64,000 bases of DNA. Source: Escherichia coli (lineage in GTDB: Bacteria; Pseudomonadota; Gammaproteobacteria; Enterobacterales; Enterobacteriaceae). The notes beneath the pieces are model-generated. The model did not search any database. It worked only from the letters and a program-made list of their open reading frames with translations, and was not told where the DNA came from. Shown one piece after another: positions 1 to 64,000 of the stretch. How positions within the stretch are numbered: position 1 is the stretch's first letter; the number at the start of each line of letters is the position of its first letter. Location: NCBI RefSeq assembly GCF_003018255.1, contig NZ_CP027440.1, one strand, 5' to 3'. A program made the position numbers and the translations under genes.

Positions 1-891
1 AGAATGCACTTTCGTTGCGTCAAACTGTGTAGTTGCGCAGAATTTTTTCACGCGCACAGAGCTGACAGCGTATTTTTTGCCCGTAATTTTGCTCAGGATA
101 TCAAAACAATATCCACCCAGCATTCCTAGTGGGTAAGGCAAGTGCATAGAAGGGATCTTTTTGTTCAGGCTTTGTTCAACTTCAGCAACCAACTGGTTCA
201 TGTTCAGGTCTGGCTTATCAACGTAGTTATAAACCTCATAACCTGCGGCAACATTCTTCAGTTTGTACTTGATAAACTCAACAATGTTTCCAACATAAGC
301 CATGGACTTATAGTTAGTCCCTGCTCCCACCATCATAAACTTGCCGCCAGCGATCTGTTTCAGCAAGTTATAGACGTTACCGCGGTTGCGTTCACCGAAG
401 ATAACGGTAGGACGGATGATAGTTAATGAACGTTCTGATGGTGCTTTGTTATACCATTCACGCAGCACTTCCTCCGCCTGCCACTTACTTTTGCCGTAGT
501 GGTTGAAAGGGTCGTGTGGATGGTTTTCGTCAGGGTTGTGTTTGTTCAAACCATAAACAGCAACGGAACTGGTAAAGATGATATTTTTAACGCCATTTTT
601 TTCCATGGCCGCCAGCACATTGCGGGTACCCTGAACATTGACATCATAATAGAGAGAAGTAGGGCTGACGTCATCGCGGTGTTCCGCTGCCAGTAGCACA
701 ACAGTGTCAAAACCGGCTAACGCCTGGTCGAGTGCCTGTTGATCACGAACATCGCCAATCTGTGTGATTTCTGGATAAAAGTGGCTCTGCTGTTTGTCCA
801 GGTTCTTGATATTAAAGTCAGCAATTGCCGTTTCAAGTAGTCGGGTTCCTACGAATCCGGAAGCTCCTATGAGCAAAACGTTATCGTTCAT
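1..891 (-). CDS. gne: NAD-dependent sugar epimerase (SDR family), probably UDP-GlcNAc/GalNAc 4-epimerase Gne; 3' end cut by window edge
   Basis: Minus-strand ORF starting at ATG 889-891 (MNDNVLLIGASGFVGTRL...) with Rossmann GxSGxxG motif; runs off the window start. Position next to wcaM matches recalled gne location in GalNAc-containing O-serotypes. Confidence 0.6.
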   Translation of the reverse strand, partial: MNDNVLLIGASGFVGTRLLETAIADFNIKNLDKQQSHFYPEITQIGDVRDQQALDQALAGFDTVVLLAAEHRDDVSPTSLYYDVNVQGTRNVLAAMEKNGVKNIIFTSSVAVYGLNKHNPDENHPHDPFNHYGKSKWQAEEVLREWYNKAPSERSLTIIRPTVIFGERNRGNVYNLLKQIAGGKFMMVGAGTNYKSMAYVGNIVEFIKYKLKNVAAGYEVYNYVDKPDLNMNQLVAEVEQSLNKKIPSMHLPYPLGMLGGYCFDILSKITGKKYAVSSVRVKKFCATTQFDATKVHS

Positions 892-1048
892 AAATCACTT
901 TAGTCTGGTTGTTACGTAAGAAACACAAGATAAAGATGAGTACCTTCCCTGAGTAGTCAATGCTGCCCAGCCCCAGCTTTAACAGTTAGTGTGAGGATTA
1001 TAATCTTTTAGAACATTATATCCAGTAAGTTTATGAATGGTCGCAAAT

Positions 1049-2443
1049 CTACTCCCTCCGTTCCGGCAATCTAAAGTTAATCTTTTCCACATTAACAATA
1101 TGGTGATTAATCCTGTCGATATCGACAGAGCTTTGTCCTTTTTCATTCACCGCATGAACATTTGCAAGAGACAGGAGTGTTTCTTTTTTCGCCATAAAGA
1201 CACCTCGTACGTCTTTGCGCATGTCGAAGTTCATGCTCAGTGCGGGTCCAACAGTGGATTCCTGCATCACATTGATATTTCGCATAAAAAGATGTTGCGG
1301 TTTATTGTGAAGCTCCAGCGACGCACGCTTCATCTCAATGTTAGTCAGCGCCACAAAGGAGACAGCATTCCCGGCAGAGATTTGGATGCCGCGCAATTTA
1401 TAAGCAAGGTAGGTGTTATCCAGTTGAATATTATTCACCCGGAAATTCTGCGGTATCGAGAGATATTTGCCTTTAATTACCCCATAACCGATTAACATCC
1501 CGGCGCTATTAATCATTTCAATATTATCAATCACGAAATTGTCACAACCGTAAATAGCGACTGTCGCGTTATCAATGCCTGCTTTCTTACTGAAATCCGG
1601 TGTGATATTGCGGGCCTTGATATTACGAATAACAAAATGTTTACCATTTTCAACATGGATCAGTTGCCGACAATCCGATCCCGTGATATTCGCCACGACA
1701 AAGTTTTTCACTGCCTGGTTTTCCGGATAATTATTATCGTAGGTACTTCCCGCAAGGCCTATGCCGATGCCCCAGTTGATTTTGCCGTTGGTACAGTTAA
1801 TGCGCTCAATGAGATGGTCGGATATCAAAATATCACTGTCGTTAATCGCCACGTTCCATTCAATAGCGTCGCCCTGTAAGTCGCTGAACTTACAGTTGGT
1901 GATGTTGGCACCGATTATCTGGTTATGAAATCCCTGGCGTAAGATGGCGTAATTAGCGTGGCTAACGTTCAGGTTATCGATGGTCAGGTTACGCATGACC
2001 CGTTTGTTTTTGCCGCCGATATAAATCTGCGTTACCGGGCCAAAGCCGCTCATCGCAAGCCCTTTGATGGTGCAGTCAGAGCCGCGCACATCCAGGGTGA
2101 TGTTATGCATACTGCCGCCCTCCTCCCCTGTCACCTGGCTGCCGTCCTGTAAGACAAATCGCCCTCTGCCATTGCCGCGCAAGCTTCCAAGGATGTGTAA
2201 CGTTTTGCCAGGAGGAATGAAGATGCCGGTGTTGATATTGTCACAAACGAATCCAGCAGGCACGACGATCGTTCGCCCTTCGCTGAAGGCTTGTTTAAAT
2301 GAGGCGATCCAGTCGTGTGGGTTGTAGTCGTTAATGTTAACGCTTTGTCGGGCGGGAAGTGCGCGAGCGAAAGGGGTATGGAGGAAGGCAAGCGCCGAGC
2401 TTGCCGTCAGGAAGGTGCGTCGGGAGAGTTTTTTAAATGGCAT
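1049..2443 (-). CDS. wcaM: colanic acid biosynthesis protein WcaM
   Basis: 464 aa ORF with Tat-like signal ([15 protein letters not shown]); last gene of cps cluster in expected position. Confidence 0.9.
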
Positions 2444-2453
2444 GCGTTCTCCT

Positions 2454-3674
2454 CTATAAAGCTTGCAGCAAGCTGGCGAGTTCTCGATTGATCACCTGCT
2501 GGTTAAAATCGTGTTCGACTTTTTCGCGAGCACGTTTGATAACCGGAGCCAGTTCGTCGGTGTCCAGTTGGCTAAACGCCGCCAGTCGTTGCGCCAGTGC
2601 GCGAGCATCGTTCTCAGGCACCAGCCAGCCGGATTTATCGGCCTCCACCAGTTCCGGTATTCCGCTATGCAGAGTAGAAACCACCGGAATGCCGACCGCC
2701 ATCGCTTCCATTAGTGCCACCGGAATACCTTCCATATCGCCGTCCGCACCTGTAACCGATGGCAACAGGAAGACATCCGCGTCGTCGAGCATCGCCTTCA
2801 CTTCATGGCTCGGTTTAAAGCCCGGCATCTCTATCACATCTTCCAGTTGATATTGTTCGATGAGGGTGCGCAGGCGTCGTTCCCACGGGCCAATGCCGAG
2901 GATGCGATAGCGAAATGCCACGCCCTGCTCTTTCAACTGACGGCAGGCTTCGATCGCCACATGCAGGCCTTTTTTCTCGGTTAAGCGTGCGACGGAAATG
3001 ATTTCCAGCGGTATTGCGGGCGCTTTCACCGGACGCGGGCTAAAGCGCGTCATGTCCACGCCCATGCGCGATACAGCGATTTTTTCCCTCGGGCAGCCCA
3101 TTTTTTGCAGCCTCCCGGCCCACAGATCGCTTATCGGTAGCATCAGGTCGCCACGGCGGAACAGTTGCTGATATTCGGGAGTGTAGTGGTTGAGCACTTC
3201 CCGACTGGAGATATCAATACCGTGGAAGATAGTGGCAATTTTGCCGCGAATGATACCCAGTTCGCGTAGTTTTGCTGCGGTTACCCCCGCCGGGCCAAAA
3301 TGAGCGATAAAGACATCGGCATAAAATGGTGTTGCGACCTGACCACAAATGGCAGACAAAATCAGGTTCCGCGACTCGGCACCATAGCGTTTGAGGTTGA
3401 GCGCCTGCCAGGTATTTTTACGATGAATGCCGCGTAAGGTCTGGCTGGCGCGGTGGCGCAGCTTCGCCACTTTGCCCGTAGGTTCGTCCTGTAACCAGCG
3501 GGTTCTGGCGGCAAGGTTGTATTTCGTCCATGCCGCGTGGGTGTTCTCTGTATCGCCTTTTTGCAGCGCGACAATCTCCACCTCAAAGCCCATATCAATA
3601 AACGCAGTGATTTGGTTGAGGACGAAGGTTTCCGACGACAACGGAAATTTCAGTAAAAAGAAGCCGACCTTCAT
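2454..3674 (-). CDS. wcaL: colanic acid glycosyltransferase WcaL
   Basis: 406 aa ORF, GT4-type glycosyltransferase; 4-bp overlap with wcaK stop. Confidence 0.9.
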
Positions 3675-4951
3675 TTCGCCTCCCCGATGCGCTCAAGCAC
3701 TGACTGCACCATCTGCATTCCTGTCTGACGCTCACGACTGACGGCTTCACTAAGTCGCGCATTCAGCGCCGGAAGCTGGCCTAAGGTATCCGCAACCATC
3801 GCTTGCAGGCTGCCGTCCAGTAAATGACGGATATCAATTGCCATCTCTGGTAGCCCCAGTTGTTGCATAATCCCGGCGGATTTATGTTCATAGTTGATGG
3901 CAATCGCCGGAGTGGCAAAGTTCATCGAGATAATGGCAGAGTGCAAGCGCGTACCGACGGTGAGTTCACAGGCCCCCAGAATTTTGCCCATTTCCAGATC
4001 ATTGAGTTCATCCATCACTACGTGGTAACGGGCAGGATCGCTGATGTGCTGGCGCAGGTTGAGCGCCACCATGCGGTCGTCTTTGTTATAGCTGTCGATG
4101 CCCGTACAGGTGGAAAGCGCAATCACCTGATAGCCTTCGTCGAGAATGCGATTGACCACCCCGGCAAAGGCTTTTTCATACGCTTGCTGAGTGGTGCCGA
4201 GACGTTTGTCGAACGGTGCCAGTTCGCGCAGGGTAATTGCCACCGTTTTCTGTTGTGCGGCAACGTCCAGCCAGTGTTGAACAGCATAGCTGGCGGTGAA
4301 GTCTTCAATGTGGTGATCGACCAGCCACGCGGTATCGACGCCATGTTCAACTTTTGCAGTGGTGATATTGCTGCGTTTCATCAAATCAAGGCTGACCGAT
4401 TCGCGCAGGATCAGCGCGTCGCAGTGACCAAAGACATAGTTCGCCAGTTGGTTAAATTGCTCATCCTGGAAGGGGCCGACGCTGTGACCAATCATAAACA
4501 GCGGCTTTTTCGCCATGAAAGTGCAAAGCGCATGTTCAAACTGCGGCACGCCATAGAGATCGACAAAAAACGATCCGCCGACCTGAATAATGGCGTCGTA
4601 ACCTGACAGCAGTCGCACGAAGTCAGTGAATCCCTGGGCGATGGCGATATTACGCAGCTTGCCAGTGTCGGTGACGCGTGAGAGCAATACCTGGTGCTGG
4701 TAGCGGCGACGGAGGACTTTTTTAACGCGCCCAACAACGCCCGCCGCGCTGTTGTGTTGTTTCATTTGCAGGAACAGCGGGTCGCCCATTACCGGGCGGT
4801 TGAGCAGCCAGGAAGAACTGACCGGATAGCGGCTCATCACGTCCACTTCGGCATGTGGATTGAGGATGTTGATGGCATCAAGTAAGCCACGCAGGATGGC
4901 GCTATCGCCACGATTGCCGCAAGTGTGGTTGCCCAGAATAAGTAATTTCAT
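3671..4951 (-). CDS. wcaK: colanic acid pyruvyl transferase WcaK
   Basis: 426 aa ORF (MKLLILGNHTCGNRGDSAIL...), polysaccharide pyruvyl transferase family. Confidence 0.9.
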   Translation of the reverse strand: MKLLILGNHTCGNRGDSAILRGLLDAINILNPHAEVDVMSRYPVSSSWLLNRPVMGDPLFLQMKQHNSAAGVVGRVKKVLRRRYQHQVLLSRVTDTGKLRNIAIAQGFTDFVRLLSGYDAIIQVGGSFFVDLYGVPQFEHALCTFMAKKPLFMIGHSVGPFQDEQFNQLANYVFGHCDALILRESVSLDLMKRSNITTAKVEHGVDTAWLVDHHIEDFTASYAVQHWLDVAAQQKTVAITLRELAPFDKRLGTTQQAYEKAFAGVVNRILDEGYQVIALSTCTGIDSYNKDDRMVALNLRQHISDPARYHVVMDELNDLEMGKILGACELTVGTRLHSAIISMNFATPAIAINYEHKSAGIMQQLGLPEMAIDIRHLLDGSLQAMVADTLGQLPALNARLSEAVSRERQTGMQMVQSVLERIGEAK

Positions 4952-4974
4952 TTTTTCCTCATAAATTTGATGCC

Positions 4975-5605
4975 AGGTGAGGCTGTGTTTGTTGTGTTCG
5001 TTGCCGTTTTTTGCCTGATGCGACGCTAACGCGTCTTATCAGACCTACAAGTCCCGAGCACAGAACCGTAGGCCGGATAAGGCGTTCACGCCGCATCCGG
5101 CATTCAGTGCCTGATGCGACGCTGACGCGTCTTATCAGGCCTACAAGATCCGAGCACAGAACCGTAGGACGGATAAGGCGTTCACGCCGCATCCGGCATT
5201 CAGTGCCTGATGCGACGCTGACGCGTCTTATCAGGCCTACAAGATCCGAGCACAGAACCGTAGGACGGATAAGGCGTTCACGCCGCATCCGGCATTCAGT
5301 GCCTGATGCGACGCTGACGCGTCTTATCAGGCCTACAAGACCCGAGCACAGAGCCGTAGGACGGATAAGGCGTTTTACGCCGCATCCGGCATTCAGTGCC
5401 TGATGCGACGCTGACGCGTCTTATCAGGCCTACAAGATCCGAGCACAGAACCGTAGGCCGGATAAGGCGTTCACGCCGCATCCGGCATTCAGTGCCTGAT
5501 GCGACGCTGGCGCGTCTTATCAGGCCTACAAGATCCAAGCCCAGCCCCCCAGGACGGATAAGGCGTTTTACGCCGCATCCGGCAACCGTTGCCGGAACCG
5601 AAAAC
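4975..5605. repeat. REP/BIME array, about six tandem ~98-bp units of paired inverted REP elements
   Basis: Motif gcctgatgcgacgctgacgcgtcttatcaggcctacaag...ggataaggcgttcacgccgcatccggc recurs at ~5004, 5110, 5208, 5300, 5398, 5494. Confidence 0.9.
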
Positions 5606-5611
5606 AACCAT

Positions 5612-7090
5612 TCACCCCGCCCGTAAAAGCATTTTCATTTTTTCGCTGCGACAAAACTGACGCTTCACTTCCACCACCAGCGGATGGCGTGACAGCACAA
5701 TCATCACCACAAACGCCAGCACGCCTGCGGCTATTTGCACCGCCAGCAGCATCCCCAGCGCCAGTTGCCCTTTCAGCACAATGCCCAGCGCATAACTGAC
5801 CCCCAGTGTCGGCAACGAGAGATAAAACGGCAGCCACAAACTCAGGATGTACTGGCGATAACTGGAACCAAGAACCGGTTTAATCATCACGAAGTAACTC
5901 AGAATGGTGTTGATAATCTGCACCAGCAGGAAACCGAGCGTGACGCCGATTGCGCCCGCCATCTGCCCACCAATAACAATCGCCGGAATAAACAGAAATG
6001 TTTTGAATACGTTGAATTTAAAGCTGATATCGACCCGCGCTTTCGCCATCAGCAGCGAACCAATCGGGTTACCCACCGAACGCAGCAGTCCCACCACACA
6101 CAGCAATTGCAGCACCGGAATAATGCTGTTCCACTTCTCACCAAAGACCAGCGGTACAAAGTTATTCGACACCACCATCAGCCCCAGCAGCGCCGGAAAG
6201 TTGATAATCCCCACCACCGACAGCAGCTTGTAGAAGTTGACGCGCAGCTTTTCGGTGTCGTCCTGAATTTTGGCAAATGCCGGAAACAACACGCGGGTGA
6301 TGATTGGGTTCAGCTTCATCGGCGGCACAACGGCCACGTTGTACGCCAGGTTGTATCCCCCTGCCACGCCCGCGCCGAGAATACGCGCCAGCACCAGCGT
6401 TGAAAGGTTAGTGTTGAGATAGTTGATGATGCTGTCCGCCGTCAGCCAGGCACCAAAGCGTAAGTTCGGTGCCACCGACGCCAGCGAGAAATGCAGACCG
6501 GGGCGATAAATTTTGCGACCAAAGTAGCCAAACAGCAGCGTTCTCACCGCACTATTGACCAGATAACCGAGGATCGCAGTCATCGCCAGCGGCCAGAAAT
6601 GGGCGCTAACCACCGTAAAAGTGAAGCCCGCCAGCACCGCGCTGGTTTCGATCATGCCGATTTTGTTGAACTCCAGCTCCTTCTGCATCAACGCGCGGAA
6701 CTGTTGCCCGTGGGGGATTACCACAAACGCCAGCGACAATGTTTTAATCAACGGTGCCAGGTCCGGGTTGTTCAGCACGTCACCAATGAGATCACTCAAC
6801 AAAAACACCGCCACACACACCACAAGCCCCAGCCCGACGTTTAGCCAGTACAGCGTGGTGAGTTCAAGGTGGCTGATTTCTTTTCGCTGAATAATCGAGT
6901 TAGCGATACCGAAGTCAGAAAGCGTATCTGCCAGCGCGATAATCACCAGCGACACGGTAAGCAGGCCGAACTGGTGGTTGTCGATAATCCGCGCCAGCAC
7001 GGTCATCTGCACCAGCCCAAGGCCGATGATGATCACCGTGGCAATCGCCGACCACTTCGCGCCGCTGATGGTTTTTTCACGTAAGCTCAT
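5612..7090 (-). CDS. wzxC: colanic acid repeat-unit flippase WzxC
   Basis: 492 aa polytopic membrane ORF (MSLREKTISGAKWSA...). Confidence 0.9.
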   Translation of the reverse strand: MSLREKTISGAKWSAIATVIIIGLGLVQMTVLARIIDNHQFGLLTVSLVIIALADTLSDFGIANSIIQRKEISHLELTTLYWLNVGLGLVVCVAVFLLSDLIGDVLNNPDLAPLIKTLSLAFVVIPHGQQFRALMQKELEFNKIGMIETSAVLAGFTFTVVSAHFWPLAMTAILGYLVNSAVRTLLFGYFGRKIYRPGLHFSLASVAPNLRFGAWLTADSIINYLNTNLSTLVLARILGAGVAGGYNLAYNVAVVPPMKLNPIITRVLFPAFAKIQDDTEKLRVNFYKLLSVVGIINFPALLGLMVVSNNFVPLVFGEKWNSIIPVLQLLCVVGLLRSVGNPIGSLLMAKARVDISFKFNVFKTFLFIPAIVIGGQMAGAIGVTLGFLLVQIINTILSYFVMIKPVLGSSYRQYILSLWLPFYLSLPTLGVSYALGIVLKGQLALGMLLAVQIAAGVLAFVVMIVLSRHPLVVEVKRQFCRSEKMKMLLRAG

Positions 7091-7091
7091 A

Positions 7092-8486
7092 TCAATATGC
7101 CGCTTTGTTAACGAAACCTTTGAATACCGTCAGGAAAACGATTTTGATATCGAACCAGACGCTCCATTCGCGGATGTACTCAAGGTCGAACTCGACGCGT
7201 TTTTCCATTTTCTCCAGTGTGTCGGTTTCGCCGCGCCAGCCGTTAATCTGCGCCCAGCCGGTAATGCCCGGTTTCACTTTATGGCGCAGCATGTAGCCTT
7301 CAATGAGCTGGCGATACTGTTCGTTATGCGCCACCGCGTGCGGACGTGGCCCGACAATCGACATCCCGCCAGTCAGCACATTGATAAACTGCGGCAATTC
7401 ATCCAGCGAGGTGCGGCGCAGAAAGTTCCCCACTTTGGTGACGCGCGGATCGTTCTGCGTCGCCTGGGTCACCACTTTGTCGTTCTCCATCACTTTCATG
7501 GAACGGAACTTCCACACTTTGATCGGCTTGCCGTCCATGCCGTAGCGAGTCTGGCGGAAAATAACCGGCCCCGGTGAGCTCAGTTTCACCGCCAGCGCAA
7601 TGCAGCACAGCACCGGGGAGATCAGCAGCAGGATAAGCGTCGCCAGCACAATATCTTCCGCACGTTTGAGCAGGCGGTTAACCCCGGAAAGCGGCGTGTC
7701 ATACAGCGGCACCACCGGAACGCCGTTCATCTCTTCGAGACGTGAATGGAGAATGTTGAAGGTAAAGACATCGGGGATCAGCAGCACCGAACAGGTGGTA
7801 TCCGCCAGTTGATGGACCAGTTTTTTCACTCGCGCGCCGTCGCACATTTGCATTGCGATATAGACGTTATGAATCTTGCCCGCTTTCGCATCCTCGACCA
7901 GCTGTTGCAGATTGCCCGCCCAGTCGTTAGAAACGCCGCCCGGTTTCGGGTCGTGGTAAACGCCCACCACTTCAAACCCTAACCACGGCTGATTACGGAA
8001 GCTCTCCATCAGCATTTGTCCGGCGGCTAAATCTCCCGCTACGGCGACCATGCGCTTGTTATAGCCATGATTACGCAGCCAGCCCGCCCCAATGCGAATA
8101 CACGAACGGCAAACCACCAGTCCGATGCTGGTCAGCCCATACCACGCCAGCCAGATTTTCAGTTGCGTGTCGAAATCATTGTTGAACGCCACCAGCCCGG
8201 CGCTGAAAATCACGCTTAACGTCCAGTTTTGTAGCAGCAGGGCAAATTCTGTCGCTGCCCGAACACCGCGCCATGAGCGATAAAAATCGGTGATGCCGCC
8301 CAGCATCTGGAACACCACCAGCGTAATCAGCGCCACCAACAGGTGCATGTAGAGGAATGACAGTCCGCTGACTTCGCAAACCAGCCATAGCCCGGCAAAC
8401 ATGATGGTGATATCTGAAAAGCGTTGCACCATAGAGATTAACGATGCATTGGTTTTCGCTCGCTCGCGCTTTTTTAGATTTGTCAT
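7092..8486 (-). CDS. wcaJ: undecaprenyl-phosphate glucose-1-phosphate transferase WcaJ
   Basis: 464 aa ORF with N-terminal membrane segments and C-terminal sugar-transferase domain. Confidence 0.9.
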   Translation of the reverse strand: MTNLKKRERAKTNASLISMVQRFSDITIMFAGLWLVCEVSGLSFLYMHLLVALITLVVFQMLGGITDFYRSWRGVRAATEFALLLQNWTLSVIFSAGLVAFNNDFDTQLKIWLAWYGLTSIGLVVCRSCIRIGAGWLRNHGYNKRMVAVAGDLAAGQMLMESFRNQPWLGFEVVGVYHDPKPGGVSNDWAGNLQQLVEDAKAGKIHNVYIAMQMCDGARVKKLVHQLADTTCSVLLIPDVFTFNILHSRLEEMNGVPVVPLYDTPLSGVNRLLKRAEDIVLATLILLLISPVLCCIALAVKLSSPGPVIFRQTRYGMDGKPIKVWKFRSMKVMENDKVVTQATQNDPRVTKVGNFLRRTSLDELPQFINVLTGGMSIVGPRPHAVAHNEQYRQLIEGYMLRHKVKPGITGWAQINGWRGETDTLEKMEKRVEFDLEYIREWSVWFDIKIVFLTVFKGFVNKAAY

Positions 8487-8540
8487 CGTTGTTCCTGTTA
8501 TTAGCCCCTTACCCGCAGTGGGGTAAGGGAAGATCCGACA

Positions 8541-9911
8541 TTACTCGTTCAGCAACGTCAGCAGAGTTCGCGTTCGCGCTTCCATCAGCGGCACGTCACC
8601 GCGCGATTCCACATTCAACCGCACCACCGGTTCGGTGTTGGAGGAGCGCAGATTAAAGCGCCAGTCGGCAAAGGTCATACTGATGCCATCGGTGCGATCC
8701 ACCGCCAGCGCCTCACGGCTAAAATGCTGTTCGACGCGGTTAATCGCCTCAACGGGTTGCGCCAGTTTGCTGTTGATCTCACCGCTTGCCGGAAACGCTG
8801 CCATCCGGTCGCGCACCAGTTCGCCCAGCGTTTTTCCTTTCAGGCACACCAGTTCGGCCACCAGCAGCCATGGGATCATGCCGCTGTCGCAGTAAGCAAA
8901 ATCACGGAAGTAATGGTGGGCGCTCATTTCGCCACCGTAGATGGCGTCTTCCTTGCGCATCCGTTCTTTAATAAAGGCGTGTCCGGTTTTCGACATTACC
9001 GGGGTGCCGCCTGCGGCAGTCACCACATCAACGGTGTTCCAGGAGAGACGCGGATCGTGGATGATCTTCGCGCCGGGATTATTTTCGAGGAACGCTTCTG
9101 CCAGCAGGCCGACAATGTAGTAGCCCTCGATAAACTGCCCTTTTTCGTCAAACAGAAAACAGCGGTCAAAATCGCCATCAAAGGCAATGCCCATATCCGC
9201 GCCGTGTTTGATGACCGCATTGCGGGTGTCGTCGCGGCATTCCGGCAGCAGCGGGTTAGGAATTCCGTTGGGGAAATTGCCGTCCGGCGTGTTGTGCACT
9301 TTGATCAATTCCACTGGTGCGCCGAGGGCTTTAAAGCGGGCTTCAATGGCGTCCACCACCGGACCCGCTGCGCCGTTCCCGGAGTTGATCACCAGCTTGA
9401 GCGGCGTGAGGTTTTTGACGTTGATATAACCGAACAGGTGATCAACGTAAGCGTCACGCAGATTGATTTGCTGATAGCGACCGCGTTTGGTTTCATCAAC
9501 GGGAGAGAAGTCGTTGGCTTCTGCCAGACGCTGGACATCGCGCAGTCCGGTATCACCGCTGATCGGGCGAGCCCCTTCGCGCACCAGCTTCATGCCGTTA
9601 TAATCCATCGGATTATGGCTGGCGGTAACTTCAATGCCGCCATCCACGCCGAGATGGAACGTGGCGAAATAGATCTCTTCGGTGCCGGACATACCAATAT
9701 CCAGCACATCGACGCCCGCATCCTGTAAACCTTTCGCCAGCGCCAGTTTTAAGGTTTCGCTGGTGAGGCGGGCATCACCACCTAACACAATGGTTTTCGG
9801 TTTGAGAAATTCGCCATAGGCGCGACCAATGCGCCAGGCGATATCTTCATTCAGTTCTTCGCCTAATTTTCCGCGAATATCATAGGCTTTAAAGCAGGTT
9901 AATTTTTTCAT
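8541..9911 (-). CDS. cpsG: phosphomannomutase CpsG (ManB)
   Basis: ORF 8541-9959; start placed at internal [14 protein letters not shown] giving 456 aa; phosphohexomutase motif TASHNP present. Confidence 0.88.
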
Positions 9912-9999
9912 ATCGTTACCCTTTTTCAGGCAATAGTTGGCCCTGACCGAAGCGGCCAATTTTGTTTTTGTCGTTATTTACATCGCGGTTTCGCATTCA

Positions 10000-10103
<104 letters not shown>

Positions 10104-11540
10104 TTACACCCGTCCGTAGCGATCCGCGAAGCGCACCACATCATCCTCTTCGAGATAAGAGCCGGAGCGCACTTCAATTAAATCGAGCGGAATTTTCCCC
10201 GGGTTTTCCAGGCAATGCGTCGCCCCCAGCGGAATATAAATGGACTCGTTTTCACCAAGGAGTTTGATATCACCGTCGATAGTGACTTTTGCCGTTCCCG
10301 CGACCACTACCCAGTGTTCCGCGCGGTGATGGTGCATCTGTACTGACAAGCCTTCGCCCGGTTTCACGGTGATGCGTTTCACCTGGTAGCGGTCGCCCGC
10401 GTCGATAGAGTCATATTTGCCCCACGGACGATACACTTCGCGATGCACCCGATGCTCATGGCGACCATCGGCTTTGATCTGCTCGACCACTTTTTTCACA
10501 TCCTGCACCGCGTTACGGTCGGCAATCAGCACCGCATCTTTGGTCTGCACCACCACCAGATCTTTCACCCCGACGGTGGTGACCAGGCCAGATTCGGCAT
10601 ACACATAGCTGTTTTCAGTTTTGTGATTAATCACATCGCCGTGGCAAACGTTGCCCTCGGCGGTGTGGGCGCTGATCTCCCATAAAGAGGACCAGGAACC
10701 GACATCGCTCCAGCCCGCATCCATCGGCACCACAACAGCATCTGCCGTACGTTCCATGACTGCGTAATCCACCGACTCTTCCGGGCAGGCGAGAAACGCT
10801 TCTTCATCCACACGAATAAAATCGAGATCCGGATCGATGGCGCTCATCGCTTTTTCACAGGCGTCGAGAATATCCGGGCGATATTTTTTCAGTTCTTCGA
10901 GATAGCGTCCGGCGCGGAACAGAAACATACCGCTGTTCCAGTAATATTCGCCGCTTGCCACATAGGCCTGCGCGGTTTCCAGATTCGGTTTTTCGACAAA
11001 CTGCGCCACTTCAAAGGCCACCGTATCCTGCTCACCCGCAGACACTTCACCGCGACGAATATAGCCATATCCGGTTTCAGGTAGATCCGGCACAATGCCG
11101 AAGGTCACCAGCTTGCCCGCTTCGGCATACGGCATGGCATTACGCACGGCGGTGCGAAAAGCGTCTTCATCGGCAATCACATGATCCGCCGCCAGCACCA
11201 GCATTAATGGGTCGCTCTCCGGGCTATGACGTTTTGCCGCCAGCGCCGCCAGCGCAATGGCAGGTGCAGTGTTACGCCCTGCCGGTTCGAGAATAATATT
11301 CTCGGTGAGTTTGTTCAGTTGACGCAGCTGTTCCGCGACAATAAAGCGGTGCTGCTCATTGCAAATCACCACCGGGCTTTCGCACTCCACGCCGTTCAGG
11401 CGGCAGATGGTGGTTTGCAGCATGGTGAGATCGCCTTTCAGGCATAAAAACTGCTTGGGGTAAAGTACGCGGGAAAGCGGCCATAAGCGGCTACCGGAGC
11501 CACCTGCCATCACAACTGGATAGAGTTTCGACTGCGCCAT
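10104..11540 (-). CDS. cpsB: mannose-1-phosphate guanylyltransferase CpsB (ManC)
   Basis: 478 aa ORF ([24 protein letters not shown]...), nucleotidyltransferase plus C-terminal cupin. Confidence 0.9.
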
Positions 11541-11542
11541 AA

Positions 11543-12766
11543 TTATCCCCGAATATCATTTATAAATTGACGTAACACGTTCTCTTTATCGAGCGTGCGT
11601 TCGGCATATTCACGTGCCACCGTGTTGTGTTTGGGCAGCAGGAGCGCCTGACGAATCCCCGCCACCAGCGCCTCGACCGATTCCGGTTCCACGCAAACCG
11701 CAATGCCCGGAAAGGTTTCGCAAAGCTGTCCCAGTTCGGTGTGGGCTTCTGCGGTAATCACCGCGTTACCGCCTACCGCCAGAATATTGGTCAGTTTCGA
11801 CGGCAATACGGCATCTGCCGCGCCGCGTTTTTGCACCACCAGATGGCAATCGCCCATCTTCAGCAGTGCGGGTAAAGCGTCATACGATTGCAGCGGAAAA
11901 AATTGCATGTTGCGCAGTCCACGCTGCTGCGCCATTTTTTCCAGCCGCGCTTTGCCGCCGCCCTGCCCGACAATGGCAAAAATCAGCGGTTCATCGCGCA
12001 GGCGATCGGCAGCTTCAATAACGTTTTCCAGCCCCTGCTTTTCACCAATATTGCCGGAGTAAAGAATGATTTTTTTGTTATCCGGCAGGCCAAGCTGGTT
12101 ACGAAGGGCATCAACATCGGCATTTGCAACATGCTGAAAACGGGCGATTTCCGACCAGTTGGGGAAGAAGATGACGTTTTCCGCCGCCACGCCTTTTTCG
12201 ATAGCTTTATTCATCATCGAACGCGAAATCGTGGAGACGTTATCGACGTTATGCAGTCCGCTACGTTCGAACGCCGTTGCCAGCTGTGCCACTTTGCCGC
12301 CTTTACCTTTTCCGGCAAGGCCCAGCCCCAGCATGGCGTCCACTTCGTAATCCTGAATATGGAGCACCGTGCGCGCCCCAGAGAGTTTCGCCAGCAGGCG
12401 CATTCCCGGCGTGCAAAACAGCGTTGGCACCACGCCAATAATGCGATCCGGCTGCCAGCGACGTTGCGCCATCAACGGGAAAAAACTGCTGACGGCAAAA
12501 CTGCCGAGATGCAACAGGCGTTTCAGGGTGCTCGGCTGTTTTGGCACGTACAGCGGGCAGCGCCACACCGTGGCGGCCCCCTCTTCTCGTTTGTACCGCC
12601 AGGCGGAATAGTTCTCGCCCACCTGCCATTGCGGGTAGTAAGGCGGTGCGGTAATAACCCGCACCTCATGACCTTGCGCCGCAAGCCATTCCACCATCTC
12701 GCCGGTGTATTTGCCGATGCCGGTTAACTCCGGCGAGTAGTTAATGCCGTAGACCAGTATTTTCAT
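11543..12766 (-). CDS. wcaI: colanic acid glycosyltransferase WcaI
   Basis: 407 aa ORF, GT4 family. Confidence 0.9.
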
Positions 12767-13242
12767 AATCCGGGTACTCCGGCACGCTTCTCAGCGAGAA
12801 AATAGGCGCGGCTGTTAGCGTGAACATTGTCACTGGCGAGCAGTGCGTCCGGCGTCAGCCAGCGGTAATCGTCATGCTGCTCATCCGGCAGTAACAGCTC
12901 TTCTTCCACTACTCTGAAGCGAAAACCGAGCACCACATAGTGAGTGGTGAAATCCGTGCCGGAGAAGTTATCGTCATAAAAGTGCTGCCAGACACCGTAA
13001 AACTGGCCTGCTGTTATCGGCAGACGCAGCCCCAGTTCCGCCATCGTCAGCCGCTCAAATGCGGCTTCCAGCGTTTCGTCTTTCTGCACGCGCCCTCCCG
13101 GCACAAACCAGTAACCCTGCGCCGGGCGGTTGGTTCTTTTGCCAAGCAGAAACTCGCCGCGACTGTTCTCGACAATAAAGTCGAGAGAGACAAGCGGTGT
13201 GGAGCGCACTACCGTGGCAAAGTCTTCCTGACGTAAAAACAT
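12763..13242 (-). CDS. gmm: GDP-mannose mannosyl hydrolase (Nudix) Gmm/WcaH
   Basis: 159 aa from MFLRQEDF...; Nudix-type fold; 4-bp overlap with wcaI. Confidence 0.88.
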
Positions 13243-13244
13243 CA

Positions 13245-14210
13245 TTACCCCCGAAAGCGGTCTTGATTCTCAAGGAACCACTGGTAAGTGCTGGCAAGCC
13301 CCGCTTCCAGTGAGATTTCGTGATACCAGCCAAGCTGATGCAGGCGCGTCACATCCAGCAGTTTGCGCGGTGTACCATCCGGTTTACTGGCATCAAAAAC
13401 CACCCGACCTTTGTAACCCACCACTTTGGCGATGGTTTGCGCCAGCTCGCGGATAGTGCAGTCAACGCCCGTGCCGACGTTAATGTGCGACAGCATCGGC
13501 TGGGTGTTTTCCAGCCAGACTTCGTGCGCCAGCTCCATGACATGAATGCTCGCCGCCGCCATATCATCGACGTGCAGGAATTCACGCATCGGTGTACCGC
13601 TGCCCCATACCACCACGTCCGGCGCATTCTGTGCCGTCGCCTCGTGGAAGCGACGCAGCAATGCAGGTATCACATGGGAGTTACTCGGGTGGAAGTTGTC
13701 ATGCGGCCCGTACAGGTTGGTCGGCATGACTGAGCGGTAATCGCGTCCGTACTGGCGATTGTAAGATTCGCACAGTTTGATCCCGGCGATTTTGGCAATA
13801 GCATAAGGCTCGTTAGTCGGCTCCAGCGTGCCCTGCAACAACTCGCTTTCTGCCATCGGCTGTTTTGCCAGTTTCGGGTAGATGCAGGACGATCCGAGAA
13901 ACAGCAGTTTGTTCACGTCGTTCTGATGCGCGGCGTGAATGATGTTGCTCTCAATCATCATGTTCTGGTAGATGAAATCCGCCGGATACGTGTTGTTGGC
14001 AACAATGCCGCCCACTTTCGCCGCCGCCAGATAGACCTGGTCAATGCTTTCGCTGGCAAAGAAATCATGCACCGCGCGGCTGTCCAGCAGGTTCAGCTCG
14101 TCGCGGGTGCGTAATACCAGCTCTACATCACCGCGCTGTTCGAGCTGCCGCCTGATGGCGGAACCGACCATCCCGCGATGGCCAGCAATAAAAATGCGTT
14201 GTTTACTCAT
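13245..14210 (-). CDS. fcl: GDP-L-fucose synthase Fcl (WcaG)
   Basis: 321 aa ORF ([19 protein letters not shown]...), SDR epimerase/reductase. Confidence 0.92.
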
Positions 14211-14212
14211 GC

Positions 14213-15334
14213 TTATGACTCCAGCGCGATCGCCACGTCGTAGCCGTGAGATTTCAGCAGAGAGTGTTTTTTCGCCGCTTCGAGGTCATTAGCCACCATT
14301 TCAGACACCATCTCTCTGAGGGTGATTTCCGGTTTCCAGCCCAGTTTTTCGTGCGCTTTGGTCGGGTCGCCGAGCAGCGTTTCAACTTCCGCCGGACGGA
14401 AGTAACGCGGGTCAACGGCGATAATCACATCGCCCGGTTTAACGCCCGGCGCGTCATGCCCGGTGACGGAAACCACAATGCCCTTCTCTTCAACACCCGT
14501 GCCTTCAAAGCGCAGTTTGATGCCCAACTGTGCTGCCGCCATTTCCACGAACTGACGTACGGAGTACTGAACGCCGGTCGCGATAACGAAATCTTCCGGT
14601 TGTTCCTGTTGCAGCATCATCCACTGCATTTTTACGTAGTCTTTGGCGTGGCCCCAGTCACGCAGGGAATCCATATTGCCGAGATACAGGCACGACTCCA
14701 GCCCCTGGGCGATGTTGGCGATTGCGCGGGTGATTTTGCGGGTAACGAAAGTCTCGCCACGGCGCGGGGATTCATGGTTGAAGAGAATACCGTTACAGGC
14801 GTACATGTCGTAGGATTCGCGGTAGTTAACGGTGATCCAGTAGGCGTACAGTTTGGCGACCGCATACGGAGAGCGTGGGTAGAACGGCGTGGTCTCTTTC
14901 TGCGGAATTTCCTGCACCAGACCGTACAGTTCAGAAGTAGAAGCCTGATAGAAACGGGTTTTCTTTTCCAGACCGAGGAAGCGGATCGCCTCCAGCAGGC
15001 GCAGCGTACCCATCGCATCGACGTCTGCGGTATATTCCGGTGACTCAAAAGAAACCGCAACGTGGCTCATTGCGCCCAGGTTGTACACTTCATCCGGCTG
15101 CACTTCACGCAAAATACGCGTCAGGTTGGAGGTATCACTCAGGTCGCCATAATGCAGATGGAATTTCGGGTTGCAGGTGTGCGGATCCTGATAAATGTGA
15201 TCCACGCGCTCGGTGTTGAATGACGATGCACGACGCTTAATACCATGCACCTCGTAACCTTTTTCCAGCAGAAACTCTGCCAGGTAAGAACCGTCTTGTC
15301 CGGTTACACCGGTGATGAGAGCGACTTTTGACAT
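14213..15334 (-). CDS. gmd: GDP-mannose 4,6-dehydratase Gmd
   Basis: 373 aa ORF ([23 protein letters not shown]...). Confidence 0.93.
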
Positions 15335-15360
15335 GTCTTATTCCTCTGTATTTTTTGAAT

Positions 15361-15909
15361 TTATTCAGTTTCAACGCGTTCGCGTATCACCACTGCGGGA
15401 TTCCCCCGGCAAACCACATTTGCCGGAAGCGATTTAAAAACACTGCTTCGTGCACCCACGACGGTGCCGTTGCCGATCGTGACGCCTGGGGCAACAAAGA
15501 CATCGGTTGCCAGCCAGCATTTCTCGCCAATCACAATAGGCGTGGCGTTAATGGTGAAATGTTGACTTGCATGGTCGTGGCTACCGGTGCATAAATAACT
15601 TTTTTGCGATATCACCGAATGTGCGCCAATGGTTATTTCACCGAGGGTATATAAATTGACGTCATCGCCGACCCACGCGTAATCACCTAAGGTTAATTTC
15701 CACGGATAGGTAATTTTTACTGACGGACGAATAACTACGTTTTTTCCTATTTTTGCGCCGAATAAACGTAATAAAAATGCCCGCCAGCGATACAATACTT
15801 GTGGCGACCAGGCAAATATTGTTGCCTGTACTGCCCACCACAATTGCACTTTAATAGCGTTGCCACCCCGGAACCCTTTCGGTACCGAGAAACCGCTTAA
15901 ATCTTGCAT
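15361..15909 (-). CDS. wcaF: colanic acid acetyltransferase WcaF
   Basis: 182 aa ORF with hexapeptide-repeat acyltransferase character. Confidence 0.88.
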   Translation of the reverse strand: MQDLSGFSVPKGFRGGNAIKVQLWWAVQATIFAWSPQVLYRWRAFLLRLFGAKIGKNVVIRPSVKITYPWKLTLGDYAWVGDDVNLYTLGEITIGAHSVISQKSYLCTGSHDHASQHFTINATPIVIGEKCWLATDVFVAPGVTIGNGTVVGARSSVFKSLPANVVCRGNPAVVIRERVETE

Positions 15910-15924
15910 CGTTTTCCCTTATAT

Positions 15925-16671
15925 TCAGCTTTTGTTATATAAGGCTTTCGTCTTTGAGGTAGTACGTTGGCGTAAATGCCAGGATAATTCTGCCCAGAAG
16001 CCAGGCACATGTAATATTTGCCGTTGGACTTTTTTGGCGTCAGCACACAATTCCATATTATTGGTGGTTGATACCCCACCCATAGAAAATTCAGACACCA
16101 GGCCATTGAGTTTTTTAAATGCATAACCGGCTTTATACATTTTGGCTACCAGCGCGTAGTCGGAAGAAACTTTATATTCCAGGTCATAACGCCATTTTTT
16201 CAAGCCGGACACCGGGAAAAATATCGCCTGATGACTGGCGGGCAGGCTGTGATAAATATACCAACCCGGTTTGGCGCTACGTTTAATTTTATGCCCGTCG
16301 CCAAAATCCAGCAGCGCATCGCCGGTGATCATCATGTTATCTTTTTGCACTTTTAACTTACGGACAAAATTTGCGGCATCCTGATGAAAAATATCGCCTG
16401 AGTTGAGAAACAACGCGAACTTGCCATGCGCCATCGCAATGCCTTTGTTCATGGCGTCGTAGATACCGTTATCTGGCTCGCTGACAAAGCGTAGGTTATA
16501 GATACCATTGAGATTTTCCAGATACTCACGGGTGCCGTCATTGGAACCGCCATCGACAACAATCCATTCGAAGCTGATATCGTCAGCCTGCGCCAGATGC
16601 GCCAACGAGGCATGTGTTTTGACTATCCCTGCGAGGTTACGAAACGCGACAGTGATTATGCTAAGCAACAT
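15925..16671 (-). CDS. wcaE: colanic acid glycosyltransferase WcaE
   Basis: 248 aa ORF, GT2 family (DGGSNDGT...). Confidence 0.88.
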
Positions 16672-16681
16672 GTTCTTATTC

Positions 16682-17899
16682 TTACCTCGTAATATTTAAC
16701 GCTTTTCGCAAAATAAACGGACAGACGATTAAAAATGCATATTCCGGGCTAAATATCGAACCGGTAAAAAACAGCGATACCGGAGTAAAAAGATATAATT
16801 GCACGCGAAAATTGCGGTTATCACCAAAAGCGTTGATCATCATTTTTATCACTTTCCCCATGTACCACAGCGATAAAAACACTGCGAACCAGGAAAAATA
16901 AATAATCAGCAGATACAAACCATTGTCTATGGTTTTTCCGACATCCGCACCGTTAAATATTCCGAATGATGCGACATATTCATAAAGTGAGCCAAATCTG
17001 ACTACACCGTCAATATGGGTCAAAGAATAACCGACCATCACCAGCGGACCGACAATACGATAATACGATGACGATCCTTCCGTACCTAAATCGCCCAGAC
17101 GGGTGGAAATATAAGGAAACGCGATTACCACACCAACCAGGAATACAGCCAGAGAAATCAATGCTAACGGTAACTTTTTCTTAATCGCCTCTTTATTCAG
17201 ATATTGAAATGCCCACTCCAGCAAATAAAACAGGATAAAGGTCATAACCCCTGAAAACGATCCGGATAATATTATCCCTGCAAGAATCATAGCATCGGTT
17301 TTAGGCGTTTTGATACCAAACTGTTTGATGCTGAGCCAAATTGAGATTAATGCCAGAGCGAAAAATGCCGGTTCGAAATAAAGTGCTGTCGTGCGCTTGC
17401 CGCCGAATTTAATGAAATTCAGCACATAGCTGTTGCTGTAAATCAGATATTTCGAAATCGACTCCATAATACTGCTACCGCCGGTGAGGATAATTTGCGC
17501 CATCTCCACCGCCGCCAGCACCACCACCAACCCGACCACCAGATAAAAGAAACGTAATATCTTGCGGTGGTTGTGTGGCGAAATTGTTTTAAAGCGAATA
17601 CTCCACACCATGCCAATAATGATCACAATATAGACAAACAGCATGGTTGAAGTGACATATTTACTGGCATCCAGCGACTGACCAAACAGGTAGTTAAACG
17701 CCGTGAGCCCCGCGCCAATCCCCAAGGCAATCATCAATTTTTTAACGCTGATTCGCTCTAAAAACAGCAGTAACAAGACAGGTAAAAAAGTGACGATGGT
17801 GATGGGGAAACTTTCGCCAAGCTGGGCGATTTTGACATTAACCAGCAGGTAGATCAGCGGCAGCAGCAGGTAGCTACAGATTCTGATAGAAGTTGACAT
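16682..17899 (-). CDS. wcaD: colanic acid polymerase WcaD
   Basis: Polytopic membrane ORF; track ORF is 429 aa, start placed at internal [12 protein letters not shown] giving 405 aa; overlaps wcaC 3' end. Confidence 0.8.
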
Positions 17900-19091
17900 A
17901 CTCCTCCAGCATCTGTTGTCCACTGTAGGCGGCGCGGCTGCGCTGGCTGAACTCAGCCAGCGTGGTACCAAATATCGCTTGTGCGATTTCCGGTTTGCTT
18001 AACTGCACCAGTTGCAGCACATCTTCTTCGCTGACGGTTTTACCACCGGATTTTTGCAGCACTTCACGCGCCGCATCGCTATGGGTGGCAATCACCGGCA
18101 CGCCAATCGATAACGCCTCACACAAAATCAGCGGGTAGTTATCGACGCGAGAACTGAACACCAGCGCATCCATCTGGTTGAGCGCGCTCATCAGTTTACG
18201 TTTGTCAGTTTCAAAGCCGTGATTAACAACGTTACCAGCGGTGAACGGCGAGAACTTACCGAAAGTATGCAGTTCGATTTTGTCGCCCAGCGCCATCATC
18301 TCGCGTACCAGTTGCTGGTTAGTTTTGCCGTCGTAACGCAGGTCATGCGCCACCACCGCGATTTTCGGCTTGCCCTGGGTTTCGCGCACCGGAGGCAAGT
18401 CCGCCAGAATCGCTTCGGTTGCCATATCAATACCGTTATTGATAATCCGGCAACGCCCTGGACCGTACAGACTATTGAAAGCGTCTGCCACATGCTGGCT
18501 GGGGGAAATAAACTGACAGCCCAGCGCCAGCATCTCGCTGAATAACTGCCGTTTGCCCGCCACCAGTTGGTGTGCGCGATCAATCTTCACCGGCGGATAA
18601 TTATTTAAGGTCGGGCATTTCTGGCAGCCCGTTTTCCAGCCTTCGCAACCGTCGGTAAAGGCGCAGCGTCCGGTAACGCTCCAGTGATCGTGTAACGTCC
18701 AGACCAGAGTGACATCCGGTTTATGGTTTTTCACTTTTTCGCAAAAGCGCACCACGCTCTTAAGATTCAACCAGTAGCTGTGCAGCACATGAAAATGCAG
18801 GACCACCGGACCCGGTGTGCGAGTAATGGTGCGATATAACTCATTGAAATTGCCGAACAGATCGCGATTAAGCAGACGAAACAACGCAATGTTCGCCATC
18901 GCGGTCATCCGCGGCGTATGTTTGATGACCTGCGGATAGTTTTGATGGCTGACGCTCTCTTTGCCGCCTTTGCCGTAGCCGTAGACAAAATGTGACGCCA
19001 GCCCCTGTTGCAGCGCGCGCTGGTGGAGATCTAACGCCACACCTGCCGCCCCGCCTTCCGCCAGTCGCACATTGAATTGCAGAATATTCAT
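17874..19091 (-). CDS. wcaC: colanic acid glycosyltransferase WcaC
   Basis: 405 aa ORF, GT4 family. Confidence 0.88.
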   Translation of the reverse strand: MNILQFNVRLAEGGAAGVALDLHQRALQQGLASHFVYGYGKGGKESVSHQNYPQVIKHTPRMTAMANIALFRLLNRDLFGNFNELYRTITRTPGPVVLHFHVLHSYWLNLKSVVRFCEKVKNHKPDVTLVWTLHDHWSVTGRCAFTDGCEGWKTGCQKCPTLNNYPPVKIDRAHQLVAGKRQLFSEMLALGCQFISPSQHVADAFNSLYGPGRCRIINNGIDMATEAILADLPPVRETQGKPKIAVVAHDLRYDGKTNQQLVREMMALGDKIELHTFGKFSPFTAGNVVNHGFETDKRKLMSALNQMDALVFSSRVDNYPLILCEALSIGVPVIATHSDAAREVLQKSGGKTVSEEDVLQLVQLSKPEIAQAIFGTTLAEFSQRSRAAYSGQQMLEEYVNFYQNL

Positions 19092-19576
19092 TTAATTACC
19101 TTCACTCGCGCTTTTTCTCCCACCACCAGCGCGTTGTCCGGGACAGAGTCGAGCACCACGCTGCCCGCGCCCACGGTGACGTTGTTACCAAGCGTGATAT
19201 CACCAAGAATAATGACGTTGGCACCGAGTTCGACGCCGTTGCCAATGTGTGGACATGCCATGTTATCGGCACCACGATTGCCGATAGTGACGCCGTGGCG
19301 AATGGTGAAATCATCCCCCGCTACCACGTTTTTATTGATCACTACGGCGTAACCGTGATGGATAGTGAAACGGCGGCCAATGGTCGCGGCGGCCTGGATT
19401 TCATAACCGAAAAAGCATTCGGTGATAATGCGATACAGCACCAGCAGCGGGGCCGCCCAAAGATTGTTGAGGACGTTCTTTTTGCGCCACACCGAACAAA
19501 AATGAGCGGCGCGATAGGCAAGAACCATGCAGCACGGGCGTAAACTCCAGCTGTTGGCGCGCAGATCTTCCAGCAT
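19088..19576 (-). CDS. wcaB: colanic acid acetyltransferase WcaB
   Basis: 162 aa ORF, serine-acetyltransferase-like hexapeptide repeats. Confidence 0.88.
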   Translation of the reverse strand: MLEDLRANSWSLRPCCMVLAYRAAHFCSVWRKKNVLNNLWAAPLLVLYRIITECFFGYEIQAAATIGRRFTIHHGYAVVINKNVVAGDDFTIRHGVTIGNRGADNMACPHIGNGVELGANVIILGDITLGNNVTVGAGSVVLDSVPDNALVVGEKARVKVIK

Positions 19577-19578
19577 CT

Positions 19579-20418
19579 TTAGCGCCCCCGAATACCATCA
19601 GCCAGACGTTTGCCGTTACGCACCGACAGCAGCGTCAACAAGGTGCGCCAGGTCATGCGTTTATTGCGGATCTGGTAGAGGGTAAACAGCTGATATTTTT
19701 TGCTGGCGCGGTCAAATTTGTCTTTGTGCTTACGGTAAAAGTGGAAGTATCCGGAGAATTTTTTCGGTGACGAGGTGATCTGCATTTCGCCGTGATTGAT
19801 ATGCAGGATCTGCGTCGCCTCTTCCACTTTCCACGGTTCGCCGTACTCCACCACCATCCGCAGGAAGATGTCGTAATCCTGTGCCGCTTTCAGTTCGGTA
19901 TCGAACAAGCACTCTTTGAAACGCCACGCCCAGGTAAAGACCTGATTGCCAATGATATTGCGTTTGTAGAACAGGCGGCGTGAATACGGCGATTTGGGAT
20001 ACAGCGGCAAGCTTGCCGGTTGGGAATAGACTTCGCCCTGGCAAACGTAGTCGTTAGCGTACAAAAAGGCGTGAGTGACCAGTTGCTGTTTATGGGCGAG
20101 GAAGACGCTCAGGCGGTTGGGTGTCCATTCATCATCATCATCGATCCCGGTGATGTATTCCCCTTGCGCCAGCATAATCGCCTGGTTACGTACCGCGCAC
20201 GCCCCGCTGTTAATGTCGTTGTGAATGTAAGTGATACGCGGATCGTTGAGGGCGGTGACGTACTGTTGTAGTTGTTCCCAGGAGGTGGAGCAATCATCCA
20301 CGATGATCATCTCCCAGTTACTGTAGTCCTGGCGCAGGACCGATTTTATCGCCCGAATCGCCAGTTGTTGACGGTTCCAGGTCGGCATATAGATTGAAAT
20401 CAGCGGATTGTCTTTCAT
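19579..20418 (-). CDS. wcaA: colanic acid glycosyltransferase WcaA
   Basis: 279 aa ORF, GT2 (IYMPTWNRQQLAIRAIKSVLRQ...DDCS). Confidence 0.88.
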   Translation of the reverse strand: MKDNPLISIYMPTWNRQQLAIRAIKSVLRQDYSNWEMIIVDDCSTSWEQLQQYVTALNDPRITYIHNDINSGACAVRNQAIMLAQGEYITGIDDDDEWTPNRLSVFLAHKQQLVTHAFLYANDYVCQGEVYSQPASLPLYPKSPYSRRLFYKRNIIGNQVFTWAWRFKECLFDTELKAAQDYDIFLRMVVEYGEPWKVEEATQILHINHGEMQITSSPKKFSGYFHFYRKHKDKFDRASKKYQLFTLYQIRNKRMTWRTLLTLLSVRNGKRLADGIRGR

Positions 20419-20480
20419 AGGTTGTTCTCCCGGAGTGTCGAGATGTTCTGCCGGTTTATAAGCTGGTTTACAGGTTCTGT

Positions 20481-20585
<105 letters not shown>

Positions 20586-20595
20586 GCGGATTTCG

Positions 20596-22758
20596 TTATT
20601 TCGCGTCCGACTTATATTCGTATTCGTAATAGCCATAATCCTGATACGCGCTGGCGCGACGGAAGATGGAGTTCAGAATCACCCCTTTCACCGGAATACC
20701 GTTTTGCTCAAAGCGGCTCAGACTGGTTTCCACTTCTTTCAATGTGTTGACCGCATAACGCGCCACCATCAACGTGGTTCCGACATGACGACCAACAATT
20801 GCCGCATCGGTCACTGCCAGAATCGGCGGCGTGTCAATTAACACCAGGTCGTAGTTTTTACTCGCCCACTTCACCAGTTCGGCAAAGCGTTCGCTCATTA
20901 ACAGTTCTGAAGGATTTGGCGGCACCTGACCGCGCGGGATCAGGTCAAATTTGGCAATAGAGGTCGGTTTAGCAGCGGTAGTAATATCGCCCTGACCAAT
21001 CAGAATTTCCGACAGGCCATTAACGTTATTAGTGCCCAACAGCTCGTGGGTGTAGCCTTTGCGCATATCGCAGTCGATCAACAACACCCGTTTATTGGTC
21101 TGACTGATCACCGCCGCCAGGTTAGCGCAGACAAAGGTTTTACCGATTGACGGGCTAACCCCGGTCATCATCAACACATTGTTCTGCGCCTGCATCATCG
21201 CGAAGTGCAGACTGGTACGCAGACTGCGGATGGCTTCAATCGCCAGATCGGTTGGATTCCCCACCGCCAGTAGCTGGCTCTGTTTATAGCGTTTAACCCC
21301 TTTGATGGTTTTGACGCTATCGCGCGCTTTCTGCCATTCCGACAGCGGGATGCTGGCATAGACGCTAATACCGTGTTCTTCCAGCACCTGTGGGCTTTCG
21401 ATGCCGCGATTGAACAACGAGCGCAGCAGCACACCCACGATAGAGAGCATCAGGCCGAGGATAATTGCACCGAGGATAATCAACCCTTTCTTCGGTTTCA
21501 GCACACCAGGCTGAGTGATTGCCGGGTCAACAATGCGCACATCGCCGACGGTGCTGGCTTCGGTGATTTTCAGCTCCTGCTCTTTATTCAGCAGTTGCAT
21601 ATAGACCTGCTGACCAGACTCGACATCGCGGGTCAGGCGCACAATCTCCTGCTGGGTTTTCGGCATCGCCGTTACGCGACCATTAAGTTTGGCTTTTTCG
21701 TCTTCCAGCGCCTGCCGTTTCTCCAGCAGCGTGCGGTACGCCGGGTGAACTTTGGTGTACAGCTTGGAGATTTCCGCCTCTTTAAAGGTCAGTTCGTTCA
21801 ACTGCGCGTCGATGTTCACCATCGAATCGAGCACCGCTTTCGCTTCCAGCGGCAGATCAACTGAATCTTTATCCTGACGGAAGGCATTCAGTTTGTTTTC
21901 GGCAACATCGAGGCGGCTACGTACTTCCGGTAACTGTTGCGCGAGGAAAGCGAGGCTTTTCGACGCTTCCGCGGATTTGCGCTCAATATTTTGTTCCTGA
22001 TAGTTACGGGCGATACTGTTAAGAATGTCGCGGATCTGTTCGCGGTCTTCACCGGTATAAGTCAGGCTCAGTACGCCTGCGTCTTTGCCGTTCTCCATTA
22101 CCGTCAGGCTGTTTTGCAGTTGGTTGATCATCCCCAGCGTGGAGTATTTGGTGACGGTAAACTCACTGCCCGGGCTGGCGTGAATGGCTTCCACCATCAG
22201 TGTGACGCCTTCTTTTTTCAGCATCTGGCCCGCTTGCCCACGGGCGCTAAAGCCGCCATCACTGCTCAGGGTGTAGTTTTTGTCATCAAGCACATTAAGC
22301 GTAAACACCTGATCCGCCATCTCTTTCGGGCGGTTAAAGGTGGTCACTTTCACCGTCTCGTTCTGGCGACCCATCAAACGATCCCAGCCCGCACCGAAAA
22401 TCGGGAACGTGTTTTTGCTCACCGCAATATCGAGGTCGAGATCGTCCACCGTTTTACCAAGCACCAGGCGAGAACGAATCAACTGGATCTCGGCGTCCGA
22501 TGCTGGCGGTTTGTTGGCTAATGCCGATCCGATATCCTGCACTAACGAATTGCCGCTGCTTTGTTCGATTTGTACCAGTGCGTCGGCGCTGTATATCGGC
22601 GTGGCGAAGAAGGTGTAAACCACGGCACAGAGGGCGAATACGGCGGTGATGCCAATTACCCACCAGCGCGCTTCAATGACGGTGCCGACCAGGCGACCAA
22701 TATCGATTTCATCACTGCCCGTTACCGGAGCGGCATGTTGTTTTACTTTTTCTGTCAT
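20596..22758 (-). CDS. wzc: tyrosine autokinase / capsule co-polymerase Wzc
   Basis: ORF 20596-22794; start placed at MTEKVKQHAAPV giving 720 aa; Walker A (GVSPSIGKT) and C-terminal Tyr-rich tail (YQDYGYYEYEYKSDAK). Confidence 0.9.
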   Translation of the reverse strand: MTEKVKQHAAPVTGSDEIDIGRLVGTVIEARWWVIGITAVFALCAVVYTFFATPIYSADALVQIEQSSGNSLVQDIGSALANKPPASDAEIQLIRSRLVLGKTVDDLDLDIAVSKNTFPIFGAGWDRLMGRQNETVKVTTFNRPKEMADQVFTLNVLDDKNYTLSSDGGFSARGQAGQMLKKEGVTLMVEAIHASPGSEFTVTKYSTLGMINQLQNSLTVMENGKDAGVLSLTYTGEDREQIRDILNSIARNYQEQNIERKSAEASKSLAFLAQQLPEVRSRLDVAENKLNAFRQDKDSVDLPLEAKAVLDSMVNIDAQLNELTFKEAEISKLYTKVHPAYRTLLEKRQALEDEKAKLNGRVTAMPKTQQEIVRLTRDVESGQQVYMQLLNKEQELKITEASTVGDVRIVDPAITQPGVLKPKKGLIILGAIILGLMLSIVGVLLRSLFNRGIESPQVLEEHGISVYASIPLSEWQKARDSVKTIKGVKRYKQSQLLAVGNPTDLAIEAIRSLRTSLHFAMMQAQNNVLMMTGVSPSIGKTFVCANLAAVISQTNKRVLLIDCDMRKGYTHELLGTNNVNGLSEILIGQGDITTAAKPTSIAKFDLIPRGQVPPNPSELLMSERFAELVKWASKNYDLVLIDTPPILAVTDAAIVGRHVGTTLMVARYAVNTLKEVETSLSRFEQNGIPVKGVILNSIFRRASAYQDYGYYEYEYKSDAK

Positions 22759-22760
22759 TC

Positions 22761-23204
22761 TTATACCTGCTCTGCGTTCAATGCCTGCGCCCACTGGCGG
22801 GCAGACCGTTCAAGTAATGTGTACACCGCTACAAACGTTTCCCGGCTTTTGCGATACGGATCGGGGATTTCACATTCGTTATCCCAGTGACCAAACAGCA
22901 TCACTTTGCCGCGCATCTCCGGTGCCATCTCGCATAAGCGTTCGATATGGCGCTTTTCCATGGTCAAAATCAGGTCGTAGTTGCGACACAGGCGACGGCT
23001 GATTTGCCGTGCACAGTGACCTTCCAGAGACAGTTGATGTTCTGCGGCGACGCTGATAGCAGTAGGGTCAGCGCCCTTACCGACCAGCGCGCCGAGTCCA
23101 GCGGACTCCACTTTCAGCTCCGGGTGATAACGTTGCAGTAAGCGTTCCGCCGTCGGGGAACGGCAAATATTGCCGACACAGACAACTAAGATGTTGTTAA
23201 ACAT
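22761..23204 (-). CDS. wzb: low-molecular-weight protein-tyrosine phosphatase Wzb
   Basis: 147 aa ORF with CX5R motif (VCVGNICRSP). Confidence 0.92.
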   Translation of the reverse strand: MFNNILVVCVGNICRSPTAERLLQRYHPELKVESAGLGALVGKGADPTAISVAAEHQLSLEGHCARQISRRLCRNYDLILTMEKRHIERLCEMAPEMRGKVMLFGHWDNECEIPDPYRKSRETFVAVYTLLERSARQWAQALNAEQV

Positions 23205-23209
23205 GACGA

Positions 23210-24349
23210 TTACCAGTTATGAATGTCGCTGGCTGTATCCGTCATGTAACGGACACCGCTAATAGTTGGCAGCAACTGATTGATCAGACGGTTCCAGCGG
23301 GAAACCGGGGCGGTGGTGACATACACCACGTCATAAGGTTGCAGGCGGAATTCTGTCGCCATCACCAGCAACGTGGCATCGGACATATCCAGCTGGTAGA
23401 TATTGGCAATCTTGCCGTTACGCCCGCCCTCGCCTTTCAGCGGACGAATGACAAAGATGCCGCTGGCGTTGGAGGTGGTCATGTCGATGCCTTCAGCATT
23501 GCCCAGGGCTTCAGTCAGGGTCATGCCGCTAAAGTCCATTTTCAGGGTGCTCTGTTTCTTCACTTCACCCATCACAAACACTTTCAGATCATCATTACGC
23601 GGCACGTAGAGAATATCGCCGGGGTAAAGCAGTCGGTTCTGATTGAGGTCGCCGTTTTGCATCAGCGCCTGCAAAGAAATGCGTTCTTCACGACCATTGT
23701 GTGTTAGCACTACGTTGCGCCAGTCAGCGGTGTCGGTCAGGCCACCTGCGGCGTTGATGGCATCAAGAATGGTCAGTGGCACGTTGGTGATCGCCTGTTG
23801 ACCGGATTTATTCACCTGGCCGGAGATATAGGCTTTTTGCGAGCGGAAGGCGGCGATATTAACGTCCACCTGCGGGTCAGCGATGTACGTCGCTAAGCGA
23901 CCGGTAATATCACTGCGGATTTCAGCGAGCGTTTTCCCCACGACGTGAACCTTGCCGATATACGGGTAGAACATAGTGCCGTCAGGCTGTACCCAGTTGC
24001 CGGTGTCGCTGGAGCTGCGGTACTGACCGGCTGGCGTGGTGAGTTCCGGGTGATCCCAGACGGTGACATTAAGAACGTCCCCCGGCCCGACGCGATACTG
24101 ATAATTCGCGATCTCACTTTCCAGCGTCATATTGGGGCGCGCTACATTCGGGCGTGGGCGTAATTGGTCAATCAGGCGCGGGGTCAACGGATAAACATTC
24201 ACCATTTTGTCGAGATCGAAATCAGCGTCCTGCTGTTTGATGACGTCTTTACCCATCGTCGACATATTGCTGCCCGGAAGTACTGTGCAACCGCTTATCA
24301 AGGTTACTGACACCAATAATGGCATCAATTTCATTTTGGATTTCATCAT
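23210..24349 (-). CDS. wza: outer-membrane polysaccharide export lipoprotein Wza
   Basis: 379 aa ORF, lipoprotein signal with lipobox (LISGC). Confidence 0.92.
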
Positions 24350-24527
24350 TGTTTATTTATCACTTTGGCAGAGTAATTATCCTGTGCACTATTAATAGCA
24401 ATGTCGCCATGCACATTTACCTTGCAGTTAATTGAATAAAAATTTAACTGGCATCAGTCCTAAAAAAATTGATTTCATCCGCAGGCTATTGACAGAATAA
24501 TTCAGACTGGTCTTTCAGGCATCCAGA

Positions 24528-24539
24528 CACGCTACCGCC
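24528..24539 (-). promoter_or_regulatory. ops element (GGCGGTAGCGTG) within the JUMPstart sequence of the cps leader; RfaH-dependent antitermination site
   Basis: Plus strand reads cacgctaccgcc, the reverse complement of the ops consensus, about 180 nt upstream of wza start in the long leader. Confidence 0.8.
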
Positions 24540-24787
24540 CCTGGCTTTTTAGCTACCAATACACTGATTTAGCTTAATTTTTAAAACCCTCTCAACATAC
24601 AGTCGTTGATGAGAAAGGGTTATTGCGGAAATTAACTTCCGAATATAAGGTGACATTATGGTAATTGAATATTGGCTCTCCAATAATGCAGGAGGAAGTG
24701 TTACAGCTAACGGAATAGCAGGCAAGGTAACAATTCGGCAATTGGCTATTTTTAAGAATTATATTAAGTGTCATTCAATATGGTTTT

Positions 24788-24801
24788 TAGGAGTTTCTTT
24801 A
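24788..24801 (-). promoter_or_regulatory. candidate RcsAB box upstream of the cps promoter
   Basis: Minus-strand sequence TAAAGAAACTCCTA resembles the RcsAB consensus TaAGaatatTCctA; placement relative to the transcription start not verified. Confidence 0.4.
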
Positions 24802-25007
24802 GGTTGACAATATTTAATATAGTGTCTCCACATGCGATATTTCTTAAATAATGTTTTATTATTACCACTTTTAATTCAGGGATAATGTGAGGTTATAAAC
24901 CTCAAATAATATGAGATAAATAGTGCTGCAACATTGCATTTTTGCCCCGATTTATCCATGATCGAATTGTGACATTTGTCATACAACGAATAGGTTTTGT
25001 ACTTACT

Positions 25008-26591
25008 ATGGAATGGATTGCCGATCCGTCTATCTGGGCCGGGTTAATCACGCTGATTGTGATCGAACTGGTCCTCGGCATTGATAACCTGGTCTTTATT
25101 GCCATCCTCGCCGAAAAACTACCGCCGAAGCAGCGCGACCGCGCACGGGTTACCGGGCTGTTGCTGGCGATGTTAATGCGCCTGTTACTGCTGGCGTCAA
25201 TCTCCTGGCTGGTCACCCTGACTCAACCGCTGTTCAGCTTCCGCTCGTTTACCTTTAGCGCCCGCGACTTAATCATGCTGTTTGGTGGTTTCTTCCTGTT
25301 GTTCAAAGCCACGATGGAGCTGAACGAACGGCTGGAAGGGAAAGACAGCAATAACCCCACCCAACGCAAAGGTGCGAAGTTCTGGGGGGTGGTGACACAA
25401 ATTGTGGTACTGGACGCCATCTTCTCACTCGACTCGGTGATTACCGCCGTCGGGATGGTCGACCATTTACTGGTCATGATGGCCGCCGTGGTTATCGCTA
25501 TCAGCCTGATGTTGATGGCCAGCAAGCCATTAACGCAATTTGTTAACAGTCACCCGACCATCGTTATTCTCTGCCTAAGTTTCCTGTTGATGATTGGCTT
25601 TAGCCTGGTGGCGGAAGGTTTCGGCTTCGTCATTCCGAAAGGCTACCTGTACGCTGCCATTGGTTTCTCGGTGATGATCGAGGCGCTCAATCAGTTGGCT
25701 ATCTTTAACCGGCGACGTTTTCTTTCCGCTAATCAGACGCTGCGCCAGCGGACTACCGAAGCGGTAATGCGCCTGCTTAGCGGGCAAAAAGAAGATGCGG
25801 AACTGGACGCCGAAACCGCGTCCATGCTGGTGGATCATGGTAACCAGCAGATCTTTAATCCGCAGGAACGGCGGATGATTGAGCGGGTACTTAATCTTAA
25901 CCAGCGTACCGTCAGCAGCATTATGACGTCGCGCCACGATATTGAGCATATCGATCTCAACGCGCCGGAAGAAGAAATCCGCCAGTTACTGGAGCGAAAT
26001 CAGCATACGCGGCTTGTCGTTACTGATGGCGATGACGCAGAAGATTTGCTCGGTGTTGTTCACGTTATCGACCTGTTACAACAGTCTCTGCGCGGCGAAC
26101 CGCTCAACCTGCGGGTGTTGATTCGCCAGCCGCTGGTGTTCCCGGAAACCTTGCCGTTGTTACCTGCCCTGGAGCAGTTCCGTAATGCCCGCACACACTT
26201 TGCTTTTGTGGTGGATGAGTTTGGCTCGGTGGAAGGGATTGTGACATTAAGTGACGTCACTGAAACCATTGCCGGTAACTTACCGAACGAAGTGGAAGAG
26301 ATCGACGCCCGCCATGATATTCAGAAGAATGCGGACGGTTCCTGGACGGCGAATGGTCATATGCCGCTGGAAGATCTGGTGCAATATGTGCCGCTACCGC
26401 TGGATGAGAAACGCGAATATCACACCATTGCCGGGCTGTTGATGGAATATTTGCAACGTATTCCAAAACCTGGCGAAGAAGTTCAGGTGGGGGATTATTT
26501 GCTTAAAACGTTGCAGGTGGAAAGCCATCGCGTGCAGAAGGTGCAGATTATTCCGCTGCATAAGGATGGCGAGATGGAGTACGAGGTGTGA
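25008..26591 (+). CDS. yegH: TerC-family membrane protein with CBS and CorC domains, YegH
   Basis: ORF 24942-26591; start placed at [13 protein letters not shown] giving 527 aa. Confidence 0.85.
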
Positions 26592-26598
26592 TAAAACA

Positions 26599-26628
26599 TC
26601 AAATGCGCAGGTTCAAACTGCGCATTTG
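26599..26628 (+). terminator. hairpin downstream of yegH (10-bp perfect stem aaatgcgcag/ctgcgcattt)
   Basis: Inverted repeat seen directly; the following T-tract is weak, so intrinsic-terminator function is uncertain. Confidence 0.45.
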
Positions 26629-26665
26629 ATTTATACAAAATTTAGTATAATCTAAGGATGGAGTA

Positions 26666-27004
26666 ATGAGAAAAAAGCTGGCTTTTCTTGATACCAGTCT
26701 TGACGATTTACGCGCATTTCCAGAATCGTCTCGACAGGAAATTGGCTATCAACTCGACAGGATCCAACAAGGGTTAAACCCATACGACTGGAAACCTTTT
26801 TCAACTATCGGCCCTGGTGTGCGAGAGATTCGTACTCGCGATGCTGATGGGATCTATCGCGTCATGTATGTCGCAAAATTTGAAGAAGCGGTTTACGTAT
26901 TGCATTGTTTTCAAAAGAAAACACAGACTACCAGTCAATCGAATATTGATTTAGCCAAACGACGCTATAAAGAACTTGTTCAGGAGCGGAAAAATGAAAA
27001 TTGA
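26666..27004 (+). CDS. putative type II toxin, RelE/ParE superfamily (phage Gp49/HigB-like)
   Basis: 112 aa ORF with SD (ggag) and an upstream perfect TATAAT at 26646-26651; small basic protein; overlaps the downstream HTH gene by 11 bp; family assignment from recalled sequence similarity only. Confidence 0.6.
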   Translation: MRKKLAFLDTSLDDLRAFPESSRQEIGYQLDRIQQGLNPYDWKPFSTIGPGVREIRTRDADGIYRVMYVAKFEEAVYVLHCFQKKTQTTSQSNIDLAKRRYKELVQERKNEN

Positions 27005-27284
27005 AACCTTTGATAGTGTGTGGGATGCGGTGAGTGACACCCCTGAACAAGCGGAAAATATGCGGATCCGTGCCGAACTTGTTACGATCATTAATAACTG
27101 GATTGAACAACAAGGGTTTAGCCAGGCTCAGGCAGCGTCTGCTTTAGGGGTCACTCAACCTCGCATATCTGAACTTGCCAGAGGTAAGATCCAGATCTTT
27201 AGTATCGATAAATTGATCACCATGATGGCTCATGCAGGATTGCATATTCAACGTATTGAAGTTCAATATCCACATGCTGCTTAG
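26994..27284 (+). CDS. putative antitoxin, HTH XRE-family DNA-binding protein (HigA-like)
   Basis: 96 aa from ATG 26994 (MKIETFDSVWDAV...), preceded by AGGAG; HTH-like segment FSQAQAASALGVTQPRISELARGK; alternative in-frame start at 26976. Confidence 0.6.
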   Translation: MKIETFDSVWDAVSDTPEQAENMRIRAELVTIINNWIEQQGFSQAQAASALGVTQPRISELARGKIQIFSIDKLITMMAHAGLHIQRIEVQYPHAA

Positions 27285-27295
27285 TACTATAAATA

Positions 27296-27325
27296 CAGAT
27301 GGCGACAAATTGACGCCGCCATCTG
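27296..27325. terminator. hairpin between convergent antitoxin gene and asmA (9-bp stem cagatggcg/cgccatctg)
   Basis: Inverted repeat seen directly; could terminate either convergent transcript. Confidence 0.4.
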
Positions 27326-27336
27326 CATAACTTGTC

Positions 27337-29190
27337 TTACATCTTCTCCAGCAACTTCTTCACATCTTTGCCATTGCGGGAATCTTTATTCCGCTCGGCC
27401 CAGTCATTCAGGCGACGTTTCGCTTCGTCCTGTAGATGTTTGCGCAGTAACTGATCCACTTGCAGGCTGTAATTAAGTTGCTGCCAGTTGCCATAAACCC
27501 GCAGCGGTACTGGCGTTTCTTTGAGGAAATCAATCAGTTTGCTTTCCCCGTTCCAACCGCCAATCACACGAATGTCAAACTGGGTGTCGCAGGTTTGATC
27601 TGCCAGATTCAACATGCCTTCCCCTGTCAGCGCCAGCACAGGCGATTGACCTTGCATGTCGTTTAACGTCACGACGCCATCCTTCAACGTCAAATCGGTG
27701 GTAAAGCGGTCAAGACGCGTTACGTTATCGAAGTTTTCAGCGGCCTTCACATCACCACCATTACGTTCTACCGCTTGCTGAATCATCTGCTGGAAGTTCA
27801 TCCCTTCCATGCGCGTGTCGGTCATTTCGACATGTGCCTGTCCTTGCCAGTTATGGCGGAATGCGTCGGCATCTATGTCAGCACCGGAGAAATCACCAGC
27901 CAGTGACATCTTTCCGGTCAACGAAATCGGATAGTTAAACGCCTTCAGAATGGTGCCAATCTCAACGTTTTCCAGCCGTGGCTGGAAGTTTATTCGCGGA
28001 TTTATTGATGTCGCGTCCAGCGTGCCCGGCAGTGAAACCTGTCCACCGTTAAGTTTGCCCTGCAGTTGAGTAATTTCCAGCAGACCCGACTTGTTGGTCA
28101 TTTGCGTGGCAACATCTGTAAAATTCATTCCGCGCCAGCGCACGTTACTGGCCTGCAACAAAATATCAGCCGTAAAGCCTTGCAGTCCCTGATAGGCCGG
28201 TTCATCAATACGCGAAGAAATGACCGGGCGCGGCAACGTGGATTGGCTCTGCCCCTGCTGCGCGGCACCGTTTTCACCGTTCGCTGTTTCTTTAAGCGGG
28301 ATGAGGTTGTCAAGATTCAGTTGCGGGAATTGCAGCCTCAGCTGCCATTCCGGTTTCTCTGTCAGCGTGACCTGTGCTTGCCCGCTCAGCGTACTGTCAT
28401 TGGCGGTCAAGCTGATTTGGTTAAATGAAAGGCGTTTATGTGACTCCTGCCACTGGGCCTGGAAACTCCCCTGCCCCTGAATACCTTGTTTTGGTAAATC
28501 TGCACCCTGCAACTGCCAGTTAACTTGTTCAATAGCCGCCGTTAAATCATGCGGATAATCAGAAGCATCTACCGTACCGTTAAGGGATATCGTGAGATCG
28601 CGCTGATCGCGATTAACCCGCCCGGAGAACTCAAATGAACCACGATGTTGGGGATCTTGTTCCATTTGCAGGCGAATATTGCGGATTGTCACCTGCTCGT
28701 CATCTTCATGCTGGAACACCAGCACGCTGTCCGCCACCTTAAGACTGGATATATCAAACGACCATCCGCGATCGTCTGACAGATCCGGCAAGGTATTGTC
28801 GCGCGGTGCAACCGGAGCGTCTTCACTGCGCACCGCTTCCGTCTGCGGCGTCAGTTGGATCACTGCCCCTTTTAGCATCACCTGCTTAACGCTCAGTTGA
28901 TGACTCAGCAGTGGTAAAAGCGCCACGTCCAGACGCATGTTGTCTGCGCGAACCAGTGGCTGGCTCGCGCCCTGGGCAGTGAGAGACATTCGCCCGGAGA
29001 GGATACTAAGCTGCGGCCAGACGTGCCAACGCAGTGGCCCGTCGAGCTGCAATTGATAACCGCTACGTGCAGCAACTTGCTTGACCATATAGTCGCGGAA
29101 ATCATTCGGATTCACCAGCAACACTAACGCAGATAACCCGGCCACCAGCACGACCAGGAGTATCATCAGCGTCGTCAGAAATCGTCTCAT
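27337..29190 (-). CDS. asmA: outer-membrane assembly protein AsmA
   Basis: 617 aa ORF with N-terminal membrane anchor (MRRFLTTLMILLVVLVAGLSALVLL). Confidence 0.9.
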   Translation of the reverse strand: MRRFLTTLMILLVVLVAGLSALVLLVNPNDFRDYMVKQVAARSGYQLQLDGPLRWHVWPQLSILSGRMSLTAQGASQPLVRADNMRLDVALLPLLSHQLSVKQVMLKGAVIQLTPQTEAVRSEDAPVAPRDNTLPDLSDDRGWSFDISSLKVADSVLVFQHEDDEQVTIRNIRLQMEQDPQHRGSFEFSGRVNRDQRDLTISLNGTVDASDYPHDLTAAIEQVNWQLQGADLPKQGIQGQGSFQAQWQESHKRLSFNQISLTANDSTLSGQAQVTLTEKPEWQLRLQFPQLNLDNLIPLKETANGENGAAQQGQSQSTLPRPVISSRIDEPAYQGLQGFTADILLQASNVRWRGMNFTDVATQMTNKSGLLEITQLQGKLNGGQVSLPGTLDATSINPRINFQPRLENVEIGTILKAFNYPISLTGKMSLAGDFSGADIDADAFRHNWQGQAHVEMTDTRMEGMNFQQMIQQAVERNGGDVKAAENFDNVTRLDRFTTDLTLKDGVVTLNDMQGQSPVLALTGEGMLNLADQTCDTQFDIRVIGGWNGESKLIDFLKETPVPLRVYGNWQQLNYSLQVDQLLRKHLQDEAKRRLNDWAERNKDSRNGKDVKKLLEKM

Positions 29191-29211
29191 GGTATCCTCA
29201 ATGGGCCTGAA

Positions 29212-29793
29212 TTAGTCTTTATCGATTCGACTGGCTACCGCGCCCTGCTGGTTGCGATATTTCGCATCTTCACGGCGGTTGTAAGGTCGCGCCGCCGGGC
29301 CGGAAAGCGGCTCAAAGCTCAGCGCACCAATTAACATGCCCGGACGCAGCGCCAGCGGCAGCTTACCGGAGTTGTAGAACTCCAGCACAATACAGCCAGA
29401 CCAGCCCGGATCGATACGGTGCGCGGTGACGTGCACCATAAGCCCCAGACGCGCCAGTGAGGAACGACCGTCCAGCCATCCCACCAGATCGGCTGGCAGC
29501 GTCACCGACTCCAGCGTCACCGCCAGCGCCAGCTCTCCTGGGTGAAGATAAAACGCCTCGCTTTCATCGAGTACGATCTCATCGCTCATCACGCGGTCAA
29601 GCGCGGCGCTCACTTCATCTTTGGGACCGCTCAGATCGATAAACGCAGCCGTGTGACCACGGAAGGTACGAAATTTATTGCCCAGGCGCACATCCACCGT
29701 CGCGCCGTTAATACGCTCCACTGGCGGACGTGGGTTGATCGACAAACGGCCTTCATCAAGCCAGGCTTCAATATCTCGGTCACACAGACGCAT
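29212..29793 (-). CDS. dcd: dCTP deaminase
   Basis: 193 aa ORF ([19 protein letters not shown]...). Confidence 0.93.
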
Positions 29794-29884
29794 GGCATTT
29801 TCTCCTTTCGCGCATCACTCCCTTAACGCCAATTACGTCAAGGGCATACCAGGTTATCACTGAACGGTACACAATTTATCAAGC

Positions 29885-30526
29885 TTATTCAAAGAACTGA
29901 CTTATTTTCGCTTTCAATATATCGATGGCGATGCGGTTTTTCCCGCCGCGCGGCACGATAATGTCCGCATATTGTTTAGAAGGCTCAATGAATTGCAGGA
30001 ACATCGGACGCACGGTTTTTTGATATTGCGCCATCACTGAATCCATTGAACGCCCACGCTCGTTAACGTCACGCTTGATGCGGCGCATCAGGCAGATATC
30101 CAGCGGGGTATCAACGAAAATGGAGAAGTTAAGTTCATCACGCAAACGCGCATCCGTCAGCAGCAAAATGCCTTCGAGAATGATGACTTTCTTCGGCTCA
30201 ACCGTCACCGTTTCTTTCATACGCGTATGTTCAACATAGCTGTAAACCGGCAGGTCAATGGCCGAGCCGCGTTTCAACGCTTGTAAATGCTCAAGCAACA
30301 GGCTGTGATCCATAGCGCTGGGATGGTCGTAGTTGGTCTTAACGCGTTCTTCCATCGACAGATGGCTTTGATCTTTGTAATAGCAGTCTTCGGGAATTAC
30401 GCCGATGTGTTCATCACCGACTTGCTCACGTAATTCACGATAAAGGGTACTGGCAATAAGACTCTTGCCGGAAGCCGATGCGCCAGCGATACCGATAATG
30501 ACGCACTGATGAGACTGATCAGTCAT
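29885..30526 (-). CDS. udk: uridine/cytidine kinase
   Basis: ORF 29885-30589; start placed at [22 protein letters not shown] giving 213 aa; P-loop present. Confidence 0.9.
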
Positions 30527-30843
30527 ATATTTAGCGACCTGATTAACCTGGATGTTAGGAAGGGGGCGACGAAGCGCCAAACGCGGCAATTATAGGGATT
30601 TCATCCGCCTGATACCAGTCGAATAGCGTTGCCGCGCGCTCAGAGTTAATTGTTGACGAAGAATTCCCGGTGGCAAATTACGTTGATCAGTTTTATACAA
30701 GGTAAAAATTGTTATACGCAGTTGCGCAAATTATCCGCCTTTACGTCACTTTATGAGCAATTCGCATATAAAATGTAAAACTTTTGTACTAGCATAAACA
30801 CAGAAACGAATACTGGCGACCTGGTCTTGCGGATAAAGCGGTA

Positions 30844-33800
30844 ATGAGCAAACAATCACAGCATGTATTAATTGCCCTGCCCCACCCGCTGCTTCACCTG
30901 GTCAGTTTAGGTTTAGTCTCGTTTATCTTTACCCTTTTCTCGCTTGAGCTTTCGCAGTTTGGCACCCAACTCGCCCCACTGTGGTTCCCGACGTCCATCA
31001 TGATGGTGGCGTTTTATCGCCATGCCGGGCGCATGTGGCCGGGGATTGCGCTGAGCTGCTCGCTGGGAAATATCGCCGCATCCATCCTGCTTTTTTCCAC
31101 CAGCTCGCTGAACATGACCTGGACGACCATCAATATTGTTGAAGCCGTGGTCGGGGCAGTGCTACTGCGTAAATTGCTGCCGTGGTATAACCCATTGCAA
31201 AATCTGGCTGACTGGCTGCGTCTGGCACTCGGCAGCGCCATTGTTCCACCTCTGTTAGGGGGTGTTCTGGTTATCCTGCTGACGCCCGGAGACGATCCTC
31301 TCAGGGCATTTTTGATATGGGTACTGTCAGAATCCATCGGCGCACTGGCACTGGTGCCGCTGGGATTGTTATTTAAACCACACTATCTGCTGCGCCATCG
31401 CAACCCACGGTTGCTTTTTGAGTCGCTGCTCACGTTAGCCATCACACTGACGTTAAGCTGGCTTTCGATGCTGTATCTGCCGTGGCCTTTTACTTTCATT
31501 ATTGTGCTGTTGATGTGGAGCGCCGTGCGCCTGCCACGAATGGAAGCCTTTTTGATCTTCCTTACCACGGTGATGATGGTGTCACTGATGATGGCCGCGG
31601 ATCCCTCCCTGCTTGCTACGCCGCGTACATACCTGATGAGCCATATGCCGTGGCTACCGTTTTTGCTGATCCTGCTGCCCGCCAACATCATGACCATGGT
31701 GATGTATGCCTTTCGTGCGGAACGCAAACACATTTCCGAAAGCGAAACCCGCTTTCGGAACGCGATGGAATATTCCGCCATCGGCATGGCATTAGTGGGC
31801 ACCGAGGGACAATGGCTGCAATCCAACAAAGCGCTCTGCCAGTTTCTCGGTTACAGTCAGGAAGAGCTGCGCGGACTCACCTTTCAGCAACTGACCTGGC
31901 CGGAGGATCTCAATAAAGATCTGCAACAGGTTGAAAAGCTGATCAGCGGTGAAATAAACACCTATTCAATGGAAAAACGCTACTACAACCGCAATGGCGA
32001 TGTTGTCTGGGCGTTGCTTGCCGTCTCACTGGTGCGCCACACCGATGGTACGCCGCTCTATTTTATCGCTCAGATTGAAGACATTAACGAGCTAAAACGC
32101 ACCGAACAGGTGAACCAGCAACTGATGGAGCGCATCACGCTGGCTAACGAAGCGGGCGGGATTGGCATCTGGGAGTGGGAGCTAAAGCCGAATATTTTTA
32201 GCTGGGATAAGCGGATGTTCGAGCTGTATGAAATTCCTCCGCATATCAAACCGAACTGGCAGGTGTGGTACGAGTGCGTACTGCCGGAAGATCGCCAGCA
32301 TGCCGAAAAAGTGATTCGTGATTCGTTGCAATCACGCTCGCCCTTTAAGCTGGAATTTCGCATTGCCGTGAAAGATGGCATCCGCCATATCCGCGCCCTC
32401 GCCAACCGGGTACTGAATAAAGAAGGCGAAGTCGAACGCCTGCTCGGCATTAATATGGATATGACCGAAGTGAAACAGCTTAACGAGGCATTGTTTCAGG
32501 AAAAAGAGCGCCTGCACATTACGCTGGATTCCATCGGCGAAGCCGTGGTCTGTATTGATATGGCAATGAAAATTACCTTTATGAATCCGGTGGCGGAGAA
32601 GATGAGCGGCTGGACGCAGGAAGAAGCGTTAGGTGTTCCGCTCCTGACGGTGTTGCATATTACTTTTGGCGACAACGGACCATTAATGGAGAACATTTAC
32701 AGTGCCGACACCTCACGTTCCGCGATTGAACAAGATGTGGTGTTGCACTGTCGGAGCGGCGGCAGCTACGACGTGCATTACAGTATTACGCCGTTAAGTA
32801 CTCTGGACGGCAGCAATATAGGCTCGGTTCTGGTGATTCAGGACGTCACCGAATCGCGTAAAATGCTGCGCCAGCTGAGCTACAGCGCCTCCCATGATGC
32901 ACTGACGCATCTCGCCAATCGCGCCAGTTTTGAGAAGCAACTACGCATCCTGCTGCAAACGGTAAACAGTACACATCAGCGACATGCACTGGTGTTTATC
33001 GATCTTGATCGCTTTAAAGCGGTGAATGACAGCGCCGGGCACGCCGCTGGCGACGCTTTACTGCGCGAACTGGCGTCATTGATGCTGAGTATGCTGCGCT
33101 CCAGCGACGTGCTGGCGCGACTCGGTGGCGATGAATTTGGTCTGCTGCTGCCAGATTGTAATGTCGAAAGTGCGCGTTTTATCGCTACACGCATTATCAG
33201 CGCCGTGAATGACTATCACTTTATCTGGGAAGGACGTGTACATCGGGTAGGTGCCAGTGCCGGGATTACCTTGATTGATGACAACAATCATCAGGCGGCT
33301 GAAGTGATGTCGCAGGCTGATATCGCCTGTTATGCCTCCAAAAATGGTGGACGGGGCCGGGTGACGGTTTACGAACCGCAGCAAGCTGCCGCACATAGCG
33401 AACGGGCGGTGATGTCGCTTGATGAACAGTGGCGGATGATTAAAGAGAATCAGTTGATGATGATCGCCCACGGTGTCGCTTCGCCGCGGATCCCGGAAGC
33501 GCGTAATTTGTGGCTGATTTCACTTAAGCTCTGGAGTTGCGAAGGCGAGATTATTGATGAACAAACATTTCGTCGTAGCTTCAGCGATCCGGCACTTAGC
33601 CATGCTCTTGACCGACGGGTATTCCACGATTTTTTCCAGCAGGCCGCAAAAGCGATTGCCAGTAAAGGCTTAAGCATCGCCCTCCCCCTTTCCGTTGCCG
33701 GTTTGAGTAGCGCCACGCTGGTGAATGAACTGCTTGAGCAGCTGGAAAATAGCCCTCTACCCCCACGGTTATTACATCTGATTATTCCGGCAGACGCGAT

Positions 33801-34161
33801 TTTAGATCACGCAGAAAGCGTGCAAAAACTGCGGCTGGCGGGATGTCGGATCGTATTCAGTCAGGTGGGCCGCGATCTGCAAATCTTCAACTCGCTGAAA
33901 GCGAATATGGCAGATTACCTGCTACTTGATGGTGAGTTATGCGCCAATGTGCAGGGAAATTTGATGGATGAGATGCTGATTACGATCATTCAGGGGCACG
34001 CTCAGCGGCTCGGGATGAAGACCATCGCCGGGCCAGTAGTTTTACCCCTGGTGATGGATACGCTTTCTGGCATCGGCGTCGATCTGATTTATGGCGATGT
34101 GATTGCCGATGCCCAACCGCTGGATTTGCTGGTGAATAGCAGTTATTTCGCGATTAACTGA
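30844..34161 (+). CDS. dgcE: membrane-anchored PAS-GGDEF-EAL protein (diguanylate cyclase DgcE/YegE)
   Basis: 1105 aa ORF; N-terminal multi-TM region, PAS repeats, GGDEF motif (RLGGDEFGLLL) and a degenerate EAL-like C-terminus. Confidence 0.88.
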   Translation: MSKQSQHVLIALPHPLLHLVSLGLVSFIFTLFSLELSQFGTQLAPLWFPTSIMMVAFYRHAGRMWPGIALSCSLGNIAASILLFSTSSLNMTWTTINIVEAVVGAVLLRKLLPWYNPLQNLADWLRLALGSAIVPPLLGGVLVILLTPGDDPLRAFLIWVLSESIGALALVPLGLLFKPHYLLRHRNPRLLFESLLTLAITLTLSWLSMLYLPWPFTFIIVLLMWSAVRLPRMEAFLIFLTTVMMVSLMMAADPSLLATPRTYLMSHMPWLPFLLILLPANIMTMVMYAFRAERKHISESETRFRNAMEYSAIGMALVGTEGQWLQSNKALCQFLGYSQEELRGLTFQQLTWPEDLNKDLQQVEKLISGEINTYSMEKRYYNRNGDVVWALLAVSLVRHTDGTPLYFIAQIEDINELKRTEQVNQQLMERITLANEAGGIGIWEWELKPNIFSWDKRMFELYEIPPHIKPNWQVWYECVLPEDRQHAEKVIRDSLQSRSPFKLEFRIAVKDGIRHIRALANRVLNKEGEVERLLGINMDMTEVKQLNEALFQEKERLHITLDSIGEAVVCIDMAMKITFMNPVAEKMSGWTQEEALGVPLLTVLHITFGDNGPLMENIYSADTSRSAIEQDVVLHCRSGGSYDVHYSITPLSTLDGSNIGSVLVIQDVTESRKMLRQLSYSASHDALTHLANRASFEKQLRILLQTVNSTHQRHALVFIDLDRFKAVNDSAGHAAGDALLRELASLMLSMLRSSDVLARLGGDEFGLLLPDCNVESARFIATRIISAVNDYHFIWEGRVHRVGASAGITLIDDNNHQAAEVMSQADIACYASKNGGRGRVTVYEPQQAAAHSERAVMSLDEQWRMIKENQLMMIAHGVASPRIPEARNLWLISLKLWSCEGEIIDEQTFRRSFSDPALSHALDRRVFHDFFQQAAKAIASKGLSIALPLSVAGLSSATLVNELLEQLENSPLPPRLLHLIIPADAILDHAESVQKLRLAGCRIVFSQVGRDLQIFNSLKANMADYLLLDGELCANVQGNLMDEMLITIIQGHAQRLGMKTIAGPVVLPLVMDTLSGIGVDLIYGDVIADAQPLDLLVNSSYFAIN

Positions 34162-34175
34162 GGCGTGCTTCTCCA

Positions 34176-34262
34176 TCGCCTGATACGACGCTAACGCGTC
34201 TTATCAGGCCTACAAATCGCTCATTCCCCAGGCCGGATAAGGCGCTCGCACCGCATCCGGCG
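34176..34262. repeat. REP element pair between dgcE and alkA
   Basis: gcctgatacgacgctaacgcgtcttatcaggcctac ... ggccggataaggcgctcgcaccgcatccggc. Confidence 0.8.
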
Positions 34263-34269
34263 ACCAACG

Positions 34270-35118
34270 TCATGCTTCGTCTGGTTGCCAGCCTTCCGTA
34301 TACCAGATATGCAACAGCGCATAAGAACGCAAGGGCTTCCAGCGTTCGGCATAACGGCGGATTTGTGCCGGTGTCATTCCCGGAAATCGCTGTTTAATCA
34401 GATAATCATCCGGCAGGAAAACATCTTTCGCCTGCCAGCCGCGCAAGGCGAAATAATTCGCCGTCCAGCGCCCGATACCCGGAAAAGTTTGCAGCGTTTT
34501 CATCGCCTGCTCCACATCGCCCGGTATTGTCATTGGTAAGGTGCCCTCCAGCGCCGCATTTGCCAGATGAATCAGCGCCTCTGCCCGTTTCAACGGCATA
34601 CCTAACGCTTTTAATGCCTGCGGATCTGCTGCTGCCAGCCGCTGAGGCGTGGGGAAGCAGACATAATCCGGAAAATCATCCAGCCTTTCGCCATAAAGCT
34701 GTGCCACTCTGGCGGTCAATTTTGCCGCCATCGCCACGCTCACCAGCTGGCCTAAAATCGCCCGCACGCCCTGCTCAAAAGCATCAACACAACCGGGTAA
34801 ACGCAATCCGGGCCGTGCCGCGCCTAACTTGCCCAACGCACCGTTAACAATCTGCGGGTTACATTGCAGATCAAACAGGCGGCTCATTTTCGCCAGACAC
34901 TCTGCGGCAACGGGTTCTAAACCTGCACTTAAATTTATGTGCAGAGTATGGCTGGCTATATCCGGAATAGCAGTCACCACGCCGCGACATTCGCCCACCG
35001 CCAGACTACGGGCATAATAATCGTCAGCGACCGTTTCCACACCGTTCACCGCACGGGCGGCGAGAAATCCCAACATCCACGACCAGTCATACGGCGGCTG
35101 CCAGTTCAGGGTATACAT
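34270..35118 (-). CDS. alkA: 3-methyladenine DNA glycosylase II
   Basis: 282 aa ORF (MYTLNWQPPYDWSWMLGFLAARAV...). Confidence 0.92.
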   Translation of the reverse strand: MYTLNWQPPYDWSWMLGFLAARAVNGVETVADDYYARSLAVGECRGVVTAIPDIASHTLHINLSAGLEPVAAECLAKMSRLFDLQCNPQIVNGALGKLGAARPGLRLPGCVDAFEQGVRAILGQLVSVAMAAKLTARVAQLYGERLDDFPDYVCFPTPQRLAAADPQALKALGMPLKRAEALIHLANAALEGTLPMTIPGDVEQAMKTLQTFPGIGRWTANYFALRGWQAKDVFLPDDYLIKQRFPGMTPAQIRRYAERWKPLRSYALLHIWYTEGWQPDEA

Positions 35119-35251
35119 CGCATCTCCTTGTTAATCCGCTTTCAGCATAAACGTTATTCAGACGCTACGCTTTGCTTTCATATTCCGGTTGTCGCGACGG
35201 CAACATTTCGCTAAAGTCACGCCCCTTCTTCACCGGCATGGGGATTATTTC

Positions 35252-36604
35252 GTGTTTATTGGTTTTGATTACGGTACAGCAAACTGTTCAGTGGCGGTCA
35301 TGCGCGACGGTAAGCCGCAATTACTGAAAATGGAAAACGACAGCACGCTGCTGCCTTCAATGCTTTGCGCGCCAACGCGTGAAGCGGTAAGCGAATGGCT
35401 GTACCGCCATCATGATGTTCCGGCAGACGACGATGAAACGCAGGCGCTGTTGCGTCGGGCGATTCGTTATAACCGCGAAGAAGATATCGATGTTACGGCG
35501 AAAAGCGTGCAGTTCGGTCTTTCCTCACTGGCACAGTACATTGATGATCCAGAAGAGGTGTGGTTTGTGAAATCACCAAAATCATTCCTCGGTGCCAGCG
35601 GCTTAAAACCGCAGCAGGTAGCGCTGTTTGAGGATCTGGTCTGCGCAATGATGTTGCACATTCGCCAGCAGGCGCAGGCGCAGCTGCCGGAGGCAATTAC
35701 TCAGGCGGTGATTGGTCGCCCGATCAACTTCCAGGGGCTGGGCGGCGATGAAGCAAACGCCCAGGCGCAAGGGATTCTGGAACGCGCGGCGAAGCGTGCC
35801 GGGTTTAAGGATGTGGTATTCCAGTACGAGCCGGTCGCGGCTGGGCTGGATTACGAAGCCACCTTGCAGGAAGAAAAACGGGTGCTGGTGGTGGATATCG
35901 GCGGTGGTACGACTGACTGTTCATTGCTGCTGATGGGGCCGCAGTGGCGTTCGCGTCTCGATCGTGAAGCCAGCCTGCTGGGTCACAGTGGTTGCCGTAT
36001 TGGCGGTAACGATCTGGATATCGCACTGGCGTTTAAAAACCTGATGCCGTTACTGGGCATGGGTGGCGAAACCGAAAAAGGCATCGCCCTGCCGATTCTG
36101 CCGTGGTGGAATGCGGTTGCCATCAACGACGTTCCTGCGCAAAGTGATTTCTACAGTAGTGCCAACGGTCGTCTGCTTAACGACCTGGTACGCGATGCCC
36201 GCGAACCGGAAAAAGTGGCCCTGTTACAGAAAGTCTGGCGTCAGCGTTTAAGCTATCGCCTGGTACGTAGCGCAGAAGAGAGCAAAATTGCGCTTTCAAG
36301 CGTAGCGGAAACCCGCGCCTCACTGCCGTTTATCAGCGATGAACTGGCTACGCTGATTAGCCAGCAAGGGCTGGAAAGCGCCCTCAGCCAGCCACTGGCG
36401 CGGATTCTGGAACAGGTGCAACTGGCGCTGGATAACGCCCAGGAAAAACCGGATGTTATCTATCTGACCGGCGGTAGCGCCCGTTCACCGCTGATTAAAA
36501 AAGCGCTGACAGAACAGTTGCCGGGCATTCCGATTGCAGGTGGCGATGACTTTGGCTCCGTCACCGCCGGGCTGGCACGCTGGGCGGAAGTGGTGTTTCG
36601 TTAA
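35252..36604 (+). CDS. yegD: Hsp70-family (actin-like ATPase) protein YegD
   Basis: ORF 35189-36604; start placed at MFIGFDYGTANCSVAV giving 450 aa; DnaK-like N-terminal motif. Confidence 0.85.
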   Translation: MFIGFDYGTANCSVAVMRDGKPQLLKMENDSTLLPSMLCAPTREAVSEWLYRHHDVPADDDETQALLRRAIRYNREEDIDVTAKSVQFGLSSLAQYIDDPEEVWFVKSPKSFLGASGLKPQQVALFEDLVCAMMLHIRQQAQAQLPEAITQAVIGRPINFQGLGGDEANAQAQGILERAAKRAGFKDVVFQYEPVAAGLDYEATLQEEKRVLVVDIGGGTTDCSLLLMGPQWRSRLDREASLLGHSGCRIGGNDLDIALAFKNLMPLLGMGGETEKGIALPILPWWNAVAINDVPAQSDFYSSANGRLLNDLVRDAREPEKVALLQKVWRQRLSYRLVRSAEESKIALSSVAETRASLPFISDELATLISQQGLESALSQPLARILEQVQLALDNAQEKPDVIYLTGGSARSPLIKKALTEQLPGIPIAGGDDFGSVTAGLARWAEVVFR

Positions 36605-36616
36605 TTGAAAACTGGC

Positions 36617-38566
36617 TCAGCAACGGCTTAAATCAGCCTGCGCCTGAGCCAGTTTTTCTGCCGCCTGACGTAGCGGTTCCATCAACGGCATGGTCCGTGC
36701 TGGAGCATGAAGGCGGAATCGCTGCAACTCTGTCGCACCGACATTCAGCGCCGATTCCAGCCGATGTCGTTTGGCGGCCATTTTTGCCATTACCGCTTGT
36801 CTGTCTGCAGGCGTTACCGCTTCGTTCGGCCTGAACACAAAACGGCGTTCACAGCTCGCTTTCCAGTCGATAACCGCCTGGGTCAGATGATCACCAAAAC
36901 CTTTCACTTGCTTAACGCTCCGTCGGGTAACATCCGCTGCTGTTTCAATACCAAAGGACCGTAACGCCGCTTTACGCGCAGGGCCAACGCCGGGAATAGA
37001 GGCAACATCAATAAAAAATCCCTCCAGAAACTTCTGCTTCTGCCGTTCCCTTGCGGTGTCCTGAAGTGCTGCCAGATCGCGCTTTTCTTCTTCCGGTAAC
37101 CCAAGAATTTCGTCCTTCATTTTTTCGAGCATCGTCCGTTTGGCGATAAAACCTTCCAGCCCGCCCAACTGCTGGATCTGGCTGACTAAATGGTCATAGT
37201 CCATTTTCGCGCGATTAAACGCCTCACGGCGTTGCTGGATTTCTGCTTTGTACGCTTTGCTTGTCAGGCTGCCAATAATCCAGATAGCCGCCAGCACAGG
37301 AACCAAAATAATATAACGTGGTTCTGTCTGAAGGCCGCAAAGCAGCAGCGATAACGCTGACAGTGCGATCTCAATCAGAATGATGTATTCACGCCTTAAC
37401 AGGCCTAAAGGAAGCGGCCTGCCAGTCGGTTGGAAATGATCGGGTAATGGTAATTGCAATGCTGGCGGTGCTACTGACGCCATCACCATCGCCCAGACTT
37501 TCGCCAGCACAAAATCACCGCTGGTGGTAATGACCTCTTCGCCGAGATCAATAAAATAGATAACGCCTTGATTATCCAGAGCACACCACGGGCAGTCAGC
37601 CAAATGACCGGGATAAACATGCATTGCCGAAACGGTACATTTCTTTAACTGTTGGCGTAGTAAATCAAGTGCCGCTACCCACGCTTTTGCCGTCGGACGC
37701 CCGGTTGCCACGCCACTTTCCGTGAATGCCTGCTGAAACATGGCTTCAACATCGCCCGGTAACATCGACAGCGGAATAGATCGTGGCGGCGGTTTTAAAC
37801 CACGTCGCTGATTATCTGACGCGTAGGCATAACGGAAATGGGCAATATCCGTCTCCAGTGCATTACCCGCATCAGAGACAAGCGGTACACCGGAATAAGG
37901 ATGCCGCCCACCAAACAAGACGTGAAAAATCAGCAACGCAAGGCCAAAATTATCGTGATTCGCGGTGCGTTCAAAGCCGACAAATGATGGCAAGGTTTGT
38001 TGCTCTGGCGGCGTAAAATGCGACACGCCGACTTCGCATAAATGCAGCGTGCCATTGGCGTTAATCTGAAAGGAGTCGCTATCAATCAACACCACTTTGC
38101 TGTCGCGACCTACCATAAAGCTGTTCTGGTTTACGTCACCCACGACGTGCCCGTGCTCGTGAATCGTAGCAAAAGATGAAGCAATATTGCGCGCAACATA
38201 GAGTAGAAAATCCCACGCACAATGAGGGTAACGTTGACGACGATGTGCCGGGCTATAGATCATATGAATCGGTTCTTTACCAGAAACTTTTGGCATCATA
38301 AAACCGATTACTTTTCCGCCTCGTCCACCGTGAAGCGTTGCCTGCGGCCAGGCGACATAATTCAACAACTGCGCGTCAGCTGTCGCAGCCATAAAGGCAA
38401 GTTTGTCCTGTTTTAAGGCGGGTGGCGGCGTGTGATAAATCTTGGCGACGCTATCGACAAACTCCTCGATATCATAAACCGCGCCTTCACCGCCTTTGCC
38501 CAGTTCACAGCCTGGCGTAACGCACTCACCAGTAGCAGTATATAAAGTGGGTTTCATGGTAACCAC
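36617..38566 (-). CDS. yegI: protein kinase-like protein YegI
   Basis: 649 aa ORF; kinase-like catalytic stretch (HGHVVGDVNQNSFMV, LIDSDSF), central TM segment, C-terminal helix-hairpin-helix-like region; overlaps yegK by 13 bp. Confidence 0.8.
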   Translation of the reverse strand: MVTMKPTLYTATGECVTPGCELGKGGEGAVYDIEEFVDSVAKIYHTPPPALKQDKLAFMAATADAQLLNYVAWPQATLHGGRGGKVIGFMMPKVSGKEPIHMIYSPAHRRQRYPHCAWDFLLYVARNIASSFATIHEHGHVVGDVNQNSFMVGRDSKVVLIDSDSFQINANGTLHLCEVGVSHFTPPEQQTLPSFVGFERTANHDNFGLALLIFHVLFGGRHPYSGVPLVSDAGNALETDIAHFRYAYASDNQRRGLKPPPRSIPLSMLPGDVEAMFQQAFTESGVATGRPTAKAWVAALDLLRQQLKKCTVSAMHVYPGHLADCPWCALDNQGVIYFIDLGEEVITTSGDFVLAKVWAMVMASVAPPALQLPLPDHFQPTGRPLPLGLLRREYIILIEIALSALSLLLCGLQTEPRYIILVPVLAAIWIIGSLTSKAYKAEIQQRREAFNRAKMDYDHLVSQIQQLGGLEGFIAKRTMLEKMKDEILGLPEEEKRDLAALQDTARERQKQKFLEGFFIDVASIPGVGPARKAALRSFGIETAADVTRRSVKQVKGFGDHLTQAVIDWKASCERRFVFRPNEAVTPADRQAVMAKMAAKRHRLESALNVGATELQRFRLHAPARTMPLMEPLRQAAEKLAQAQADLSRC

Positions 38567-39315
38567 AGCGCCAGTGCCAACGTTTTATCATCATCGGTAC
38601 GCTCGTTTACCGCCGGGCCGGACAAAAACTGCTTTAACAATTCAGGTAATAAATCGAGTTGTTCCTGCGTTGCTGACGCCAGCCCATTGAAAAACGGGGT
38701 AAAGAAAGGCACATGCGGAGAATTATCCAGCATATTTAACGCCAGCCGCTGGATACCATCCGTAAATGCTGCAACTTTGTGCGCACGCTCAGTGCTGGTG
38801 AAAGTTTCCAGTCTGGAAACGGCATCTTCATCGGTAATGAAGTGCGTCATATTGGTATATTCACCCACCATCGGCGTGAGCGGCAGTTGCAAACCGTGCC
38901 CCAAATCTACCACCACGCCGCCATCGCCAATCTGCATAATCAAGGTGCCATTAGCTGATGAAATCAATCCCAAAAACGTGCAGGCAAAATCGCGAACCGC
39001 TAATTCTTTGGCTTCCGCCTCGGCAAAAAGTCGCTGACGAATGGTCAGCACAATGTCCGTTGCGAGAACATCATTAAGCCCCAATTCCCCGCCCTGCACT
39101 TTTTGCGACATATAAGCCATCGCTTCATTGACGGCGAGCATCGCACCTTCGCCTCCCTGCGAGGCGCTACCTGCGCCATCAGCGACAAATACCGACAATA
39201 ATGGCTGCTGGTCATTTAACCAGGCAACCTGCATCTGGCAGGCATCCTGGCAAGGCAAGTCCGCGCTGATGTGCGACGTTCCAACGGTTGATGCATAGAC
39301 CAGACGCCAGCTCAC
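38554..39315 (-). CDS. yegK: PP2C-family Ser/Thr phosphatase YegK (PphC)
   Basis: 253 aa ORF with PP2C-like acidic metal-binding motifs (VADGAGS, FTDGI); 4-bp overlap with yegL. Confidence 0.8.
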
Positions 39316-39971
39316 ACTGACGTCCAGCCTTTTGGCGCTTCCAGCACAACTTCCGTTCCCGGCGTGGAGCGGGAAACCGAACGCAGCGAACTGGATAACC
39401 AGCTAAATAGTTCGCGGAATTGTAATCCTTGAAGAGGCAAAGGCTGACGAACGCTGATTTGGGCCAGCGTCTTCATATCCGCCCCCTGAACACCGATGGA
39501 AAAGAAGGCAAACTTCTTATCTTCTTCCCCCTGAAACACCTTGTTGGCAGCAGCCTGCCACTCATCGGTTGGTGCGCCATCGGTAATCAGGAAAATCCAC
39601 GGACGATAATAGGAAATACCATTGGCGCGATACTCACGTTTGCGCTCCTCAACCATATCCAGGGCTTTGGTAATGGCGGCCCCCATTGGTGTATCGCCCT
39701 GGGCAAACAGGATGGGCGGGAAAAAATTAGCGGCGCTGGTAAATGGTTGTTCCACATGCACCGGGCCGAACGTCACAATGCCGAGTTCCACTCTTTTTAA
39801 GGCCAGCGGATCGGCAAGCAGCTCATCGCGAAAGGTAACCAATCCGGCGTTAAGTTCATTAATAGGTCTACCGTTCATAGAACCAGAAACATCCAACAGC
39901 AAAATGCAGGGGCAACGTGGTTCCGGGTTACTGGCAAAATCGCTGGTGGCAAACGTGATTTGTTCGCTCAT
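39312..39971 (-). CDS. yegL: von Willebrand factor A domain protein YegL
   Basis: 219 aa ORF with MIDAS-like DxSxS motif (LLLDVSGSM). Confidence 0.8.
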
Positions 39972-40152
39972 AAGAAATCCTTTCTTAGAGAATTATTGAG
40001 GCCCGGTATCATACCGACTGCAACAATGAAATAAGAGCAAACGAAGAAACTTTCAGAATTAGGCCCGGCGGCGCAGAAAATTTTGCTATTCGCCTCGCAA
40101 GAACGGAGAGCCGTCGATTGACACTAAGGGCGGAGTGACATAATTTCAGGAG

Positions 40153-40298
40153 TGAGGGTTAGGGAGAGGTTTCCCCCTCCCCCTGGTGTTCTTAGTAAGC
40201 CTGGAAGCTAATCACTAAGAGTATCACCAGTATGATGACGTGCTTCATCATAACCCTTTCCTTATTAAAAGCCCTCTTCTCCGGGAGAGGGTTTCCCG
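40153..40298 (+). ncRNA. sib: Sib antitoxin sRNA, repeat unit 1 (antisense to ibs unit 1)
   Basis: -35 TTGACA (40118-40123), 17-bp spacer, -10 TAATTT (40141-40146); ends at hairpin ccctct...agaggg plus TTTCCCGTTT; ends approximate. Confidence 0.6.
40192..40251 (-). CDS. ibs: Ibs type I toxin peptide, unit 1 (MMKHVIILVILLVISFQAY)
   Basis: 19-codon hydrophobic ORF fully antisense to Sib unit 1; matches recalled Ibs family pattern MMK...LLVISFPAY. Confidence 0.7.
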   Translation of the reverse strand: MMKHVIILVILLVISFQAY

Positions 40299-40487
40299 TT
40301 TCAGCGTCCCGCTGAAATCGTCGGCTTACCTCCTTTCGCCCTGAATGCAGTCTATCGCTAACGCGTGAACAAAATAGTTTCCTCTGTGATTATTGCGTAA
40401 CGACTCGCAAAGAATATTTGCTGGCAGGATCGCAGACTACAAAGCCTGCGGATTGACAATCTTATCGTGAAGGCATAATTTCAGGAG

Positions 40488-40628
40488 TGAGGGTAGAGCG
40501 GGGTTTCCCCCGCCCTGGTAGTCTTAGTAAGCTGGCCAGCTAATAACTAAGAGCACCACGATGATGAGTAGCTTCATCATGACCCTTTCCTTATTTAAGG
40601 CCCCTTCCTCGGGAGGGGCTTTCCCGTT
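40488..40628 (+). ncRNA. sib: Sib antitoxin sRNA, repeat unit 2
   Basis: -35 TTGACA (40453-40458), 17-bp spacer, -10 TAATTT (40476-40481); terminator gccccttcctcgggaggggc plus T-tract. Confidence 0.6.
40524..40580 (-). CDS. ibs: Ibs type I toxin peptide, unit 2 (MMKLLIIVVLLVISWPAY)
   Basis: 18-codon hydrophobic ORF antisense to Sib unit 2. Confidence 0.7.
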   Translation of the reverse strand: MMKLLIIVVLLVISWPAY

Positions 40629-40815
40629 TCAGCGTCCCGCTGAAATCGGCGGCCTACCTCCTTTCGCCATGCAAGCAGTCTATCGCTAACTTGCAGATAA
40701 AATAGTTTCACATGTGATTATTGCGTAACGTCTCGCAAAGAATATTTGCTGGCAGGATCGCAGACTACAAAGCCTGCGGATTGACAATCTAATTGTGAAG
40801 GCATACTTTCAGGAG

Positions 40816-40956
40816 TGAGGGTAGAGCGGGGTTTCCCCCGCCCTGGTAGTCTTAGTAAGCCGGGAAGCTTATGACTAAGAGCACCACGATGATGATCCAC
40901 TTCATCATGACCCTTTCCTTATTTAAGGCCCCTTCCTCGGGAGGGGCTTTCCCGTT
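40816..40956 (+). ncRNA. sib: Sib antitoxin sRNA, repeat unit 3
   Basis: -35 TTGACA (40781-40786), weaker -10 TACTTT (40804-40809); same terminator hairpin as unit 2. Confidence 0.55.
40852..40908 (-). CDS. ibs: Ibs type I toxin peptide, unit 3 (MMKWIIIVVLLVISFPAY)
   Basis: 18-codon hydrophobic ORF antisense to Sib unit 3. Confidence 0.7.
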   Translation of the reverse strand: MMKWIIIVVLLVISFPAY

Positions 40957-41143
40957 TCAGCGTCCCGCTGAAATCATCGGCTTACCTCCTTTCGCCCTGA
41001 ATGCAGTCTATCGCTGACTTGCGGATAAAATAGTTTCACATGTGATTATTGCGTGACGTCTCGCAAAGAATATTTGCTGGCAGGATCGCAGACTGCAAAG
41101 CCTGCGGATTGACAATCGGACCGTGAAGGCATACTTTCAGGAG

Positions 41144-41287
41144 TGAGGGTAGAGCGGGGTTTCCCCCGCCCTGGTAGTCTTAGTAAGCTGGGTAGCTAAC
41201 GACTAAGAGCACCACGATGATGAGTATCTTCATCATGACCCTTTCCTTATTTAAGGCCCCTTCCTCGGGAGGGGCTTGCCCGTTTCA
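41144..41287 (+). ncRNA. sib: Sib antitoxin sRNA, repeat unit 4
   Basis: -35 TTGACA (41109-41114), -10 TACTTT (41132-41137); terminator hairpin followed by an interrupted T-tract (cttgcccgtttc). Confidence 0.5.
41180..41236 (-). CDS. ibs: Ibs type I toxin peptide, unit 4 (MMKILIIVVLLVVSYPAY)
   Basis: 18-codon hydrophobic ORF antisense to Sib unit 4. Confidence 0.7.
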   Translation of the reverse strand: MMKILIIVVLLVVSYPAY

Positions 41288-41443
41288 GCGTCCCGCTGAA
41301 ATCGTCGGCCTACCTCCTTTTGCCCTGAATGCAGTCTATCGCTAACGCGTAGATAAAATAGTTTCCTGTGTTATTACTGGATGGGTGCTCGCAAATGTGC
41401 CCGCCATTCAGACGATTCCCGATAGTGTTTCATAATTCCTCCA

Positions 41444-41461
41444 TTTTTCTCCCTGATTGGC
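41444..41461 (+). promoter_or_regulatory. BaeR box upstream of mdtA
   Basis: tttttctccctgattggc matches recalled BaeR consensus TTTTTCTCCATDATTGGC at 16 of 18 positions, about 55 bp upstream of the mdtA start. Confidence 0.65.
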
Positions 41462-41514
41462 TGGCTACACTAGTATCATTCCGCGAATCGTTTCAGGAAG
41501 AGAAACTCTTAACG

Positions 41515-42762
41515 ATGAAAAGCAGTTATAAATCCCGTTGGGTAATGGTAATCGTGGTGGTTATCGCCGCCATCGCCGCATTCTGGTTCTGGCAAGGCCG
41601 CAATGACTCCCGGAGTGCAGCGCCAGGGGCGACGAAACAAGCGCAGCAATCGCCAGCGGGTGGTCGCCGTGGTATGCGTTCCGGCCCATTAGCCCCGGTT
41701 CAGGCGGCGACCGCCGTAGAACAGGCAGTTCCGCGTTACCTCACCGGGCTTGGCACCATTACCGCCGCTAATACTGTTACGGTGCGCAGCCGCGTGGACG
41801 GTCAACTGATGGCGTTGCATTTCCAGGAAGGCCAGCAGGTCAAAGCAGGCGATTTACTGGCAGAAATTGACCCCAGCCAGTTCAAAGTTGCATTAGCACA
41901 AGCCCAGGGCCAACTGGCAAAAGATAAAGCCACGCTTGCCAACGCCCGCCGTGACCTGGCGCGTTATCAACAACTGGTAAAAACCAATCTCGTATCTCGT
42001 CAGGAGCTGGATGCCCAACAGGCGCTGGTCAGTGAAACCGAAGGCACCATTAAGGCTGATGAAGCAAGCGTCGCCAGCGCGCAGCTGCAACTCGACTGGA
42101 GCCGCATCACCGCACCAGTCGATGGTCGCGTTGGTCTCAAGCAGGTTGATGTTGGTAACCAAATCTCCAGTGGTGATACCACCGGGATTGTGGTGATCAC
42201 CCAGACGCATCCTATCGATTTGCTCTTTACCCTGCCGGAAAGCGATATCGCTACCGTAGTGCAGGCGCAAAAAGCCGGAAAACCGCTGGTTGTTGAAGCC
42301 TGGGATCGCACCAATTCAAAGAAATTAAGTGAAGGCACGCTGTTAAGTCTCGATAACCAAATCGATGCCACTACCGGTACGATTAAAGTGAAAGCACGCT
42401 TCAATAATCAGGATGATGCGCTGTTTCCCAATCAGTTTGTTAACGCGCGCATGTTAGTCGACACAGAGCAAAACGCTGTGGTGATCCCAACAGCCGCCCT
42501 GCAAATGGGCAATGAAGGCCATTTTGTCTGGGTGCTGAATAGCGAAAACAAGGTCAGCAAACATCTGGTGACGCCGGGCATTCAGGACAGTCAGAAAGTG
42601 GTGATCCGCGCAGGTATTTCTGCGGGCGACCGCGTAGTGACAGACGGCATTGATCGCCTGACCGAAGGGGCGAAAGTGGAAGTAGTGGAAGCCCAGAGCG
42701 CCACCACTCCGGAAGAGAAAGCCACCAGCCGCGAATACGCGAAAAAAGGAGCACGCTCCTGA
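41515..42762 (+). CDS. mdtA: RND efflux membrane fusion protein MdtA
   Basis: ORF 41368-42762; start placed at [16 protein letters not shown] giving 415 aa. Confidence 0.9.
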
Positions 42763-45700
42763 TGCAGGTGTTACCCCCGAGCAGCACAGGCGGCCCGTCG
42801 CGCCTGTTTATTATGCGTCCTGTCGCCACCACGCTGCTGATGGTGGCGATCTTACTCGCCGGGATTATCGGTTATCGAGCCCTGCCCGTTTCGGCGCTGC
42901 CGGAAGTGGACTATCCGACCATTCAGGTAGTCACGCTCTACCCAGGTGCGAGCCCGGATGTCATGACCTCTGCCGTTACCGCGCCGCTTGAACGCCAGTT
43001 TGGGCAGATGTCTGGCCTGAAACAGATGTCGTCGCAAAGTTCCGGCGGTGCGTCAGTTATCACTTTGCAGTTCCAGCTAACATTACCGCTCGATGTCGCC
43101 GAGCAGGAAGTGCAGGCCGCGATTAACGCTGCGACCAACTTGTTGCCGAGCGATCTGCCTAACCCGCCGGTTTACAGCAAAGTGAACCCGGCAGATCCGC
43201 CGATCATGACGCTCGCTGTCACCTCAACCGCCATGCCGATGACGCAAGTGGAAGATATGGTGGAAACCCGCGTCGCGCAGAAAATCTCGCAGATTTCCGG
43301 CGTCGGCCTGGTGACACTTTCCGGCGGTCAGCGTCCGGCTGTTCGCGTCAAACTTAACGCTCAGGCGATTGCCGCCCTCGGCCTGACCAGCGAAACCGTG
43401 CGCACCGCCATTACCGGCGCTAACGTCAACTCGGCAAAAGGTAGCCTCGACGGCCCTTCTCGTGCGGTTACGCTTTCCGCTAACGACCAGATGCAATCCG
43501 CCGAAGAGTATCGCCAGCTAATCATCGCCTACCAGAACGGCGCGCCGATTCGTCTGGGCGATGTCGCAACCGTAGAGCAAGGTGCAGAAAACAGCTGGCT
43601 TGGCGCATGGGCTAACAAAGAACAGGCCATTGTGATGAATGTTCAGCGCCAGCCCGGTGCTAACATTATCTCCACCGCCGACAGCATTCGGCAGATGCTG
43701 CCACAGCTCACCGAGAGTCTGCCGAAATCGGTGAAGGTGACGGTACTTTCTGACCGTACCACCAATATTCGCGCATCCGTGGATGATACTCAGTTTGAAT
43801 TGATGATGGCTATCGCGCTGGTAGTCATGATTATCTACCTGTTTTTGCGTAATATTCCGGCGACCATCATTCCCGGCGTCGCAGTGCCGCTGTCGTTAAT
43901 CGGCACCTTCGCGGTCATGGTGTTTCTCGATTTTTCAATCAATAACCTGACGCTGATGGCGTTAACTATCGCCACCGGATTTGTGGTCGATGACGCCATC
44001 GTGGTGATCGAAAACATTTCCCGCTATATCGAAAAAGGCGAAAAACCGCTGGCGGCGGCGCTCAAAGGCGCAGGTGAAATCGGTTTTACCATTATCTCGC
44101 TGACCTTCTCGCTGATTGCAGTGCTGATCCCGCTACTGTTTATGGGCGATATCGTCGGGCGACTGTTCCGCGAATTTGCTATTACTCTGGCAGTCGCGAT
44201 TTTGATCTCAGCCGTGGTGTCGCTGACCCTGACACCGATGATGTGTGCGCGGATGCTCAGCCAGGAGTCGCTGCGTAAACAGAACCGCTTCTCCCGTGCC
44301 TCGGAAAAAATGTTCGACAGGATAATCGCCGCCTATGGTCAGGGACTTGCGAAAGTGCTGAATCATCCGTGGCTGACCTTAAGCGTGGCGCTCAGCACGC
44401 TGCTGCTTAGCGTGCTGTTGTGGGTGTTCATTCCGAAAGGTTTCTTCCCGGTACAGGACAACGGCATTATTCAGGGCACTTTGCAGGCACCGCAATCCAG
44501 CTCCTTTACCAATATGGCCCAGCGGCAACGCCAGGTCGCGGATGTGATTTTGCAAGATCCGGCGGTGCAAAGTCTGACCTCATTTGTTGGCGTTGATGGC
44601 ACTAACCCGTCGCTGAACAGTGCGCGTTTGCAGATCAACCTCAAACCGTTGGATGAACGTGATGATCGGGTGCAAAAAGTCATCGCCCGCCTGCAAACGG
44701 CGGTGGATAAAGTGCCGGGCGTCGATCTCTTCCTGCAACCAACGCAGGACCTGACCATCGATACTCAGGTCAGCCGCACCCAGTACCAGTTTACCTTGCA
44801 GGCCACGTCACTGGATGCGCTCAGTACCTGGGTGCCACAGTTGATGGAAAAACTCCAGCAACTGCCACAGCTTTCTGATGTCTCCAGCGACTGGCAGGAC
44901 AAAGGGCTGGTGGCGTATGTCAATGTTGATCGCGACAGCGCCAGCCGTCTGGGGATCAGCATGGCGGACGTCGATAACGCCCTTTACAACGCGTTTGGTC
45001 AGCGACTGATTTCCACTATTTATACTCAGGCCAACCAGTATCGCGTGGTGCTGGAGCACAACACCGAAAATACTCCTGGGCTTGCGGCGCTGGATACTAT
45101 TCGCCTGACCAGCAGCGACGGCGGCGTGGTACCGCTAAGCTCAATTGCCAAAATTGAGCAGCGTTTTGCGCCGCTTTCCATCAACCATCTGGATCAGTTC
45201 CCGGTAACGACCATCTCCTTTAACGTGCCGGATAACTATTCGCTGGGCGATGCGGTGCAGGCGATTATGGACACCGAAAAGACGCTGAATCTGCCGGTGG
45301 ATATCACCACGCAGTTCCAGGGCAGCACCCTCGCCTTCCAGTCGGCGTTGGGCAGCACTGTCTGGCTGATTGTCGCGGCGGTGGTGGCGATGTATATCGT
45401 GCTCGGCATTCTGTACGAGAGCTTTATTCACCCGATCACCATTCTCTCGACGCTACCCACCGCAGGGGTCGGCGCACTGCTGGCGTTACTGATTGCCGGT
45501 AGCGAGCTGGATGTGATTGCGATTATCGGCATTATTTTGCTGATCGGTATCGTGAAGAAGAACGCCATCATGATGATCGACTTCGCGCTGGCTGCTGAGC
45601 GCGAGCAAGGCATGTCGCCGCGCGATGCAATCTACCAGGCTTGTCTGTTGCGTTTTCGTCCGATCCTGATGACCACCCTGGCGGCTCTGCTTGGCGCGCT

Positions 45701-45884
45701 GCCGCTGATGTTGAGTACCGGGGTCGGCGCGGAACTGCGTCGTCCGTTAGGTATCGGCATGGTCGGCGGTCTGATTGTCAGCCAGGTGCTGACGCTGTTC
45801 ACCACGCCGGTGATTTATCTGCTATTCGACCGCCTGGCATTGTGGACCAAAAGCCGCTTTGCTCGTCATGAAGAGGAGGCGTAA
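42762..45884 (+). CDS. mdtB: RND efflux transporter MdtB
   Basis: 1040 aa ORF; ATG overlaps the mdtA TGA by 1 bp. Confidence 0.92.
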
Positions 45885-48800
45885 GTGAAGTTTTTTGCCC
45901 TCTTCATTTACCGCCCGGTGGCGACGATTTTACTGTCGGTCGCCATTACCCTGTGCGGCATACTGGGTTTCCGTATGCTGCCAGTCGCCCCGCTGCCGCA
46001 GGTCGATTTTCCGGTGATTATGGTCAGCGCCTCGCTGCCCGGTGCGTCACCAGAAACAATGGCGTCTTCCGTTGCCACGCCGCTGGAACGTTCGCTTGGA
46101 CGCATTGCCGGGGTCAGTGAAATGACCTCCAGCAGTTCGCTCGGCAGCACGCGCATTATTTTGCAGTTTGATTTTGACCGCGATATCAACGGCGCAGCGC
46201 GCGATGTGCAAGCGGCGATCAACGCCGCGCAAAGTTTGCTGCCCAGCGGGATGCCAAGCCGTCCGACCTATCGCAAAGCGAACCCGTCGGATGCGCCAAT
46301 TATGATCCTCACGCTGACATCCGATACTTATTCGCAGGGTGAACTGTACGATTTCGCCTCGACGCAGCTGGCTCCGACGATTTCGCAAATCGACGGTGTC
46401 GGTGATGTCGATGTTGGCGGCAGCTCACTGCCCGCCGTACGCATCGGGCTGAATCCGCAGGCGCTGTTTAATCAGGGCGTGTCGCTGGACGATGTGCGCA
46501 GCGCCATCAGCAATGCCAACGTGCGTAAGCCGCAGGGGGCGCTGGAAGATGATACCCATCGCTGGCAGATCCAGACTAACGATGAACTGAAAACCGCCGC
46601 CGAATATCAGCCGTTGATTATTCATTACAACAACGGCGGCGCGCTTCGTCTGGGCGATGTGGCGACGGTGACCGACTCGGTGCAGGATGTGCGCAACGCC
46701 GGGATGACCAACGCCAAACCGGCTATTTTGCTGATGATCCGCAAGCTGCCGGAAGCCAATATTATCCAGACGGTTGACAGCATCCGGGCAAAATTACCGG
46801 AGTTGCAGGAGACCATTCCGGCGGCGATTGATCTGCAAATTGCCCAGGATCGCTCCCCCACCATTCGCGCCTCGCTGGAGGAAGTCGAGCAAACGCTGAT
46901 TATCTCGGTGGCGCTGGTGATTCTGGTGGTCTTTTTATTCCTGCGCTCGGGTCGCGCCACTATTATTCCCGCCGTTGCGGTGCCGGTTTCGCTGATTGGT
47001 ACGTTTGCGGCGATGTACCTGTGCGGATTCAGTCTCAATAACCTTTCGTTAATGGCGCTCACCATCGCTACTGGTTTCGTGGTGGATGACGCCATCGTGG
47101 TGCTGGAAAACATTGCCCGTCACCTGGAAGCGGGGATGAAACCGCTACAGGCCGCGCTGCAAGGCACTCGCGAAGTCGGTTTTACGGTGCTGTCGATGAG
47201 TCTGTCACTGGTGGCGGTGTTTCTGCCGCTGCTGTTGATGGGCGGATTGCCGGGTCGCCTGTTACGCGAGTTTGCCGTGACGCTTTCTGTCGCCATTGGT
47301 ATTTCGCTGCTGGTTTCTCTGACGCTAACGCCAATGATGTGCGGCTGGATGCTAAAAGCCAGTAAGCCGCGCGAGCAAAAGCGACTACGTGGTTTTGGTC
47401 GCATGTTGGTAGCCCTGCAACAAGGCTATGGTAAGTCGCTGAAATGGGTGCTTAATCATACCCGTCTGGTGGGCGTGGTGCTGCTTGGCACCATTGCTTT
47501 GAATATCTGGCTGTATATCTCGATCCCGAAAACCTTCTTCCCGGAGCAGGACACCGGCGTGTTGATGGGCGGGATACAGGCGGATCAGAGTATTTCGTTT
47601 CAGGCGATGCGCGGTAAGTTGCAGGATTTTATGAAAATTATCCGTGACGATCCGGCAGTGGATAATGTCACCGGATTTACCGGCGGTTCGCGGGTGAACA
47701 GCGGGATGATGTTTATCACGCTGAAGCCACGCGGCGAACGCAGCGAAACGGCGCAGCAAATTATCGACCGTCTGCGCGTGAAGCTGGCGAAAGAACCGGG
47801 GGCGAATCTGTTCCTGATGGCGGTACAGGATATTCGCGTTGGCGGACGTCAGTCGAACGCCAGCTATCAGTACACGTTGCTGTCCGACGACCTGGCGGCA
47901 CTGCGCGAATGGGAGCCGAAAATTCGCAAAAAACTGGCGACATTGCCGGAACTGGCGGACGTGAACTCCGACCAGCAGGATAACGGCGCGGAGATGAATC
48001 TGGTTTACGACCGCGACACCATGGCACGGCTGGGAATCGACGTGCAGGCCGCCAACAGCCTGTTAAATAACGCCTTCGGTCAGCGACAAATCTCGACCAT
48101 TTACCAGCCGATGAACCAGTATAAAGTGGTGATGGAAGTGGATCCGCGCTATACCCAGGACATCAGTGCGCTGGAAAAAATGTTCGTTATCAATAACGAA
48201 GGAAAAGCGATCCCGCTGTCGTATTTCGCTAAATGGCAACCGGCGAATGCTCCGCTGTCGGTGAATCATCAGGGATTATCGGCAGCCTCGACCATCTCGT
48301 TCAACCTGCCGACCGGGAAATCGCTCTCGGACGCCAGTGCGGCGATCGATCGCGCAATGACCCAGCTTGGTGTGCCTTCGACGGTGCGCGGTAGTTTTGC
48401 CGGCACGGCGCAGGTGTTCCAGGAGACGATGAACTCGCAGGTGATCCTGATTATCGCCGCCATCGCCACGGTGTATATCGTGCTGGGTATCCTTTACGAG
48501 AGTTACGTACATCCGCTGACGATTCTCTCCACCCTGCCCTCGGCGGGCGTTGGAGCGCTGCTGGCGCTGGAGCTGTTCAATGCCCCGTTCAGCCTAATCG
48601 CCCTGATAGGGATCATGCTATTAATCGGCATCGTGAAGAAAAACGCCATTATGATGGTCGATTTTGCGCTTGAAGCCCAACGGCACGGTAACCTCACGCC
48701 GCAGGAAGCTATTTTCCAGGCCTGTCTGCTGCGTTTTCGCCCGATTATGATGACTACCCTGGCGGCGCTGTTTGGCGCGCTGCCGCTGGTATTGTCGGGC

Positions 48801-48962
48801 GGTGACGGTTCGGAGCTGCGGCAACCCCTGGGGATCACCATTGTCGGCGGTCTGGTCATGAGCCAGCTTCTGACGCTGTATACCACGCCGGTGGTGTATC
48901 TCTTTTTCGACCGTCTGCGACTGCGTTTTTCGCGTAAACCTAAACAAGCGGTAACCGAGTAA
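45885..48962 (+). CDS. mdtC: RND efflux transporter MdtC
   Basis: 1025 aa ORF, paralogous to MdtB. Confidence 0.92.
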
Positions 48963-50378
48963 ATGACAGATCTTCCCGACAGCACCCGCTGGCAATTGTG
49001 GATTGTGGCTTTCGGCTTCTTTATGCAGTCGCTGGACACCACCATCGTTAACACCGCGCTTCCCTCAATGGCGCAAAGCCTCGGGGAAAGTCCGTTGCAT
49101 ATGCACATGGTCATTGTCTCTTATGTACTGACCGTGGCGGTGATGCTGCCCGCCAGCGGCTGGCTGGCGGACAAAGTCGGCGTGCGCAATATTTTCTTTA
49201 CCGCCATCGTGCTGTTTACTCTCGGTTCACTGTTTTGCGCGCTTTCCGGCACGCTGAACGAACTGTTGCTGGCACGCGCGTTACAGGGCGTTGGCGGCGC
49301 GATGATGGTGCCGGTCGGCAGGTTGACGGTGATGAAAATCGTACCGCGCGAGCAATATATGGCGGCGATGACCTTTGTCACGCTGCCCGGTCAGATCGGG
49401 CCGCTGCTTGGCCCGGCGCTCGGCGGTCTGCTGGTGGAGTACGCATCGTGGCACTGGATCTTTTTGATCAACATTCCGGTGGGGATTATTGGCGCGATCA
49501 CCACACTGATGTTAATGCCGAACTACACCATGCAGACGCGGCGCTTTGATCTCTCCGGCTTTTTATTGCTGGCGGTTGGCATGGCGGTATTAACCCTGGC
49601 GCTGGACGGCAGTAAAGGTACAGGTTTATCGCCGCTGGCGATTGCTGGCCTGGTCGCAGTTGGCGTGGTGGCACTGGTGCTTTATCTGCTGCACGCCAGA
49701 AATAACAACTGCGCCCTGTTCAGTCTGAAACTGTTCCGTACTCGTACCTTTTCGCTGGGTCTGGCGGGGAGTTTTGCCGGACGTATCGGTAGCGGCATGT
49801 TGCCCTTTATGACGCCGGTTTTCCTACAAATTGGCCTTGGCTTCTCACCGTTTCATGCCGGACTGATGATGATCCCGATGGTGCTCGGCAGCATGGGGAT
49901 GAAGCGAATTGTGGTACAGGTAGTGAATCGCTTTGGTTATCGTCGGGTACTGGTGGCGACCACGCTGGGTCTGTCGCTGGTCACCCTGTTGTTTATGACT
50001 ACTGCTCTGCTGGGCTGGTACTACGTTTTGCCGTTCGTCCTGTTTTTACAAGGGATGGTCAACTCGACCCGTTTCTCCTCCATGAACACCCTGACGCTGA
50101 AAGATCTCCCGGACAATCTGGCGAGCAGCGGCAACAGTCTGCTGTCGATGATTATGCAATTGTCGATGAGTATCGGCGTCACTATCGCCGGGCTGTTGCT
50201 GGGACTTTTTGGTTCACAGCATGTCAGCATCGACAGCGGCACCACACAAACCGTCTTTATGTACACCTGGCTTAGCATGGCGTTGATCATCGCCCTTCCG
50301 GTGTTTGTCTTTGCCAGAGTGCCGAGCGATACGCATCAAAATGTAGCTATTTCACGGCGAAAAAGGAGCGCGCAATGA
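48963..50378 (+). CDS. mdtD: MFS transporter MdtD
   Basis: 471 aa polytopic membrane ORF. Confidence 0.9.
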
Positions 50379-51778
50379 AGTTCTGGCGACCCGGTATTAC
50401 CGGCAAACTGTTTCTGGCGATTTTCGCCACCTGCATTGTCTTGCTGATCAGTATGCACTGGGCGGTGCGTATCAGTTTTGAGCGTGGCTTTATCGATTAC
50501 ATCAAGCATGGTAATGAACAACGGCTGCAAATGCTCGGCGATGCGCTTGGTGAGCAGTACGCCCAGCACGGGAACTGGCGCTTCCTGCGTAATAACGATC
50601 GCTTTGTATTTCAGATCCTACGTTCACTGGAGCATGATAACAACGAAGATAAGCCCGGCCCCGGTATGCCACCACACGGCTGGCGCACGCAATTTTGGGT
50701 GGTTGATCAAAATAATAAAGTGCTGGTTGGCCCGCGAGCACCGGTTCCACCCGACGGCACACGGCGGCCCATTATGGTCAATGGTGCGGAAGTTGGCGCG
50801 GTGATCGCCTCCCCTGTTGAACGACTGACCCGTAATACTGATATCAATTTTGACAGACAACAGCGGCAAACCAGTTGGCTGATTGTGGCTTTATCTACCT
50901 TATTAGCGGCGCTGGCGACATTCCCACTGGCGCGCGGTTTGCTGGCTCCGGTAAAACGACTGGTGGATGGCACGCACAAACTGGCAGCGGGTGATTTCAC
51001 TACTCGCGTAGCCCCCACCAGCGAAGATGAGTTGGGCAGACTGGCAGAGGATTTCAATCAACTCGCCAGCACACTGGAGAAAAACCAGCAGATGCGCCGC
51101 GATTTTATGGCCGATATTTCTCATGAACTGCGCACGCCTTTAGCAGTACTGCGCGGCGAACTGGAAGCCATTCAGGATGGTGTGCGTAAATTCACGCCGG
51201 AGACGCTGGCTTCTTTACAGGCGGAGGTCGGTACACTGACCAAACTGGTTGACGATCTTCATCAGTTGTCGATGTCTGATGAAGGCGCTCTCGCCTATCA
51301 AAAAGCACCGGTAGATTTGATCCCACTGCTGGAAGTGGCGGGCGGCGCATTTCGCGAACGATTTGCCAGCCGTGGCCTGAAACTGCAATTTTCCCTGCCA
51401 GACAGTATTACCGTATTTGGCGATCGCGATCGTTTAATGCAGTTGTTCAATAACTTACTGGAAAACAGCCTGCGCTACACTGACAGCGGCGGCAGCCTGA
51501 AAATCTCTGCCGAGCAGCACGACAAAACGGTGCGCCTGACCTTTGCCGACAGCGCGCCGGGCGTCAGTGACGATCAGCTACAAAAATTGTTTGAACGTTT
51601 TTATCGCACCGAAGGTTCCCGCAACCGTGCCAGCGGCGGTTCCGGGCTGGGACTCGCGATTTGCCTGAACATTGTTGAAGCACATAATGGCCGCATTATT
51701 GCTGCCCATTCGCCTTTTGGCGGGGTAAGCATTACAGTAGAGTTACCGCTGGAACGGGATTTACAGAGAGAAGTATGA
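50375..51778 (+). CDS. baeS: envelope-stress sensor histidine kinase BaeS
   Basis: 467 aa ORF with HAMP region, H-box ([10 protein letters not shown]) and HATPase domain; 4-bp overlap with mdtD. Confidence 0.92.
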
Positions 51779-52497
51779 CCGAGTTACCAATCGACGAAAA
51801 CACACCGCGTATTTTGATCGTGGAAGATGAACCGAAGCTGGGACAGTTGCTCATTGATTATCTGCGTGCCGCGAGCTATGCGCCGACGCTTATCAGCCAC
51901 GGCGATCAGGTACTGCCGTATGTGCGCCAGACACCACCGGATCTGATCCTGTTGGATCTGATGCTCCCTGGCACCGATGGCCTGACGCTGTGCCGGGAAA
52001 TTCGTCGTTTTTCTGACATTCCGATCGTGATGGTGACGGCAAAAATCGAAGAGATCGACCGCCTGCTGGGGCTGGAGATTGGCGCCGATGACTACATCTG
52101 CAAGCCGTACAGCCCACGGGAAGTGGTAGCGCGTGTCAAAACCATTTTGCGCCGTTGTAAACCGCAACGCGAACTTCAGCAACAGGATGCCGAAAGCCCG
52201 TTGATGATCGACGAAGGTCGTTTTCAGGCTTCATGGCGCGGTAAAATGCTTGACCTGACGCCTGCGGAATTTCGTCTGCTGAAAACGCTCTCTCATGAAC
52301 CAGGAAAAGTGTTCTCCCGCGAGCAATTGCTCAATCATCTTTATGACGACTACCGCGTAGTAACCGACCGCACCATCGATAGCCACATTAAAAACCTGCG
52401 CCGCAAGCTGGAATCTCTCGACGCCGAACAGTCATTTATCCGTGCCGTTTACGGTGTCGGTTACCGCTGGGAAGCCGACGCCTGCCGCATCGTTTAG
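51775..52497 (+). CDS. baeR: OmpR-family response regulator BaeR
   Basis: 240 aa ORF with receiver and winged-helix domains; 4-bp overlap with baeS. Confidence 0.92.
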
Positions 52498-52687
52498 TTT
52501 TAGCGACATGACTTTGTTAGCCGGAGATGGCGTTCAGATCAGATCCGGCAACATTATCCCACGTATGGTCAGCAAACTGACATTATCTCTCCGCCCTGGC
52601 AGGCACCAGAAAATCGCTCATACTTTAATCGGTAAACAGCACCTTTAGATGCTGTTTTCGATACGCAATTTCAATCAAGGAGTCATT

Positions 52688-53020
52688 ATGGCTGGTTGGT
52701 TTGAACTCAGTAAGAGCAGTGATAATCAATTCCGGTTTGTGCTAAAAGCGGGCAATGGTGAGACTATCCTCACCAGCGAGCTGTATACCTCAAAAGCCTC
52801 TGCGGAAAAGGGCATCGCGTCGGTGCGTAGCAACAGCCCGCAAGAAGAACGCTATGAGAAAAAAACGGCAAGCAATGGCAAATTCTATTTCAATCTGAAA
52901 GCCGCCAATCATCAAATTATCGGCTCCAGCCAGATGTATGCCACCGCGCAATCTCGTGAAACCGGAATTGCCTCCGTTAAAGCAAATGGCACAAGCCAGA
53001 CGGTGAAAGACAATACGTAA
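52688..53020 (+). CDS. yegP: DUF1508-family protein YegP (two tandem internal repeats)
   Basis: 110 aa from MAGWFELSKSSDNQFRF...; SD aaggag 8 nt upstream; track ORF extends further upstream to 52649. Confidence 0.85.
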   Translation: MAGWFELSKSSDNQFRFVLKAGNGETILTSELYTSKASAEKGIASVRSNSPQEERYEKKTASNGKFYFNLKAANHQIIGSSQMYATAQSRETGIASVKANGTSQTVKDNT

Positions 53021-53167
53021 TTACGATGCCGGGCGCGTGTTGTTGGCGTCCGGCGCTTTACCAGCTCCCCCCTACAGCGCTACAATGCCCGCCCTTAAAG
53101 TGGGGGCACTCCCCTGGCCGCTTCATCAGGTGAAGCGGATCTGACCTGTCATCAGAACGAGAGAATT

Positions 53168-54529
53168 ATGTTTAAACCGGAACTCCTTTCCCCGGCGGGA
53201 ACGCTGAAAAATATGCGTTACGCTTTCGCTTATGGCGCAGATGCTGTTTATGCGGGCCAGCCGCGTTACTCCCTGCGTGTGCGCAACAACGAATTCAACC
53301 ACGAAAATCTTCAGCTCGGCATCAATGAAGCCCACGCGCTGGGGAAAAAGTTTTATGTCGTGGTCAACATTGCACCGCACAACGCCAAGCTGAAAACCTT
53401 TATCCGTGACCTGAAACCGGTGGTGGAAATGGGGCCGGATGCGCTAATAATGTCCGATCCAGGGCTGATTATGCTGGTGCGTGAGCACTTCCCTGAAATG
53501 CCGATCCATCTCTCGGTACAGGCTAACGCCGTGAACTGGGCGACGGTGAAATTCTGGCAGCAAATGGGACTGACCCGCGTGATCCTCTCTCGCGAGCTGT
53601 CGCTGGAAGAGATTGAAGAGATCCGCAATCAGGTGCCAGATATGGAGGTAGAGATCTTCGTTCACGGCGCGCTGTGCATGGCCTACTCTGGTCGCTGCCT
53701 GCTCTCTGGCTACATCAACAAGCGCGATCCGAATCAGGGCACCTGCACTAACGCCTGCCGCTGGGAGTACAACGTCCAGGAAGGCAAAGAAGATGACGTT
53801 GGCAACATCGTACACAAGTACGAGCCAATTCCGGTGCAAAATGTTGAGCCGACGCTGGGTATCGGCGCACCAACTGACAAAGTGTTTATGATCGAAGAAG
53901 CCCAGCGTCCGGGCGAGTATATGACCGCGTTTGAAGATGAGCACGGCACTTACATCATGAACTCGAAAGATCTGCGCGCCATCGCCCATGTAGAACGCCT
54001 GACCAAAATGGGCGTGCATTCGCTGAAAATCGAAGGTCGTACCAAATCTTTCTACTATTGCGCACGCACCGCGCAGGTTTACCGTAAAGCTATCGATGAC
54101 GCCGCTGCGGGAAAACCATTCGATACCAGCCTGCTGGAAACTCTGGAAGGTCTGGCGCATCGTGGCTATACCGAAGGTTTCCTGCGTCGTCATACTCACG
54201 ACGATTATCAGAACTACGAATACGGTTATTCAGTTTCTGACCGCCAGCAGTTTGTTGGTGAGTTTACCGGTGAGCGCAAGGGCGACCTCGCGGCGGTAGC
54301 GGTGAAAAATAAATTCTCCGTTGGCGACAGTCTTGAGCTGATGACGCCGCAAGGGAACATTAACTTTACCCTTGAGCATATGGAAAACGCCAAAGGTGAA
54401 GCTATGCCGGTCGCACCAGGCGATGGTTATACTGTGTGGATCCCGGTGCCGCAGGATCTTGAGCTAAATTACGCGCTGCTGATGCGTAATTTCTCCGGGG
54501 AAACCACGCGTAACCCCCACGGTAAGTGA
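53168..54529 (+). CDS. yegQ: U32-family peptidase-like protein YegQ (tRNA hydroxylation protein TrhP)
   Basis: 453 aa ORF (MFKPELLSPAGTLKNMRYAFAYGADAVYAG...). Confidence 0.9.
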   Translation: MFKPELLSPAGTLKNMRYAFAYGADAVYAGQPRYSLRVRNNEFNHENLQLGINEAHALGKKFYVVVNIAPHNAKLKTFIRDLKPVVEMGPDALIMSDPGLIMLVREHFPEMPIHLSVQANAVNWATVKFWQQMGLTRVILSRELSLEEIEEIRNQVPDMEVEIFVHGALCMAYSGRCLLSGYINKRDPNQGTCTNACRWEYNVQEGKEDDVGNIVHKYEPIPVQNVEPTLGIGAPTDKVFMIEEAQRPGEYMTAFEDEHGTYIMNSKDLRAIAHVERLTKMGVHSLKIEGRTKSFYYCARTAQVYRKAIDDAAAGKPFDTSLLETLEGLAHRGYTEGFLRRHTHDDYQNYEYGYSVSDRQQFVGEFTGERKGDLAAVAVKNKFSVGDSLELMTPQGNINFTLEHMENAKGEAMPVAPGDGYTVWIPVPQDLELNYALLMRNFSGETTRNPHGK

Positions 54530-54561
54530 TTAATTTCGATTATTTTTCCCGGATGGAAAAT

Positions 54562-54583
54562 TCTTAGAAACCGATCACATACA
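54562..54583 (+). promoter_or_regulatory. candidate CRP site centred near -41.5 of the cyaR promoter
   Basis: Perfect TCACA half-site with the other half degenerate; -10 TATCAT at 54601-54606; CyaR is known to be CRP-activated. Confidence 0.45.
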
Positions 54584-54613
54584 GCTGCATTTATTAAGGT
54601 TATCATCCGTTTC

Positions 54614-54700
54614 GCTGAAAAACATAACCCATAAAATGCTAGCTGTACCAGGAACCACCTCCTTAGCCTGTGTAATCTCCCTTACACGGGCTTATTTTTT
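54614..54700 (+). ncRNA. cyaR: CyaR (RyeE) Hfq-dependent sRNA
   Basis: 87-nt sequence gctgaaaaacataacccataaaatgctagctgtaccaggaaccacctccttagcctgtgtaatctcccttacacgggcttatttttt matches recalled CyaR, including terminator hairpin and U-tail. Confidence 0.88.
54674..54700. other. bacteriophage P2 attB core (locI), unoccupied
   Basis: Reverse complement is AAAAAATAAGCCCGTGTAAGGGAGATT, the 27-bp P2 att core as I recall it; overlaps the CyaR terminator. Confidence 0.55.
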
Positions 54701-54870
54701 ATACATAAACCATAGAGACGGATTGATCCCAGGTCACCGTCTTCCATTGACCACATCGATAGAATCTCCCTTCATAGCACGATGCCTTTCACGTAACGGC
54801 ATCGTGCTCGCACAGGTTCCGGCTAAGCACAACCAGAACGCGGATGTTTGACGCTTACCAAAAAATATTC

Positions 54871-55188
54871 TCACTCTCCACATTTGAATGTCAGACGAGC
54901 GACGCCATGTAATCCTGCACCTTCTGTCTTCAGGTCAACTATCTGCATTTTTTTGCCCTGAGTAACACAGAAATGAACTGCATCATTTTTTACTATATTT
55001 TCTGCACCAGATATTCTACCCCTGGCTAAAGAAGCTTCGGCTTCGGTGTAGTATTGGTTATCGAGTTTACGCTGAATATTACTTTTATATGCAAGACCAA
55101 ATTTACCGATACTTGTCTCATCATTATGTACAGCACACCCAGACATAAGAAAAACACTAATTAATGATATAGCAGCTATCTTTTTCAT
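54871..55188 (-). CDS. yegR: small lipoprotein YegR
   Basis: 105 aa from MKKIAAISLISVFLMSGC (lipobox); track ORF extends upstream to 55248. Confidence 0.75.
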   Translation of the reverse strand: MKKIAAISLISVFLMSGCAVHNDETSIGKFGLAYKSNIQRKLDNQYYTEAEASLARGRISGAENIVKNDAVHFCVTQGKKMQIVDLKTEGAGLHGVARLTFKCGE

Positions 55189-55602
55189 CTCACCTTCCCC
55201 CATTAAATACCAACGACACGCTCTGGTGTTTAAATATAATAATGGCATGATTATTATAATTGAATAGGATTATAATAAATGTTCTGTACAACATTTCCTA
55301 CATAAGTAGGAATTACATACACGGATGCCCTTCCAGGTAACCCCATGGGGGGGTTAATATATTTTTAATAGTATATTGAAGATGCCACTGTTTAGTTGAA
55401 TATTAGGTATATGTTCTTTTTTGAAATTTACCGGTGGCTACCGTTAATATTCGCTGTTCCCATTGCAAGCTCCTGGTGGTAACCACTGAATCCTCCATAC
55501 TTGAACTGACTTTTTATCCTCCGACTTTCATCCTGTTCTGACTCCACCTTTTCTTTTCTGCTCTACACTATCTACAGTCCAATCATAAAGGCACATACGA
55601 TC

Positions 55603-56502
55603 ATGGCAGAATTTCCCGCCAGCTTACTGATTCTTAATGGCAAAAGTACTGACAATCTACCCTTGCGCGAAGCAATTATGCTGTTGCGTGAGGAAGGAAT
55701 GACGATCCATGTGCGGGTCACCTGGGAGAAAGGCGATGCCGCACGATATGTAGAGGAGGCACGGAAGTTGGGCGTCGCAACGGTGATTGCCGGTGGTGGC
55801 GATGGCACCATTAATGAAGTTTCTACGGCGTTGATTCAGTGTGAGGGGGATGACATACCCGCGCTGGGAATTTTACCATTAGGAACCGCCAATGATTTTG
55901 CCACCAGTGTAGGGATTCCTGAGGCACTGGATAAGGCGCTGAAACTGGCAATTGCCGGTAACGCCATTGCGATAGATATGGCGCAGGTCAATAAACAAAC
56001 CTGTTTTATTAATATGGCGACAGGCGGATTTGGGACGCGTATTACCACAGAAACGCCGGAAAAATTAAAAGCCGCGCTGGGTGGCGTCTCTTACATCATT
56101 CATGGCTTAATGCGCATGGATACTCTGCAACCGGACCGTTGTGAGATCCGCGGTGAAAACTTTCACTGGCAAGGTGACGCCCTGGTCATTGGTATTGGTA
56201 ACGGGCGTCAGGCCGGTGGCGGTCAGCAATTGTGCCCGAACGCGTTAATTAACGATGGCTTGCTGCAACTGCGCATTTTTACCGGCGATGAAATTCTTCC
56301 AGCTCTCGTATCAACCTTAAAATCTGACGAAGATAACCCGAATATTATCGAAGGCGCTTCGTCGTGGTTTGATATACAAGCCCCACACGAAATCACTTTT
56401 AATCTTGATGGCGAACCGTTGAGCGGACAAAACTTTCATATTGAAATACTTCCGGCGGCGTTGCGTTGTCGATTACCACCAGATTGTCCATTGTTGCGTT
56501 AA
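55603..56502 (+). CDS. yegS: lipid kinase YegS (DAGK-catalytic family)
   Basis: 299 aa ORF ([15 protein letters not shown]...GGDGT). Confidence 0.9.
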
Positions 56503-56540
56503 TCAAACTATTCTCTCTTGAACCAGGGAGAATCCGTAAT

Positions 56541-56570
56541 GCCGGATGCGGTGTAAACACCTTATCCGGC
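56541..56570. repeat. REP element between convergent yegS and gatR
   Basis: gccggatgcggtgtaaacaccttatccggc palindrome. Confidence 0.7.
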
Positions 56571-56583
56571 ATACAGAACAATA

Positions 56584-57363
56584 CTACACCGTAATTAATT
56601 TCACCCGTGTCTTCTGCAATGCCAGTTTATCCACCTCTGACACAGCATCGTCGGTAATAATAATGTCGATTTTTTCGATTGGCAGTACCTGATTAAAACC
56701 GCGACGATTAAATTTCGATGAATCGAGAACGGCAATCACTTTATTTGCGGCGGTGACCATCGCCCCGCTAATCGAATAACCTTCATTAAAGGTCGTAATA
56801 CCATTAACCGCATCAATACCATCAGCACCGACAAACATTAAATCGGCATTAATATCCTGCAATGAACGCTCGGCAATGGAACCATGCATCGAGCGTGTTT
56901 TATGGCGGACGGTCCCACCACAGACGACCAGAGTAATGTCTTTATTTTCGGAAAGGGCAAACGCCGCCGGGAGACTGTTGGTAATCACCGTGATATTTTT
57001 GGCGGTCATTAAACCTTCGGCGATAAGCATTGTGGTACTTCCGCTGTCGAGAATAACGGTCATCCCTTCGTGGATCATTTTGACTGCCGCCTGCGCTATT
57101 CTGTTTTTTGGCGCACTGGCGAGCTGAAATCGCTCTTTAAACCCAACTTCCTGGGTCTCGGTTTCGCTATTACCGGACATTATTTTCGCCGCACCGCCAT
57201 GAAAGCGCGTAACCACGCCTTTTTGTTCGAGAAAGCGCAAATCGGCACGGATTGTCGCTTCCGAGGCAGCAAATACTCCCGCCAGATCCTGAACAAGCAC
57301 GGTTCCCTGTTCATTCACTAATTGGATGATCTTATTCCTTCGCTCGAATGAATTCATCGTCAT
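56584..57363 (-). CDS. gatR: DeoR-family repressor of the galactitol operon, GatR (uninterrupted)
   Basis: 259 aa continuous ORF with N-terminal HTH and C-terminal DeoR sugar-binding domain; no insertion element inside. Confidence 0.85.
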   Translation of the reverse strand: MTMNSFERRNKIIQLVNEQGTVLVQDLAGVFAASEATIRADLRFLEQKGVVTRFHGGAAKIMSGNSETETQEVGFKERFQLASAPKNRIAQAAVKMIHEGMTVILDSGSTTMLIAEGLMTAKNITVITNSLPAAFALSENKDITLVVCGGTVRHKTRSMHGSIAERSLQDINADLMFVGADGIDAVNGITTFNEGYSISGAMVTAANKVIAVLDSSKFNRRGFNQVLPIEKIDIIITDDAVSEVDKLALQKTRVKLITV

Positions 57364-57462
57364 TTACCCATATTCAATTGTGGCTAGTGTAAACGAAGGG
57401 GGACCATTGGTGAATGATCTGTTTTGCACAATACCGGGCCAGCATCACGCTGGCCCGCGGTT

Positions 57463-58503
57463 TCAGGGAATGAGCAACACTTTGCCCGGCATAGCATTAC
57501 GAGCGATGTCACGCACCGCCTGGGCGAAGCTTTCAAAGCTTCCACGGTGAACGATTAATGGCTCCAGGCTTAACTTACGTTCTGTCAGCAACCGACTCGC
57601 CGTTTCCCACTCCTGCCCCGGCCAAGGGCTGGAGTAGTTCATCCAGCTGCCGATCACCGTCAGCTCTTTACGTAATATTTTGCCAAACGTTGTCGATGTT
57701 AAATGCAGATCCTGATGCAACGTGCCCACCAGCGCCAGCTGGGCATGAGGCCCGGCAATCTCTACCGCCAGTTCGACAGTTTGCGGGACGCCAGCCGTCT
57801 CGAGGATAAGCTGATTAAAGCGCAGCTCGCGTAAAACGCCCTGCATTTGCGGCGCGCTCATTTCAAGGCTGTTAAATGTTTGCATCGCACCGAAAGATTT
57901 TGCCAGTGCCAGTTTTTCTGAGCTAATGTCGATAGCCGTCACACTCTTTGCTCCCAGCGCGACAGCGCACTGAATAGCCAGCAGGCCAATGGTTCCGGCA
58001 CCAATAATAATAACGTTTTTATTCTCACAACCTTGCGCTAAATGAAAAGCATGCAGGCCAACGGTAATCGGCTCAATAAAAGCCCCATCCTCAATAGGCA
58101 TATCCGTGGGTAGAGCAAAGACATTTTTTCGCTTAACGACAATATATTCAGCAAGTCCACCATCACGCCGCGAGCCAATAAAATCATATTTTGCGCACTG
58201 GGAATAAAACCCTTTCAAACACTCTGGACAAGTAAAACAGGGTAATAACGGCACACAGGCAACCACATCGCCAGGGTGTAAATCATCAACACCGGATCCC
58301 ACCGCATCAATATAGCCGCTAAATTCATGACCTAACGTTATTGGATAATAATGTGCACCATTTTTAAATATCCTGGGTAAATCGGAACCACATAAGCCCG
58401 AGCTGGCAATTTTTACCCGCACCTCATCCTGATGTTTAATTTCAGGAATGACGCTTTCTGCTACGCGCACGATACCATCAGTATCATTCACCACTGATTT
58501 CAT
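57463..58503 (-). CDS. gatD: galactitol-1-phosphate 5-dehydrogenase
   Basis: 346 aa zinc-dependent MDR dehydrogenase ORF. Confidence 0.92.
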   Translation of the reverse strand: MKSVVNDTDGIVRVAESVIPEIKHQDEVRVKIASSGLCGSDLPRIFKNGAHYYPITLGHEFSGYIDAVGSGVDDLHPGDVVACVPLLPCFTCPECLKGFYSQCAKYDFIGSRRDGGLAEYIVVKRKNVFALPTDMPIEDGAFIEPITVGLHAFHLAQGCENKNVIIIGAGTIGLLAIQCAVALGAKSVTAIDISSEKLALAKSFGAMQTFNSLEMSAPQMQGVLRELRFNQLILETAGVPQTVELAVEIAGPHAQLALVGTLHQDLHLTSTTFGKILRKELTVIGSWMNYSSPWPGQEWETASRLLTERKLSLEPLIVHRGSFESFAQAVRDIARNAMPGKVLLIP

Positions 58504-58550
58504 AAAAACTCCTGATTGTTAAGGGGGATAACATCCCCCTCAGGTAAAAA

Positions 58551-59906
58551 TTATTCTGCGAGAACGGCTTTCTCTTGTTTAATAAAACCACGCGCTCTAC
58601 GCCAGGTCATGAAAATACCGGTAAGATAAATTGTGCCGATAATAATGAAGCCGGGAATATTTTGCGGGGAGAAAACCTGAATCAGTAACCAGGTAATGGG
58701 AGAACCGCCCTGATCCATTGAAGCCACCATACCCCCGGCTTTTAACGCCCCAGCATTAGCCGCCAGTTGGGTGTGCAAACCAATAGTTTGCGTCGCGATC
58801 CACAGGGTGATGCTCATAATGATGACACCCGAGATTAAGGTGCGGAACAGATTTCCACGATGCACCGCGACCGCCATCGCTACAAAGAAACCGATGGTGG
58901 CAAGGTCGCCAAACGGCAGTACCTGATTACCCGGAACACAAACAGCAATTAAAATGGTGAGCGGGATAAAAATCAGGCTTGCCGATACCACCGCCGTATG
59001 CCCCAGCAGCAACGCCGGATCAAGGCCAATCAGGAACTCCTGACCGCCGAACTTCGCCTGTAAACGACTACGGGCCTGCTTAGCGATGGGCGTTAAACCA
59101 TCCATGATGGGTTTAATCACCCGTGGCATCAGCAGCATAACTGCCGCCGTTTTTACCGCCAGCTGCAATACACCTTTGACATCGTAACCCGCGAGGATGC
59201 CGATAATCAGCCCCATCACAAAGCCCACGGTGACAGGTTCGCCAAATGGGCCAAATTTGCGCTGAATATCGTCGGCGCTAAATTTAATACGGTTAACGCC
59301 TGGGATTTTCTCGATGATAGCATCCACCAGCACCGCAATTGGCCCCAGATACGCCGACGTACCGTGCGGAATAGCAATGCCTTCCAGCTCAAAGAAATTT
59401 CGGGTATCGCGGGCAAACCAGTCGCCGAGCTTATAAACAAACGCCGCGTGAATTACCACACCCGCCATCCCTATCATCCATGAACCGGTTGCCAGATGCA
59501 GCAATGCGCCGGTGAAGGTCATATGCCAGATATTCCAGATATCAACATTTACCACCCGCGTCATACGGGTCAGTAGCATCGCCACGTTAACCAGAATCGC
59601 AATCGGAATCGCCACCAGCGCAATTTGCGACGCCCAGGTCATTGGTGAAGAGCCCGGCCAACCGACATCGACCACATGCAGATTCAGGTCAAAATTTTCC
59701 GCCATCGCTTTCGCCGCCGGGCCAATGGAATCCAGCATTAAGCCAATCACAAGGCCAATACCAACAAAGCCAATCCCGATATGCAGACCTGCTTTAAAGC
59801 AATCGCCTGCCTTCATGCCTAATATTTTAGAAAAAATAATGATGACAATCGGCAGCATCACCGTAGGGCCGAGGTCGAGAATATAACGCATGACTTCTGA
59901 AAACAT
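58551..59906 (-). CDS. gatC: PTS galactitol-specific EIIC
   Basis: 451 aa polytopic membrane ORF. Confidence 0.92.
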   Translation of the reverse strand: MFSEVMRYILDLGPTVMLPIVIIIFSKILGMKAGDCFKAGLHIGIGFVGIGLVIGLMLDSIGPAAKAMAENFDLNLHVVDVGWPGSSPMTWASQIALVAIPIAILVNVAMLLTRMTRVVNVDIWNIWHMTFTGALLHLATGSWMIGMAGVVIHAAFVYKLGDWFARDTRNFFELEGIAIPHGTSAYLGPIAVLVDAIIEKIPGVNRIKFSADDIQRKFGPFGEPVTVGFVMGLIIGILAGYDVKGVLQLAVKTAAVMLLMPRVIKPIMDGLTPIAKQARSRLQAKFGGQEFLIGLDPALLLGHTAVVSASLIFIPLTILIAVCVPGNQVLPFGDLATIGFFVAMAVAVHRGNLFRTLISGVIIMSITLWIATQTIGLHTQLAANAGALKAGGMVASMDQGGSPITWLLIQVFSPQNIPGFIIIGTIYLTGIFMTWRRARGFIKQEKAVLAE

Positions 59907-59909
59907 AGG

Positions 59910-60194
59910 TCACCCCTGTAAGATAGTCAGAATTTTATTTTGTAATGCTTCGATACCGACACCAGAAACAAAAGGCATGCCGTGAACTAACGGAATATCG
60001 CCAAAACTTCGATCCACCCTGGCAGTGGTGCATATCAAATGCACGCCATCCATATAGGTTTCTATTTCATTAACCCGACACTGGATTAATTCAACAGGAA
60101 TATTATGACTCTGACACAACTCTTTAATTTCTTCCGCCGCCATCGTAGAGGTCGCAACCGCGCCTCCGCAAGCGACAATAATCTTGCGTTTCAT
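59910..60194 (-). CDS. gatB: PTS galactitol-specific EIIB
   Basis: 94 aa ORF ([16 protein letters not shown]...). Confidence 0.92.
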
Positions 60195-60224
60195 AAATAG
60201 TCCTTTTTATTGTTACAGAGGGAT

Positions 60225-60677
60225 TTATTCGTCTGAATCTAAAACATACTTTGTGAAGTATTCCTTTAACTGGGTTTCAGGAAGAGTGATTAGTGTCTCG
60301 ACGATCTCGGGCTGTTGTAACTTGCCAAATAAACAGCGTAAAAGTTTCAATTGCTGCTGCGGATTTTCCACAATTAACGCAATAACCAACGATACCGCCA
60401 CGTCGTTATCATCATCCGCTTGCTGAAAATGAACTTTATTTGTTGGCCTTAACAGATAAATGGCTGACGACTTAGCATGAATCGCCTCACAATGCGGTAT
60501 TGCAATGGCGTGCTGCTCAAGCATTATCCCGGTAGGGAATTCTGCTTCTCTGGCAATTAATGCCTGTGGCCAGGTATCATGAACCACACCTTTCGCGAGC
60601 ATCTCATTACCGATATGGGTTAAAACTTCGCTACGATCGACAAAAGAAATTCCGCTACGAACAAACAGGTTAGTCAT
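60225..60677 (-). CDS. gatA: PTS galactitol-specific EIIA
   Basis: 150 aa ORF. Confidence 0.92.
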   Translation of the reverse strand: MTNLFVRSGISFVDRSEVLTHIGNEMLAKGVVHDTWPQALIAREAEFPTGIMLEQHAIAIPHCEAIHAKSSAIYLLRPTNKVHFQQADDDNDVAVSLVIALIVENPQQQLKLLRCLFGKLQQPEIVETLITLPETQLKEYFTKYVLDSDE

Positions 60678-60686
60678 ATACCGTCC

Positions 60687-62886
<2,200 letters not shown>

Positions 62887-62948
62887 TTAAATGTCGCGAT
62901 AACGATCACAAAAACGACAATATGAAAATCAATCCAGGAATGAAAGGC

Positions 62949-62978
62949 AAAAAAAACGGCCTCCCGGGGGAAGCCGTA
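62949..62978 (-). terminator. rho-independent terminator of fbaB
   Basis: Minus-strand hairpin acggcttcccccgggaggccgt followed by a run of T, about 85 nt downstream of the fbaB stop. Confidence 0.7.
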
Positions 62979-62999
62979 ACAAAGTACGCGTGGTTTTAT

Positions 63000-63035
63000 G
63001 CCGGATGTGGCGTTAACGCCTTTTCCGGCCTACGG
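63000..63035. repeat. REP element downstream of fbaB
   Basis: gccggatgtggcgttaacgccttttccggcctacgg palindromic REP-like motif. Confidence 0.65.
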
Positions 63036-63060
63036 GGTAGTGCTGTTCGTATGAAGCGCA

Positions 63061-64000
63061 TCAGGCGATAGTAATTTTGCTATCGAGATAAACGTCCTGC
63101 ACGGCGTTAATCAGTTTCACGCCGTCAGCCATCGATTTCTTGAACGCCTTACGTCCAAGAATCAGCCCCATTCCGCCTGCGCGTTTGTTGATAACCGCAG
63201 TACGCACTGCATCGCTGAGGTCAGTTTCACCGCCTGCAGCACCGCCGGAGTTTATCAACCCGGCCCGGCCCATATAGCAGTTAGCTAACTGATAACGCAC
63301 CAGGTCAATCGGGTTTTCACTGGTCAGTTTGCTGTAGACTCGATCGTCGGTATAACCGTAGTTAATCGCTTTATAACCGCCGTTATTTTCCGCCATTTTT
63401 TGTTTGACGATATCTGCACCTATGGTCGCCGCCAGATGGTTTGCCTGACCGGTCAGGTCGGCGAAAACATGGTAATCAACGCCATCTTTCTTAAAGGCGG
63501 AGTTACGCAAATAGGCCCACAGCACTGTCACCATGCCCAGCTCGTGCGCACGTTCAAAAGCCGCAGAAATTTCTTCAATCTGGCGACGTGACTCTTCCGA
63601 ACCAAAATAGATAGTCACACCAACCGCCACCGCGCCCATGTTGAAGGCCTGCTCCACGCTGGCATACAGCGTTTGATCGTAGGTATTCGGGTAACTTAGC
63701 GTCTCGTTGTGATTAAGTTTGACGAGGAATGGAATGCGATGCGCGTAACGCCGCGATACCGATGCCAGCACGCCGTAAGTTGACGCCACACAGTTACAGC
63801 CCGCTTCGATCGCCAGTTCAACAATGTTTTTCGGGTCAAAGTAGAGCGGGTTAGCGGCAAATGAAGCTCCGGCAGAGTGCTCAACGCCCTGGTCAACCGG
63901 CAGAATAGAAAGATATCCTGTGCCAGCCAGACGCCCAGTGTTGTACAACGTCTGCATATTACGTAACACCGCTGGCGGGCGATTATTGTCAATCATCACG
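63061..64000 (-). CDS. fbaB: class I fructose-bisphosphate aldolase FbaB; 5' end cut by window edge
   Basis: Minus-strand ORF ending ...YLDSKITIA, stop at 63061; reading frame continues past the window end. Confidence 0.88.

Follow-up and report, generated by a model that had tools for sequence, protein, structure and literature searches.

The DNA analysed here (the window) is a stretch of 64,000 nucleotides of Escherichia coli contig NZ_CP027440.1. On its minus strand, positions 36,617 to 39,971 hold the annotated E. coli yegL-pphC-yegI operon (RefSeq/EcoCyc b2073, b2072, and b2070) in its common form, without yegJ. By megablast, the 5-kb region is 100% identical to E. coli chromosomes in which RefSeq annotates yegL, pphC, and yegI at this place. 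By blastn and direct comparison, it is ~96% identical to MG1655 at the nucleotide level, and the flanking genes are identical in kind. The locus sits between yegD and the ibs/sib array (ibsA/sibA-mdtA region), syntenic with annotated E. coli, and its near-identity and synteny make it a member of this operon. A preliminary description of the DNA had named the genes yegL-yegK-yegI and had taken the overlapping minus-strand frames for a single coupled unit; open reading frames, RefSeq, and megablast bear this out. The genes and their overlaps are as follows.

39312..39971, minus strand: yegL, a cytoplasmic vWA protein of 219 aa (open reading frame, RefSeq, Pfam VWA, AF2 model)
38554..39315, minus strand: pphC (yegK), a PP2C-type Ser/Thr phosphatase of 253 aa with a GTG start (open reading frame, Pfam, RefSeq)
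36617..38557, minus strand: yegI, a 646-aa Ser/Thr kinase from the RefSeq ATG (open reading frame, RefSeq, AF2)
GTG at 38566, minus strand: alternative start of yegI, giving 649 aa (open reading frame 36617-38566, from the first possible start)
39312..39315, minus strand: GTGA overlap of 4 nt, yegL stop TGA and pphC start GTG (direct reading of the sequence)
38554..38557, minus strand: ATGA overlap of 4 nt, pphC stop TGA and yegI start ATG (direct reading of the sequence)

The pphC/yegI overlap is 4 nt with the RefSeq ATG at 38557 and 13 nt with the GTG at 38566, and the shorter one is likelier because homologues start level with the ATG (alignment A1). Both overlaps in the operon are thus probably 4 nt (GTGA and ATGA). 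Of the 4 bp and 13 bp given earlier, the first stands, while the second had been counted from the upstream GTG. A Shine-Dalgarno-like AAGAAAGGA lies upstream of yegL; no Shine-Dalgarno sequence was found before the yegI start, which fits termination-reinitiation coupling at the ATGA. Simple promoter and terminator scans within the operon gave nothing above the shuffled background, and the GC content of the operon equals the genome average. yegL, pphC, and yegI are a single translationally coupled unit.

The genes, the enzyme activities, the ATGA overlap, the K-versus-B difference in yegJ, and the two-pass topology are all already in the literature (Rajagopalan & Dworkin 2018, 2020; RNA Biology paper 2026). 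What this analysis adds is the genome counts, the spread across phyla and plasmids, the conservation of YegL, the null result for a fourth gene, the neighbourhoods, and the selection acting on the genes. The yegL-pphC-yegI genes described in REL606 and MG1655 (Rajagopalan, Nagle & Dworkin, J Bacteriol 2018; Rajagopalan & Dworkin, FEBS Lett 2020) are the same locus, in the same position and with the same 4-nt overlaps. The window shares the arrangement without yegJ and the 646-aa YegI with the REL606 type, and its proteins are 94.6–99.1% identical to those of MG1655/K-12, with allelic differences only.

The preliminary description saw no room for yegJ and suspected a difference from K-12. Alignment with MG1655 agrees: yegJ is absent from the window, and in K-12 a 785-bp segment of 37% GC, with yegJ on the opposite strand, replaces 50 bp at the following junction.

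38513..38562, unstranded: junction segment of 50 bp, the 3' end of pphC and the 5' end of yegI (blastn and direct MG1655 comparison)

As K-12 has this replacement segment, its YegI departs from that of the window over the first ~17 residues, and its PphC over the last two. Of 5,426 complete E. coli genomes, 3,471 have the contiguous junction and 1,934 the yegJ segment; ~64% are without yegJ. The uninterrupted operon, present in other Escherichia species too, is the ancestral form. The yegJ segment, foreign by its GC content, breaks the coupling instead of completing it, which suggests that K-12 is the wrong strain for experiments.

YegL matches Pfam VWA at 1.7e-9. Its MIDAS motif is complete (D27xS29xS31, T94, D131), with all of these residues invariant in 36 orthologues, and a conserved RCPC motif immediately precedes it. 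The fold and the DxSxS...T...D motif place YegL among the vWA-MIDAS proteins, with a predicted metal site. The AF2 model (pLDDT 86) finds structural matches in vWF-A3, ANTXR, and integrin I domains. The C-terminal helix and tail are Ser-rich and carry the invariant residues W191, S193, S195, S200, and S202. YegL is by far the best conserved of the three proteins, with a median identity to non-Escherichia orthologues of 67%; the medians of PphC and YegI are 42% and 40%. The structural matches found with the YegL model include the vWA protein ArnB (structure 8s05), which belongs to the Sulfolobus ArnA/ArnB system with kinases ArnC/ArnD. The C-terminal Ser/Thr-rich tail of ArnB is phosphorylated by Hanks-type kinases. 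Phosphorylation of its tail is a precedent, as an analogy only, for the role proposed below for the Ser-rich tail of YegL; in contrast to ArnA/ArnB, there is no FHA partner here, the relation seen is that of the fold, and Arn biology is archaellum regulation.

PphC matches Pfam PP2C_2 at 4.1e-52 over residues 11–220, and DGAGS (D46), QiGDG, the D of FTDG (about residue 186), and C-terminal RTdDDKT are kept in 74 orthologues. The profile match together with the conserved metal-binding aspartates makes it a PP2C/PPM protein. Its activity is Mn2+-dependent, the D46N variant is inactive, and it dephosphorylates YegI (Rajagopalan & Dworkin papers); published work also finds it active though 2 of 8 canonical residues are missing. 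YegI is the largest of the three proteins, and its parts are listed below.

37658..38557, minus strand: atypical Hanks-type kinase domain, YegI 1–300 (alignment A1, PknB fold match)
37583..37639, minus strand: motif C307-x5-H313-x8-C322-P-W324-C325, YegI 307–325, after the kinase domain (invariant in the alignments)
37259..37393, minus strand: membrane hairpin of two hydrophobic helices with the short loop QTEPR, YegI 389–433 (Kyte-Doolittle, model)
36833..37027, minus strand: two helix-hairpin-helix motifs, (HhH)2, YegI 511–575 (Pfam HHH_5, conserved motifs)
36623..36811, minus strand: long C-terminal helix ending in conserved LAQAxADL, YegI 583–645 (single helix in AF2, conservation)

The domain search with its VWA, PP2C_2, and HHH_5 matches upholds the earlier vWA/MIDAS, PP2C, and HhH assignments. 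For the YegI of the window, Pfam Pkinase gave no match even at E <= 10, so the assignment of YegI as kinase-like was checked with a predicted structure, a search for similar folds, and the matches of its relatives. The AF2 model (pLDDT 91) has PknB and eukaryotic kinases as its top PDB matches at probability 1.00, the best being the PknB kinase domain (TM-scores normalised to target 0.6–0.73; PknB 0.71). A PDB sequence search returned marginal matches only, to NleH1 and a MAPKK-like protein. The kinase motifs are a GxGGEG loop, K39, D141 in VGD (not HRD), DSD (not DFG), PPE, and R287; G22, E24, K39, D141, D159, P184, E185, and R287 are invariant among the 40 sequences of alignment A1. Among 26 longer relatives of YegI, 22 match Pkinase at E <= 0.001, and precomputed Pfam annotation places Pkinase in three (P0143, P0157, and P0223). 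YegI thus falls outside the Pkinase profile and within the Hanks-type kinases by its bilobal fold and catalytic residues. The AF2/PknB match, the invariant K39/D141/D159, the Pkinase matches of the relatives, and published mutagenesis support the kinase fold, and the earlier assignment holds. In the published work YegI autophosphorylates, K39D and D141N are inactive, and the DSD motif is essential. In vitro it is a Mn2+-preferring Ser/Thr kinase that autophosphorylates activation-loop serines with second-order kinetics, and the purified YegI and PphC enzymes are active whether they come from B or K strains.

Adjacent kinase and PP2C genes as found here are known from PknB/PstP (M. tuberculosis), PrkC/PrpC (B. 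subtilis), and PpkA/PppA (P. aeruginosa), and in those Hanks-type pairs, as in YegI/PphC, activation-loop autophosphorylation is undone by the partner phosphatase. Unlike those kinases, YegI is without an extracytoplasmic sensor domain, has VGD for HRD and DSD for DFG, and escapes Pfam Pkinase. PpkA also has a vWA domain; in yegL-pphC-yegI the vWA is a separate cytoplasmic protein.

Beyond the kinase domain, the Cys/His motif of YegI is invariant in the 40 sequences and the 26 longer relatives. In the model, residues 307–325 form two short strands and then a helix at pLDDT above 90, which makes a zinc knuckle or ribbon probable. Kyte-Doolittle peaks at about 391–409 and 415–433 are both helical in the AF2 model. 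The preliminary description had a single central TM segment: a membrane-embedded part is there, as two hydrophobic helices in a hairpin, which matches the two-pass topology in the inner membrane with both termini cytoplasmic that published PhoA-LacZ work reports. The (HhH)2 region matches Pfam HHH_5 at 7.6e-4 (residues 515–551), with conserved GIGxxRKAxLxSFGIETAAD and GFGxxLT, and is presumed to be a cytoplasmic, putatively DNA-binding module. The C-terminal helix is, by the model, probably a coiled-coil or dimerisation element. In a published screen, YegL and YegI each scored as DNA-damage-promoting on overproduction, which, with the (HhH)2 module, speaks for a link to DNA.

In at least 5,408 of 5,426 complete E. 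coli genomes the locus is found at one and the same position, with all three genes annotated by RefSeq in every match among the matches listed. Across 80 species-level loci, the order vWA, PP2C, kinase is identical in all that have upstream DNA, and the three genes are directly adjacent in all of those loci except L041 and L089, in which a gap separates vWA and PP2C. The cassette occurs in the same order in Proteobacteria, Actinobacteria, Firmicutes, Planctomycetota, Acidobacteria, Chlorobi, Synergistetes, and the archaeal Methanoregula, and full-length homologues are found on conjugative plasmids and megaplasmids. About 3,100 clusters (50% identity, E <= 1e-30) cover bacteria, archaea, and plasmids. 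Identity within the Enterobacteriaceae goes from 91% (E. marmotae) directly to 62% (Klebsiella), and the YegI-type kinases of the scattered cassettes are 36–60% identical across phyla and archaea. The dN/dS values, from comparisons with K-12, strain 2022N21-074-17, and other Escherichia species, are 0.02–0.06 for yegL and 0.12–0.17 for pphC and yegI, and indicate purifying selection on all three.

Clustering of 1,285 neighbouring ORFs from the 80 loci gave no conserved fourth gene or effector beyond lineage-level synteny, the ORF caller used being crude in high-GC genomes. Restriction, Abi, or other defence genes lie within 8 kb in five of ten Pfam-annotated contexts (L003, L005, L006, L009, and L095); four are without defence genes and one is ambiguous, in what is a small sample without a matched control. 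At one locus the triad itself is interrupted by an Eco57I/MmeI-type RM gene. BLAST with 12 defence query proteins found matches in 8 of the 80 loci, a count that was discarded as an estimate because the 12-query search is too insensitive. BrxR genes also occur among the cassette neighbours, besides RM and Abi.

An arrangement of this kind has been described before. In secondary sources on Anantharaman, Iyer & Aravind (2012), TerY-P triads consist of a vWA protein, a PP2C, and a Ser/Thr kinase in a conserved neighbourhood, and a defence role has been described for them. By that second-hand definition, the three genes in one conserved neighbourhood have the TerY-P architecture. As far as these sources go, TerY-P triads, including those on CoCoNuT type II/III-A, have the same vWA with full MIDAS, PP2C, and Ser/Thr kinase; their kinases bear a zinc- or nucleic-acid-binding C-terminal extension, as is predicted for YegI; and both they and the yegLKI-type cassettes are mobile and often stand beside restriction systems. 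YegI goes beyond the TerY-P kinases of these sources by its membrane hairpin, coiled coil, and (HhH)2 module. Also in contrast to TerY-P as so described, the triad has no attached ter, McrBC/CoCoNuT, or type VII secretion genes, and in E. coli it is alone at a core site. The TerY-P system of Gao et al. (2020), active against T7-like phages, is likewise a stand-alone vWA, Ser/Thr phosphatase, and Ser/Thr kinase; its kinase has a C-terminal OB fold, whereas YegI has the membrane hairpin and HhH. PADLOC HMMs do not recognise all three proteins as that system: in PADLOC-DB 2.0 at E <= 10, PphC has no match, YegI has only weak matches to the PD-T4-6 and MkoA kinase models, and YegL matches the TerY model weakly (E = 0.014, residues 90–169), and the triad falls in no known defence system. 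The earlier suggestion of a signalling or conflict triad agrees with the published TerY-P concept and with the survey, which found a patchy cross-domain cassette with restriction and Abi neighbours.

On balance we lean slightly towards reading yegL-pphC-yegI as a self-contained TerY-P-type phosphorylation switch, a stress or conflict cassette directed against invading DNA or phage, or DNA stress. The YegI kinase, the PphC phosphatase, and the YegL vWA protein would form a reversible phosphorylation switch. YegL is proposed to be its obligatory third partner because it is always present with the other two and is far better conserved; it would most likely be a YegI substrate, via the Ser-rich C-terminal helix and tail, or else read the phosphorylated state in a metal-dependent way. 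Through its probable zinc knuckle, coiled coil, and (HhH)2, all cytoplasmic, YegI may couple its activation to nucleic acid close to the membrane. As the cassette brings no dedicated effector gene with it, its output would come from the kinase itself, through phosphorylation of proteins of the host or the invader. The module would then be a horizontally mobile stress or conflict cassette and not an E. coli-specific housekeeping pathway. It is probably a stress or conflict module, with the operon's behaviour in E. coli, that of a core gene set and not of an accessory island, counting against conflict. The physiological target is not established, as the preliminary description held: the literature up to 2026 reports no phenotype, inducing condition, or substrate for yegL-pphC-yegI, and no phage assay of yegLKI was found in published work.

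The fixed chromosomal site, shared by other Escherichia species, also fits a pathway domesticated in Escherichia, for example in stationary-phase, envelope, or DNA-damage signalling, with housekeeping substrates and no part in phage or plasmid defence. Strong purifying selection, fully ameliorated GC, the absence of an attached effector gene, and the failure of defence-system HMMs to recognise the triad all agree with it. However, the cassette is scattered over phyla, archaea, and conjugative plasmids, often beside RM, Abi, or BrxR genes, a distribution unlike that of a housekeeping pathway confined to one lineage, and the nearest enterobacterial genera have no close orthologue; we regard domestication as possible but rather unlikely. 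Far less probable still is a third reading, in which the operon was acquired horizontally long ago and is now silent, decaying, and without function in E. coli. Two laboratories saw robust expression in no growth condition, and the disruption of pphC-yegI coupling by yegJ is tolerated in K-12, but the frames are intact in the window, K-12, and strain 2022N21-074-17, nearly every complete genome keeps the locus, the purified B and K enzymes work, and the selection signature essentially refutes decay.

The neighbours at the E. coli locus raise another option, namely a pathway that the triad shares with YegD, an Hsp70-like protein, and in K-type strains also with YegJ, which binds RNase E. Downstream of yegI, a gap of 12 bp separates it from the convergent yegD, and overproduction of YegJ strongly induces yegD, from which a common pathway has been speculated (RNA Biology paper 2026). 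Against this, YegD adjoins the triad only in four Escherichia loci of the 80 and in none of ten metagenomic or genomic contexts, and yegJ is missing from most complete E. coli genomes, where present lies on a foreign segment, and interrupts the coupling. We consider this link improbable, and YegD, adjacent in Escherichia only, was rejected as a module member.

Returning to the stress or conflict cassette, a tentative and bolder version of it, about which we have more doubt than confidence, makes yegL-pphC-yegI a very widespread and so far unrecognised branch of immune or conflict modules akin to TerY-P. Membrane-tethered YegI would use its (HhH)2 to sense nucleic acid as it enters at the inner membrane, and would dimerise on it; it would phosphorylate the Ser-rich C-terminal helix of YegL and thereby switch the MIDAS site, and PphC would reset the system. 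If this is true, the E. coli core genome holds an uncharacterised defence or DNA-surveillance system missed by current defence-finding tools. E. coli has few Ser/Thr kinases, and the stimulus and substrates of YegI remain the biological question. The comparison of cassettes (invariant, mobile, YegL the most constrained, no effector, restriction and Abi neighbours) directs experiments: it suggests YegL as the kinase partner, and phage, plasmid, and DNA-stress challenge in strains with an uninterrupted operon.

Three full-length families in PHROGs (phrog_37888, 37072, and 28389) match the proteins. A phage origin was considered on this ground and rejected: the PHROG members are essentially E. 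coli proteins themselves, no match was found in 50,697 phage genomes, and IMG/VR gave 3 loci only. Most likely, the PHROG families arose from host genes that were included in prophage calls.

By identity and synteny, the three genes are the known yegL-pphC-yegI operon of the E. coli chromosome. Positions 36000-41000 of the window are 100% identical to several complete E. coli genomes and are found at lower identity in 5,423 of 5,426. The operon, supported by open reading frames and RefSeq annotation, and its flanks are organized as follows:

The operon and its neighbours.
39312-39971, minus strand: yegL
38554-39315, minus strand: pphC (formerly yegK)
36617-38557, minus strand: yegI
12 bp from yegI, convergent: yegD
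Beyond yegD, same flank: alkA and dgcE
Flank opposite to yegD: ibs/sib type I toxin-antitoxin repeat array, then mdtABC

The finding of the preliminary description, a vWA-PP2C-kinase triad from which yegJ is missing, is confirmed and already known. Rajagopalan and Dworkin (bioRxiv 303594, J Bacteriol 2018; bioRxiv 819920, FEBS Lett 2020) described YegK/PphC as a Mn2+-dependent PP2C that is inactive as D46N, and YegI as a two-pass inner-membrane protein with cytoplasmic N- and C-termini. YegI autophosphorylates at S153, S160, and S162 with second-order kinetics, has an essential DSD motif, is inactive as K39D or D141N, and is dephosphorylated by PphC. The same authors described the ATGA overlap, placed yegJ between pphC and yegI in K strains and found B strains and many pathogenic strains to be without it; they knew of no condition of robust expression and no YegI substrate. 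In the overexpression screen of Xia et al. (bioRxiv 354589), YegL and YegI are each strong 'DNA-damage-up' proteins, and the lists of proteins that raise endogenous DNA damage also include MdtA and MdtB, encoded next door. The screen offers a hint tying the yegL-pphC-yegI module to DNA.

The gene junctions were read directly from the sequence. yegL and pphC overlap by the four nucleotides GTGA (...ACG TCA GTG TGA), GTG being the pphC start codon, and pphC and yegI overlap by the four nucleotides ATGA (...TTA CCA TGA), ATG being the yegI start codon. Overlaps of 4 bp and 13 bp had been proposed, of which the former stands; the latter arises from an in-frame GTG at 38566, three codons upstream of the ATG, which starts the longest open reading frame. 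An overlap of 4 nt is likelier here because homologues begin level with the ATG and RefSeq uses it. A Shine-Dalgarno-like sequence, AAGAAAGGA, lies upstream of yegL, and none was found upstream of yegI, which is consistent with termination-reinitiation coupling. Consensus scans for promoters and terminators inside the operon gave no signal stronger than in shuffled sequence.

The tentative statement that yegJ lies inside the K-12 cluster was correct, as was the observation that the window has no yegJ. MG1655 is ~96% identical to the window on either side of 38513-38562, and these 50 bp are replaced in K-12 by a 785-bp segment carrying yegJ on the opposite strand, a known polymorphism (Rajagopalan and Dworkin; RNA Biology 2026). 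The segment (6936-7720 of the MG1655 locus, L002) has a GC content of 37% versus 52% for the operon. It encodes the end of PphC, ...LWAE in K-12 versus ...LWLP in the window, and a YegI N-terminus, MKTNIKVFTSTGELTTLGRELGKGG, that differs from the window's; both protein ends are diverged from, and still recognizably homologous to, those of the window. This retained homology suggests that the segment came in by recombination, with a diverged copy of the locus as its source, and was not cleanly inserted. Of the 5,426 complete E. coli genomes, 3,471 have the window's contiguous junction and 1,934 have the yegJ segment (90-100% identity); since the latter belong to several lineages, yegJ is not confined to K-12-like strains. 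The RNA Biology paper (2026) reported that YegJ binds RNase E and restated that only K strains have yegJ. The uninterrupted form occurs in E. whittamii, E. marmotae, further Escherichia species, and every more distant homologue, and is therefore ancestral. Some strains have an IS1 inside yegJ.

In comparisons of the window with K-12, strain 2022N21-074-17, and three further species of Escherichia, dN/dS was 0.02-0.06 for yegL, 0.12-0.16 for pphC, and 0.12-0.17 for yegI, with one yegI pair excluded (0.68 versus 2022N21-074-17, an unreliable value, probably because the replaced 5' end aligns badly). The operon is maintained by selection and is not decaying. The dS to K-12 is higher for the triad (0.17-0.18) than for yegD (0.10). 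In E. coli E69 (CP089930.1), PphC (L046, the E69 locus, 2980-3741) is 82% identical to that of the window with a dS of 0.83, and YegL and YegI are 97% and 93% identical with a dS of ~0.3. PphC being far more diverged than its neighbours, the E69 locus is mosaic, which suggests import of a diverged pphC allele by recombination.

The vWA/MIDAS and PP2C-like assignments of the preliminary description were borne out by Pfam matches (VWA, 1.7e-9, for YegL; PP2C_2, 4e-52, for PphC). The MIDAS residues of YegL (D27, S29, S31, T94, D131) are invariant among orthologues, and its AlphaFold2 model (pLDDT 86) matches vWF-A3, anthrax-receptor, and integrin I domains. YegI itself has no Pfam kinase match; its only Pfam match is HHH_5 (7.6e-4, residues 515-551), and other kinase-type matches are weak (LanL kinase domain, 7e-7, NCBIfam; PD-T4-6, 6e-5, PADLOC). 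Because the preliminary description had staked its reading on domain searches supporting a kinase, the assignment was tested independently of Pfam, and it held. An alignment of 40 full-length homologues has invariant G22, E24, K39, D141, N143, D159, D161, S162, P184, E185, D202, H219, and R287; in a PDB fold search with the AlphaFold2 model (pLDDT 91.3), the kinase domain of PknB ranks first and ~1,900 further kinase chains come after it; and 22 of 26 longer family members match Pfam Pkinase. Beyond the kinase domain, YegI is organized as follows:

Regions of YegI after the kinase domain.
C307-x5-H313-x8-C322-P-W-C325: invariant motif, probably a zinc knuckle
Beyond the putative zinc knuckle: poorly conserved linker
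~391-409 and 415-433: two hydrophobic helices forming a hairpin
Beyond the hairpin: long coiled-coil helix, then two conserved helix-hairpin-helix motifs
C-terminal end: final 60-residue helix

Thus the proposed C-terminal HhH-like region is present, and the proposed central TM segment is membrane-helical, as a hairpin rather than a single segment.

YegI belongs to a large family, with 3,130 clusters (50% identity, E <= 1e-30) in a representative library; the best 150 of these are mostly ~645 residues long, like YegI, and align end to end. A genome scan gave 377 species-level hits, and the best 80 of the 377 include Burkholderiales, Pseudomonas, Chromatium, Frankia, Georgenia, Paenibacillus, Planctomycetota, Acidobacteria, Chlorobiaceae, Synergistaceae, and the archaeon Methanoregula. 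Among these 80 loci, wherever upstream sequence exists, the kinase gene follows those of YegL and PphC homologues, with gene order and direction unchanged. A gap between vWA and PP2C genes is found in two loci only, L041 and L089. In L089 (Candidatus Contendobacter odensis), the gap holds a gene for a 1,149-aa Eco57I/MmeI-type restriction-modification protein (4893-8342) that overlaps the vWA gene end; in L041, ~7 kb separates the two genes. Median identity to non-Escherichia orthologues is 67% for YegL, 42% for PphC, and 40% for YegI, and by sequence comparison YegL is by far the best conserved of the three. Clustering of 1,285 neighbouring ORFs revealed no further gene travelling with the triad. 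Full-length homologues are also plasmid-borne (52 matching records, 22 of them typed conjugative), for example on Pseudomonas megaplasmids such as that of SBW25. No YegI homologue was found in 50,697 phage genomes (INPHARED), and three IMG/VR loci have a match. PHROGs v4 families phrog_37888, 37072, and 28389 amount to the YegI, PphC, and YegL sequences of E. coli; probably these are host genes that fell within the called boundaries of prophages.

Several Burkholderiales-type loci encode a basic, highly conserved 69-70-aa protein (MKFGMRKPS...RGWGWLTNPKRAAYNRVYSRTTFS...) directly upstream of the vWA gene, and in two of these loci the gene of a staphylococcal-nuclease-like protein that has a signal-like N-terminal sequence lies between them (L005 5719-6474, L010 5700-6501, and L009 6075-6284 for the small protein and nuclease). 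Homologues of either occur in ~6 of the 80 genome loci; they may be optional accessories of the triad, or merely shared mobile-element cargo.

The yegL-pphC-yegI operon has the architecture that defines TerY-P triads, which have been proposed to act as phosphorylation switches coupled to restriction and other DNA-processing systems. A stand-alone TerY-P variant, with an OB fold on its kinase, gives protection from T7-like phages. With the PADLOC models of this tested system, PphC has no match, YegL matches TerY at E = 0.014, and YegI has generic kinase matches only. The operon is therefore classed as resembling a TerY-P triad in build and in working, and is not filed in the tested defence family.

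The suggestion that such triads are of a signalling or conflict kind is supported by this architecture, by the constant gene order, and by recognized defence genes within 8 kb in 5 of 10 Pfam-annotated neighbourhoods, a small sample with no matched control. The five are as follows:

Neighbourhoods with defence genes.
Klebsiella: type I RM, GmrSD, SymE, BrnA
Piscinibacter: BrxR, JetB, Schlafen-like helicase, ScoMcrA
Chromobacterium: AbiH and KAP NTPase, adjoining a Tn7-like element
Metagenomic contig: type I RM, Mrr
Second metagenomic contig: Mrr directly downstream

Of the other five, four have genes that are housekeeping or say little, and one can be read either way. A conflict or defence role for the triad is tentatively put forward. 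Against it, the operon is a core, fixed-position gene set in E. coli with ameliorated GC content, it has no known phenotype, and the evidence from neighbourhoods is modest; a housekeeping signalling role, the triad having been domesticated, is nearly as likely. That the triad shares a pathway with YegD or YegJ is very unlikely, as YegD adjoins it in Escherichia only.

Membrane-anchored YegI self-activates in vitro by phosphorylating serines of its activation loop, a reaction that probably occurs in trans and is undone by PphC. YegL would be an obligatory partner of the kinase/phosphatase pair, because its co-occurrence is invariant and its constraint is the strongest of the three. Invariant W191, S193, S195, S200, and S202 of YegL are located on the final vWA helix and on the tail that directly follows. 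In integrin I domains this helix communicates allosterically with the MIDAS site, which makes the Ser-rich helix and tail of YegL a plausible phospho-acceptor. Alternatively, the MIDAS site may read a phosphorylated or acidic residue. The cytoplasmic putative zinc knuckle, coiled coil, and (HhH)2 of YegI could couple dimerisation and activation to nucleic acid at the membrane. As the triad carries no effector gene, phosphorylation would itself be the output.

On the flanks, the alkA ORF of the window (34270-35118) is intact and of K-12 length (282 aa), and RefSeq marks as frameshifted that of SCU-171, a strain with the same sequence as the window over 36000-41000. Between yegL and mdtA (40118-41251) are four tandem Sib RNA/ibs type I toxin-antitoxin repeats, each matching Rfam SIB_RNA at 137-150 bits. 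Copy number at this site is strain-variable, K-12 MG1655 having just two, sibA/ibsA and sibB/ibsB. In E. coli 2022N21-074-17 (NZ_CM125674.1), an inserted retron Eco8, composed of a reverse transcriptase and an effector endonuclease, separates the ibs/sib array from mdtA (L007, the locus of that strain, 9504-12767), and the triad-adjacent region is therefore a defence-system integration spot in some E. coli strains.

What the first reader, a model, noticed from the sequence alone, without database searches (positions are those of the whole stretch)
40110..41300. Four tandem Sib/Ibs type I toxin-antitoxin units where K-12 has two
Four ~335-bp repeat units each carry a plus-strand Sib-like sRNA (promoter TTGACA-17-TAATTT or TACTTT, hairpin terminator) and a completely antisense 18-19 codon hydrophobic Ibs ORF. 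I recall only sibA/ibsA and sibB/ibsB at this yegL-mdtA locus in K-12, so this looks like a copy-number expansion. The array sits directly upstream of the BaeR-regulated mdtA promoter.
Basis: partly seen in the sequence, partly recalled or inferred. Interest (0 to 1): 0.5.

Follow-up and report, generated by a model that had tools for sequence, protein, structure and literature searches.

The report
Four-copy Sib/Ibs toxin-antitoxin array
The interval holds four intact tandem copies of the well-known E. coli Sib/Ibs small-RNA toxin-antitoxin module, a common and already annotated copy-number variant (about 1 in 9 complete E. coli genomes, including BL21), so it is real but ordinary.

Summary
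Four full-length Rfam SIB_RNA hits (137-150 bits, gathering score 56) lie on the + strand at 40118-41251. Each is fully antisense to an intact 18-19-codon hydrophobic Ibs ORF with a Shine-Dalgarno sequence. The repeat period is 335/328/328 bp, between yegL and mdtA. K-12 does have only two units.

This is not new. The window is 100% identical to strain 2014C-3338, where RefSeq already annotates all four Ibs genes. Flank-only BLAST counts over 5,426 complete E. coli genomes gave 2,308 with two units or fewer, 2,172 with three, 626 (11.5%) with four, 44 with a five-unit-sized gap, and about 272 larger or disrupted. BL21(DE3) has four units and O157:H7 has three.

Site tracing shows K-12's second unit is a single-crossover chimera of BL21 units 2 and 4. 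K-12 therefore looks like a two-unit deletion, rather than this strain being an expansion. The "weaker -10" of units 3 and 4 (CATACT) is identical to that of K-12 sibB, which is transcribed, so the decay reading is not supported.

Differences among units 2-4 cluster in the published target-recognition patch TRD1 and the P6 loop, while TRD2 is identical. Verdict: a known family and a known polymorphism, of low interest.

The parts
40118..40296 (+). Unit 1 sib gene (SibA type): -35 TTGACA at 40118-40123, -10 region CATAATTT at 40139-40146, transcript from about G40149-40152 to the terminator hairpin (about 40269-40293) plus U tail
   Evidence: Rfam SIB_RNA 149.5 bits at 40118-40266. Fold of 40150-40296 is -60.3 kcal/mol, z -5.2. 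The Sib segment is identical to EFF60 unit 1 and differs by 1 nt from K-12 sibA. +1G for sibA/sibB comes from PMC12956327; the exact G was not determined here.
40192..40251 (-). ibsA ORF, 19 aa MMKHVIILVILLVISFQAY plus stop, with SD AAGGAAAGGG upstream
   Evidence: Annotated as ibsA (WP_010723109.1) in the identical RefSeq record.
40453..40625 (+). Unit 2 sib gene (SibB-like): -35 at 40453-40458, -10 region CATAATTT, transcript about 40485-40625, terminator hairpin about 40597-40621
   Evidence: Rfam 141.0 bits at 40453-40595. Fold z -4.5. Mosaic of BL21 u2-type and u4-type sites plus private TRD1 changes.
40524..40580 (-). ibs ORF of unit 2, 18 aa MMKLLIIVVLLVISWPAY (IbsB with F15W)
   Evidence: WP_100249772.1 'Ibs family toxin'.
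40781..40953 (+). Unit 3 sib gene: -35 at 40781-40786, -10 region CATACTTT (same as K-12 sibB), transcript about 40813-40953, terminator about 40925-40949
   Evidence: Rfam 140.1 bits at 40781-40923. Fold z -4.8. The Sib segment is identical to O157:H7 unit 2.
40852..40908 (-). ibs ORF of unit 3, 18 aa MMKWIIIVVLLVISFPAY
   Evidence: WP_012767741.1, the same protein as in BL21 unit 3, O157 unit 2, EC6 unit 2 and AZ153 unit 2.
41109..41281 (+). Unit 4 sib gene: -35 at 41109-41114, -10 region CATACTTT, transcript about 41141-41281, terminator about 41254-41276, U-tract carries G at 41278
   Evidence: Rfam 137.0 bits at 41109-41251. Fold z -4.3. The T-to-G at 41278 is unique among the 25 units compared.
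41180..41236 (-). ibs ORF of unit 4, 18 aa MMKILIIVVLLVVSYPAY
   Evidence: WP_100249771.1.
40530..40552 (+). TRD1-equivalent patch of unit 2 (equivalents: 40198-40220 in unit 1, 40858-40880 in unit 3, 41186-41208 in unit 4); antisense to ibs codons 12-18; holds 6 of the 11 sites that differ among Sib 2-4
   Evidence: Mapped from the SibC +46..+68 probe sequence in Han 2010 Table 1 onto the unit alignment.
40568..40571 (+). P6-loop variable tetranucleotide of unit 2 (GTAG; TCCA at 40896-40899 in unit 3; GTAT at 41224-41227 in unit 4); antisense to ibs codons 4-5
   Evidence: The P6 loop contributes to TRD2 function according to PMC2943612.
40580..40596 (+). TRD2-equivalent segment of unit 2 (40908-40924 in unit 3, 41236-41252 in unit 4); antisense to the ibs start codon and SD; identical in units 2-4
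   Evidence: Mapped from the SibC +77..+99 probe and the +99..+115 definition. Invariance shown.
41282..41396 (.). Terminal partial spacer of the array; homology to the internal spacers fades between about 41365 and 41396
   Evidence: TRF array end at 41365; unit alignment.
41444..41461 (+). BaeR-box-like site TTTTTCTCCCTGATTGGC upstream of mdtA (context, not part of the array)
   Evidence: 1 mismatch, none in 100 shuffles. The consensus was recalled from memory (Nishino et al. 2005) and not verified in a paper here.
39312..39971 (-). yegL (vWA-domain protein), left flank
41515..42762 (+). mdtA, right flank

Best explanation
The interval is a four-unit tandem array of Sib/Ibs type I toxin-antitoxin modules. 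It is one common natural allele of the yegL-mdtA intergenic region of E. coli.

In each unit a roughly 140-nt Sib RNA is transcribed rightward from a TTGACA / CATA(A/C)T promoter and ends at a strong hairpin terminator. It is perfectly complementary to the leftward ibs mRNA across its ribosome-binding site and its whole 18-19-codon ORF. Pairing nucleates at TRD1 (inside the ORF) and TRD2 (at the translation initiation region). It blocks translation and exposes the duplex to RNase III, which keeps the membrane-toxic Ibs peptide off.

Copy number at this locus (1 to at least 5) changes through unequal crossing-over between the 328-bp repeats, and unit sequences are reshuffled by gene conversion. 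The K-12 two-unit state is most simply a two-unit deletion from a BL21-like four-unit array.

Shown here: the anatomy, family membership of the RNA, intact ORFs, the population frequencies, and the chimeric or mosaic structure of units. Inferred from the literature on K-12 SibA-E: transcription of all four Sib RNAs, toxicity of the peptides, and the repression mechanism. Also inferred: units 2-4 share an identical TRD2 and runs of at least 50 nt of perfect identity, so they probably cross-repress one another to some degree rather than being fully orthogonal.
For: Four full-length SIB_RNA hits at 137-150 bits, equal to K-12 SibA/SibB scores.

Four intact antisense Ibs ORFs with SD, all annotated as IbsA or Ibs-family toxins in the 100%-identical RefSeq record.

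A common fold and terminator in all four, z -4.3 to -5.2.

The -10 region of units 3-4 is identical to K-12 sibB, which is transcribed (PMC2943612). The TSS context TTTCAGGAGTG is invariant, with +1G reported for sibA/sibB (PMC12956327).

Population counts: two or fewer in 2,308 genomes, three in 2,172, four in 626, about five in 44, of 5,426 genomes. Verified examples with 1, 2, 3, 4 and 5 units.

K-12 unit 2 switches once from BL21-u2 type to BL21-u4 type between columns 120 and 147. Mosaic units occur in O157 and in the window. All four combinations of the codon-4/5 and codon-15 variants exist (LL+F, LL+Y, WI+F, WI+Y).

10 of the 11 sites that vary among Sib 2-4 lie in 27 of 149 nt, namely TRD1 plus the P6 loop (hypergeometric P about 8e-8, patches chosen partly post hoc). 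They include synonymous changes at ibs codons 12, 13, 16 and 17.

The mechanism and the TRD1/TRD2 roles come from PMC2943612 and PMC4147584. Strain-to-strain variation in Ibs number is already reported, with 7 in O157:H7 Sakai (PMC2887945).
Against: No expression data for this strain were available. The generic promoter and terminator scanner found none of the Sib promoters or terminators under its criteria: the -10 at 16-18 nt spacing scores below 4 of 6, and the U-tract is short. It would equally miss the K-12 genes.

No convincing sigma-70 promoter for the ibs mRNAs was found in the spacers.

Unit 4 has a T-to-G change in the already weak U-tract (41278).

The deletion direction for K-12 is a parsimony argument from nine strains, not a phylogenetic reconstruction. 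EC6 also has an IbsB unit in the terminal position.

The frequency classes are defined by gap length between flanks, so a small insertion could be misclassified. RefSeq complete genomes also over-represent clinical lineages.
Confidence: 0.9

Rival explanations
1. Some units, especially 3 and 4, are decaying, non-expressed copies: pseudo-modules left behind by duplication.
For: The -10 of units 3-4 reads CATACT/TACTTT rather than CATAAT/TAATTT. Unit 4 has a G in the terminator U-tract at 41278. The scanner finds no consensus promoter.
Against: K-12 sibB has exactly the same -10 and is a transcribed, functional antitoxin (PMC2943612). Rfam scores of units 3-4 (140.1 and 137.0) match K-12 SibB and the BL21 units. 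The folds, ORFs and SD are intact. The unit 3 Sib segment is identical in O157:H7, and its Ibs protein is shared by five strains from different lineages, which does not look like drift. An ibs gene that lost its Sib would be lethal if expressed, according to the literature.
Confidence: 0.06
2. The array is a recent, strain-specific tandem amplification of sibB/ibsB from a K-12-like two-unit ancestor.
For: K-12 has two units. Recent duplications do occur at this locus: AR Bank #0349 has two consecutive units encoding the identical Ibs protein.
Against: Units 2-4 of the window are not identical. They differ at 6-9 sites within Sib and are only 85-93% identical over the whole unit. Each has closer relatives in other strains than within its own array. 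626 complete genomes share the four-unit length. K-12 unit 2 carries the chimeric footprint of a deletion.
Confidence: 0.03
3. The four copies are an assembly artefact of a repeat.
For: Tandem 328-bp repeats can be mis-assembled from short reads.
Against: The units are distinguishable by sequence. The window is identical to a finished complete genome. Hundreds of independently assembled complete genomes have the same length class.
Confidence: 0.01

Closest known systems
sibA/ibsA and sibB/ibsB of E. coli K-12 (Fozo et al. 2008; Han et al. 2010, PMC2943612)
   Same: Same locus (yegL-mdtA), same orientation and same RNA family. Unit 1 differs from K-12 sibA by 1 nt in the Sib segment and encodes the identical IbsA. 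Unit 2 has the sibB-type promoter spacer and P6 loop, and its peptide is IbsB with one substitution (F15W).
   Different: The window has two further units, and its unit 2 has a different TRD1. K-12 unit 2 is joined directly to the terminal spacer.
Four-unit yegL-mdtA array of E. coli B strains (BL21(DE3), NC_012947.1)
   Same: Same number and order of unit types: IbsA, an IbsB-like unit, WP_012767741.1, then an IL/Y-type unit. All are annotated by PGAP.
   Different: The window's units 2 and 4 encode single-residue variants (WP_100249772.1 and WP_100249771.1). Overall identity across the interval is 96.0%.
sibD/ibsD-sibE/ibsE tandem pair and sibC/ibsC of K-12
   Same: Same family, the same complete antisense overlap, and the same tandem arrangement within one intergenic region.
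   Different: Different loci. SibC/D/E start with +1A and are NAD-capped, whereas sibA/sibB start with +1G (PMC12956327). All four window units share the sibA/B initiation context.
Other tandemly repeated chromosomal type I modules: ldr/rdl (LDR repeats) and zor/orz of O157:H7 (PMC2887945)
   Same: Small hydrophobic toxin plus antisense RNA, duplicated within one intergenic region, with copy number varying between strains.
   Different: Unrelated sequences. Those antitoxins overlap the 5' UTR rather than the entire ORF.

Membership tests
Sib antitoxin RNA (Rfam RF00113 SIB_RNA) | Sequence and structure match to the covariance model above the curated gathering score | tested here: met
   Four full-length hits (model positions 1-147) at 137-149.5 bits against a gathering score of 56. 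This is the same range as K-12 SibA/SibB.
Sib antitoxin RNA | About 140-nt RNA with a closing P1 stem, internal hairpins and a Rho-independent terminator hairpin | tested here: met
   All four fold alike at -60 to -64 kcal/mol, z -4.3 to -5.2, with an 10-11-bp terminator stem.
Sib antitoxin RNA | Constitutive transcription from its own promoter | not testable with these tools
   Promoter strings are conserved, and units 3-4 equal K-12 sibB. There are no expression data for this strain.
Ibs toxin (type I) | 18-19-aa hydrophobic peptide, MMK...(I/V)S(F/W/Y)(P/Q)AY, with its own SD | tested here: met
   Four ORFs found. They are annotated as IbsA or Ibs family toxin by PGAP in the identical record. 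The peptides are shorter than the 20-aa minimum of the HMM tools, so no independent HMM test was possible.
Ibs/Sib type I toxin-antitoxin module | The antitoxin RNA is encoded exactly opposite the toxin and spans its RBS and entire ORF | tested here: met
   Each ibs ORF and its SD lie inside the corresponding Sib match.
Ibs/Sib type I toxin-antitoxin module | Ibs overproduction is toxic and the cognate Sib represses it | not testable with these tools
   Known for the K-12 pairs (PMC2943612, PMC4147584). Inferred here from near-identity.
Ibs/Sib type I toxin-antitoxin module | Cognate-only recognition through variable TRD1 and TRD2 | tested here: inconclusive
   TRD1 and the P6 loop differ among units 2-4, but TRD2 proper is identical and perfect runs of at least 50 nt remain. 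Han 2010 shows that either TRD can suffice, so cross-repression among units 2-4 is plausible.

The most novel reading that the evidence does not exclude
The yegL-mdtA Sib/Ibs array may be a recombination-driven cassette locus. Unequal crossing-over would set copy number (1 to at least 5), while gene conversion shuffles two short RNA-recognition patches, TRD1 and the P6 loop. These patches vary, including at synonymous ibs sites, while the rest of Sib stays invariant. Each lineage would then carry its own repertoire of partly orthogonal toxin-antitoxin pairs that share a common TRD2 'safety' interaction. On this reading the patchwise variation reflects diversifying selection on RNA-RNA specificity rather than neutral drift, and K-12's two units are a reduced state.
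Probability: 0.3. Interest if true: 0.3.

Novelty: already known. Interest (0 to 1): 0.1.

Why it matters
It matters little as a discovery. The family, its mechanism, its tandem organisation and its strain-to-strain copy-number variation are all published, and the four genes are already annotated in RefSeq.

The practical value is as a caution. K-12 is not representative at this locus: about 57% of complete genomes have three or more units, including BL21(DE3). Work on Sib/Ibs function, or on ProQ-bound or NAD-capped Sib RNAs, in non-K-12 strains should expect extra, nearly identical paralogues that cross-hybridise and may cross-regulate.

The exact frequency table and the deletion footprint in K-12 are small new descriptive points.

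Tried and rejected
(1) The generic sigma-70 and terminator scan of 39950-41550 found none of the Sib promoters or terminators. I rejected this as evidence against function, because its spacing and U-tract criteria would equally exclude the experimentally validated K-12 sibA/sibB, which have the same strings.

(2) A relaxed minus-strand scan for an ibs promoter within 230 nt upstream of each ATG (at least 8 of 12 matches, 15-19 nt spacing) gave nothing consistent across units. The ibs promoter is therefore left unassigned.

(3) The founding paper (Fozo 2008, PMC2597788) is not held. I relied on Han 2010, Fozo 2010, Wen and Fozo 2014, and the 2026 sibD paper, which cite it.

(4) A first attempt at ORF extraction had a frame bug and too strict an anchor. 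It was redone.

(5) The copy-number estimate from a 60-row spread sample (9 four-unit, 21 three-unit, 23 two-unit) was superseded by exact counts from flank-only queries that exploit the tool's piece-joining distance.

(6) I considered and rejected an assembly artefact, a recent strain-specific amplification, and decaying copies (see the rival explanations).

(7) I did not scan metagenome or GTDB collections or predict structures. An 18-aa peptide from a known family did not justify the cost, and the peptides are below the 20-aa minimum of the HMM tools.
Full report
**What is there.** Reading 39700-41800 and scanning the whole window against Rfam gives four full-length SIB_RNA (RF00113) matches on the + strand:
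- 40118-40266, 149.5 bits
- 40453-40595, 141.0 bits
- 40781-40923, 140.1 bits
- 41109-41251, 137.0 bits

The gathering score is 56. Tandem Repeats Finder sees a single array at 40139-41365 with period 328 and 3.7 copies. Anchor-to-anchor distances are 335, 328 and 328 bp.

On the minus strand each Sib match encloses an ATGATG-initiated ORF of 19, 18, 18 and 18 codons, preceded by AAGGAAAGGG:
- MMKHVIILVILLVISFQAY
- MMKLLIIVVLLVISWPAY
- MMKWIIIVVLLVISFPAY
- MMKILIIVVLLVVSYPAY

The flanks are yegL (39312-39971, minus strand) and mdtA (41515-42762, plus strand). A BaeR-box-like site lies at 41444-41461 (the consensus was recalled from memory). All four Sib RNAs fold into the same architecture: a closing stem, three hairpins and a strong terminator, with z-scores of -4.3 to -5.2.

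One technical note. The Rfam model starts at the -35 hexamer and stops before the terminator, so its hit coordinates are shifted relative to the real transcript. The transcripts run approximately 40150-40296, 40485-40625, 40813-40953 and 41141-41281.

**Whose sequence it is, and what is annotated.** The interval is 100% identical to E. coli strain 2014C-3338 (NZ_CP027452.1). In that record PGAP already annotates ibsA plus three 'type I toxin-antitoxin system Ibs family toxin' genes at exactly these positions.

**How common four units are.** Rfam counts in other strains are:
- BL21-Gold(DE3): four
- O157:H7: three
- E7476: one
- AR Bank #0349: five

To get exact counts I used flank-only queries, with the left flank ending at 40105 joined directly to the right flank starting at 41400. 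Their lengths were chosen so that the search tool's joining rule (half the query length plus 500 nt) separates the array-length classes. The listed rows confirmed that the rule behaved as intended. The cumulative counts of genomes whose two flanks were joined, out of 5,426 complete E. coli genomes, were:

| Gap limit (nt) | Array size | Genomes joined |
|---|---|---|
| 800 | two units or fewer | 2,308 |
| 1,130 | three or fewer | 4,480 |
| 1,460 | four or fewer | 5,106 |
| 1,790 | five or fewer | 5,150 |

This gives the following distribution:

| Class | Genomes | Share |
|---|---|---|
| Two units or fewer | 2,308 | 42.5% |
| Three units | 2,172 | 40% |
| Four units | 626 | 11.5% |
| Five-unit-sized gap | 44 | 0.8% |
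| Larger or disrupted | about 272 | about 5% |

An example of a disrupted locus is the ISEc13 insertion in FDAARGOS_144. An independent 60-row spread sample agreed with these figures (9 four-unit, 21 three-unit, 23 two-unit).

The literature already records this variability. Fozo et al. 2010 count seven Ibs genes in O157:H7 Sakai against five in K-12, and they discuss lineage-specific duplications (PMC2887945).

**Expansion or deletion?** I compared 25 units from nine strains. The same Ibs proteins recur at different array positions:
- BL21: A, B, 741, 742
- O157: A, 741, 742
- K-12: A, B
- EC6: 742, 741, 901, B
- ST131-like AZ153: 901, 741

Tracing informative sites shows that K-12 unit 2 is BL21-unit-2 type at every diagnostic site from column 8 to 120. 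It is BL21-unit-4 type from column 147 onward, including four sites diagnostic for unit 4 that lie before the unique flank. One switch in a 27-nt invariant stretch is what a single unequal crossover deleting 656 bp would leave.

O157 and the window's own units are finer mosaics. For example, O157 unit 1 is SibA-type but carries a SibB-type terminator segment. All four combinations of the two variable peptide positions exist (LL/WI at residues 4-5 with F/Y at residue 15). So recombination between patches only about 30 nt apart has occurred, or else recurrent mutation.

The window's units 2-4 are not copies of one another. They are 85-93% identical over the whole unit, and each has a closer relative in another strain. 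The 'copy-number expansion' reading is therefore not the best description. K-12 more likely carries a reduced array. This remains a parsimony inference, not a phylogenetic reconstruction.

K-12 sibB has exactly this sequence, and SibB is one of the five transcribed Sib RNAs (PMC2943612). It is also studied as a cellular RNA in the ProQ and NAD-capping papers.

The initiation context TTTCAGGAGTG is invariant in all four units, and sibA/sibB are reported to start at G (PMC12956327). The ORFs, SD, folds and terminators are all intact.

The only blemish is a T-to-G change at 41278 in the short U-tract of unit 4, unique among the 25 units compared. I put the decay reading at about 6%.

**How it works.**
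- *Established for K-12 pairs.* Sib is constitutively made and overlaps the entire ibs RBS and ORF. Pairing starts at TRD1 (SibC +46..+68, within the ORF) or TRD2 (+99..+115, at the translation initiation region, helped by the P6 loop). Either domain suffices. Translation is blocked and RNase III processes the duplex (PMC2943612 and PMC4147584).
- *Shown here.* I used the probe sequences in Han 2010 Table 1 to place TRD1 at alignment columns 82-104 and TRD2 at columns 135-151. Among window units 2-4, 10 of the 11 variable positions inside the transcript fall in TRD1 or the P6 loop, which together cover 27 of 149 nt (hypergeometric P about 8e-8). The patches were partly chosen after looking at the data, so this P value is indicative only. 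Several of these changes are synonymous in ibs (codons 12, 13, 16, 17). That argues the constraint or selection acts on the RNA, as Han et al. proposed.
- *Inferred.* TRD2 proper is identical in units 2-4, and Sib 2-4 differ at only 6-9 of 141 positions, with perfect runs of 50-54 nt. Cross-repression among these three is therefore plausible, most of all between units 2 and 4, whose P6 loops differ by one base. This has not been tested.

**Comparison and verdict.** Every testable defining feature of the Sib/Ibs family is met. Toxicity, repression and expression cannot be tested with these tools. The arrangement matches the BL21 four-unit allele, apart from single-residue Ibs variants in units 2 and 4.

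Interest is low (0.1).

The most novel reading not excluded is that the locus is a recombination-driven cassette system under diversifying selection on the RNA recognition patches (probability about 0.3). Even that would be a modest extension of Han et al. 2010 and Fozo et al. 2010.

Noticed in passing
window 5071-5526 (+): Five tandem Rfam naRNA4 (RF02564, nucleoid-associated ncRNA 4 / CssrE) hits spaced about 96 nt apart, 69-82 bits against a gathering score of 59.5. This is a REP-type repeat cluster.
   Followed up: no
window 54612-54697 (+): Full-length CyaR/RyeE sRNA hit, 100.7 bits.
   Followed up: no
window 9916-9965 (-) and 24528-24566 (-): An algC RNA motif (77.3 bits) and a JUMPstart element (57.3 bits). 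They suggest polysaccharide (colanic acid / O-antigen) gene clusters upstream in the window.
   Followed up: no
window 40561-40689, 40871-41017, 41217-41345 (+): Plus-strand ORFs of 42-48 aa recur in units 2-4 (e.g. MMSSFIMTLSLFKAPSSGG...). They start in the palindromic P6 hairpin (ATGATGA...TCATCAT) and run through the Sib terminator. No SD is evident. They are most likely a by-product of the palindrome and of repeat conservation.
   Followed up: partly
window 41278: There is a G instead of T in the short U-tract after the unit 4 terminator (GGGGCTTGCCCG against GGGGCTTTCCCG). It is unique among the 25 units from nine strains compared. It could slightly weaken termination toward mdtA.
   Followed up: partly
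window 40118-41251 (Rfam hit coordinates): The Rfam SIB_RNA model begins at the -35 hexamer and ends before the terminator hairpin. Hit coordinates are therefore offset by about 30 nt at both ends from the mapped transcript.
   Followed up: yes
L010 3399-3783 (NZ_CP041996.1, AR Bank #0349): This is a five-unit array in which two consecutive units encode the identical Ibs protein (WP_100792650.1) and give equal Rfam scores. It is an apparently recent tandem duplication at the same locus.
   Followed up: partly
L004 unit 1 (O157:H7 strain 2149), alignment columns 154-187: A SibA-type unit carries a SibB-type terminator segment, which is a short gene-conversion tract. Its ibsA SD also reads AAGAAAAGGG instead of AAGGAAAGGG.
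   Followed up: partly
L011 2420-3793 (NZ_CP014111.1, FDAARGOS_144): An ISEc13 (IS4-like) element is inserted immediately beside ibsA within the array. This is one cause of the roughly 272 genomes whose flanks were not joined.
   Followed up: no
window 36617-39971 (-): The yegI (protein kinase), pphC/yegK (PP2C phosphatase) and yegL (vWA) genes, with overlapping stop and start codons, lie immediately left of the array.
   Followed up: no

What the first reader, a model, noticed from the sequence alone, without database searches (positions are those of the whole stretch)
40153..41287. Unit-specific sequence diversification of the Ibs peptides and Sib 5' regions
The four Ibs peptides differ at a few positions (MMKHVIILVILLVISFQAY, MMKLLIIVVLLVISWPAY, MMKWIIIVVLLVISFPAY, MMKILIIVVLLVVSYPAY). 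Unit 1 also differs from units 2-4 in the Sib 5' stem (gggttagggagaggtttccccctcccc versus gggtagagcggggtttcccccgccc), with changes on both arms that keep the palindrome. This pattern would fit each Sib repressing only its cognate ibs mRNA. The Q-for-P change in unit 1 and the W at position 15 in unit 2 fall in the otherwise conserved C-terminal SFPAY motif.
Basis: partly seen in the sequence, partly recalled or inferred. Interest (0 to 1): 0.4.

Follow-up and report, generated by a model that had tools for sequence, protein, structure and literature searches.

The report
Four-copy Sib/Ibs toxin-antitoxin array
This is the well-known sibA/sibB small-RNA/toxic-peptide locus of E. coli, here with four tandem copies instead of the two in K-12; the copies differ mainly in two hairpin loops of the antitoxin RNA, one of which is a published target-recognition site, so the finding is real but ordinary.

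Summary
Four tandem units (period 328-335 nt) lie between yegL and mdtA. Each has a Sib RNA on the + strand (Rfam SIB_RNA, 137-150 bits) and an 18-19 aa ibs ORF on the - strand, with the peptides and 5' stem sequences quoted.

The window is 100% identical to E. coli 2014C-3338, where RefSeq already annotates all four ORFs as IbsA or Ibs-family toxins. Unit 1 is K-12 IbsA, so Q16 is the canonical residue. Units 2-4 are sibB/ibsB-type paralogues, common across E. coli.

Among units 2-4, 10 of 11 variable Sib positions fall in two patches: the P5 hairpin (published recognition domain TRD1; ibs codons 12-16) and the P6 loop (codons 4-5).

Cognate-only repression is already published for K-12 (Fozo 2008, as cited by Han 2010).
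- The 5' stem (P2) is dispensable for recognition in SibC.
- TRD2 is identical in units 2-4, so non-cognate pairs keep 50-53 nt of unbroken complementarity and cross-repression is plausible.
- The F and P of "SFPAY" are among the family's most variable residues.

Already known; low interest.

The parts
40154..40297 (+). Sib unit 1 = SibA antitoxin RNA (A-type)
   Evidence: Rfam SIB_RNA, 149.5 bits. The ends are placed by homology to the annotated MG1655 sibA. It differs from K-12 SibA by one base, in the terminator.
40192..40251 (-). ibsA ORF, MMKHVIILVILLVISFQAY (19 aa)
   Evidence: Translation. Annotated as ibsA, WP_010723109.1, in the identical RefSeq record and in MG1655-like records.
40489..40624 (+). 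Sib unit 2 (SibB-type)
   Evidence: Rfam, 141 bits. The 5' end matches the first 15 nt of K-12 SibB.
40524..40580 (-). ibs unit 2 ORF, MMKLLIIVVLLVISWPAY (18 aa; K-12 IbsB has F15)
   Evidence: WP_100249772.1, Ibs family toxin. This allele, allowing at most 1 mismatch in 101 nt, is present in 697 of 5426 complete E. coli genomes.
40817..40952 (+). Sib unit 3 (SibB-type)
   Evidence: Rfam, 140.1 bits.
40852..40908 (-). ibs unit 3 ORF, MMKWIIIVVLLVISFPAY
   Evidence: WP_012767741.1. The allele is present in 1922 of 5426 genomes.
41145..41280 (+). Sib unit 4 (SibB-type); its terminator tail has T>G at 41278
   Evidence: Rfam, 137 bits.
41180..41236 (-). ibs unit 4 ORF, MMKILIIVVLLVVSYPAY
   Evidence: WP_100249771.1. 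The allele is present in 274 of 5426 genomes.
40118..40123 (+). TTGACA -35 box of the Sib promoter, unit 1 (the same box lies at 40453, 40781 and 41109 for units 2-4)
   Evidence: Read directly from the sequence. The Rfam model starts at these boxes. The promoter assignment is inferred from position. The consensus scan did not call these sites because the spacer to CATAAT is 15 nt.
40162..40181 (+).
   Evidence: RNAfold; sequences; family-wide covariation. P2 is dispensable for recognition in SibC (PMC2943612).
40530..40552 (+). TRD1-equivalent (P5 hairpin) of unit 2; the others are 40198-40220 (u1), 40858-40880 (u3) and 41186-41208 (u4). It carries 6 of the 11 sites that vary among units 2-4
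   Evidence: Mapped from SibC +46..+68 by alignment; variable sites 40533-40545.
40568..40571 (+). P6-loop variable patch of unit 2 (GTAG); TCCA at 40896-40899 (u3), GTAT at 41224-41227 (u4); the unit 1 equivalent is 40237-40242
   Evidence: Corresponds to ibs codons 4-5 and to SibC +87..+90.
40580..40598 (+). TRD2-equivalent (J1/7, antisense to the ibs start codon and Shine-Dalgarno sequence) of unit 2; 40908-40926 (u3) and 41236-41254 (u4) are identical to it; unit 1 (40251-40269) differs at 2 positions
40597..40622 (+). P7 terminator hairpin of Sib unit 2 (units 3 and 4: 40925-40950 and 41253-41278; unit 1: 40269-40294, with a different stem sequence that still pairs)
   Evidence: RNAfold; sequences.

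Best explanation
The region is the yegL-mdtA intergenic Sib/Ibs type I toxin-antitoxin locus of E. coli. K-12 has sibA/ibsA and sibB/ibsB here. This strain has one A-type unit and three B-type units, produced by tandem duplication of a 328-nt unit.

How each unit works (from the literature, not tested here): each unit transcribes a roughly 140-nt Sib RNA that is fully antisense to an mRNA of about 160 nt encoding an 18-19 aa hydrophobic toxin. Sib binds the mRNA through exposed segments: the P5 loop (TRD1, inside the ORF) and the single-stranded J1/7 segment (TRD2, over the ribosome-binding site and start codon). Binding blocks translation and leads to degradation.

Shown here: the unit-to-unit differences among the B-type copies are concentrated in two hairpin loops of Sib. 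These are P5/TRD1 (ibs codons 12-17) and the P6 loop (codons 4-5). The rest of the RNA, including TRD2, is identical. Synonymous variation is confined to the TRD1 codons, and residue 15 stays aromatic (F/W/Y). This fits variation tolerated or favoured at the RNA-recognition level under protein constraint. The loop variants are standing alleles that recombine between units and strains.

Inferred: the A-type unit is orthogonal to the B-type units, because at most 14 nt are contiguous between them. The three B-type units are distinguishable through TRD1 but probably not fully insulated, because they share TRD2.
For: Identity of the locus:
- Four Rfam SIB_RNA hits.
- 100% match to E. coli 2014C-3338, with ibsA and three 'Ibs family toxin' CDS between yegL and mdtA.
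- Synteny with the annotated MG1655 sibA/ibsA and sibB/ibsB.

Structure: RNAfold of all units gives the P1-P7 architecture described for SibC (PMC2943612).

Localised variation:
- 10 of 11 variable sites lie in 13+4 nt; 0 of 20,000 random placements reach this.
- In 31 B-type units from 13 genomes, only codons 4, 5, 12, 13, 15, 16 and 17 vary. Codons 12, 16 and 17 vary only synonymously, and codon 13 mostly so.
- Across Citrobacter, Salmonella, Kluyvera, Phytobacter and other Escherichia, entropy peaks at SibC +49-53 and +87-90, and also at +111-114.

Mechanism and specificity rules: PMC2943612 and PMC4147584.

Duplex matrices:
- The cognate TRD1 duplex is -41 to -42.5 kcal/mol, against -21 to -30.5 for non-cognate pairs within the window.
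- TRD2 is identical (-27.3) for all combinations of units 2-4.
- Full-length duplexes are about -300 for cognate pairs, -266 to -277 among units 2-4, and about -190 between unit 1 and the others.

Standing alleles and mosaicism.
Against: - Nothing here measures expression, toxicity or repression.
- The ibs promoters and mRNA ends were not located.
- TRD positions are transferred from SibC by alignment, and no B-type Sib has been dissected experimentally.
- The P6-loop patch (SibC +87-90) only touches the +90-98 element that Han et al. found to assist TRD2, so its role in discrimination is inferred.
- Clustering of variation could partly reflect strong structural constraint elsewhere on two overlapping RNAs plus an ORF, rather than selection for diversity.
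- Two of the 13 arrays contain units with identical TRD1 and TRD2 (P19_598 u2=u3; CNR85I8 u2/u4). This argues against any strict need for distinct specificities.
Confidence: 0.85

Rival explanations
1. Strict one-to-one orthogonality. Each of the four Sib RNAs represses only its own ibs mRNA, and the sequence differences, including the 5' stem, were selected to insulate the pairs.
For: - Cognate-only repression was reported for K-12 SibB-E (PMC2943612).
- TRD1 differs by 4-5 nt between any two of units 2-4, and by 3-5 nt from unit 1.
- Three changes in SibC TRD1 were among those used to retarget it to ibsD.
- The non-cognate TRD1 duplex is 12-21 kcal/mol weaker.
Against: - TRD2 is identical in units 2-4, and TRD1 and TRD2 act independently in SibC.
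- Non-cognate pairs share 50-53 contiguous nt including TRD2, analogous to the active SibD94C chimera.
- P2 is dispensable in SibC and identical in units 2-4.
- Arrays with identical or near-identical units exist.
- ibsA is already a known exception.
Confidence: 0.3
2. Neutral decay of redundant duplicates. The differences are drift after tandem duplication, with no bearing on recognition, and some copies may be on the way to becoming pseudogenes.
For: - Copy number varies from 2 to at least 5 among the arrays examined, with up to 6 B-type matches in a genome.
- An IS3 element interrupts the array in strain A23.
- Identical duplicates occur.
Against: - All four ORFs are intact, with K3 and L11 retained. 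These are the only two positions whose alanine substitution abolished Salmonella IbsA activity (preprint).
- Variation is extremely clustered (0 of 20,000).
- There are no synonymous changes in codons 6-11, against several in codons 12-17.
- The same hot spots recur across genera.
- The alleles are shared by 274-1922 genomes.
- The promoter -35 boxes and the terminators are conserved in every unit.
Confidence: 0.1
3. Protein-level diversification. The variable residues (4, 5, 15, 16) tune toxin potency or target choice, and the RNA changes are a by-product.
For: - The most variable peptide positions family-wide are 4, -4 and -3.
- C-terminal residues matter for IbsC toxicity (PMC8309996).
- Han et al. 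raise distinct functions of Ibs paralogues as a possibility.
Against: - Half of the polymorphic codons in B-type units vary only or mainly synonymously: V12 has 3 codons, P16 has 3, A17 has 2, and I13 has 2. Protein-level selection does not explain that.
- Residue 15 stays aromatic.
- In Salmonella IbsA, substitutions other than H3A and L11A kept activity.
- This is not exclusive of the RNA-level explanation.
Confidence: 0.25

Closest known systems
E. coli K-12 sibA/ibsA-sibB/ibsB locus (Ibs/Sib type I toxin-antitoxin family; Rfam RF00113; Fozo et al. 2008, Han et al. 2010)
   Same: - Same intergenic region (yegL-mdtA), same strand arrangement, and same RNA architecture (P1-P7).
- Unit 1 encodes the identical IbsA.
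- Units 2-4 are SibB-type, with P2 identical to K-12 SibB and TRD2 differing from it at one base.
- Variation sits in the published variable region TRD1.
   Different: - Four units instead of two.
- None of the three B-type peptides is identical to K-12 IbsB (MMKLLIIVVLLVISFPAY). They carry W15, W4/I5, or I4/V13/Y15.
- The three B-type units share TRD2, whereas the K-12 Sib RNAs were reported to differ in both TRD regions in every pairwise comparison (PMC2943612; the +90 to +113 stretch shared by SibA and SibE is noted there as an exception).
sibD/ibsD-sibE/ibsE tandem pair (yqiK-hldE) and sibC/ibsC
   Same: Same family, also tandemly duplicated. The discrimination rules (TRD1 and TRD2 swaps) were established on SibC and SibD.
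   Different: - A different locus and subtype: 19-aa peptides, and a different P2 and P3-P5 sequence.
- 6-10 differences from the window's units in TRD1 and 2-7 in TRD2.
Other tandemly repeated type I systems (ldr/rdl long direct repeats, zor/orz)
   Same: Short hydrophobic toxin ORFs with antisense RNA antitoxins, duplicated within a single intergenic region, with copy number varying between strains.
   Different: Unrelated sequences. In those systems the antitoxin overlaps the 5' region of the toxin mRNA, or is encoded divergently, rather than covering the whole ORF.

Membership tests
Sib antitoxin RNA (Rfam RF00113 SIB_RNA) | Covariance-model match at or above the curated gathering score | tested here: met
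   Four + strand matches of 137-149.5 bits against a gathering score of 56, each covering the full model length 1-147.
Sib antitoxin RNA | About 140-nt RNA with a P1 closing helix, 5' hairpin P2, central P3-P5 hairpin, P6 hairpin over the start codons, single-stranded J1/7 and a terminator P7 | tested here: met
   RNAfold gives the same architecture for all four units and for K-12 SibA-E. There is covariation in P2 and P4 across 64 sequences. This is predicted structure only.
Ibs type I toxin | An 18-19 aa hydrophobic ORF lying entirely inside, and antisense to, the Sib RNA, starting MMK and ending in Y | tested here: met
   Four ORFs on the - strand within the Sib coordinates. The identical RefSeq record annotates them as IbsA or Ibs family toxins.
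Ibs type I toxin | Residues needed for activity are retained (a positively charged residue 3 and Leu11 in Salmonella IbsA) | tested here: met
   K3 and L11 are present in all four peptides. The requirement comes from the preprint 10.1101/2025.05.26.656083 and is transferred by homology.
Ibs/Sib type I toxin-antitoxin system | Peptide overproduction is toxic and the cognate Sib relieves it | not testable with these tools
   Requires induction and co-transformation assays. Shown for K-12 members in the literature (PMC2943612).
Ibs/Sib: cognate-only discrimination between paralogues | Both TRD1 and TRD2 differ between any two paralogues in one genome | tested here: not met
   TRD1 differs by 3-5 nt for every pair. 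TRD2 shows 0 differences among units 2-4 and 2 differences against unit 1. Non-cognate B-type pairs share 50-53 contiguous nt.
sibA/sibB locus (positional orthology) | Located between yegL and mdtA with Sib on the mdtA strand | tested here: met

The most novel reading that the evidence does not exclude
The B-type Sib/ibs units behave as a recombining two-cassette system. P5-loop/TRD1 alleles and P6-loop alleles are shuffled among tandem units and strains, and one TRD2 is shared. An array would then be a partly cross-protecting pool of antitoxins rather than a set of insulated pairs. Diversity at the loops would be maintained by selection at the RNA level under protein constraint: synonymous variants are confined to TRD1 codons and residue 15 is always aromatic.
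Probability: 0.35. Interest if true: 0.35.

Novelty: already known. Interest (0 to 1): 0.12.

Why it matters
It matters little beyond annotation. The family, its mechanism, and the idea that variable regions give each Sib its own target were published in 2008-2010, and RefSeq already annotates these four ORFs.

The one modestly useful point is that natural arrays such as this one hold several SibB-type units with different TRD1 and P6 loops but the same TRD2. That makes them a ready-made test of whether TRD1 alone is enough to insulate paralogues in vivo, and of why copy number at this locus varies from 2 to more than 5.

Tried and rejected
- The original Fozo 2008 paper (PMC2597788) and the Fozo 2012 review (10.4161/rna.22568) are not held. 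Their results are cited only through Han 2010 and later reviews.
- The consensus promoter/terminator scan did not call the Sib promoters (15-nt spacer to CATAAT) or the Sib terminators (interrupted T-run), and gave nothing usable for the ibs promoters. The ibs mRNA ends were therefore not placed.
- My first unit-finding regular expression missed units whose Ala codon is GCA (TTAGTATGC), and it was replaced.
- My first choice of 5' ends truncated the Citrobacter sequences inside P2, and this was redone.
- Full-length duplex energies trivially favour cognate pairs. They are not informative about kinetics, because Han et al. showed that non-cognate duplexes form only after denaturation and annealing. 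I relied on the TRD segments and on contiguous complementarity instead.
- I considered whether the P2 complement could be the ibs terminator. No T-run follows it on the - strand (sequence), so I rejected this.
- The peptides are shorter than the 20-residue minimum of the protein-family scan, so no HMM test was run.
- Two paper searches, on copy-number variation and on sibA/sibB/mdtA, returned nothing on array polymorphism.
Full report
**What is there.** Window 40094-41412 is the intergenic region between yegL (- strand, ending 39971) and mdtA (+ strand). It holds four tandem repeat units with a period of 328-335 nt. Rfam SIB_RNA (RF00113) matches once per unit on the + strand at 137-149.5 bits, against a gathering score of 56.

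The region is 100% identical to E. coli 2014C-3338 (NZ_CP027452.1). RefSeq annotates the four ORFs there as ibsA (WP_010723109.1) and three 'type I toxin-antitoxin system Ibs family toxin' genes. MG1655 has two units at the same place, annotated as sibA/ibsA and sibB/ibsB. I placed the Sib RNAs by homology to those annotations: 40154-40297, 40489-40624, 40817-40952 and 41145-41280.

**What the units are.** Unit 1 is SibA/IbsA. The peptide is identical to K-12 IbsA, and the RNA differs from K-12 SibA by one terminator base. Q16 is therefore the canonical IbsA residue and not a unit-specific change. Units 2-4 are SibB-type. Their P2 is identical to K-12 SibB, their TRD2 differs from it at one base, and their ORF has 18 codons. 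None of them encodes K-12 IbsB (MMKLLIIVVLLVISFPAY) exactly.

**Where the differences lie.** Among units 2-4, only 11 of 136 Sib positions vary:
- six at 40533-40545;
- four at 40568-40571;
- one in the terminator tail.

No random placement out of 20,000 puts 10 of 11 sites into one 13-nt and one 4-nt window.

RNAfold of all units reproduces the P1-P7 architecture published for SibC. It places the first patch in the P5 apical hairpin and the second in the P6 loop. Aligned to SibC, the first patch lies inside TRD1 (+46 to +68), and the second corresponds to +87 to +90, at the edge of the +90-98 element that assists TRD2. TRD2 itself (+99 to +115, antisense to the ibs Shine-Dalgarno sequence and start codon) is identical in units 2-4 and differs at 2 positions in unit 1.

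In coding terms, the patches are ibs codons 12-16 and 4-5.

**The published mechanism.** Han et al. 2010 (PMC2943612) report the following, in part citing Fozo et al. 2008:
- Sib RNAs repress only their cognate ibs, with ibsA as an exception.
- SibC has two independent recognition domains: TRD1 (the P5 loop, targeting the ORF) and TRD2 (J1/7, targeting the translation initiation region, and needing P1 and a P6-loop element).
- Both domains lie in the variable regions of the family.
- Swapping either domain to the SibD sequence lets SibC repress ibsD.

SibC(30-141) is fully active. SibC(8-29), which is P2 alone, is inactive. The SibC26D and SibC48D chimeras, which keep the SibC 5' part, fail to repress ibsC. 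P2-loop contacts are called non-productive.

P2 is nonetheless a conserved structure. Between unit 1 and units 2-4, one pair changes on both sides (A-U to C-G) and one A.C mismatch becomes G-C. Across 64 non-redundant Sib sequences, its pairs alternate GC/AU and GC/CG, with 55-64 of 64 sequences pairing. Its role is not known. RNA stability is a guess.

**The 16 combinations.** I computed RNAduplex energies for segments and for full-length RNAs.

| Segment | Cognate (kcal/mol) | Non-cognate (kcal/mol) |
|---|---|---|
| TRD1 | -40.8 to -42.5 | -21.2 to -30.5 |
| TRD2, among units 2-4 | -27.3 | -27.3 for all nine combinations |
| TRD2, unit 1 against units 2-4 | -25.0 (unit 1) | -21.3 to -22.4 |
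| Full length | about -300 | -266 to -277 among units 2-4; -187 to -195 between unit 1 and the rest |

Contiguous complementarity is more telling. Unit 1 against units 2-4 never exceeds 14 nt. Among units 2-4, non-cognate pairs keep 50-53 uninterrupted nt from SibC-equivalent +91 to the 3' end, plus 44-47 nt at the 5' end. Han's SibD94C chimera, which keeps only SibC +94-141, still repressed ibsC, and a 25-bp TRD2 helix was enough to retarget SibC to ibsD.

By those rules, A-type and B-type units should be insulated from each other. Sib2, Sib3 and Sib4 may well cross-repress each other's mRNAs. This is a prediction and has not been shown.

**Population context.** I fetched thirteen intact E. 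coli arrays; a fourteenth locus, strain A23, has its array interrupted by IS3.
- The intact arrays have 2-5 units.
- B2-type strains (EC958, APEC E18055, strain 9, S13) lack the A-type unit.
- In the two O157-like records, the A-type unit carries a B-type 3' end.

The 31 B-type units are mosaics of a few TRD1 cassettes and three P6-loop tetranucleotides (GTAG, TCCA, GTAT). GTAG and GTAT each occur with the F, Y and W cassettes. All four combinations of two sites are therefore present, which indicates recombination or recurrence.

Codon by codon:
- Positions 1-3, 6-11, 14 and 18 are invariant.
- V12 uses three codons, P16 three, A17 two and I13 two, all synonymous except one V13.
- Residue 15 is F, Y or W.

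Synonymous change is thus confined to the TRD1 codons. This argues that the nucleotide sequence, and not only the peptide, is what varies freely or is favoured there.

The window's alleles are common. Allowing at most 1 mismatch in 101 nt, unit 2 is present in 697 of 5426 complete genomes, unit 3 in 1922, and unit 4 in 274. B-type units per genome have a median of 2 and a maximum of 6.

Two arrays argue against any strict need for distinct specificities. P19_598 has two identical adjacent units. CNR85I8 has two units that share TRD1 and TRD2 and differ by one P6-loop base.

**Wider family.** A pattern scan of species-representative genomes returned 36 loci from Citrobacter, Salmonella, Kluyvera, Phytobacter, Pseudocitrobacter and other Escherichia.
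- Column entropy peaks at SibC +49-53, +87-90 and +111-114. Subtype-level differences occur in P2 and the P3 junction.
- Among 41 distinct peptides, M1, M2, I6, L(-8), S(-5) and Y(-1) are invariant.
- Residue 4 takes ten different amino acids, residue -4 takes F/L/Y/W/S, and residue -3 takes P/Q/H/A/S/N.

All four window peptides keep K3 and L11. These are the only two positions whose alanine substitution abolished Salmonella IbsA activity in a 2025 preprint. C-terminal residues are needed for IbsC toxicity according to a review of Mok et al.. Nothing suggests these are pseudogenes.

**Verdict.** Recognition-domain variation is the published model, and the C-terminal codon changes fall in TRD1. 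Three points are wrong or overstated:
- the role proposed for the 5' stem;
- the 'conserved SFPAY' premise;
- the claim of strict one-to-one specificity, given the shared TRD2 of units 2-4.

The system is an already known and already annotated member of the Ibs/Sib family. The only mildly new angle is that natural multi-copy SibB-type arrays share TRD2 and reshuffle the loop cassettes, and I could not find this discussed in the papers held.

**Limits.**
- No expression, toxicity or repression data were available or obtainable.
- TRD coordinates are transferred from SibC by alignment.
- The ibs promoters and mRNA ends were not located.
- The population sample used for the codon analysis is 13 genomes chosen from BLAST rankings, and is not a random sample.

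Noticed in passing
window 40530-40541: The W15 allele of unit 2 makes the P5 hairpin a perfect 12-nt palindrome (AGCTGGCCAGCT). The Sib2 loop (GGCC) is then self-complementary and identical to the loop of its own ibs target. Sib2-Sib2 or ibs2-ibs2 loop kissing is conceivable.
   Followed up: no
window 41278: Sib unit 4 has G instead of T in the tail just after its terminator stem (GGGGCTTG versus GGGGCTTT in units 2 and 3). This might weaken termination or ProQ-type 3' end recognition. It is the only variable site among units 2-4 outside the two loop patches.
   Followed up: partly
L011 2243-2350 and L014 (O157-like strains FSIS11705876 and strain 117): The A-type unit in these strains is a hybrid. 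It has the IbsA ORF and the A-type 5' half, but a B-type J1/7 and terminator (AACCCTTTTCTTATTTAAGGCCCC...). This indicates recombination between A-type and B-type units, and gives SibA a different TRD2.
   Followed up: partly
L009 2575-2959 (E. coli P19_598): A five-unit array with two adjacent B-type units that have identical ORFs and flanking segments (MMKILIIVVLLVISFPAY twice), presumably a recent tandem duplication.
   Followed up: partly
L017 775-2044 (E. coli A23): An IS3-family element is inserted in the array and truncates the B-type unit. The remnant is annotated as a 14-aa hypothetical protein.
   Followed up: no
L012, L013, L015, L016 (APEC E18055, ST131 EC958, strain 9, S13): These strains have no A-type (ibsA) unit between yegL and mdtA, only two B-type units. 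The 'sibA' position is therefore not universally occupied in E. coli.
   Followed up: partly
window 40118-40266 and the other three Rfam hits: The Rfam SIB_RNA model is offset from the annotated transcripts. It begins at the -35 box, 36 nt upstream of the MG1655-annotated Sib 5' end, and stops before the terminator hairpin. Rfam coordinates should not be read as RNA ends.
   Followed up: partly
window 5071-5526 (+): Five tandem Rfam naRNA4 (RF02564) matches spaced about 96 nt apart, i.e. a REP/BIME-type repeat cluster.
   Followed up: no
window 54612-54697 (+), 24528-24566 (-), 9916-9965 (-): Rfam matches above gathering score: CyaR sRNA (100.7 bits), a JUMPstart element (57.3 bits) and an algC RNA motif (77.3 bits).
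   Followed up: no
summary lines: Five of about 9,700 SibB-type matches in complete E. coli genomes lie on plasmids rather than chromosomes.
   Followed up: no

Follow-up and report, generated by a model that had tools for sequence, protein, structure and literature searches.

The mdtABCD-baeSR locus

In the window, that is, the whole 64,000-nucleotide stretch of Escherichia coli DNA that we analysed, six co-directional genes follow one another in the order mdtA-mdtB-mdtC-mdtD-baeS-baeR. Their products match the NCBIfam profiles for MdtA, MdtB, MdtC, MdtD, BaeS and BaeR with scores that all exceed the cut-offs (the start of mdtA is that of the RefSeq annotation):

41515..42762, + strand: mdtA, periplasmic adaptor, 415 aa (NF008589, 721 bits versus a cut-off of 391)
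42762..45884, + strand: mdtB, RND permease, 1040 aa (NF007798, 2242 bits versus 1584)
45885..48962, + strand: mdtC, RND permease, 1025 aa (NF007905, 2209 bits versus 1774)
48963..50378, + strand: mdtD/iceT, MFS transporter, 471 aa (NF007799, 961 bits versus 426)
50375..51778, + strand: baeS, sensor histidine kinase, 467 aa (NF007837, 930 bits versus 603)
51775..52497, + strand: baeR, response regulator, 240 aa (NF007982, 450 bits versus 380)

By these profile matches, the locus is the known E. coli mdtABCD-baeSR efflux and stress-sensor operon. The operon of K-12 MG1655 (b2074-b2079) has the same six genes in the same order, a BaeR box 5' of mdtA and the same five junction distances (-1, 0, 0, -4 and -4 nt), which also recur in the RefSeq annotation of a 99.7%-identical genome. 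The flanks are likewise those of K-12, with ibs/sib upstream and yegP downstream, although the upstream side carries four Sib/Ibs modules in the window and two in K-12. Most E. coli genomes are 95-99% identical to the lineage of the window, and only four reach 99% or more. Known RNA families gave no match in 41500-52500, and antisense open reading frames of 132-203 aa across the region, which are without a Pfam match, were taken as spurious.

Geometry of the five junctions

The five junctions have the following features, where SD denotes a Shine-Dalgarno element:

42746..42764, + strand: mdtA/mdtB junction; SD AAGGAG at 42746-42751, TGATG at 42760-42764 (distance -1)
45873..45887, + strand: mdtB/mdtC junction; SD GAGGAGG at 45873-45879, stop TAA at 45882-45884, start GTG at 45885-45887 (0-nt spacer, same reading frame)
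48960..48965, + strand: mdtC/mdtD junction; TAAATG, 0-nt spacer, without a conserved SD
50363..50378, + strand: mdtD/baeS junction; SD AAGGAG at 50363-50368, ATGA at 50375-50378 (distance -4)
51765..51778, + strand: baeS/baeR junction; purine tract AGAGAGAAG at 51765-51773, ATGA at 51775-51778 (distance -4)

The first-pass annotation had described this chain of overlaps, and direct reading of the bases bears it out. The mdtA stop TGA (42760-42762) and the mdtB ATG (42762-42764) have 1 nt in common, and both 4-bp ATGA overlaps, at mdtD/baeS and baeS/baeR, are as claimed. The starts of mdtC and mdtD had been placed 1 nt after the preceding gene, which is true in the sense of the next base, with zero spacer: mdtC begins with GTG rather than ATG, and the mdtC stop TAA (48960-48962) adjoins the mdtD ATG (48963-48965). 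That the layout is expected for this operon also holds, as K-12 has the same geometry.

Each junction taken singly is commonplace. Among unidirectional E. coli gene pairs, 707 of 2,987 (24%) lie at -8 to +6 nt (PMC10666635), and by a hand tally of the annotation tables 13 of the 37 other co-directional pairs in the window fall within this range, 7 of the 37 at 0 or below. For independent junctions, five tight ones in a row would have a probability of 0.24^5, or about 8e-4 per run. Such a run is uncommon, yet a few per genome are predicted, and tight junctions cluster within operons. The layout is an ordinary arrangement that is already annotated.

Conservation of distances and internal SD elements

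We surveyed the junctions in 80 Enterobacteriaceae species; these are related, and the counts are not independent events. The mdtA/mdtB distance was -1 in 72 of 72 species, mdtB/mdtC was 0 in 73 of 74 (with mdtC starting at GTG in 48 and at ATG in 26) and baeS/baeR was -4 in 81 of 81. The mdtD/baeS distance was -4 in 57 species, -1 in 14 and +3 in 7, which places 78 of 80 within -4 to +3. The mdtC/mdtD distance varied from -4 to +56 between species, reaching +20 to +56 in some; four species with wider gaps were compared for a compensatory gain in the SD, which was better in two (gaps of 20-32 nt) and not in two (53-56 nt), too few to support such a gain. Because ATGA and TGATG are partly self-stabilising, in that one mutation hits both signals, the invariance overstates selection for coupling as such.

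The 3' end of the preceding gene contains an SD, which is strong and conserved for mdtB, mdtC and baeS (-7.9, -12.0 and -7.9 kcal/mol, beyond the 5th percentile of background at -6.9). The elements of mdtD and baeR are weak (-3.1 and -4.1 kcal/mol), as is that of mdtA (-3.8 kcal/mol). An internal SD is common in termination-reinitiation pairs, though not obligatory. Rare codons (GGA, AGG and AGA) make up the SDs of mdtB, mdtC and baeS and the purine tract 5' of baeR; they are retained in about 85-97% of species against a usage of 1-7% elsewhere in the operon: GGA at mdtA/mdtB in 69 of 71 species (6.5% usage), AGG at mdtD/baeS in 70 of 77 (1.5%) and AGA at baeS/baeR in 66 of 80 (1.2%). The SD-forming codon GAG, at mdtB/mdtC, was kept in 73 of 73. 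This codon retention shows nucleotide-level selection on the internal SDs and, together with junction conservation, makes up the part of the pattern that is clearly non-random and beyond chance.

Likely translational coupling and the case for independent initiation

The layout had been called consistent with translational coupling, which is fair: the geometry is the one that reinitiation needs, all five distances lie within the termination-reinitiation range of about -8 to +6 nt, and three of them are invariant or nearly so over 72-81 species. MdtA and MdtB, MdtB and MdtC, and BaeS and BaeR are interacting partners; MdtC and MdtD, and MdtD and BaeS, are not. Short-distance pairs are 4.5-fold enriched for subunits of heteromeric complexes (Huber et al.), and MdtB2C is a heteromeric complex (PMC4107485). 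Four of five native E. coli pairs at -4 were coupled, the -4 pair bioBF was not, and coupling did not survive gaps of about 20 nt (Huber et al., PMC6728339, PMC10666635). By analogy with the E. coli pairs coupled experimentally, the geometry of which recurs here, coupling by termination-reinitiation in the operon is likely. Among the papers listed as mentioning both mdtABCD and baeSR, none has the phrase 'translational coupling', and we found no experiment on coupling in the operon.

The alternative that survives best is that there is no functional coupling: the internal SD of each gene would recruit fresh ribosomes, co-regulation would be purely transcriptional, and the overlaps would be a side effect of a compact genome and of ATGA and TGATG being stable to mutation. 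The strong, conserved SDs upstream of mdtB, mdtC and baeS speak for it, as do the open start regions of baeS and baeR (median unpaired probability of 0.55-0.56 versus a background of 0.40); conserved SDs and open starts fit independent initiation equally well. Because both of these initiation regions are unusually open and the baeS SD is strong and conserved, baeS and baeR can probably self-initiate.

The fate of mdtD bears on the same alternative. It has been lost or degraded in three lineages, all of which retain baeS. S. arizonae breaks the chain, its baeS lying 135 nt beyond the last stop codon upstream. Intestinirhabdus alba has an in-frame mdtD remnant of 54 codons whose two ends both form ATGA overlaps; this is one case, and a remnant would be in frame by chance 1 time in 3. 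Erwinia is a more distant taxon without mdtD (PMC4107485); the matches listed in our BaeS protein search all have at least 77% identity. A plasmid with baeS and no more than 500 bp of the DNA upstream of it brought signalling back in a strain deleted for baeS (PMC13209484), and no promoter-like site was found on the + strand within the last 500 bp of mdtD. From the mdtD-less lineages and this complementation, baeS need not be coupled, and both findings, like the uncoupled bioBF, favour a general lack of coupling. Against it, mdtD and baeR have no good SD yet sit at tight junctions, that of baeR being the same in every species, the start region of mdtC is consistently structured, and most of the native overlaps tested were coupled. 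We consider it unlikely that coupling is absent altogether.

The promoter and the transcriptional link

Upstream of mdtA lies a BaeR site:

41444..41461, + strand: BaeR box TTTTTCTCCCTGATTGGC, in the operon promoter region upstream of mdtA

This box matches the published consensus TTTTTCTCCATDATTGGC (PMC3915751, PMC3799227) at 17 of 18 positions. A BaeR ChIP-exo peak has been reported upstream of mdtA only, and mdtABCD-baeSR has been treated as one operon (PMC7657598). In RNA-seq component analysis, neither mdtA nor baeR goes along with mdtB, mdtC, mdtD and baeS (PMC7657598). BaeSR dosage is linked to pump expression primarily at the level of transcription, through the single BaeR-box promoter 5' of mdtA. 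The first-pass annotation had held that coupling would tie sensor and regulator dosage to the pump, and this part of its claim stands less firmly: the established link is the transcriptional one, through the box and the ChIP-exo peak, and the strong baeS SD, the open baeS and baeR initiation regions, the retention of baeS in mdtD-less lineages, its complementation from a plasmid and the RNA-seq components that set mdtA and baeR apart weaken the claim further.

Promoter-like sites occurred at chance level overall (9 found versus 8.2 expected). A candidate internal baeR promoter (TTGCCT-16-CATAAT, 51661-51688) was rejected as a conserved element, with its -10 hexamer CATAAT present in only about 22 of 81 species and CACGGC the commonest sequence at that position. 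A search for literature naming baeS and mdtD with 'internal promoter' gave no match.

The chain could also act on transcription through anti-polarity, whereby ribosome cover over the 11-kb mRNA blocks Rho termination before the distal baeSR, and pump-gene translation acts as the gate of the autoregulatory loop. In K-12, a Rho-dependent termination region has been assigned inside mdtA (PMC7815308 supplementary file 2), and coverage downstream of this site was 20 reads without bicyclomycin and 139 with it (a Rho score of 7.3, p = 2e-23; PMC7815308). The region maps to about window position 42016, but the 800-nt upstream counting window of the dataset reaches the abundant SibB RNA, which makes the exact termination site uncertain. 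The weak mdtA SD would suit anti-polarity, as would the I. alba remnant with its paired overlaps, although that is one case that could be in frame by chance, and S. arizonae breaks the chain. We regard anti-polarity as rather improbable.

A bolder form of this idea draws on a further element:

42786..42807, + strand: conserved hairpin ACAGGCG-N8-CGCCTGT, then TTTATTAT; mdtB codons 9-16

Synonymous sites favour pairing in this hairpin, and its folding energy is unexceptional relative to shuffles (z = -0.86). Selection might have kept the gap-free chain as a 'ribosome relay', a gate on transcription and not only a means of matching protein doses: mdtA may initiate poorly with Rho acting within the operon, the hairpin and U-rich tract 25-50 nt into mdtB may be a translation-sensitive attenuator, and unbroken ribosome cover may set how many polymerases reach baeSR. 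A relay would account for the bridging ORF of 54 codons, with ATGA at both ends, that is kept in a species lacking mdtD, but we think such a relay quite improbable.

RNA structure at the start regions

Two predicted hairpins overlap junctions. A small one at mdtA/mdtB pairs AGGAG (42747-42751) with CTCCT (42756-42760) over the mdtB SD; it was not supported as a conserved element, as 88% of cells were paired but no compensatory changes were found, and the Enterobacter and Kluyvera groups lack an intact 3' arm. The other lies at mdtB/mdtC:

45878..45915, + strand: predicted hairpin over the mdtB stop and mdtC start (MFE fold)

This hairpin, the model for which came from the window sequence itself, was paired in 92% of cells over 73 species, with one covarying pair and a covariation score equalled by slid controls. 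RNAalifold favoured structures other than these two. Of the initiation regions in the operon, that of mdtC is the most structured (median unpaired probability of 0.317 versus a background of 0.40) and the only one more structured than background, the start regions of mdtB, mdtD, baeS and baeR being average or open. At none of the five junctions did we find the start region sequestered in conserved secondary structure, covariation being absent or no higher than in controls, and no long-range structure was found. That starts are locked by pairing with upstream coding sequence until upstream ribosomes open them for new 30S subunits is highly improbable, since the two hairpins that would favour it are matched by controls or lack compensatory change, RNAalifold preferred other folds, and mdtC alone exceeds background structure.

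A probable mixed mechanism at gap-free junctions

The explanation that we favour, and consider probable, is that one BaeR-activated promoter drives the operon and that translation at its gap-free junctions is a mixture of reinitiation and SD-driven initiation. The shared promoter 5' of mdtA would mainly tie BaeS and BaeR levels to pump expression, by positive autoregulation. With no untranslated gap at any of the five junctions, a ribosome terminates 0-4 nt from the next start codon, and an SD-like element lies 5-10 nt upstream of each next start, inside the preceding gene. Termination-reinitiation would then operate, or the ribosome would help to open the start region, alongside ordinary SD-driven initiation, at a rate set for each gene.

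The strongest dependence on upstream translation is predicted at mdtB to mdtC, mdtC to mdtD and baeS to baeR. The mdtC gene has the strongest SD but the most structured start, which is usually GTG, and its product assembles with that of mdtB as MdtB2C; mdtD has no SD; and baeR has a weak SD at an invariant ATGA. With its strong SD and open start region, baeS can probably initiate independently as well.

Relation to known systems

The finding by itself matters little, since the operon, its overlaps and ATGA/TGATG coupling are all established. Its modest value is that of a natural test case that is well conserved: SD strength, start codon and local structure vary along a chain of five junctions, which connects the MdtB2C pump, a heterotrimer, with a transporter that is dispensable and a two-component system under autoregulation. 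This single transcript could serve to separate reinitiation, RNA unfolding and Rho polarity, and a possible feedback of efflux-pump gene translation on BaeSR levels would bear on envelope-stress signalling and drug tolerance.

Among coupled systems, atpHA, rplJL and infC-rpmI-rplT are the classical cases of RNA-unfolding coupling. The operon resembles them at mdtC, the start of which lies in a predicted hairpin that a terminating mdtB ribosome would open, and differs in that its other four start regions are not sequestered. Closer in geometry are hyfHI, astDB and ydbH-ynbE as well as menDH (Huber et al. 2019, 2023), which are likewise co-directional, with overlaps of -4 or -1, an SD inside the upstream gene and distances within the -8 to +6/+10 nt range that permits reinitiation. 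Coupling was measured in those pairs, whereas for the mdt/bae pairs it is predicted; the present operon also differs in having two zero-spacer in-frame stop-start junctions, one with GTG, and five junctions in a chain. In Pseudomonas putida, the short upstream ORF cbrX is coupled to the histidine-kinase gene cbrA (PMC6591292), which is reminiscent of I. alba, where the end of the 54-codon ORF and the start of baeS overlap by ATGA. Unlike cbrX, however, the I. alba ORF is a remnant of an mdtD deletion, found in one species and absent from this window.

Junction geometry

We took the five junctions of mdtABCD-baeSR (efflux pump genes followed by those for the BaeS sensor kinase and the BaeR regulator) from the raw sequence and then checked them against the ORF table; all six products (MdtA, MdtB, MdtC, MdtD, BaeS and BaeR) passed the curated NCBIfam cut-offs. 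The 1-bp TGATG overlap of mdtA with mdtB, the mdtD start immediately after mdtC and the two 4-bp ATGA overlaps described in the first-pass annotation are all present. mdtC, placed there one nucleotide after mdtB, indeed abuts it directly, and its start codon is GTG, not ATG. That the arrangement is expected for this operon also holds: RefSeq gives the same five distances for a strain of 99.7% identity and for K-12 MG1655, and 5,420 complete E. coli genomes out of 5,426 contain the 11-kb stretch. The feature begins in the promoter region (~41444) and ends with baeR (at 52497), wider than the 42755-51780 annotated previously.

Junctions in the window and their distances across species (negative, overlap in nt; 0, stop directly abutting start; positive, gap in nt)
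mdtA/mdtB: TGA 42760-42762, ATG 42762-42764; 1-nt overlap, TGATG; -1 in 72/72
mdtB/mdtC: TAA 45882-45884, GTG 45885-45887; zero spacer, common frame; 0 in 73/74, one -1
mdtC/mdtD: TAA 48960-48962, ATG 48963-48965; zero spacer; 0 (28), -4 (15), +1/+2 (22), up to +56
mdtD/baeS: ATGA 50375-50378, common to both genes; -4 (57), -1 (14), +3 (7), two outliers
baeS/baeR: ATGA 51775-51778, common to both genes; -4 in 81/81

Conservation of the chain

Each junction, taken alone, is ordinary and of a very common kind, two co-directional genes set close together. Of 2,987 unidirectional pairs in E. coli, 707 (24%) fall within -8 to +6 nt, and -4 is the distance seen most often (PMC10666635). A hand tally from the annotation tables placed 13 of the 37 other co-directional pairs within the window at -8 to +6 nt and 7 of 37 at 0 or below, many of the tight pairs being supplied by the colanic-acid cluster. 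A run of five tight junctions is uncommon, yet a few such runs are expected per genome.

The non-random component of the chain is its evolutionary conservation. With a BaeS query we collected 80 loci, each from a different species of Enterobacteriaceae; tblastn gave the positions of the six genes, from which all junction distances were calculated. Because invariant and drifting junctions occur within one species set, differential constraint is favoured over simple inertia, although ATGA and TGATG are partly self-stabilizing, since a single mutation strikes the stop and start signals together. mdtD was lost three times:

Intestinirhabdus alba, L019 9840-10004: 54-codon in-frame mdtD remnant, MdtD N-terminus fused to C-terminus; ATGA overlaps kept at both ends, with mdtC and baeS
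Pluralibacter metagenome-assembled genome, L070 4802-4942: 47-codon ORF, start 2 nt past the mdtC stop, GTGA end at baeS
S. enterica subsp. arizonae, L018 9467-10001: mdtD degraded, chain broken; 135 nt from the last upstream stop codon to baeS

Two of these three losses are bridged, which is not statistically significant.

The protein database also holds singleton ORFs of 660-713 aa in which BaeS and BaeR are fused (P0003, P0005, P0007 and P0010); each is either a genuine rare mutant or the product of a sequencing error. Inside baeS, the baeR frame stays open over >25 codons further upstream. By comparison with window 51741-51790, the P0003 fusion (...LQRSMTELP...) is accounted for by a 2-nt loss in a GAGAGA tract, and that of P0007 (E. 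marmotae) by an in-frame deletion between two GAGTTACC repeats.

Initiation signals at the junctions

The 3'-terminal codons of the preceding genes supply Shine-Dalgarno (SD) elements, made up of codons that are otherwise rare in the operon. GGA occupies codon -4 of mdtA in 69/71 species, against 6.5% of Gly codons across the operon; in mdtD, AGG stands at codon -4 or codon -3 in 70/77 (1.5% of Arg codons); codon -3 of baeS is AGA in 66/80 (1.2% of Arg codons), and codon -3 of mdtB is GAG in 73/73. By these codon counts and the energies predicted for pairing to the 16S rRNA tail, strong SDs under selection are present at three junctions and absent at two, those of mdtD and baeR.

Predicted SD energy (kcal/mol; background median -2.5, 5th percentile -6.9) and median predicted unpaired probability of positions -17 to +5 across species (background 0.40)
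mdtA: -3.8; 0.555
mdtB: -7.9; 0.45
mdtC: -12.0; 0.317
mdtD: -3.1; 0.45
baeS: -7.9; 0.55
baeR: -4.1; 0.558

Only mdtC, of the six genes, has a consistently structured start region by prediction; p-values against the background are inflated by the relatedness of the species. A predicted hairpin at 45878-45915 surrounds the mdtB stop and mdtC start, with 92% of pairing kept across 73 species, only one covarying pair and a covariation score showing no gain over slid controls. Compensatory changes in a small AGGAG/CTCCT hairpin over the mdtB SD were sought across species and none were found. As consistent structure is predicted only at mdtC and covariation there is no better than in controls, RNA unfolding is at best a local contributor at that gene.

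Proposed coupling and polarity

We consider a mixed account the best one, in which reinitiation, or ribosome-assisted opening, would act at each of the five junctions and internal SDs would adjust the translation rate gene by gene; dependence on upstream translation is predicted to be greatest for mdtC, mdtD and baeR. This account is preferred because coupling was seen in four of five native E. coli -4 overlap pairs tested, with a steep drop when the stop codon was shifted ~20 nt away and an SD contribution varying from essential to none (PMC6728339, PMC10666635), because a 2025 review finds the reinitiation and RNA-unfolding models each supported and not mutually exclusive (PMC12548453), and because heteromeric-complex subunits are 4.5-fold enriched among short-distance pairs. 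The functional pump is MdtB2C (PMC4107485). Among the papers listed as mentioning both mdtABCD and baeSR, none uses the phrase 'translational coupling'.

An anti-polarity 'ribosome relay' reading of the gap-free chain is permitted, not established, by the I. alba remnant and two further features, and we regard it as improbable. The first is a Rho-dependent termination region assigned within K-12 mdtA at coordinate 2154517 (window ~42016) by DirectRNA-seq with and without bicyclomycin (PMC7815308 supplementary file 2), where bicyclomycin raised downstream coverage from 20 to 139 reads (Rho score 7.3, p = 2e-23), with the caveat that the 800-nt upstream counting window extends into sibB (PMC7815308). 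The main text of that paper does not take up this termination region. The second is a hairpin, ACAGGCG-N8-CGCCTGT, at mdtB codons 9-16 (42786-42807), followed by TTTATTAT and kept in ~70 Enterobacteriaceae species, with T-rich codons after the stem and a tail reaching ~42816 (codons 9-17). Synonymous choices lean towards pairing (ACA encodes Thr9 in 34/71 species, 48% versus 4.4% usage; CTG encodes Leu15 in 71/71) and loop codons are free to vary. Its folding energy is unexceptional (z = -0.86), and no compensatory double changes occurred across the species compared. This element could be an attenuator or roadblock.

BaeSR dosage and pump expression

The proposal that coupling ties BaeSR dosage to the pump stands in part: the link exists, first of all by transcription. 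A BaeR box at 41444-41461 shares 17 of 18 positions with the published consensus, and a BaeR ChIP-exo peak lies upstream of mdtA, the six genes being handled as one operon (PMC7657598). Caution against strict translational linkage comes from the strong baeS SD, the predicted open start regions of baeS and baeR, and the retention of baeS in three lineages with mdtD deleted or degraded. A further caution comes from independent-component analysis of RNA-seq, in which the BaeR module comprises spy, mdtA and baeR, without mdtB, mdtC, mdtD or baeS, and baeR is additionally placed in the CpxR module (PMC7657598); this membership suggests that mRNA behaves unevenly from one part of the operon (41515-52497) to another.

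Comparison with known loci

Within the operon region no Rfam family was matched and antisense ORFs had no Pfam match; ahead of baeR lies a promoter-like site, which is not conserved across species. Elsewhere the window holds:

5071-5526: five naRNA4 repeats between wcaK and wzxC (Rfam)
9916-9965: algC RNA motif (Rfam)
24528-24566: JUMPstart element upstream of wza (Rfam)
~26665-27283: RelE/ParE-family toxin gene and helix-turn-helix gene, 11-nt overlap, between yegH and asmA (near-identical reference genome)
~36616-38557: yegI (protein kinase gene), which in the 99.7%-identical reference genome bears a frameshift annotation
40118-41251: four tandem Sib antitoxin RNA/Ibs toxin modules upstream of mdtA
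54612-54697: CyaR sRNA downstream of trhP (Rfam)

K-12 has two Sib/Ibs modules (sibA and sibB) at the same locus, versus four here. The junction chain is real, conserved, mechanistically sensible and already known: K-12 MG1655 carries the same annotated operon with the same annotated overlaps.

Follow-up and report, generated by a model that had tools for sequence, protein, structure and literature searches.

The Escherichia coli DNA analysed here (the window, meaning the whole stretch of 64,000 nucleotides) has the primary P2 attachment site (attB 'locI'), complete and empty, inside the terminator of the small RNA gene cyaR, and the 810 bp of low G+C content that follow it (54701-55510, with yegR) are very probably the fossil of a P2-like prophage, in which attL, P arm, cargo, P' arm and attR can be made out in succession. 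This reading stands on homologies, boundaries, occurrence throughout the species and comparable remnants in related lineages, all of which are directly observed. It corrects an assumption made at the level of annotation, in that the 'empty' primary P2 site of E. coli would have an older P2-like prophage fossil beside it, and yegR, an orphan gene, would probably be leftover phage cargo rather than ancestral chromosome.

The att site itself is already known. P2 locI and the K-12 remnant were reportedly described by Barreiro and Haggard-Ljungquist in 1992, and cyaR/ryeE is established as a phage target (PMC3603311, citing Wassarman 2001). A species-wide fossil bracketing yegR appears to be an ordinary kind of feature that has apparently not been pointed out before; no description of a decayed P arm flanking locI was found in the literature covered by our search, which lay outside the primary P2 att papers. 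Nothing in these findings is unexpected for phage biologists. The features discussed below are collected in Table 1.

Table 1. Features of the cyaR-yegS interval and of the putative prophage fossil, in window coordinates
Feature	Coordinates	Strand	Basis or remark
cyaR (CyaR/RyeE sRNA)	54612-54697	+	Rfam RF00112, 100.7 bits, E 1e-20
P2 attB core (locI type), intact and unoccupied; doubles as attL core of the putative fossil	54674-54700	+	27/27 against P2 attP core
Inferred strand-exchange region CCCTTAC	54679-54685	+	attL/attR comparison in natural lysogens
Putative fossil P arm of a P2-like attP	54701-54761	+	blastn to P2 24293-24382, shuffles, alignment A1
Degenerate IHF-site region of the P arm	~54701-54730	+	alignment A1
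IHF-region 12 bp agagacggattg, missing in most E. coli	54714-54725	+	allele classes, alignments
Arm-type Int-site region of the P arm	54731-54758	+	alignment A1
12-mer aatctcccttca	54763-54774	+	direct orientation; core positions 1-10 matched
Hairpin, 10-bp perfect stem (gcacgatgcc, 11-nt loop, ggcatcgtgc)	54777-54807	-	64 nt downstream of yegR stop; no U-tract
yegR, 105-aa predicted lipoprotein	54871-55188	-	RefSeq annotation in identical or near-identical genomes; ORF open to 55248
Terminator-like hairpin taaccccatgggggggtta with T-run	55338-55366	+	upstream of P'-like sequence, within the putative fossil
Putative fossil P' arm (homologue of Cox-binding region, int to core)	55394-55488	+	local alignment, P2 L001 1412-1500
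Degenerate second att core (putative attR fossil) aatcctccatacttgaactgacttttt	55489-55515	+	18/27 core matches
Ancestral B' flank and yegS leader gactttcatcctgttctgac...	55516-55602	+	directly 3' of cyaR in other Escherichia lineages and genera

An intact attachment core in the cyaR terminator

The genes yegQ (53168-54529, +), cyaR, yegR and yegS (55603-56502, +) follow one another in this order. CyaR is recognised over its entire Rfam model (positions 1-85 of 85), with a score far above the gathering score of 47, and a scan for RNA families found no other family in 54500-55650. The att core sits within the cyaR terminator hairpin and T-run, where a terminator-like site covers 54665-54692 together with its T-run. 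The core sequence aatctcccttacacgggcttatttttt is identical to AF063097 24356-24382, annotated as 'attP' and 'Int attP core', with the plus strand of the window corresponding to the reverse complement of the P2 record; the statement of the initial annotation that the end of cyaR is the reverse complement of the P2 core was thus accurate. It was equally correct in holding the site to be unoccupied, since the stretch from core to yegR is collinear with the empty sites of other strains, and in describing a short interval between cyaR and yegR (54701-54870, 170 bp) that contains no phage ORF or gene. The locus as a whole is 100% identical to that of strain 2014C-3338.

When attL is compared with attR, both in a natural lysogen (L148/L149) and in E. 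albertii, the only place left for strand exchange is CCCTTAC (core positions 6-12), so that the lysogen junctions narrow the P2-family crossover to 7 bp. In these sequences (L148 ~1511; L149 ~12269, IMGVR_UViG_2778261513_000009; L010 8303) phage and host core disagree to the left and to the right of the heptamer, which is all that they have in common. With IHF on attP, a P2-type Int would carry out strand exchange in this heptamer, and the phage-borne copy of the core would replace the last nucleotides of cyaR and rebuild its 3' end, a replacement that would account for a present cyaR 3' end followed by a P arm.

The same E. coli flank follows the P' arm and core in many natural P2-like lysogens, showing the core to be in use, and the two halves of the locus lie more than ~0.7 kb apart in 856 of 5,423 genomes, for example in O157:H7, which has a P2-like prophage at the site. 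P2-like phages of later date have re-used the intact core repeatedly, leaving the K-12 ogrK remnant and the full prophages of ~16% of genomes. Judged from its sequence, the intact core should work as a high-affinity P2 attB, and the strain is predicted to be lysogenisable by P2 at this high-affinity site, like E. coli C and unlike K-12. The window shares with the P2 attP/attB (locI) system the identical 27-bp core, the location at the cyaR/ryeE 3' end and the orientation seen in K-12 and O157 (ogr side toward cyaR), but here the site is empty and its right flank bears a decayed phage P arm.

K-12 differs at this position, as had been noted in the initial annotation: alignment shows ogrK and a truncated gene D (a 3' fragment, 'yegZ'), 618 extra bp in all, and the fossil flank of the window lies downstream of the half core of this remnant. 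The right junction between D' and the half core (L002 2268-2300) falls inside CCCTTAC, and the intact form of gene D reads aa-ctccgcaac, a core-like sequence, at the K-12 junction point, which suggests that the remnant may have arisen by integrase-promoted recombination with a pseudo-core, not by random deletion. The K-12 remnant and the putative fossil share both the att site and the process, internal deletion of a P2-like prophage. The former is younger, near-identical to P2, equipped with phage genes and absent from the window, whereas the latter is older, has no phage gene and is common to the species.

A decayed P arm next to the core

A search of the cyaR-yegR interval against phage genomes by sensitive blastn reveals what the initial annotation overlooked, homology to the P arm of P2 starting directly after the core. 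Window positions 54674-54759 are 80% identical to P2 24293-24382 (E 5e-9), a segment made up of the core together with the IHF site and the Int site of the P arm, both annotated. With the core left out, 54701-54870 scores 38 against the P2 P arm, a value reached by none of 2000 shuffles (14.9 +/- 2.3), and lenient scoring extends the alignment to 104 columns (E 4e-12). The homologous arm measures 59-61 bp. In alignment A1, window sequence aggtcaccgtcttccattgaccacatcg (54731-54758) stands opposite the arm-type Int site of P2, tggtcacgtccacacattgaccacatcg, with one of its two arm repeats (ttgaccaca) intact and the other destroyed; the consensus of these repeats is tgTGGaCa on the other strand (PMC3448106).

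Across E. coli the flank falls into two length classes, 371 and 359 bp, and only 53 of 5,425 records are at least 99% identical to the window, which has the rarer, longer allele of the IHF region. This longer allele (54714-54725) is nearer to the phage arms, and a second long allele, gctgtaaatacggattg, is found in other strains.

Similarity between arm and flank gives no direction by itself, and phages that insert at the 3' end of an RNA gene do bring along gene ends taken from a host, so that P2 relatives might conceivably have taken up E. coli DNA from beside cyaR, making the flank the source of the arm. This reverse course is scarcely credible. The motif gaaataaa(a/t)ggatttatttc...gtccaca.attgaccacatcga is kept in P2-like IMG/VR phages with another core, aaaaaggctccctcaggagcttttt, and another site, which encode Ogr and gpD homologues as well as, at one locus, an Int homologue; no trace of it was found at the empty cyaR sites of Citrobacter, Enterobacter, Klebsiella, Kosakonia and others, and two Escherichia lineages likewise have empty sites without a P arm. 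Conservation of the motif among phages with another core, together with its absence from empty sites, argues that the E. coli flank is derived from the phage and not the reverse, and the P2 arm, moreover, contains annotated functional IHF and Int sites. A separate possibility is that the arm-type Int site of the fossil was retained because it functions, with an attL-like chromosomal site and an attP-like attR in lysogens modulating P2 integration and excision. In favour of such retention, a 27-nt run that includes the intact arm repeat, gtcttccattgaccacatcgatagaat, is invariant across 33 flank haplotypes; a run of this length is unremarkable, however, given ~20% variable columns (estimated p ~0.2-0.3), and selective constraint on the site was accordingly rejected. 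With one arm repeat destroyed, the IHF region deleted in most strains and a clean site with an identical core in one sister lineage (L126), retention for function is highly improbable.

The phages with core aaaaaggctccctcaggagcttttt, which is terminator-like, include a P2-like clade in IMG/VR (L178, L179, L209, L210) in which the P arm is conserved and ogr and the P arm are separated by 1.2-2.8 kb, possibly another cargo slot. The combination of an E. coli-type cyaR followed by the P2 P arm and the ogr terminator was also encountered on a 9.7-kb contig of a MAG labelled Collinsella sp. (L122, JAIJJM010000051.1), which is probably an E. coli contig mis-binned into that MAG.

A second core and the boundaries of the insertion

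Close to yegS lies a second, degenerate copy of the core in direct orientation, and of the 128,000 positions in the window, counting both strands, no others than this copy and the true core match at least 18 of the 27 core positions. By itself the degenerate core scores poorly under strict gapped scoring, and the adjoining P'-like stretch alone is weak, being matched by 116 of 3000 shuffles (p ~0.04). Taken together, the two score 19-22 against P2, whereas shuffles score 9-10 +/- 1.5 and none of 2000-3000 reaches the observed value (z 7.1-7.5); the pairing is also laid out in alignment A2. A duplicated cyaR was considered for 55444-55516 and rejected, the similarity to the 5' part of cyaR being at shuffle level (z 0.3); since similarity to the P2 P' arm and core rises above shuffles and that to the cyaR 5' part does not, this stretch is taken as attR.

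The boundaries emerge from a scan of the cyaR 3' region with one genome per species. Two non-coli Escherichia lineages (L126, L128), ~88-95% identical in the flanking genes, have the core followed by yegS within ~100 bp and no yegR, and BLAST joins window position 54700 directly to 55511; in other genera, too, cyaR is followed by yegS within ~100 bp. Thus, 54701-55510 is an insertion relative to these lineages and genera, and the attR fossil sits exactly where L126, L128 and E. albertii regain homology with the window, at 55511. It is still conceivable that the fossil was lost precisely in L126 and L128 instead of being gained in E. coli, but even such a loss would imply insertion relative to the other genera.

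The insertion is bounded by a direct repeat of the core, perfect on the cyaR side (27/27) and degenerate on the yegS side (18/27), and between the repeats the phage arms stand in the correct order and orientation, core-P ... P'-core. G+C content is 31-40% across yegR, compared with ~52% in yegQ and yegS. A tblastn search with all P2 ORFs of at least 40 aa found no P2 protein remnants in 54600-55650, and no cos similarity was found in the fossil stretch of the window. Between the yegR promoter region and the P'-like stretch, the terminator-like hairpin at 55338-55366, which has the look of a canonical intrinsic terminator, has no upstream gene on the plus strand.

The course of events suggested here is that a P2-like prophage entered the same core in an E. 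coli ancestor and that internal deletions removed most of it. What would still be recognisable is the P arm by the cyaR-side core (attL), yegR with its 3' hairpin, the P' arm, and, displaced and degenerate, the original core (attR) by yegS. Decayed islands at the 3' ends of tRNA, tmRNA and sRNA genes offer a close likeness, sharing with the window an intact repeat on the side of the RNA gene, by which that gene is rebuilt, a degenerate repeat at the far end, a low-G+C interior and repeated re-use of the site; the window differs in that its target is the terminator of an Hfq-dependent sRNA, not a tRNA, and in that both integrase arm regions are recognisable.

Comparable remnants in other Escherichia

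In E. albertii NBRC 107761 (L010 4930-8345) the same two boundaries enclose 3.4 kb, made up in order of an attL core and P arm (84% to P2), IS fragments, a cosR fragment (80% to P2 33587-33547), cdtA/cdtB/cdtC, and a P' arm with attR core (90.7% to P2 24430-24356). The E. albertii cdt genes lie inside a decayed P2-like prophage at the cyaR core, a remnant fresher than that of E. coli. The cos-proximal 'TO' region is a P2-like moron slot, occupied by cdt-V in O157 prophages (PMC6823313). As in the cdt-bearing P2-like prophages and remnants (cdt-V in O157, cdtABC in E. albertii), arms and cargo in the window would have outlasted the phage body, the boundaries are shared, and the cargo would likewise belong to the TO moron slot by cos. 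The window differs in that its putative cargo is yegR, encoding a small lipoprotein, and in that E. coli has no cos fragment and a far more degenerate attR.

In another lineage of Escherichia (L035), the core is followed by 71 bp of P arm, a cosR-like piece (matched by 4 of 5000 shuffles against P2 and 15 of 5000 against the E. albertii cos region), ~20 nt, and then a homologue of 54808-54850, the sequence just 3' of yegR. This arrangement indicates that the yegR side of the fossil adjoins cos, in the cargo slot, and that the lineages decayed through independent deletions. Among these related remnants, a cos fragment is found only in L035 and L010. A single hotspot thus presents a series of decay down to arms and cargo: sister Escherichia with a clean site, E. 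albertii with the cdt remnant, L035 with its cos piece, E. coli with the fossil, K-12 with ogrK, and strains with full prophages.

The 12-mer resembling the start of the core

A partial copy of the core in direct orientation, pointed out in the initial annotation, is indeed located at 54763-54774, and had been read there as a possible trace of a prophage once integrated and since lost. In spirit the idea of a footprint in this flank holds, given the P arm at 54701-54761 and the degenerate attR at ~55394-55515 that bracket yegR; the 12-mer as a scar specific to this strain does not. Of 5,426 complete E. coli genomes, 5,413 contain the 46-nt stretch around the 12-mer (54745-54790), 2,581 of them in identical form; occupancy makes no difference, the stretch being found both in lysogens with a P2-like prophage at the site and in K-12. 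This species-wide presence makes the 12-mer part of the old fossil, not a product of recent integration and loss in this strain.

The core-like part of this stretch goes no further than aatctccctt (+ca), and the match stops within the putative crossover CCCTTAC. Outside the core itself, neither strand of the 64-kb window has any other 10-mer in common with the core, and aatctccctt lies 62 nt away from it. About 2 such 10-mer matches are expected per 128 kb, so that the evidence lies in the position of the match and not in its existence; its proximity has p ~0.002 (within 100 nt, same strand), or ~0.02 within the 810-bp insert, and the match recurs in 3 of 2000 shuffles of the 60-nt region. After the first 10-12 nt, anchored and local alignments found no match to the right part of the core or to P-arm starts (K-12, window, common allele and 25 phage variants). 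Extended homology of 54760-54812 to P2 cosR, cosL, the ogr terminator, the L035 segment or the E. albertii sequence following its truncated P arm was considered and rejected, all comparisons being at shuffle level, so that the 47 nt 54760-54807 have no match among these. Variation at the 12-mer falls precisely on the two sites that correspond to core positions 5-6 (tc, ct, rare cc); as either of the major alleles can be found on 'long' haplotypes, the ancestral spelling is uncertain. The alleles of the attR fossil (ct, rare cc) parallel this pattern, and both sets fit an ancestral aatccccc, resembling the left half, of phage origin, of attR in E. albertii (tatccccctt).

Normal Int/Cox excision leaves no scar, and P2 excision is notoriously poor. 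A virgin attB with the 12-mer as footprint of a prophage integrated and then lost in this strain or its recent ancestors could draw on the exact 10-nt match to the core start, its 62-nt distance and its direct orientation. This account is barely tenable in view of scarless excision, of a flank that is already fossil, so that the site is not virgin, of the position of the 12-mer downstream of attR in current lysogens and of the K-12 remnant, and above all of its conservation in the species essentially regardless of occupancy. A relic of an old second att core is possible, if doubtful. The 12-mer would then be the left, phage-type half of an attR, produced by nested integration or by Int-promoted recombination with a pseudo-site, broken within the crossover, where the match stops (aatctccctt|ca). 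The K-12 junction between D' and the half core breaks in the same heptamer, showing that half-cores do arise at the locus, nested remnants exist at the cyaR site, and the alleles of 12-mer and attR fossil are compatible with the same ancestral spelling. The lack of likeness to the core-right or to any of 25 P-arm starts beyond 10-12 nt nevertheless weighs against a relic, as does the need for extra deletions, one of them ending exactly at the left edge of the core. In addition, an ancestral ct or cc would give a core match of only 8-9/10, which is not significant, and a single prophage is enough to explain the region, as L035 shows.

We lean slightly towards the 12-mer being a chance match, or else a diverged piece from a deletion junction such as the ogr-terminator arm aaaaagcccctc. 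The expected number of shared 10-mers is in keeping with this origin, as the whole window had been scanned, and so are the want of extended homology around the 12-mer and a polymorphism at exactly the matching positions. MAFFT alignment A1 places the 12-mer on the P2 ogr terminator arm with 10/24 matches, a similarity that is not significant, and against chance stand the proximity and direct orientation of the match and the allele parallels with the attR fossil. A broader proposal would have the fossil not inert on two counts, with 54731-54758 rendering the attB attL-like and the lysogen attR attP-like and so affecting P2 site preference or excision, and with the 12-mer being a half-core left by integrase-catalysed illegitimate recombination in CCCTTAC, as seemingly at K-12 ogrK; that both hold is very unlikely.

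yegR as candidate cargo

Within the preferred reading of 54701-55510 as an old P2-like prophage, yegR may be surviving cargo (a 'moron'), by analogy with the cdt genes. The gene has an atypical composition, lies between the attL and attR fossils, and is absent from the sister lineages with a clean cyaR-yegS junction. We infer its origin in the cos-proximal 'TO' moron slot, as we do the order of the deletions, and this step rests on position and analogy, since YegR occurs in no genuine phage genome and its homologues stand outside P2 contexts. In tblastn searches no genuine phage genome had yegR, the only matching phage records being those that include host flank. YegR also matches PHROG 21109, a match explained by such host flank in phage records and thus not independent evidence. 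A Pfam search found no Pfam domain in the protein. Homologues with 45-83% identity in other enterobacteria lie at unrelated chromosomal or partly IS-flanked loci, and YegR as a phage protein was rejected on account of the non-phage contexts of five divergent homologues. Knockout of yegR gave no phenotype in chemostats (PMC3708739), and a literature search found nothing tying yegR to a prophage origin.

The hairpin at 54777-54807 is probably a structure of the yegR 3' end, as judged from predicted folding. The minus strand of 54755-54875 folds at -41.8 kcal/mol (z -3.25), and in the predicted fold the complement of the 12-mer pairs with a U-rich stretch by the stop codon; the hairpin itself received no canonical terminator call. 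Two other identities were considered and rejected, a repeated element, the hairpin being single-copy in E. coli, and a phage element, its copies in IMG/VR being confined to the ends of predicted prophages that extend into host flank.

Many E. coli have an extra ~170 bp just 3' of yegR, at 54866/54867 of the window, with an annotated ORF of 41 aa (L003 3183-3352, L005). L035 has the long form at this position, and the short form of the window therefore looks like a further deletion in the fossil. E. coli is without the partner gene of yegR that is seen in other enterobacteria (L139 6001-6654, L136 169-816), where yegR homologues of 76-82% identity are followed by a co-oriented gene of 108-110 aa that belongs to no Pfam family.
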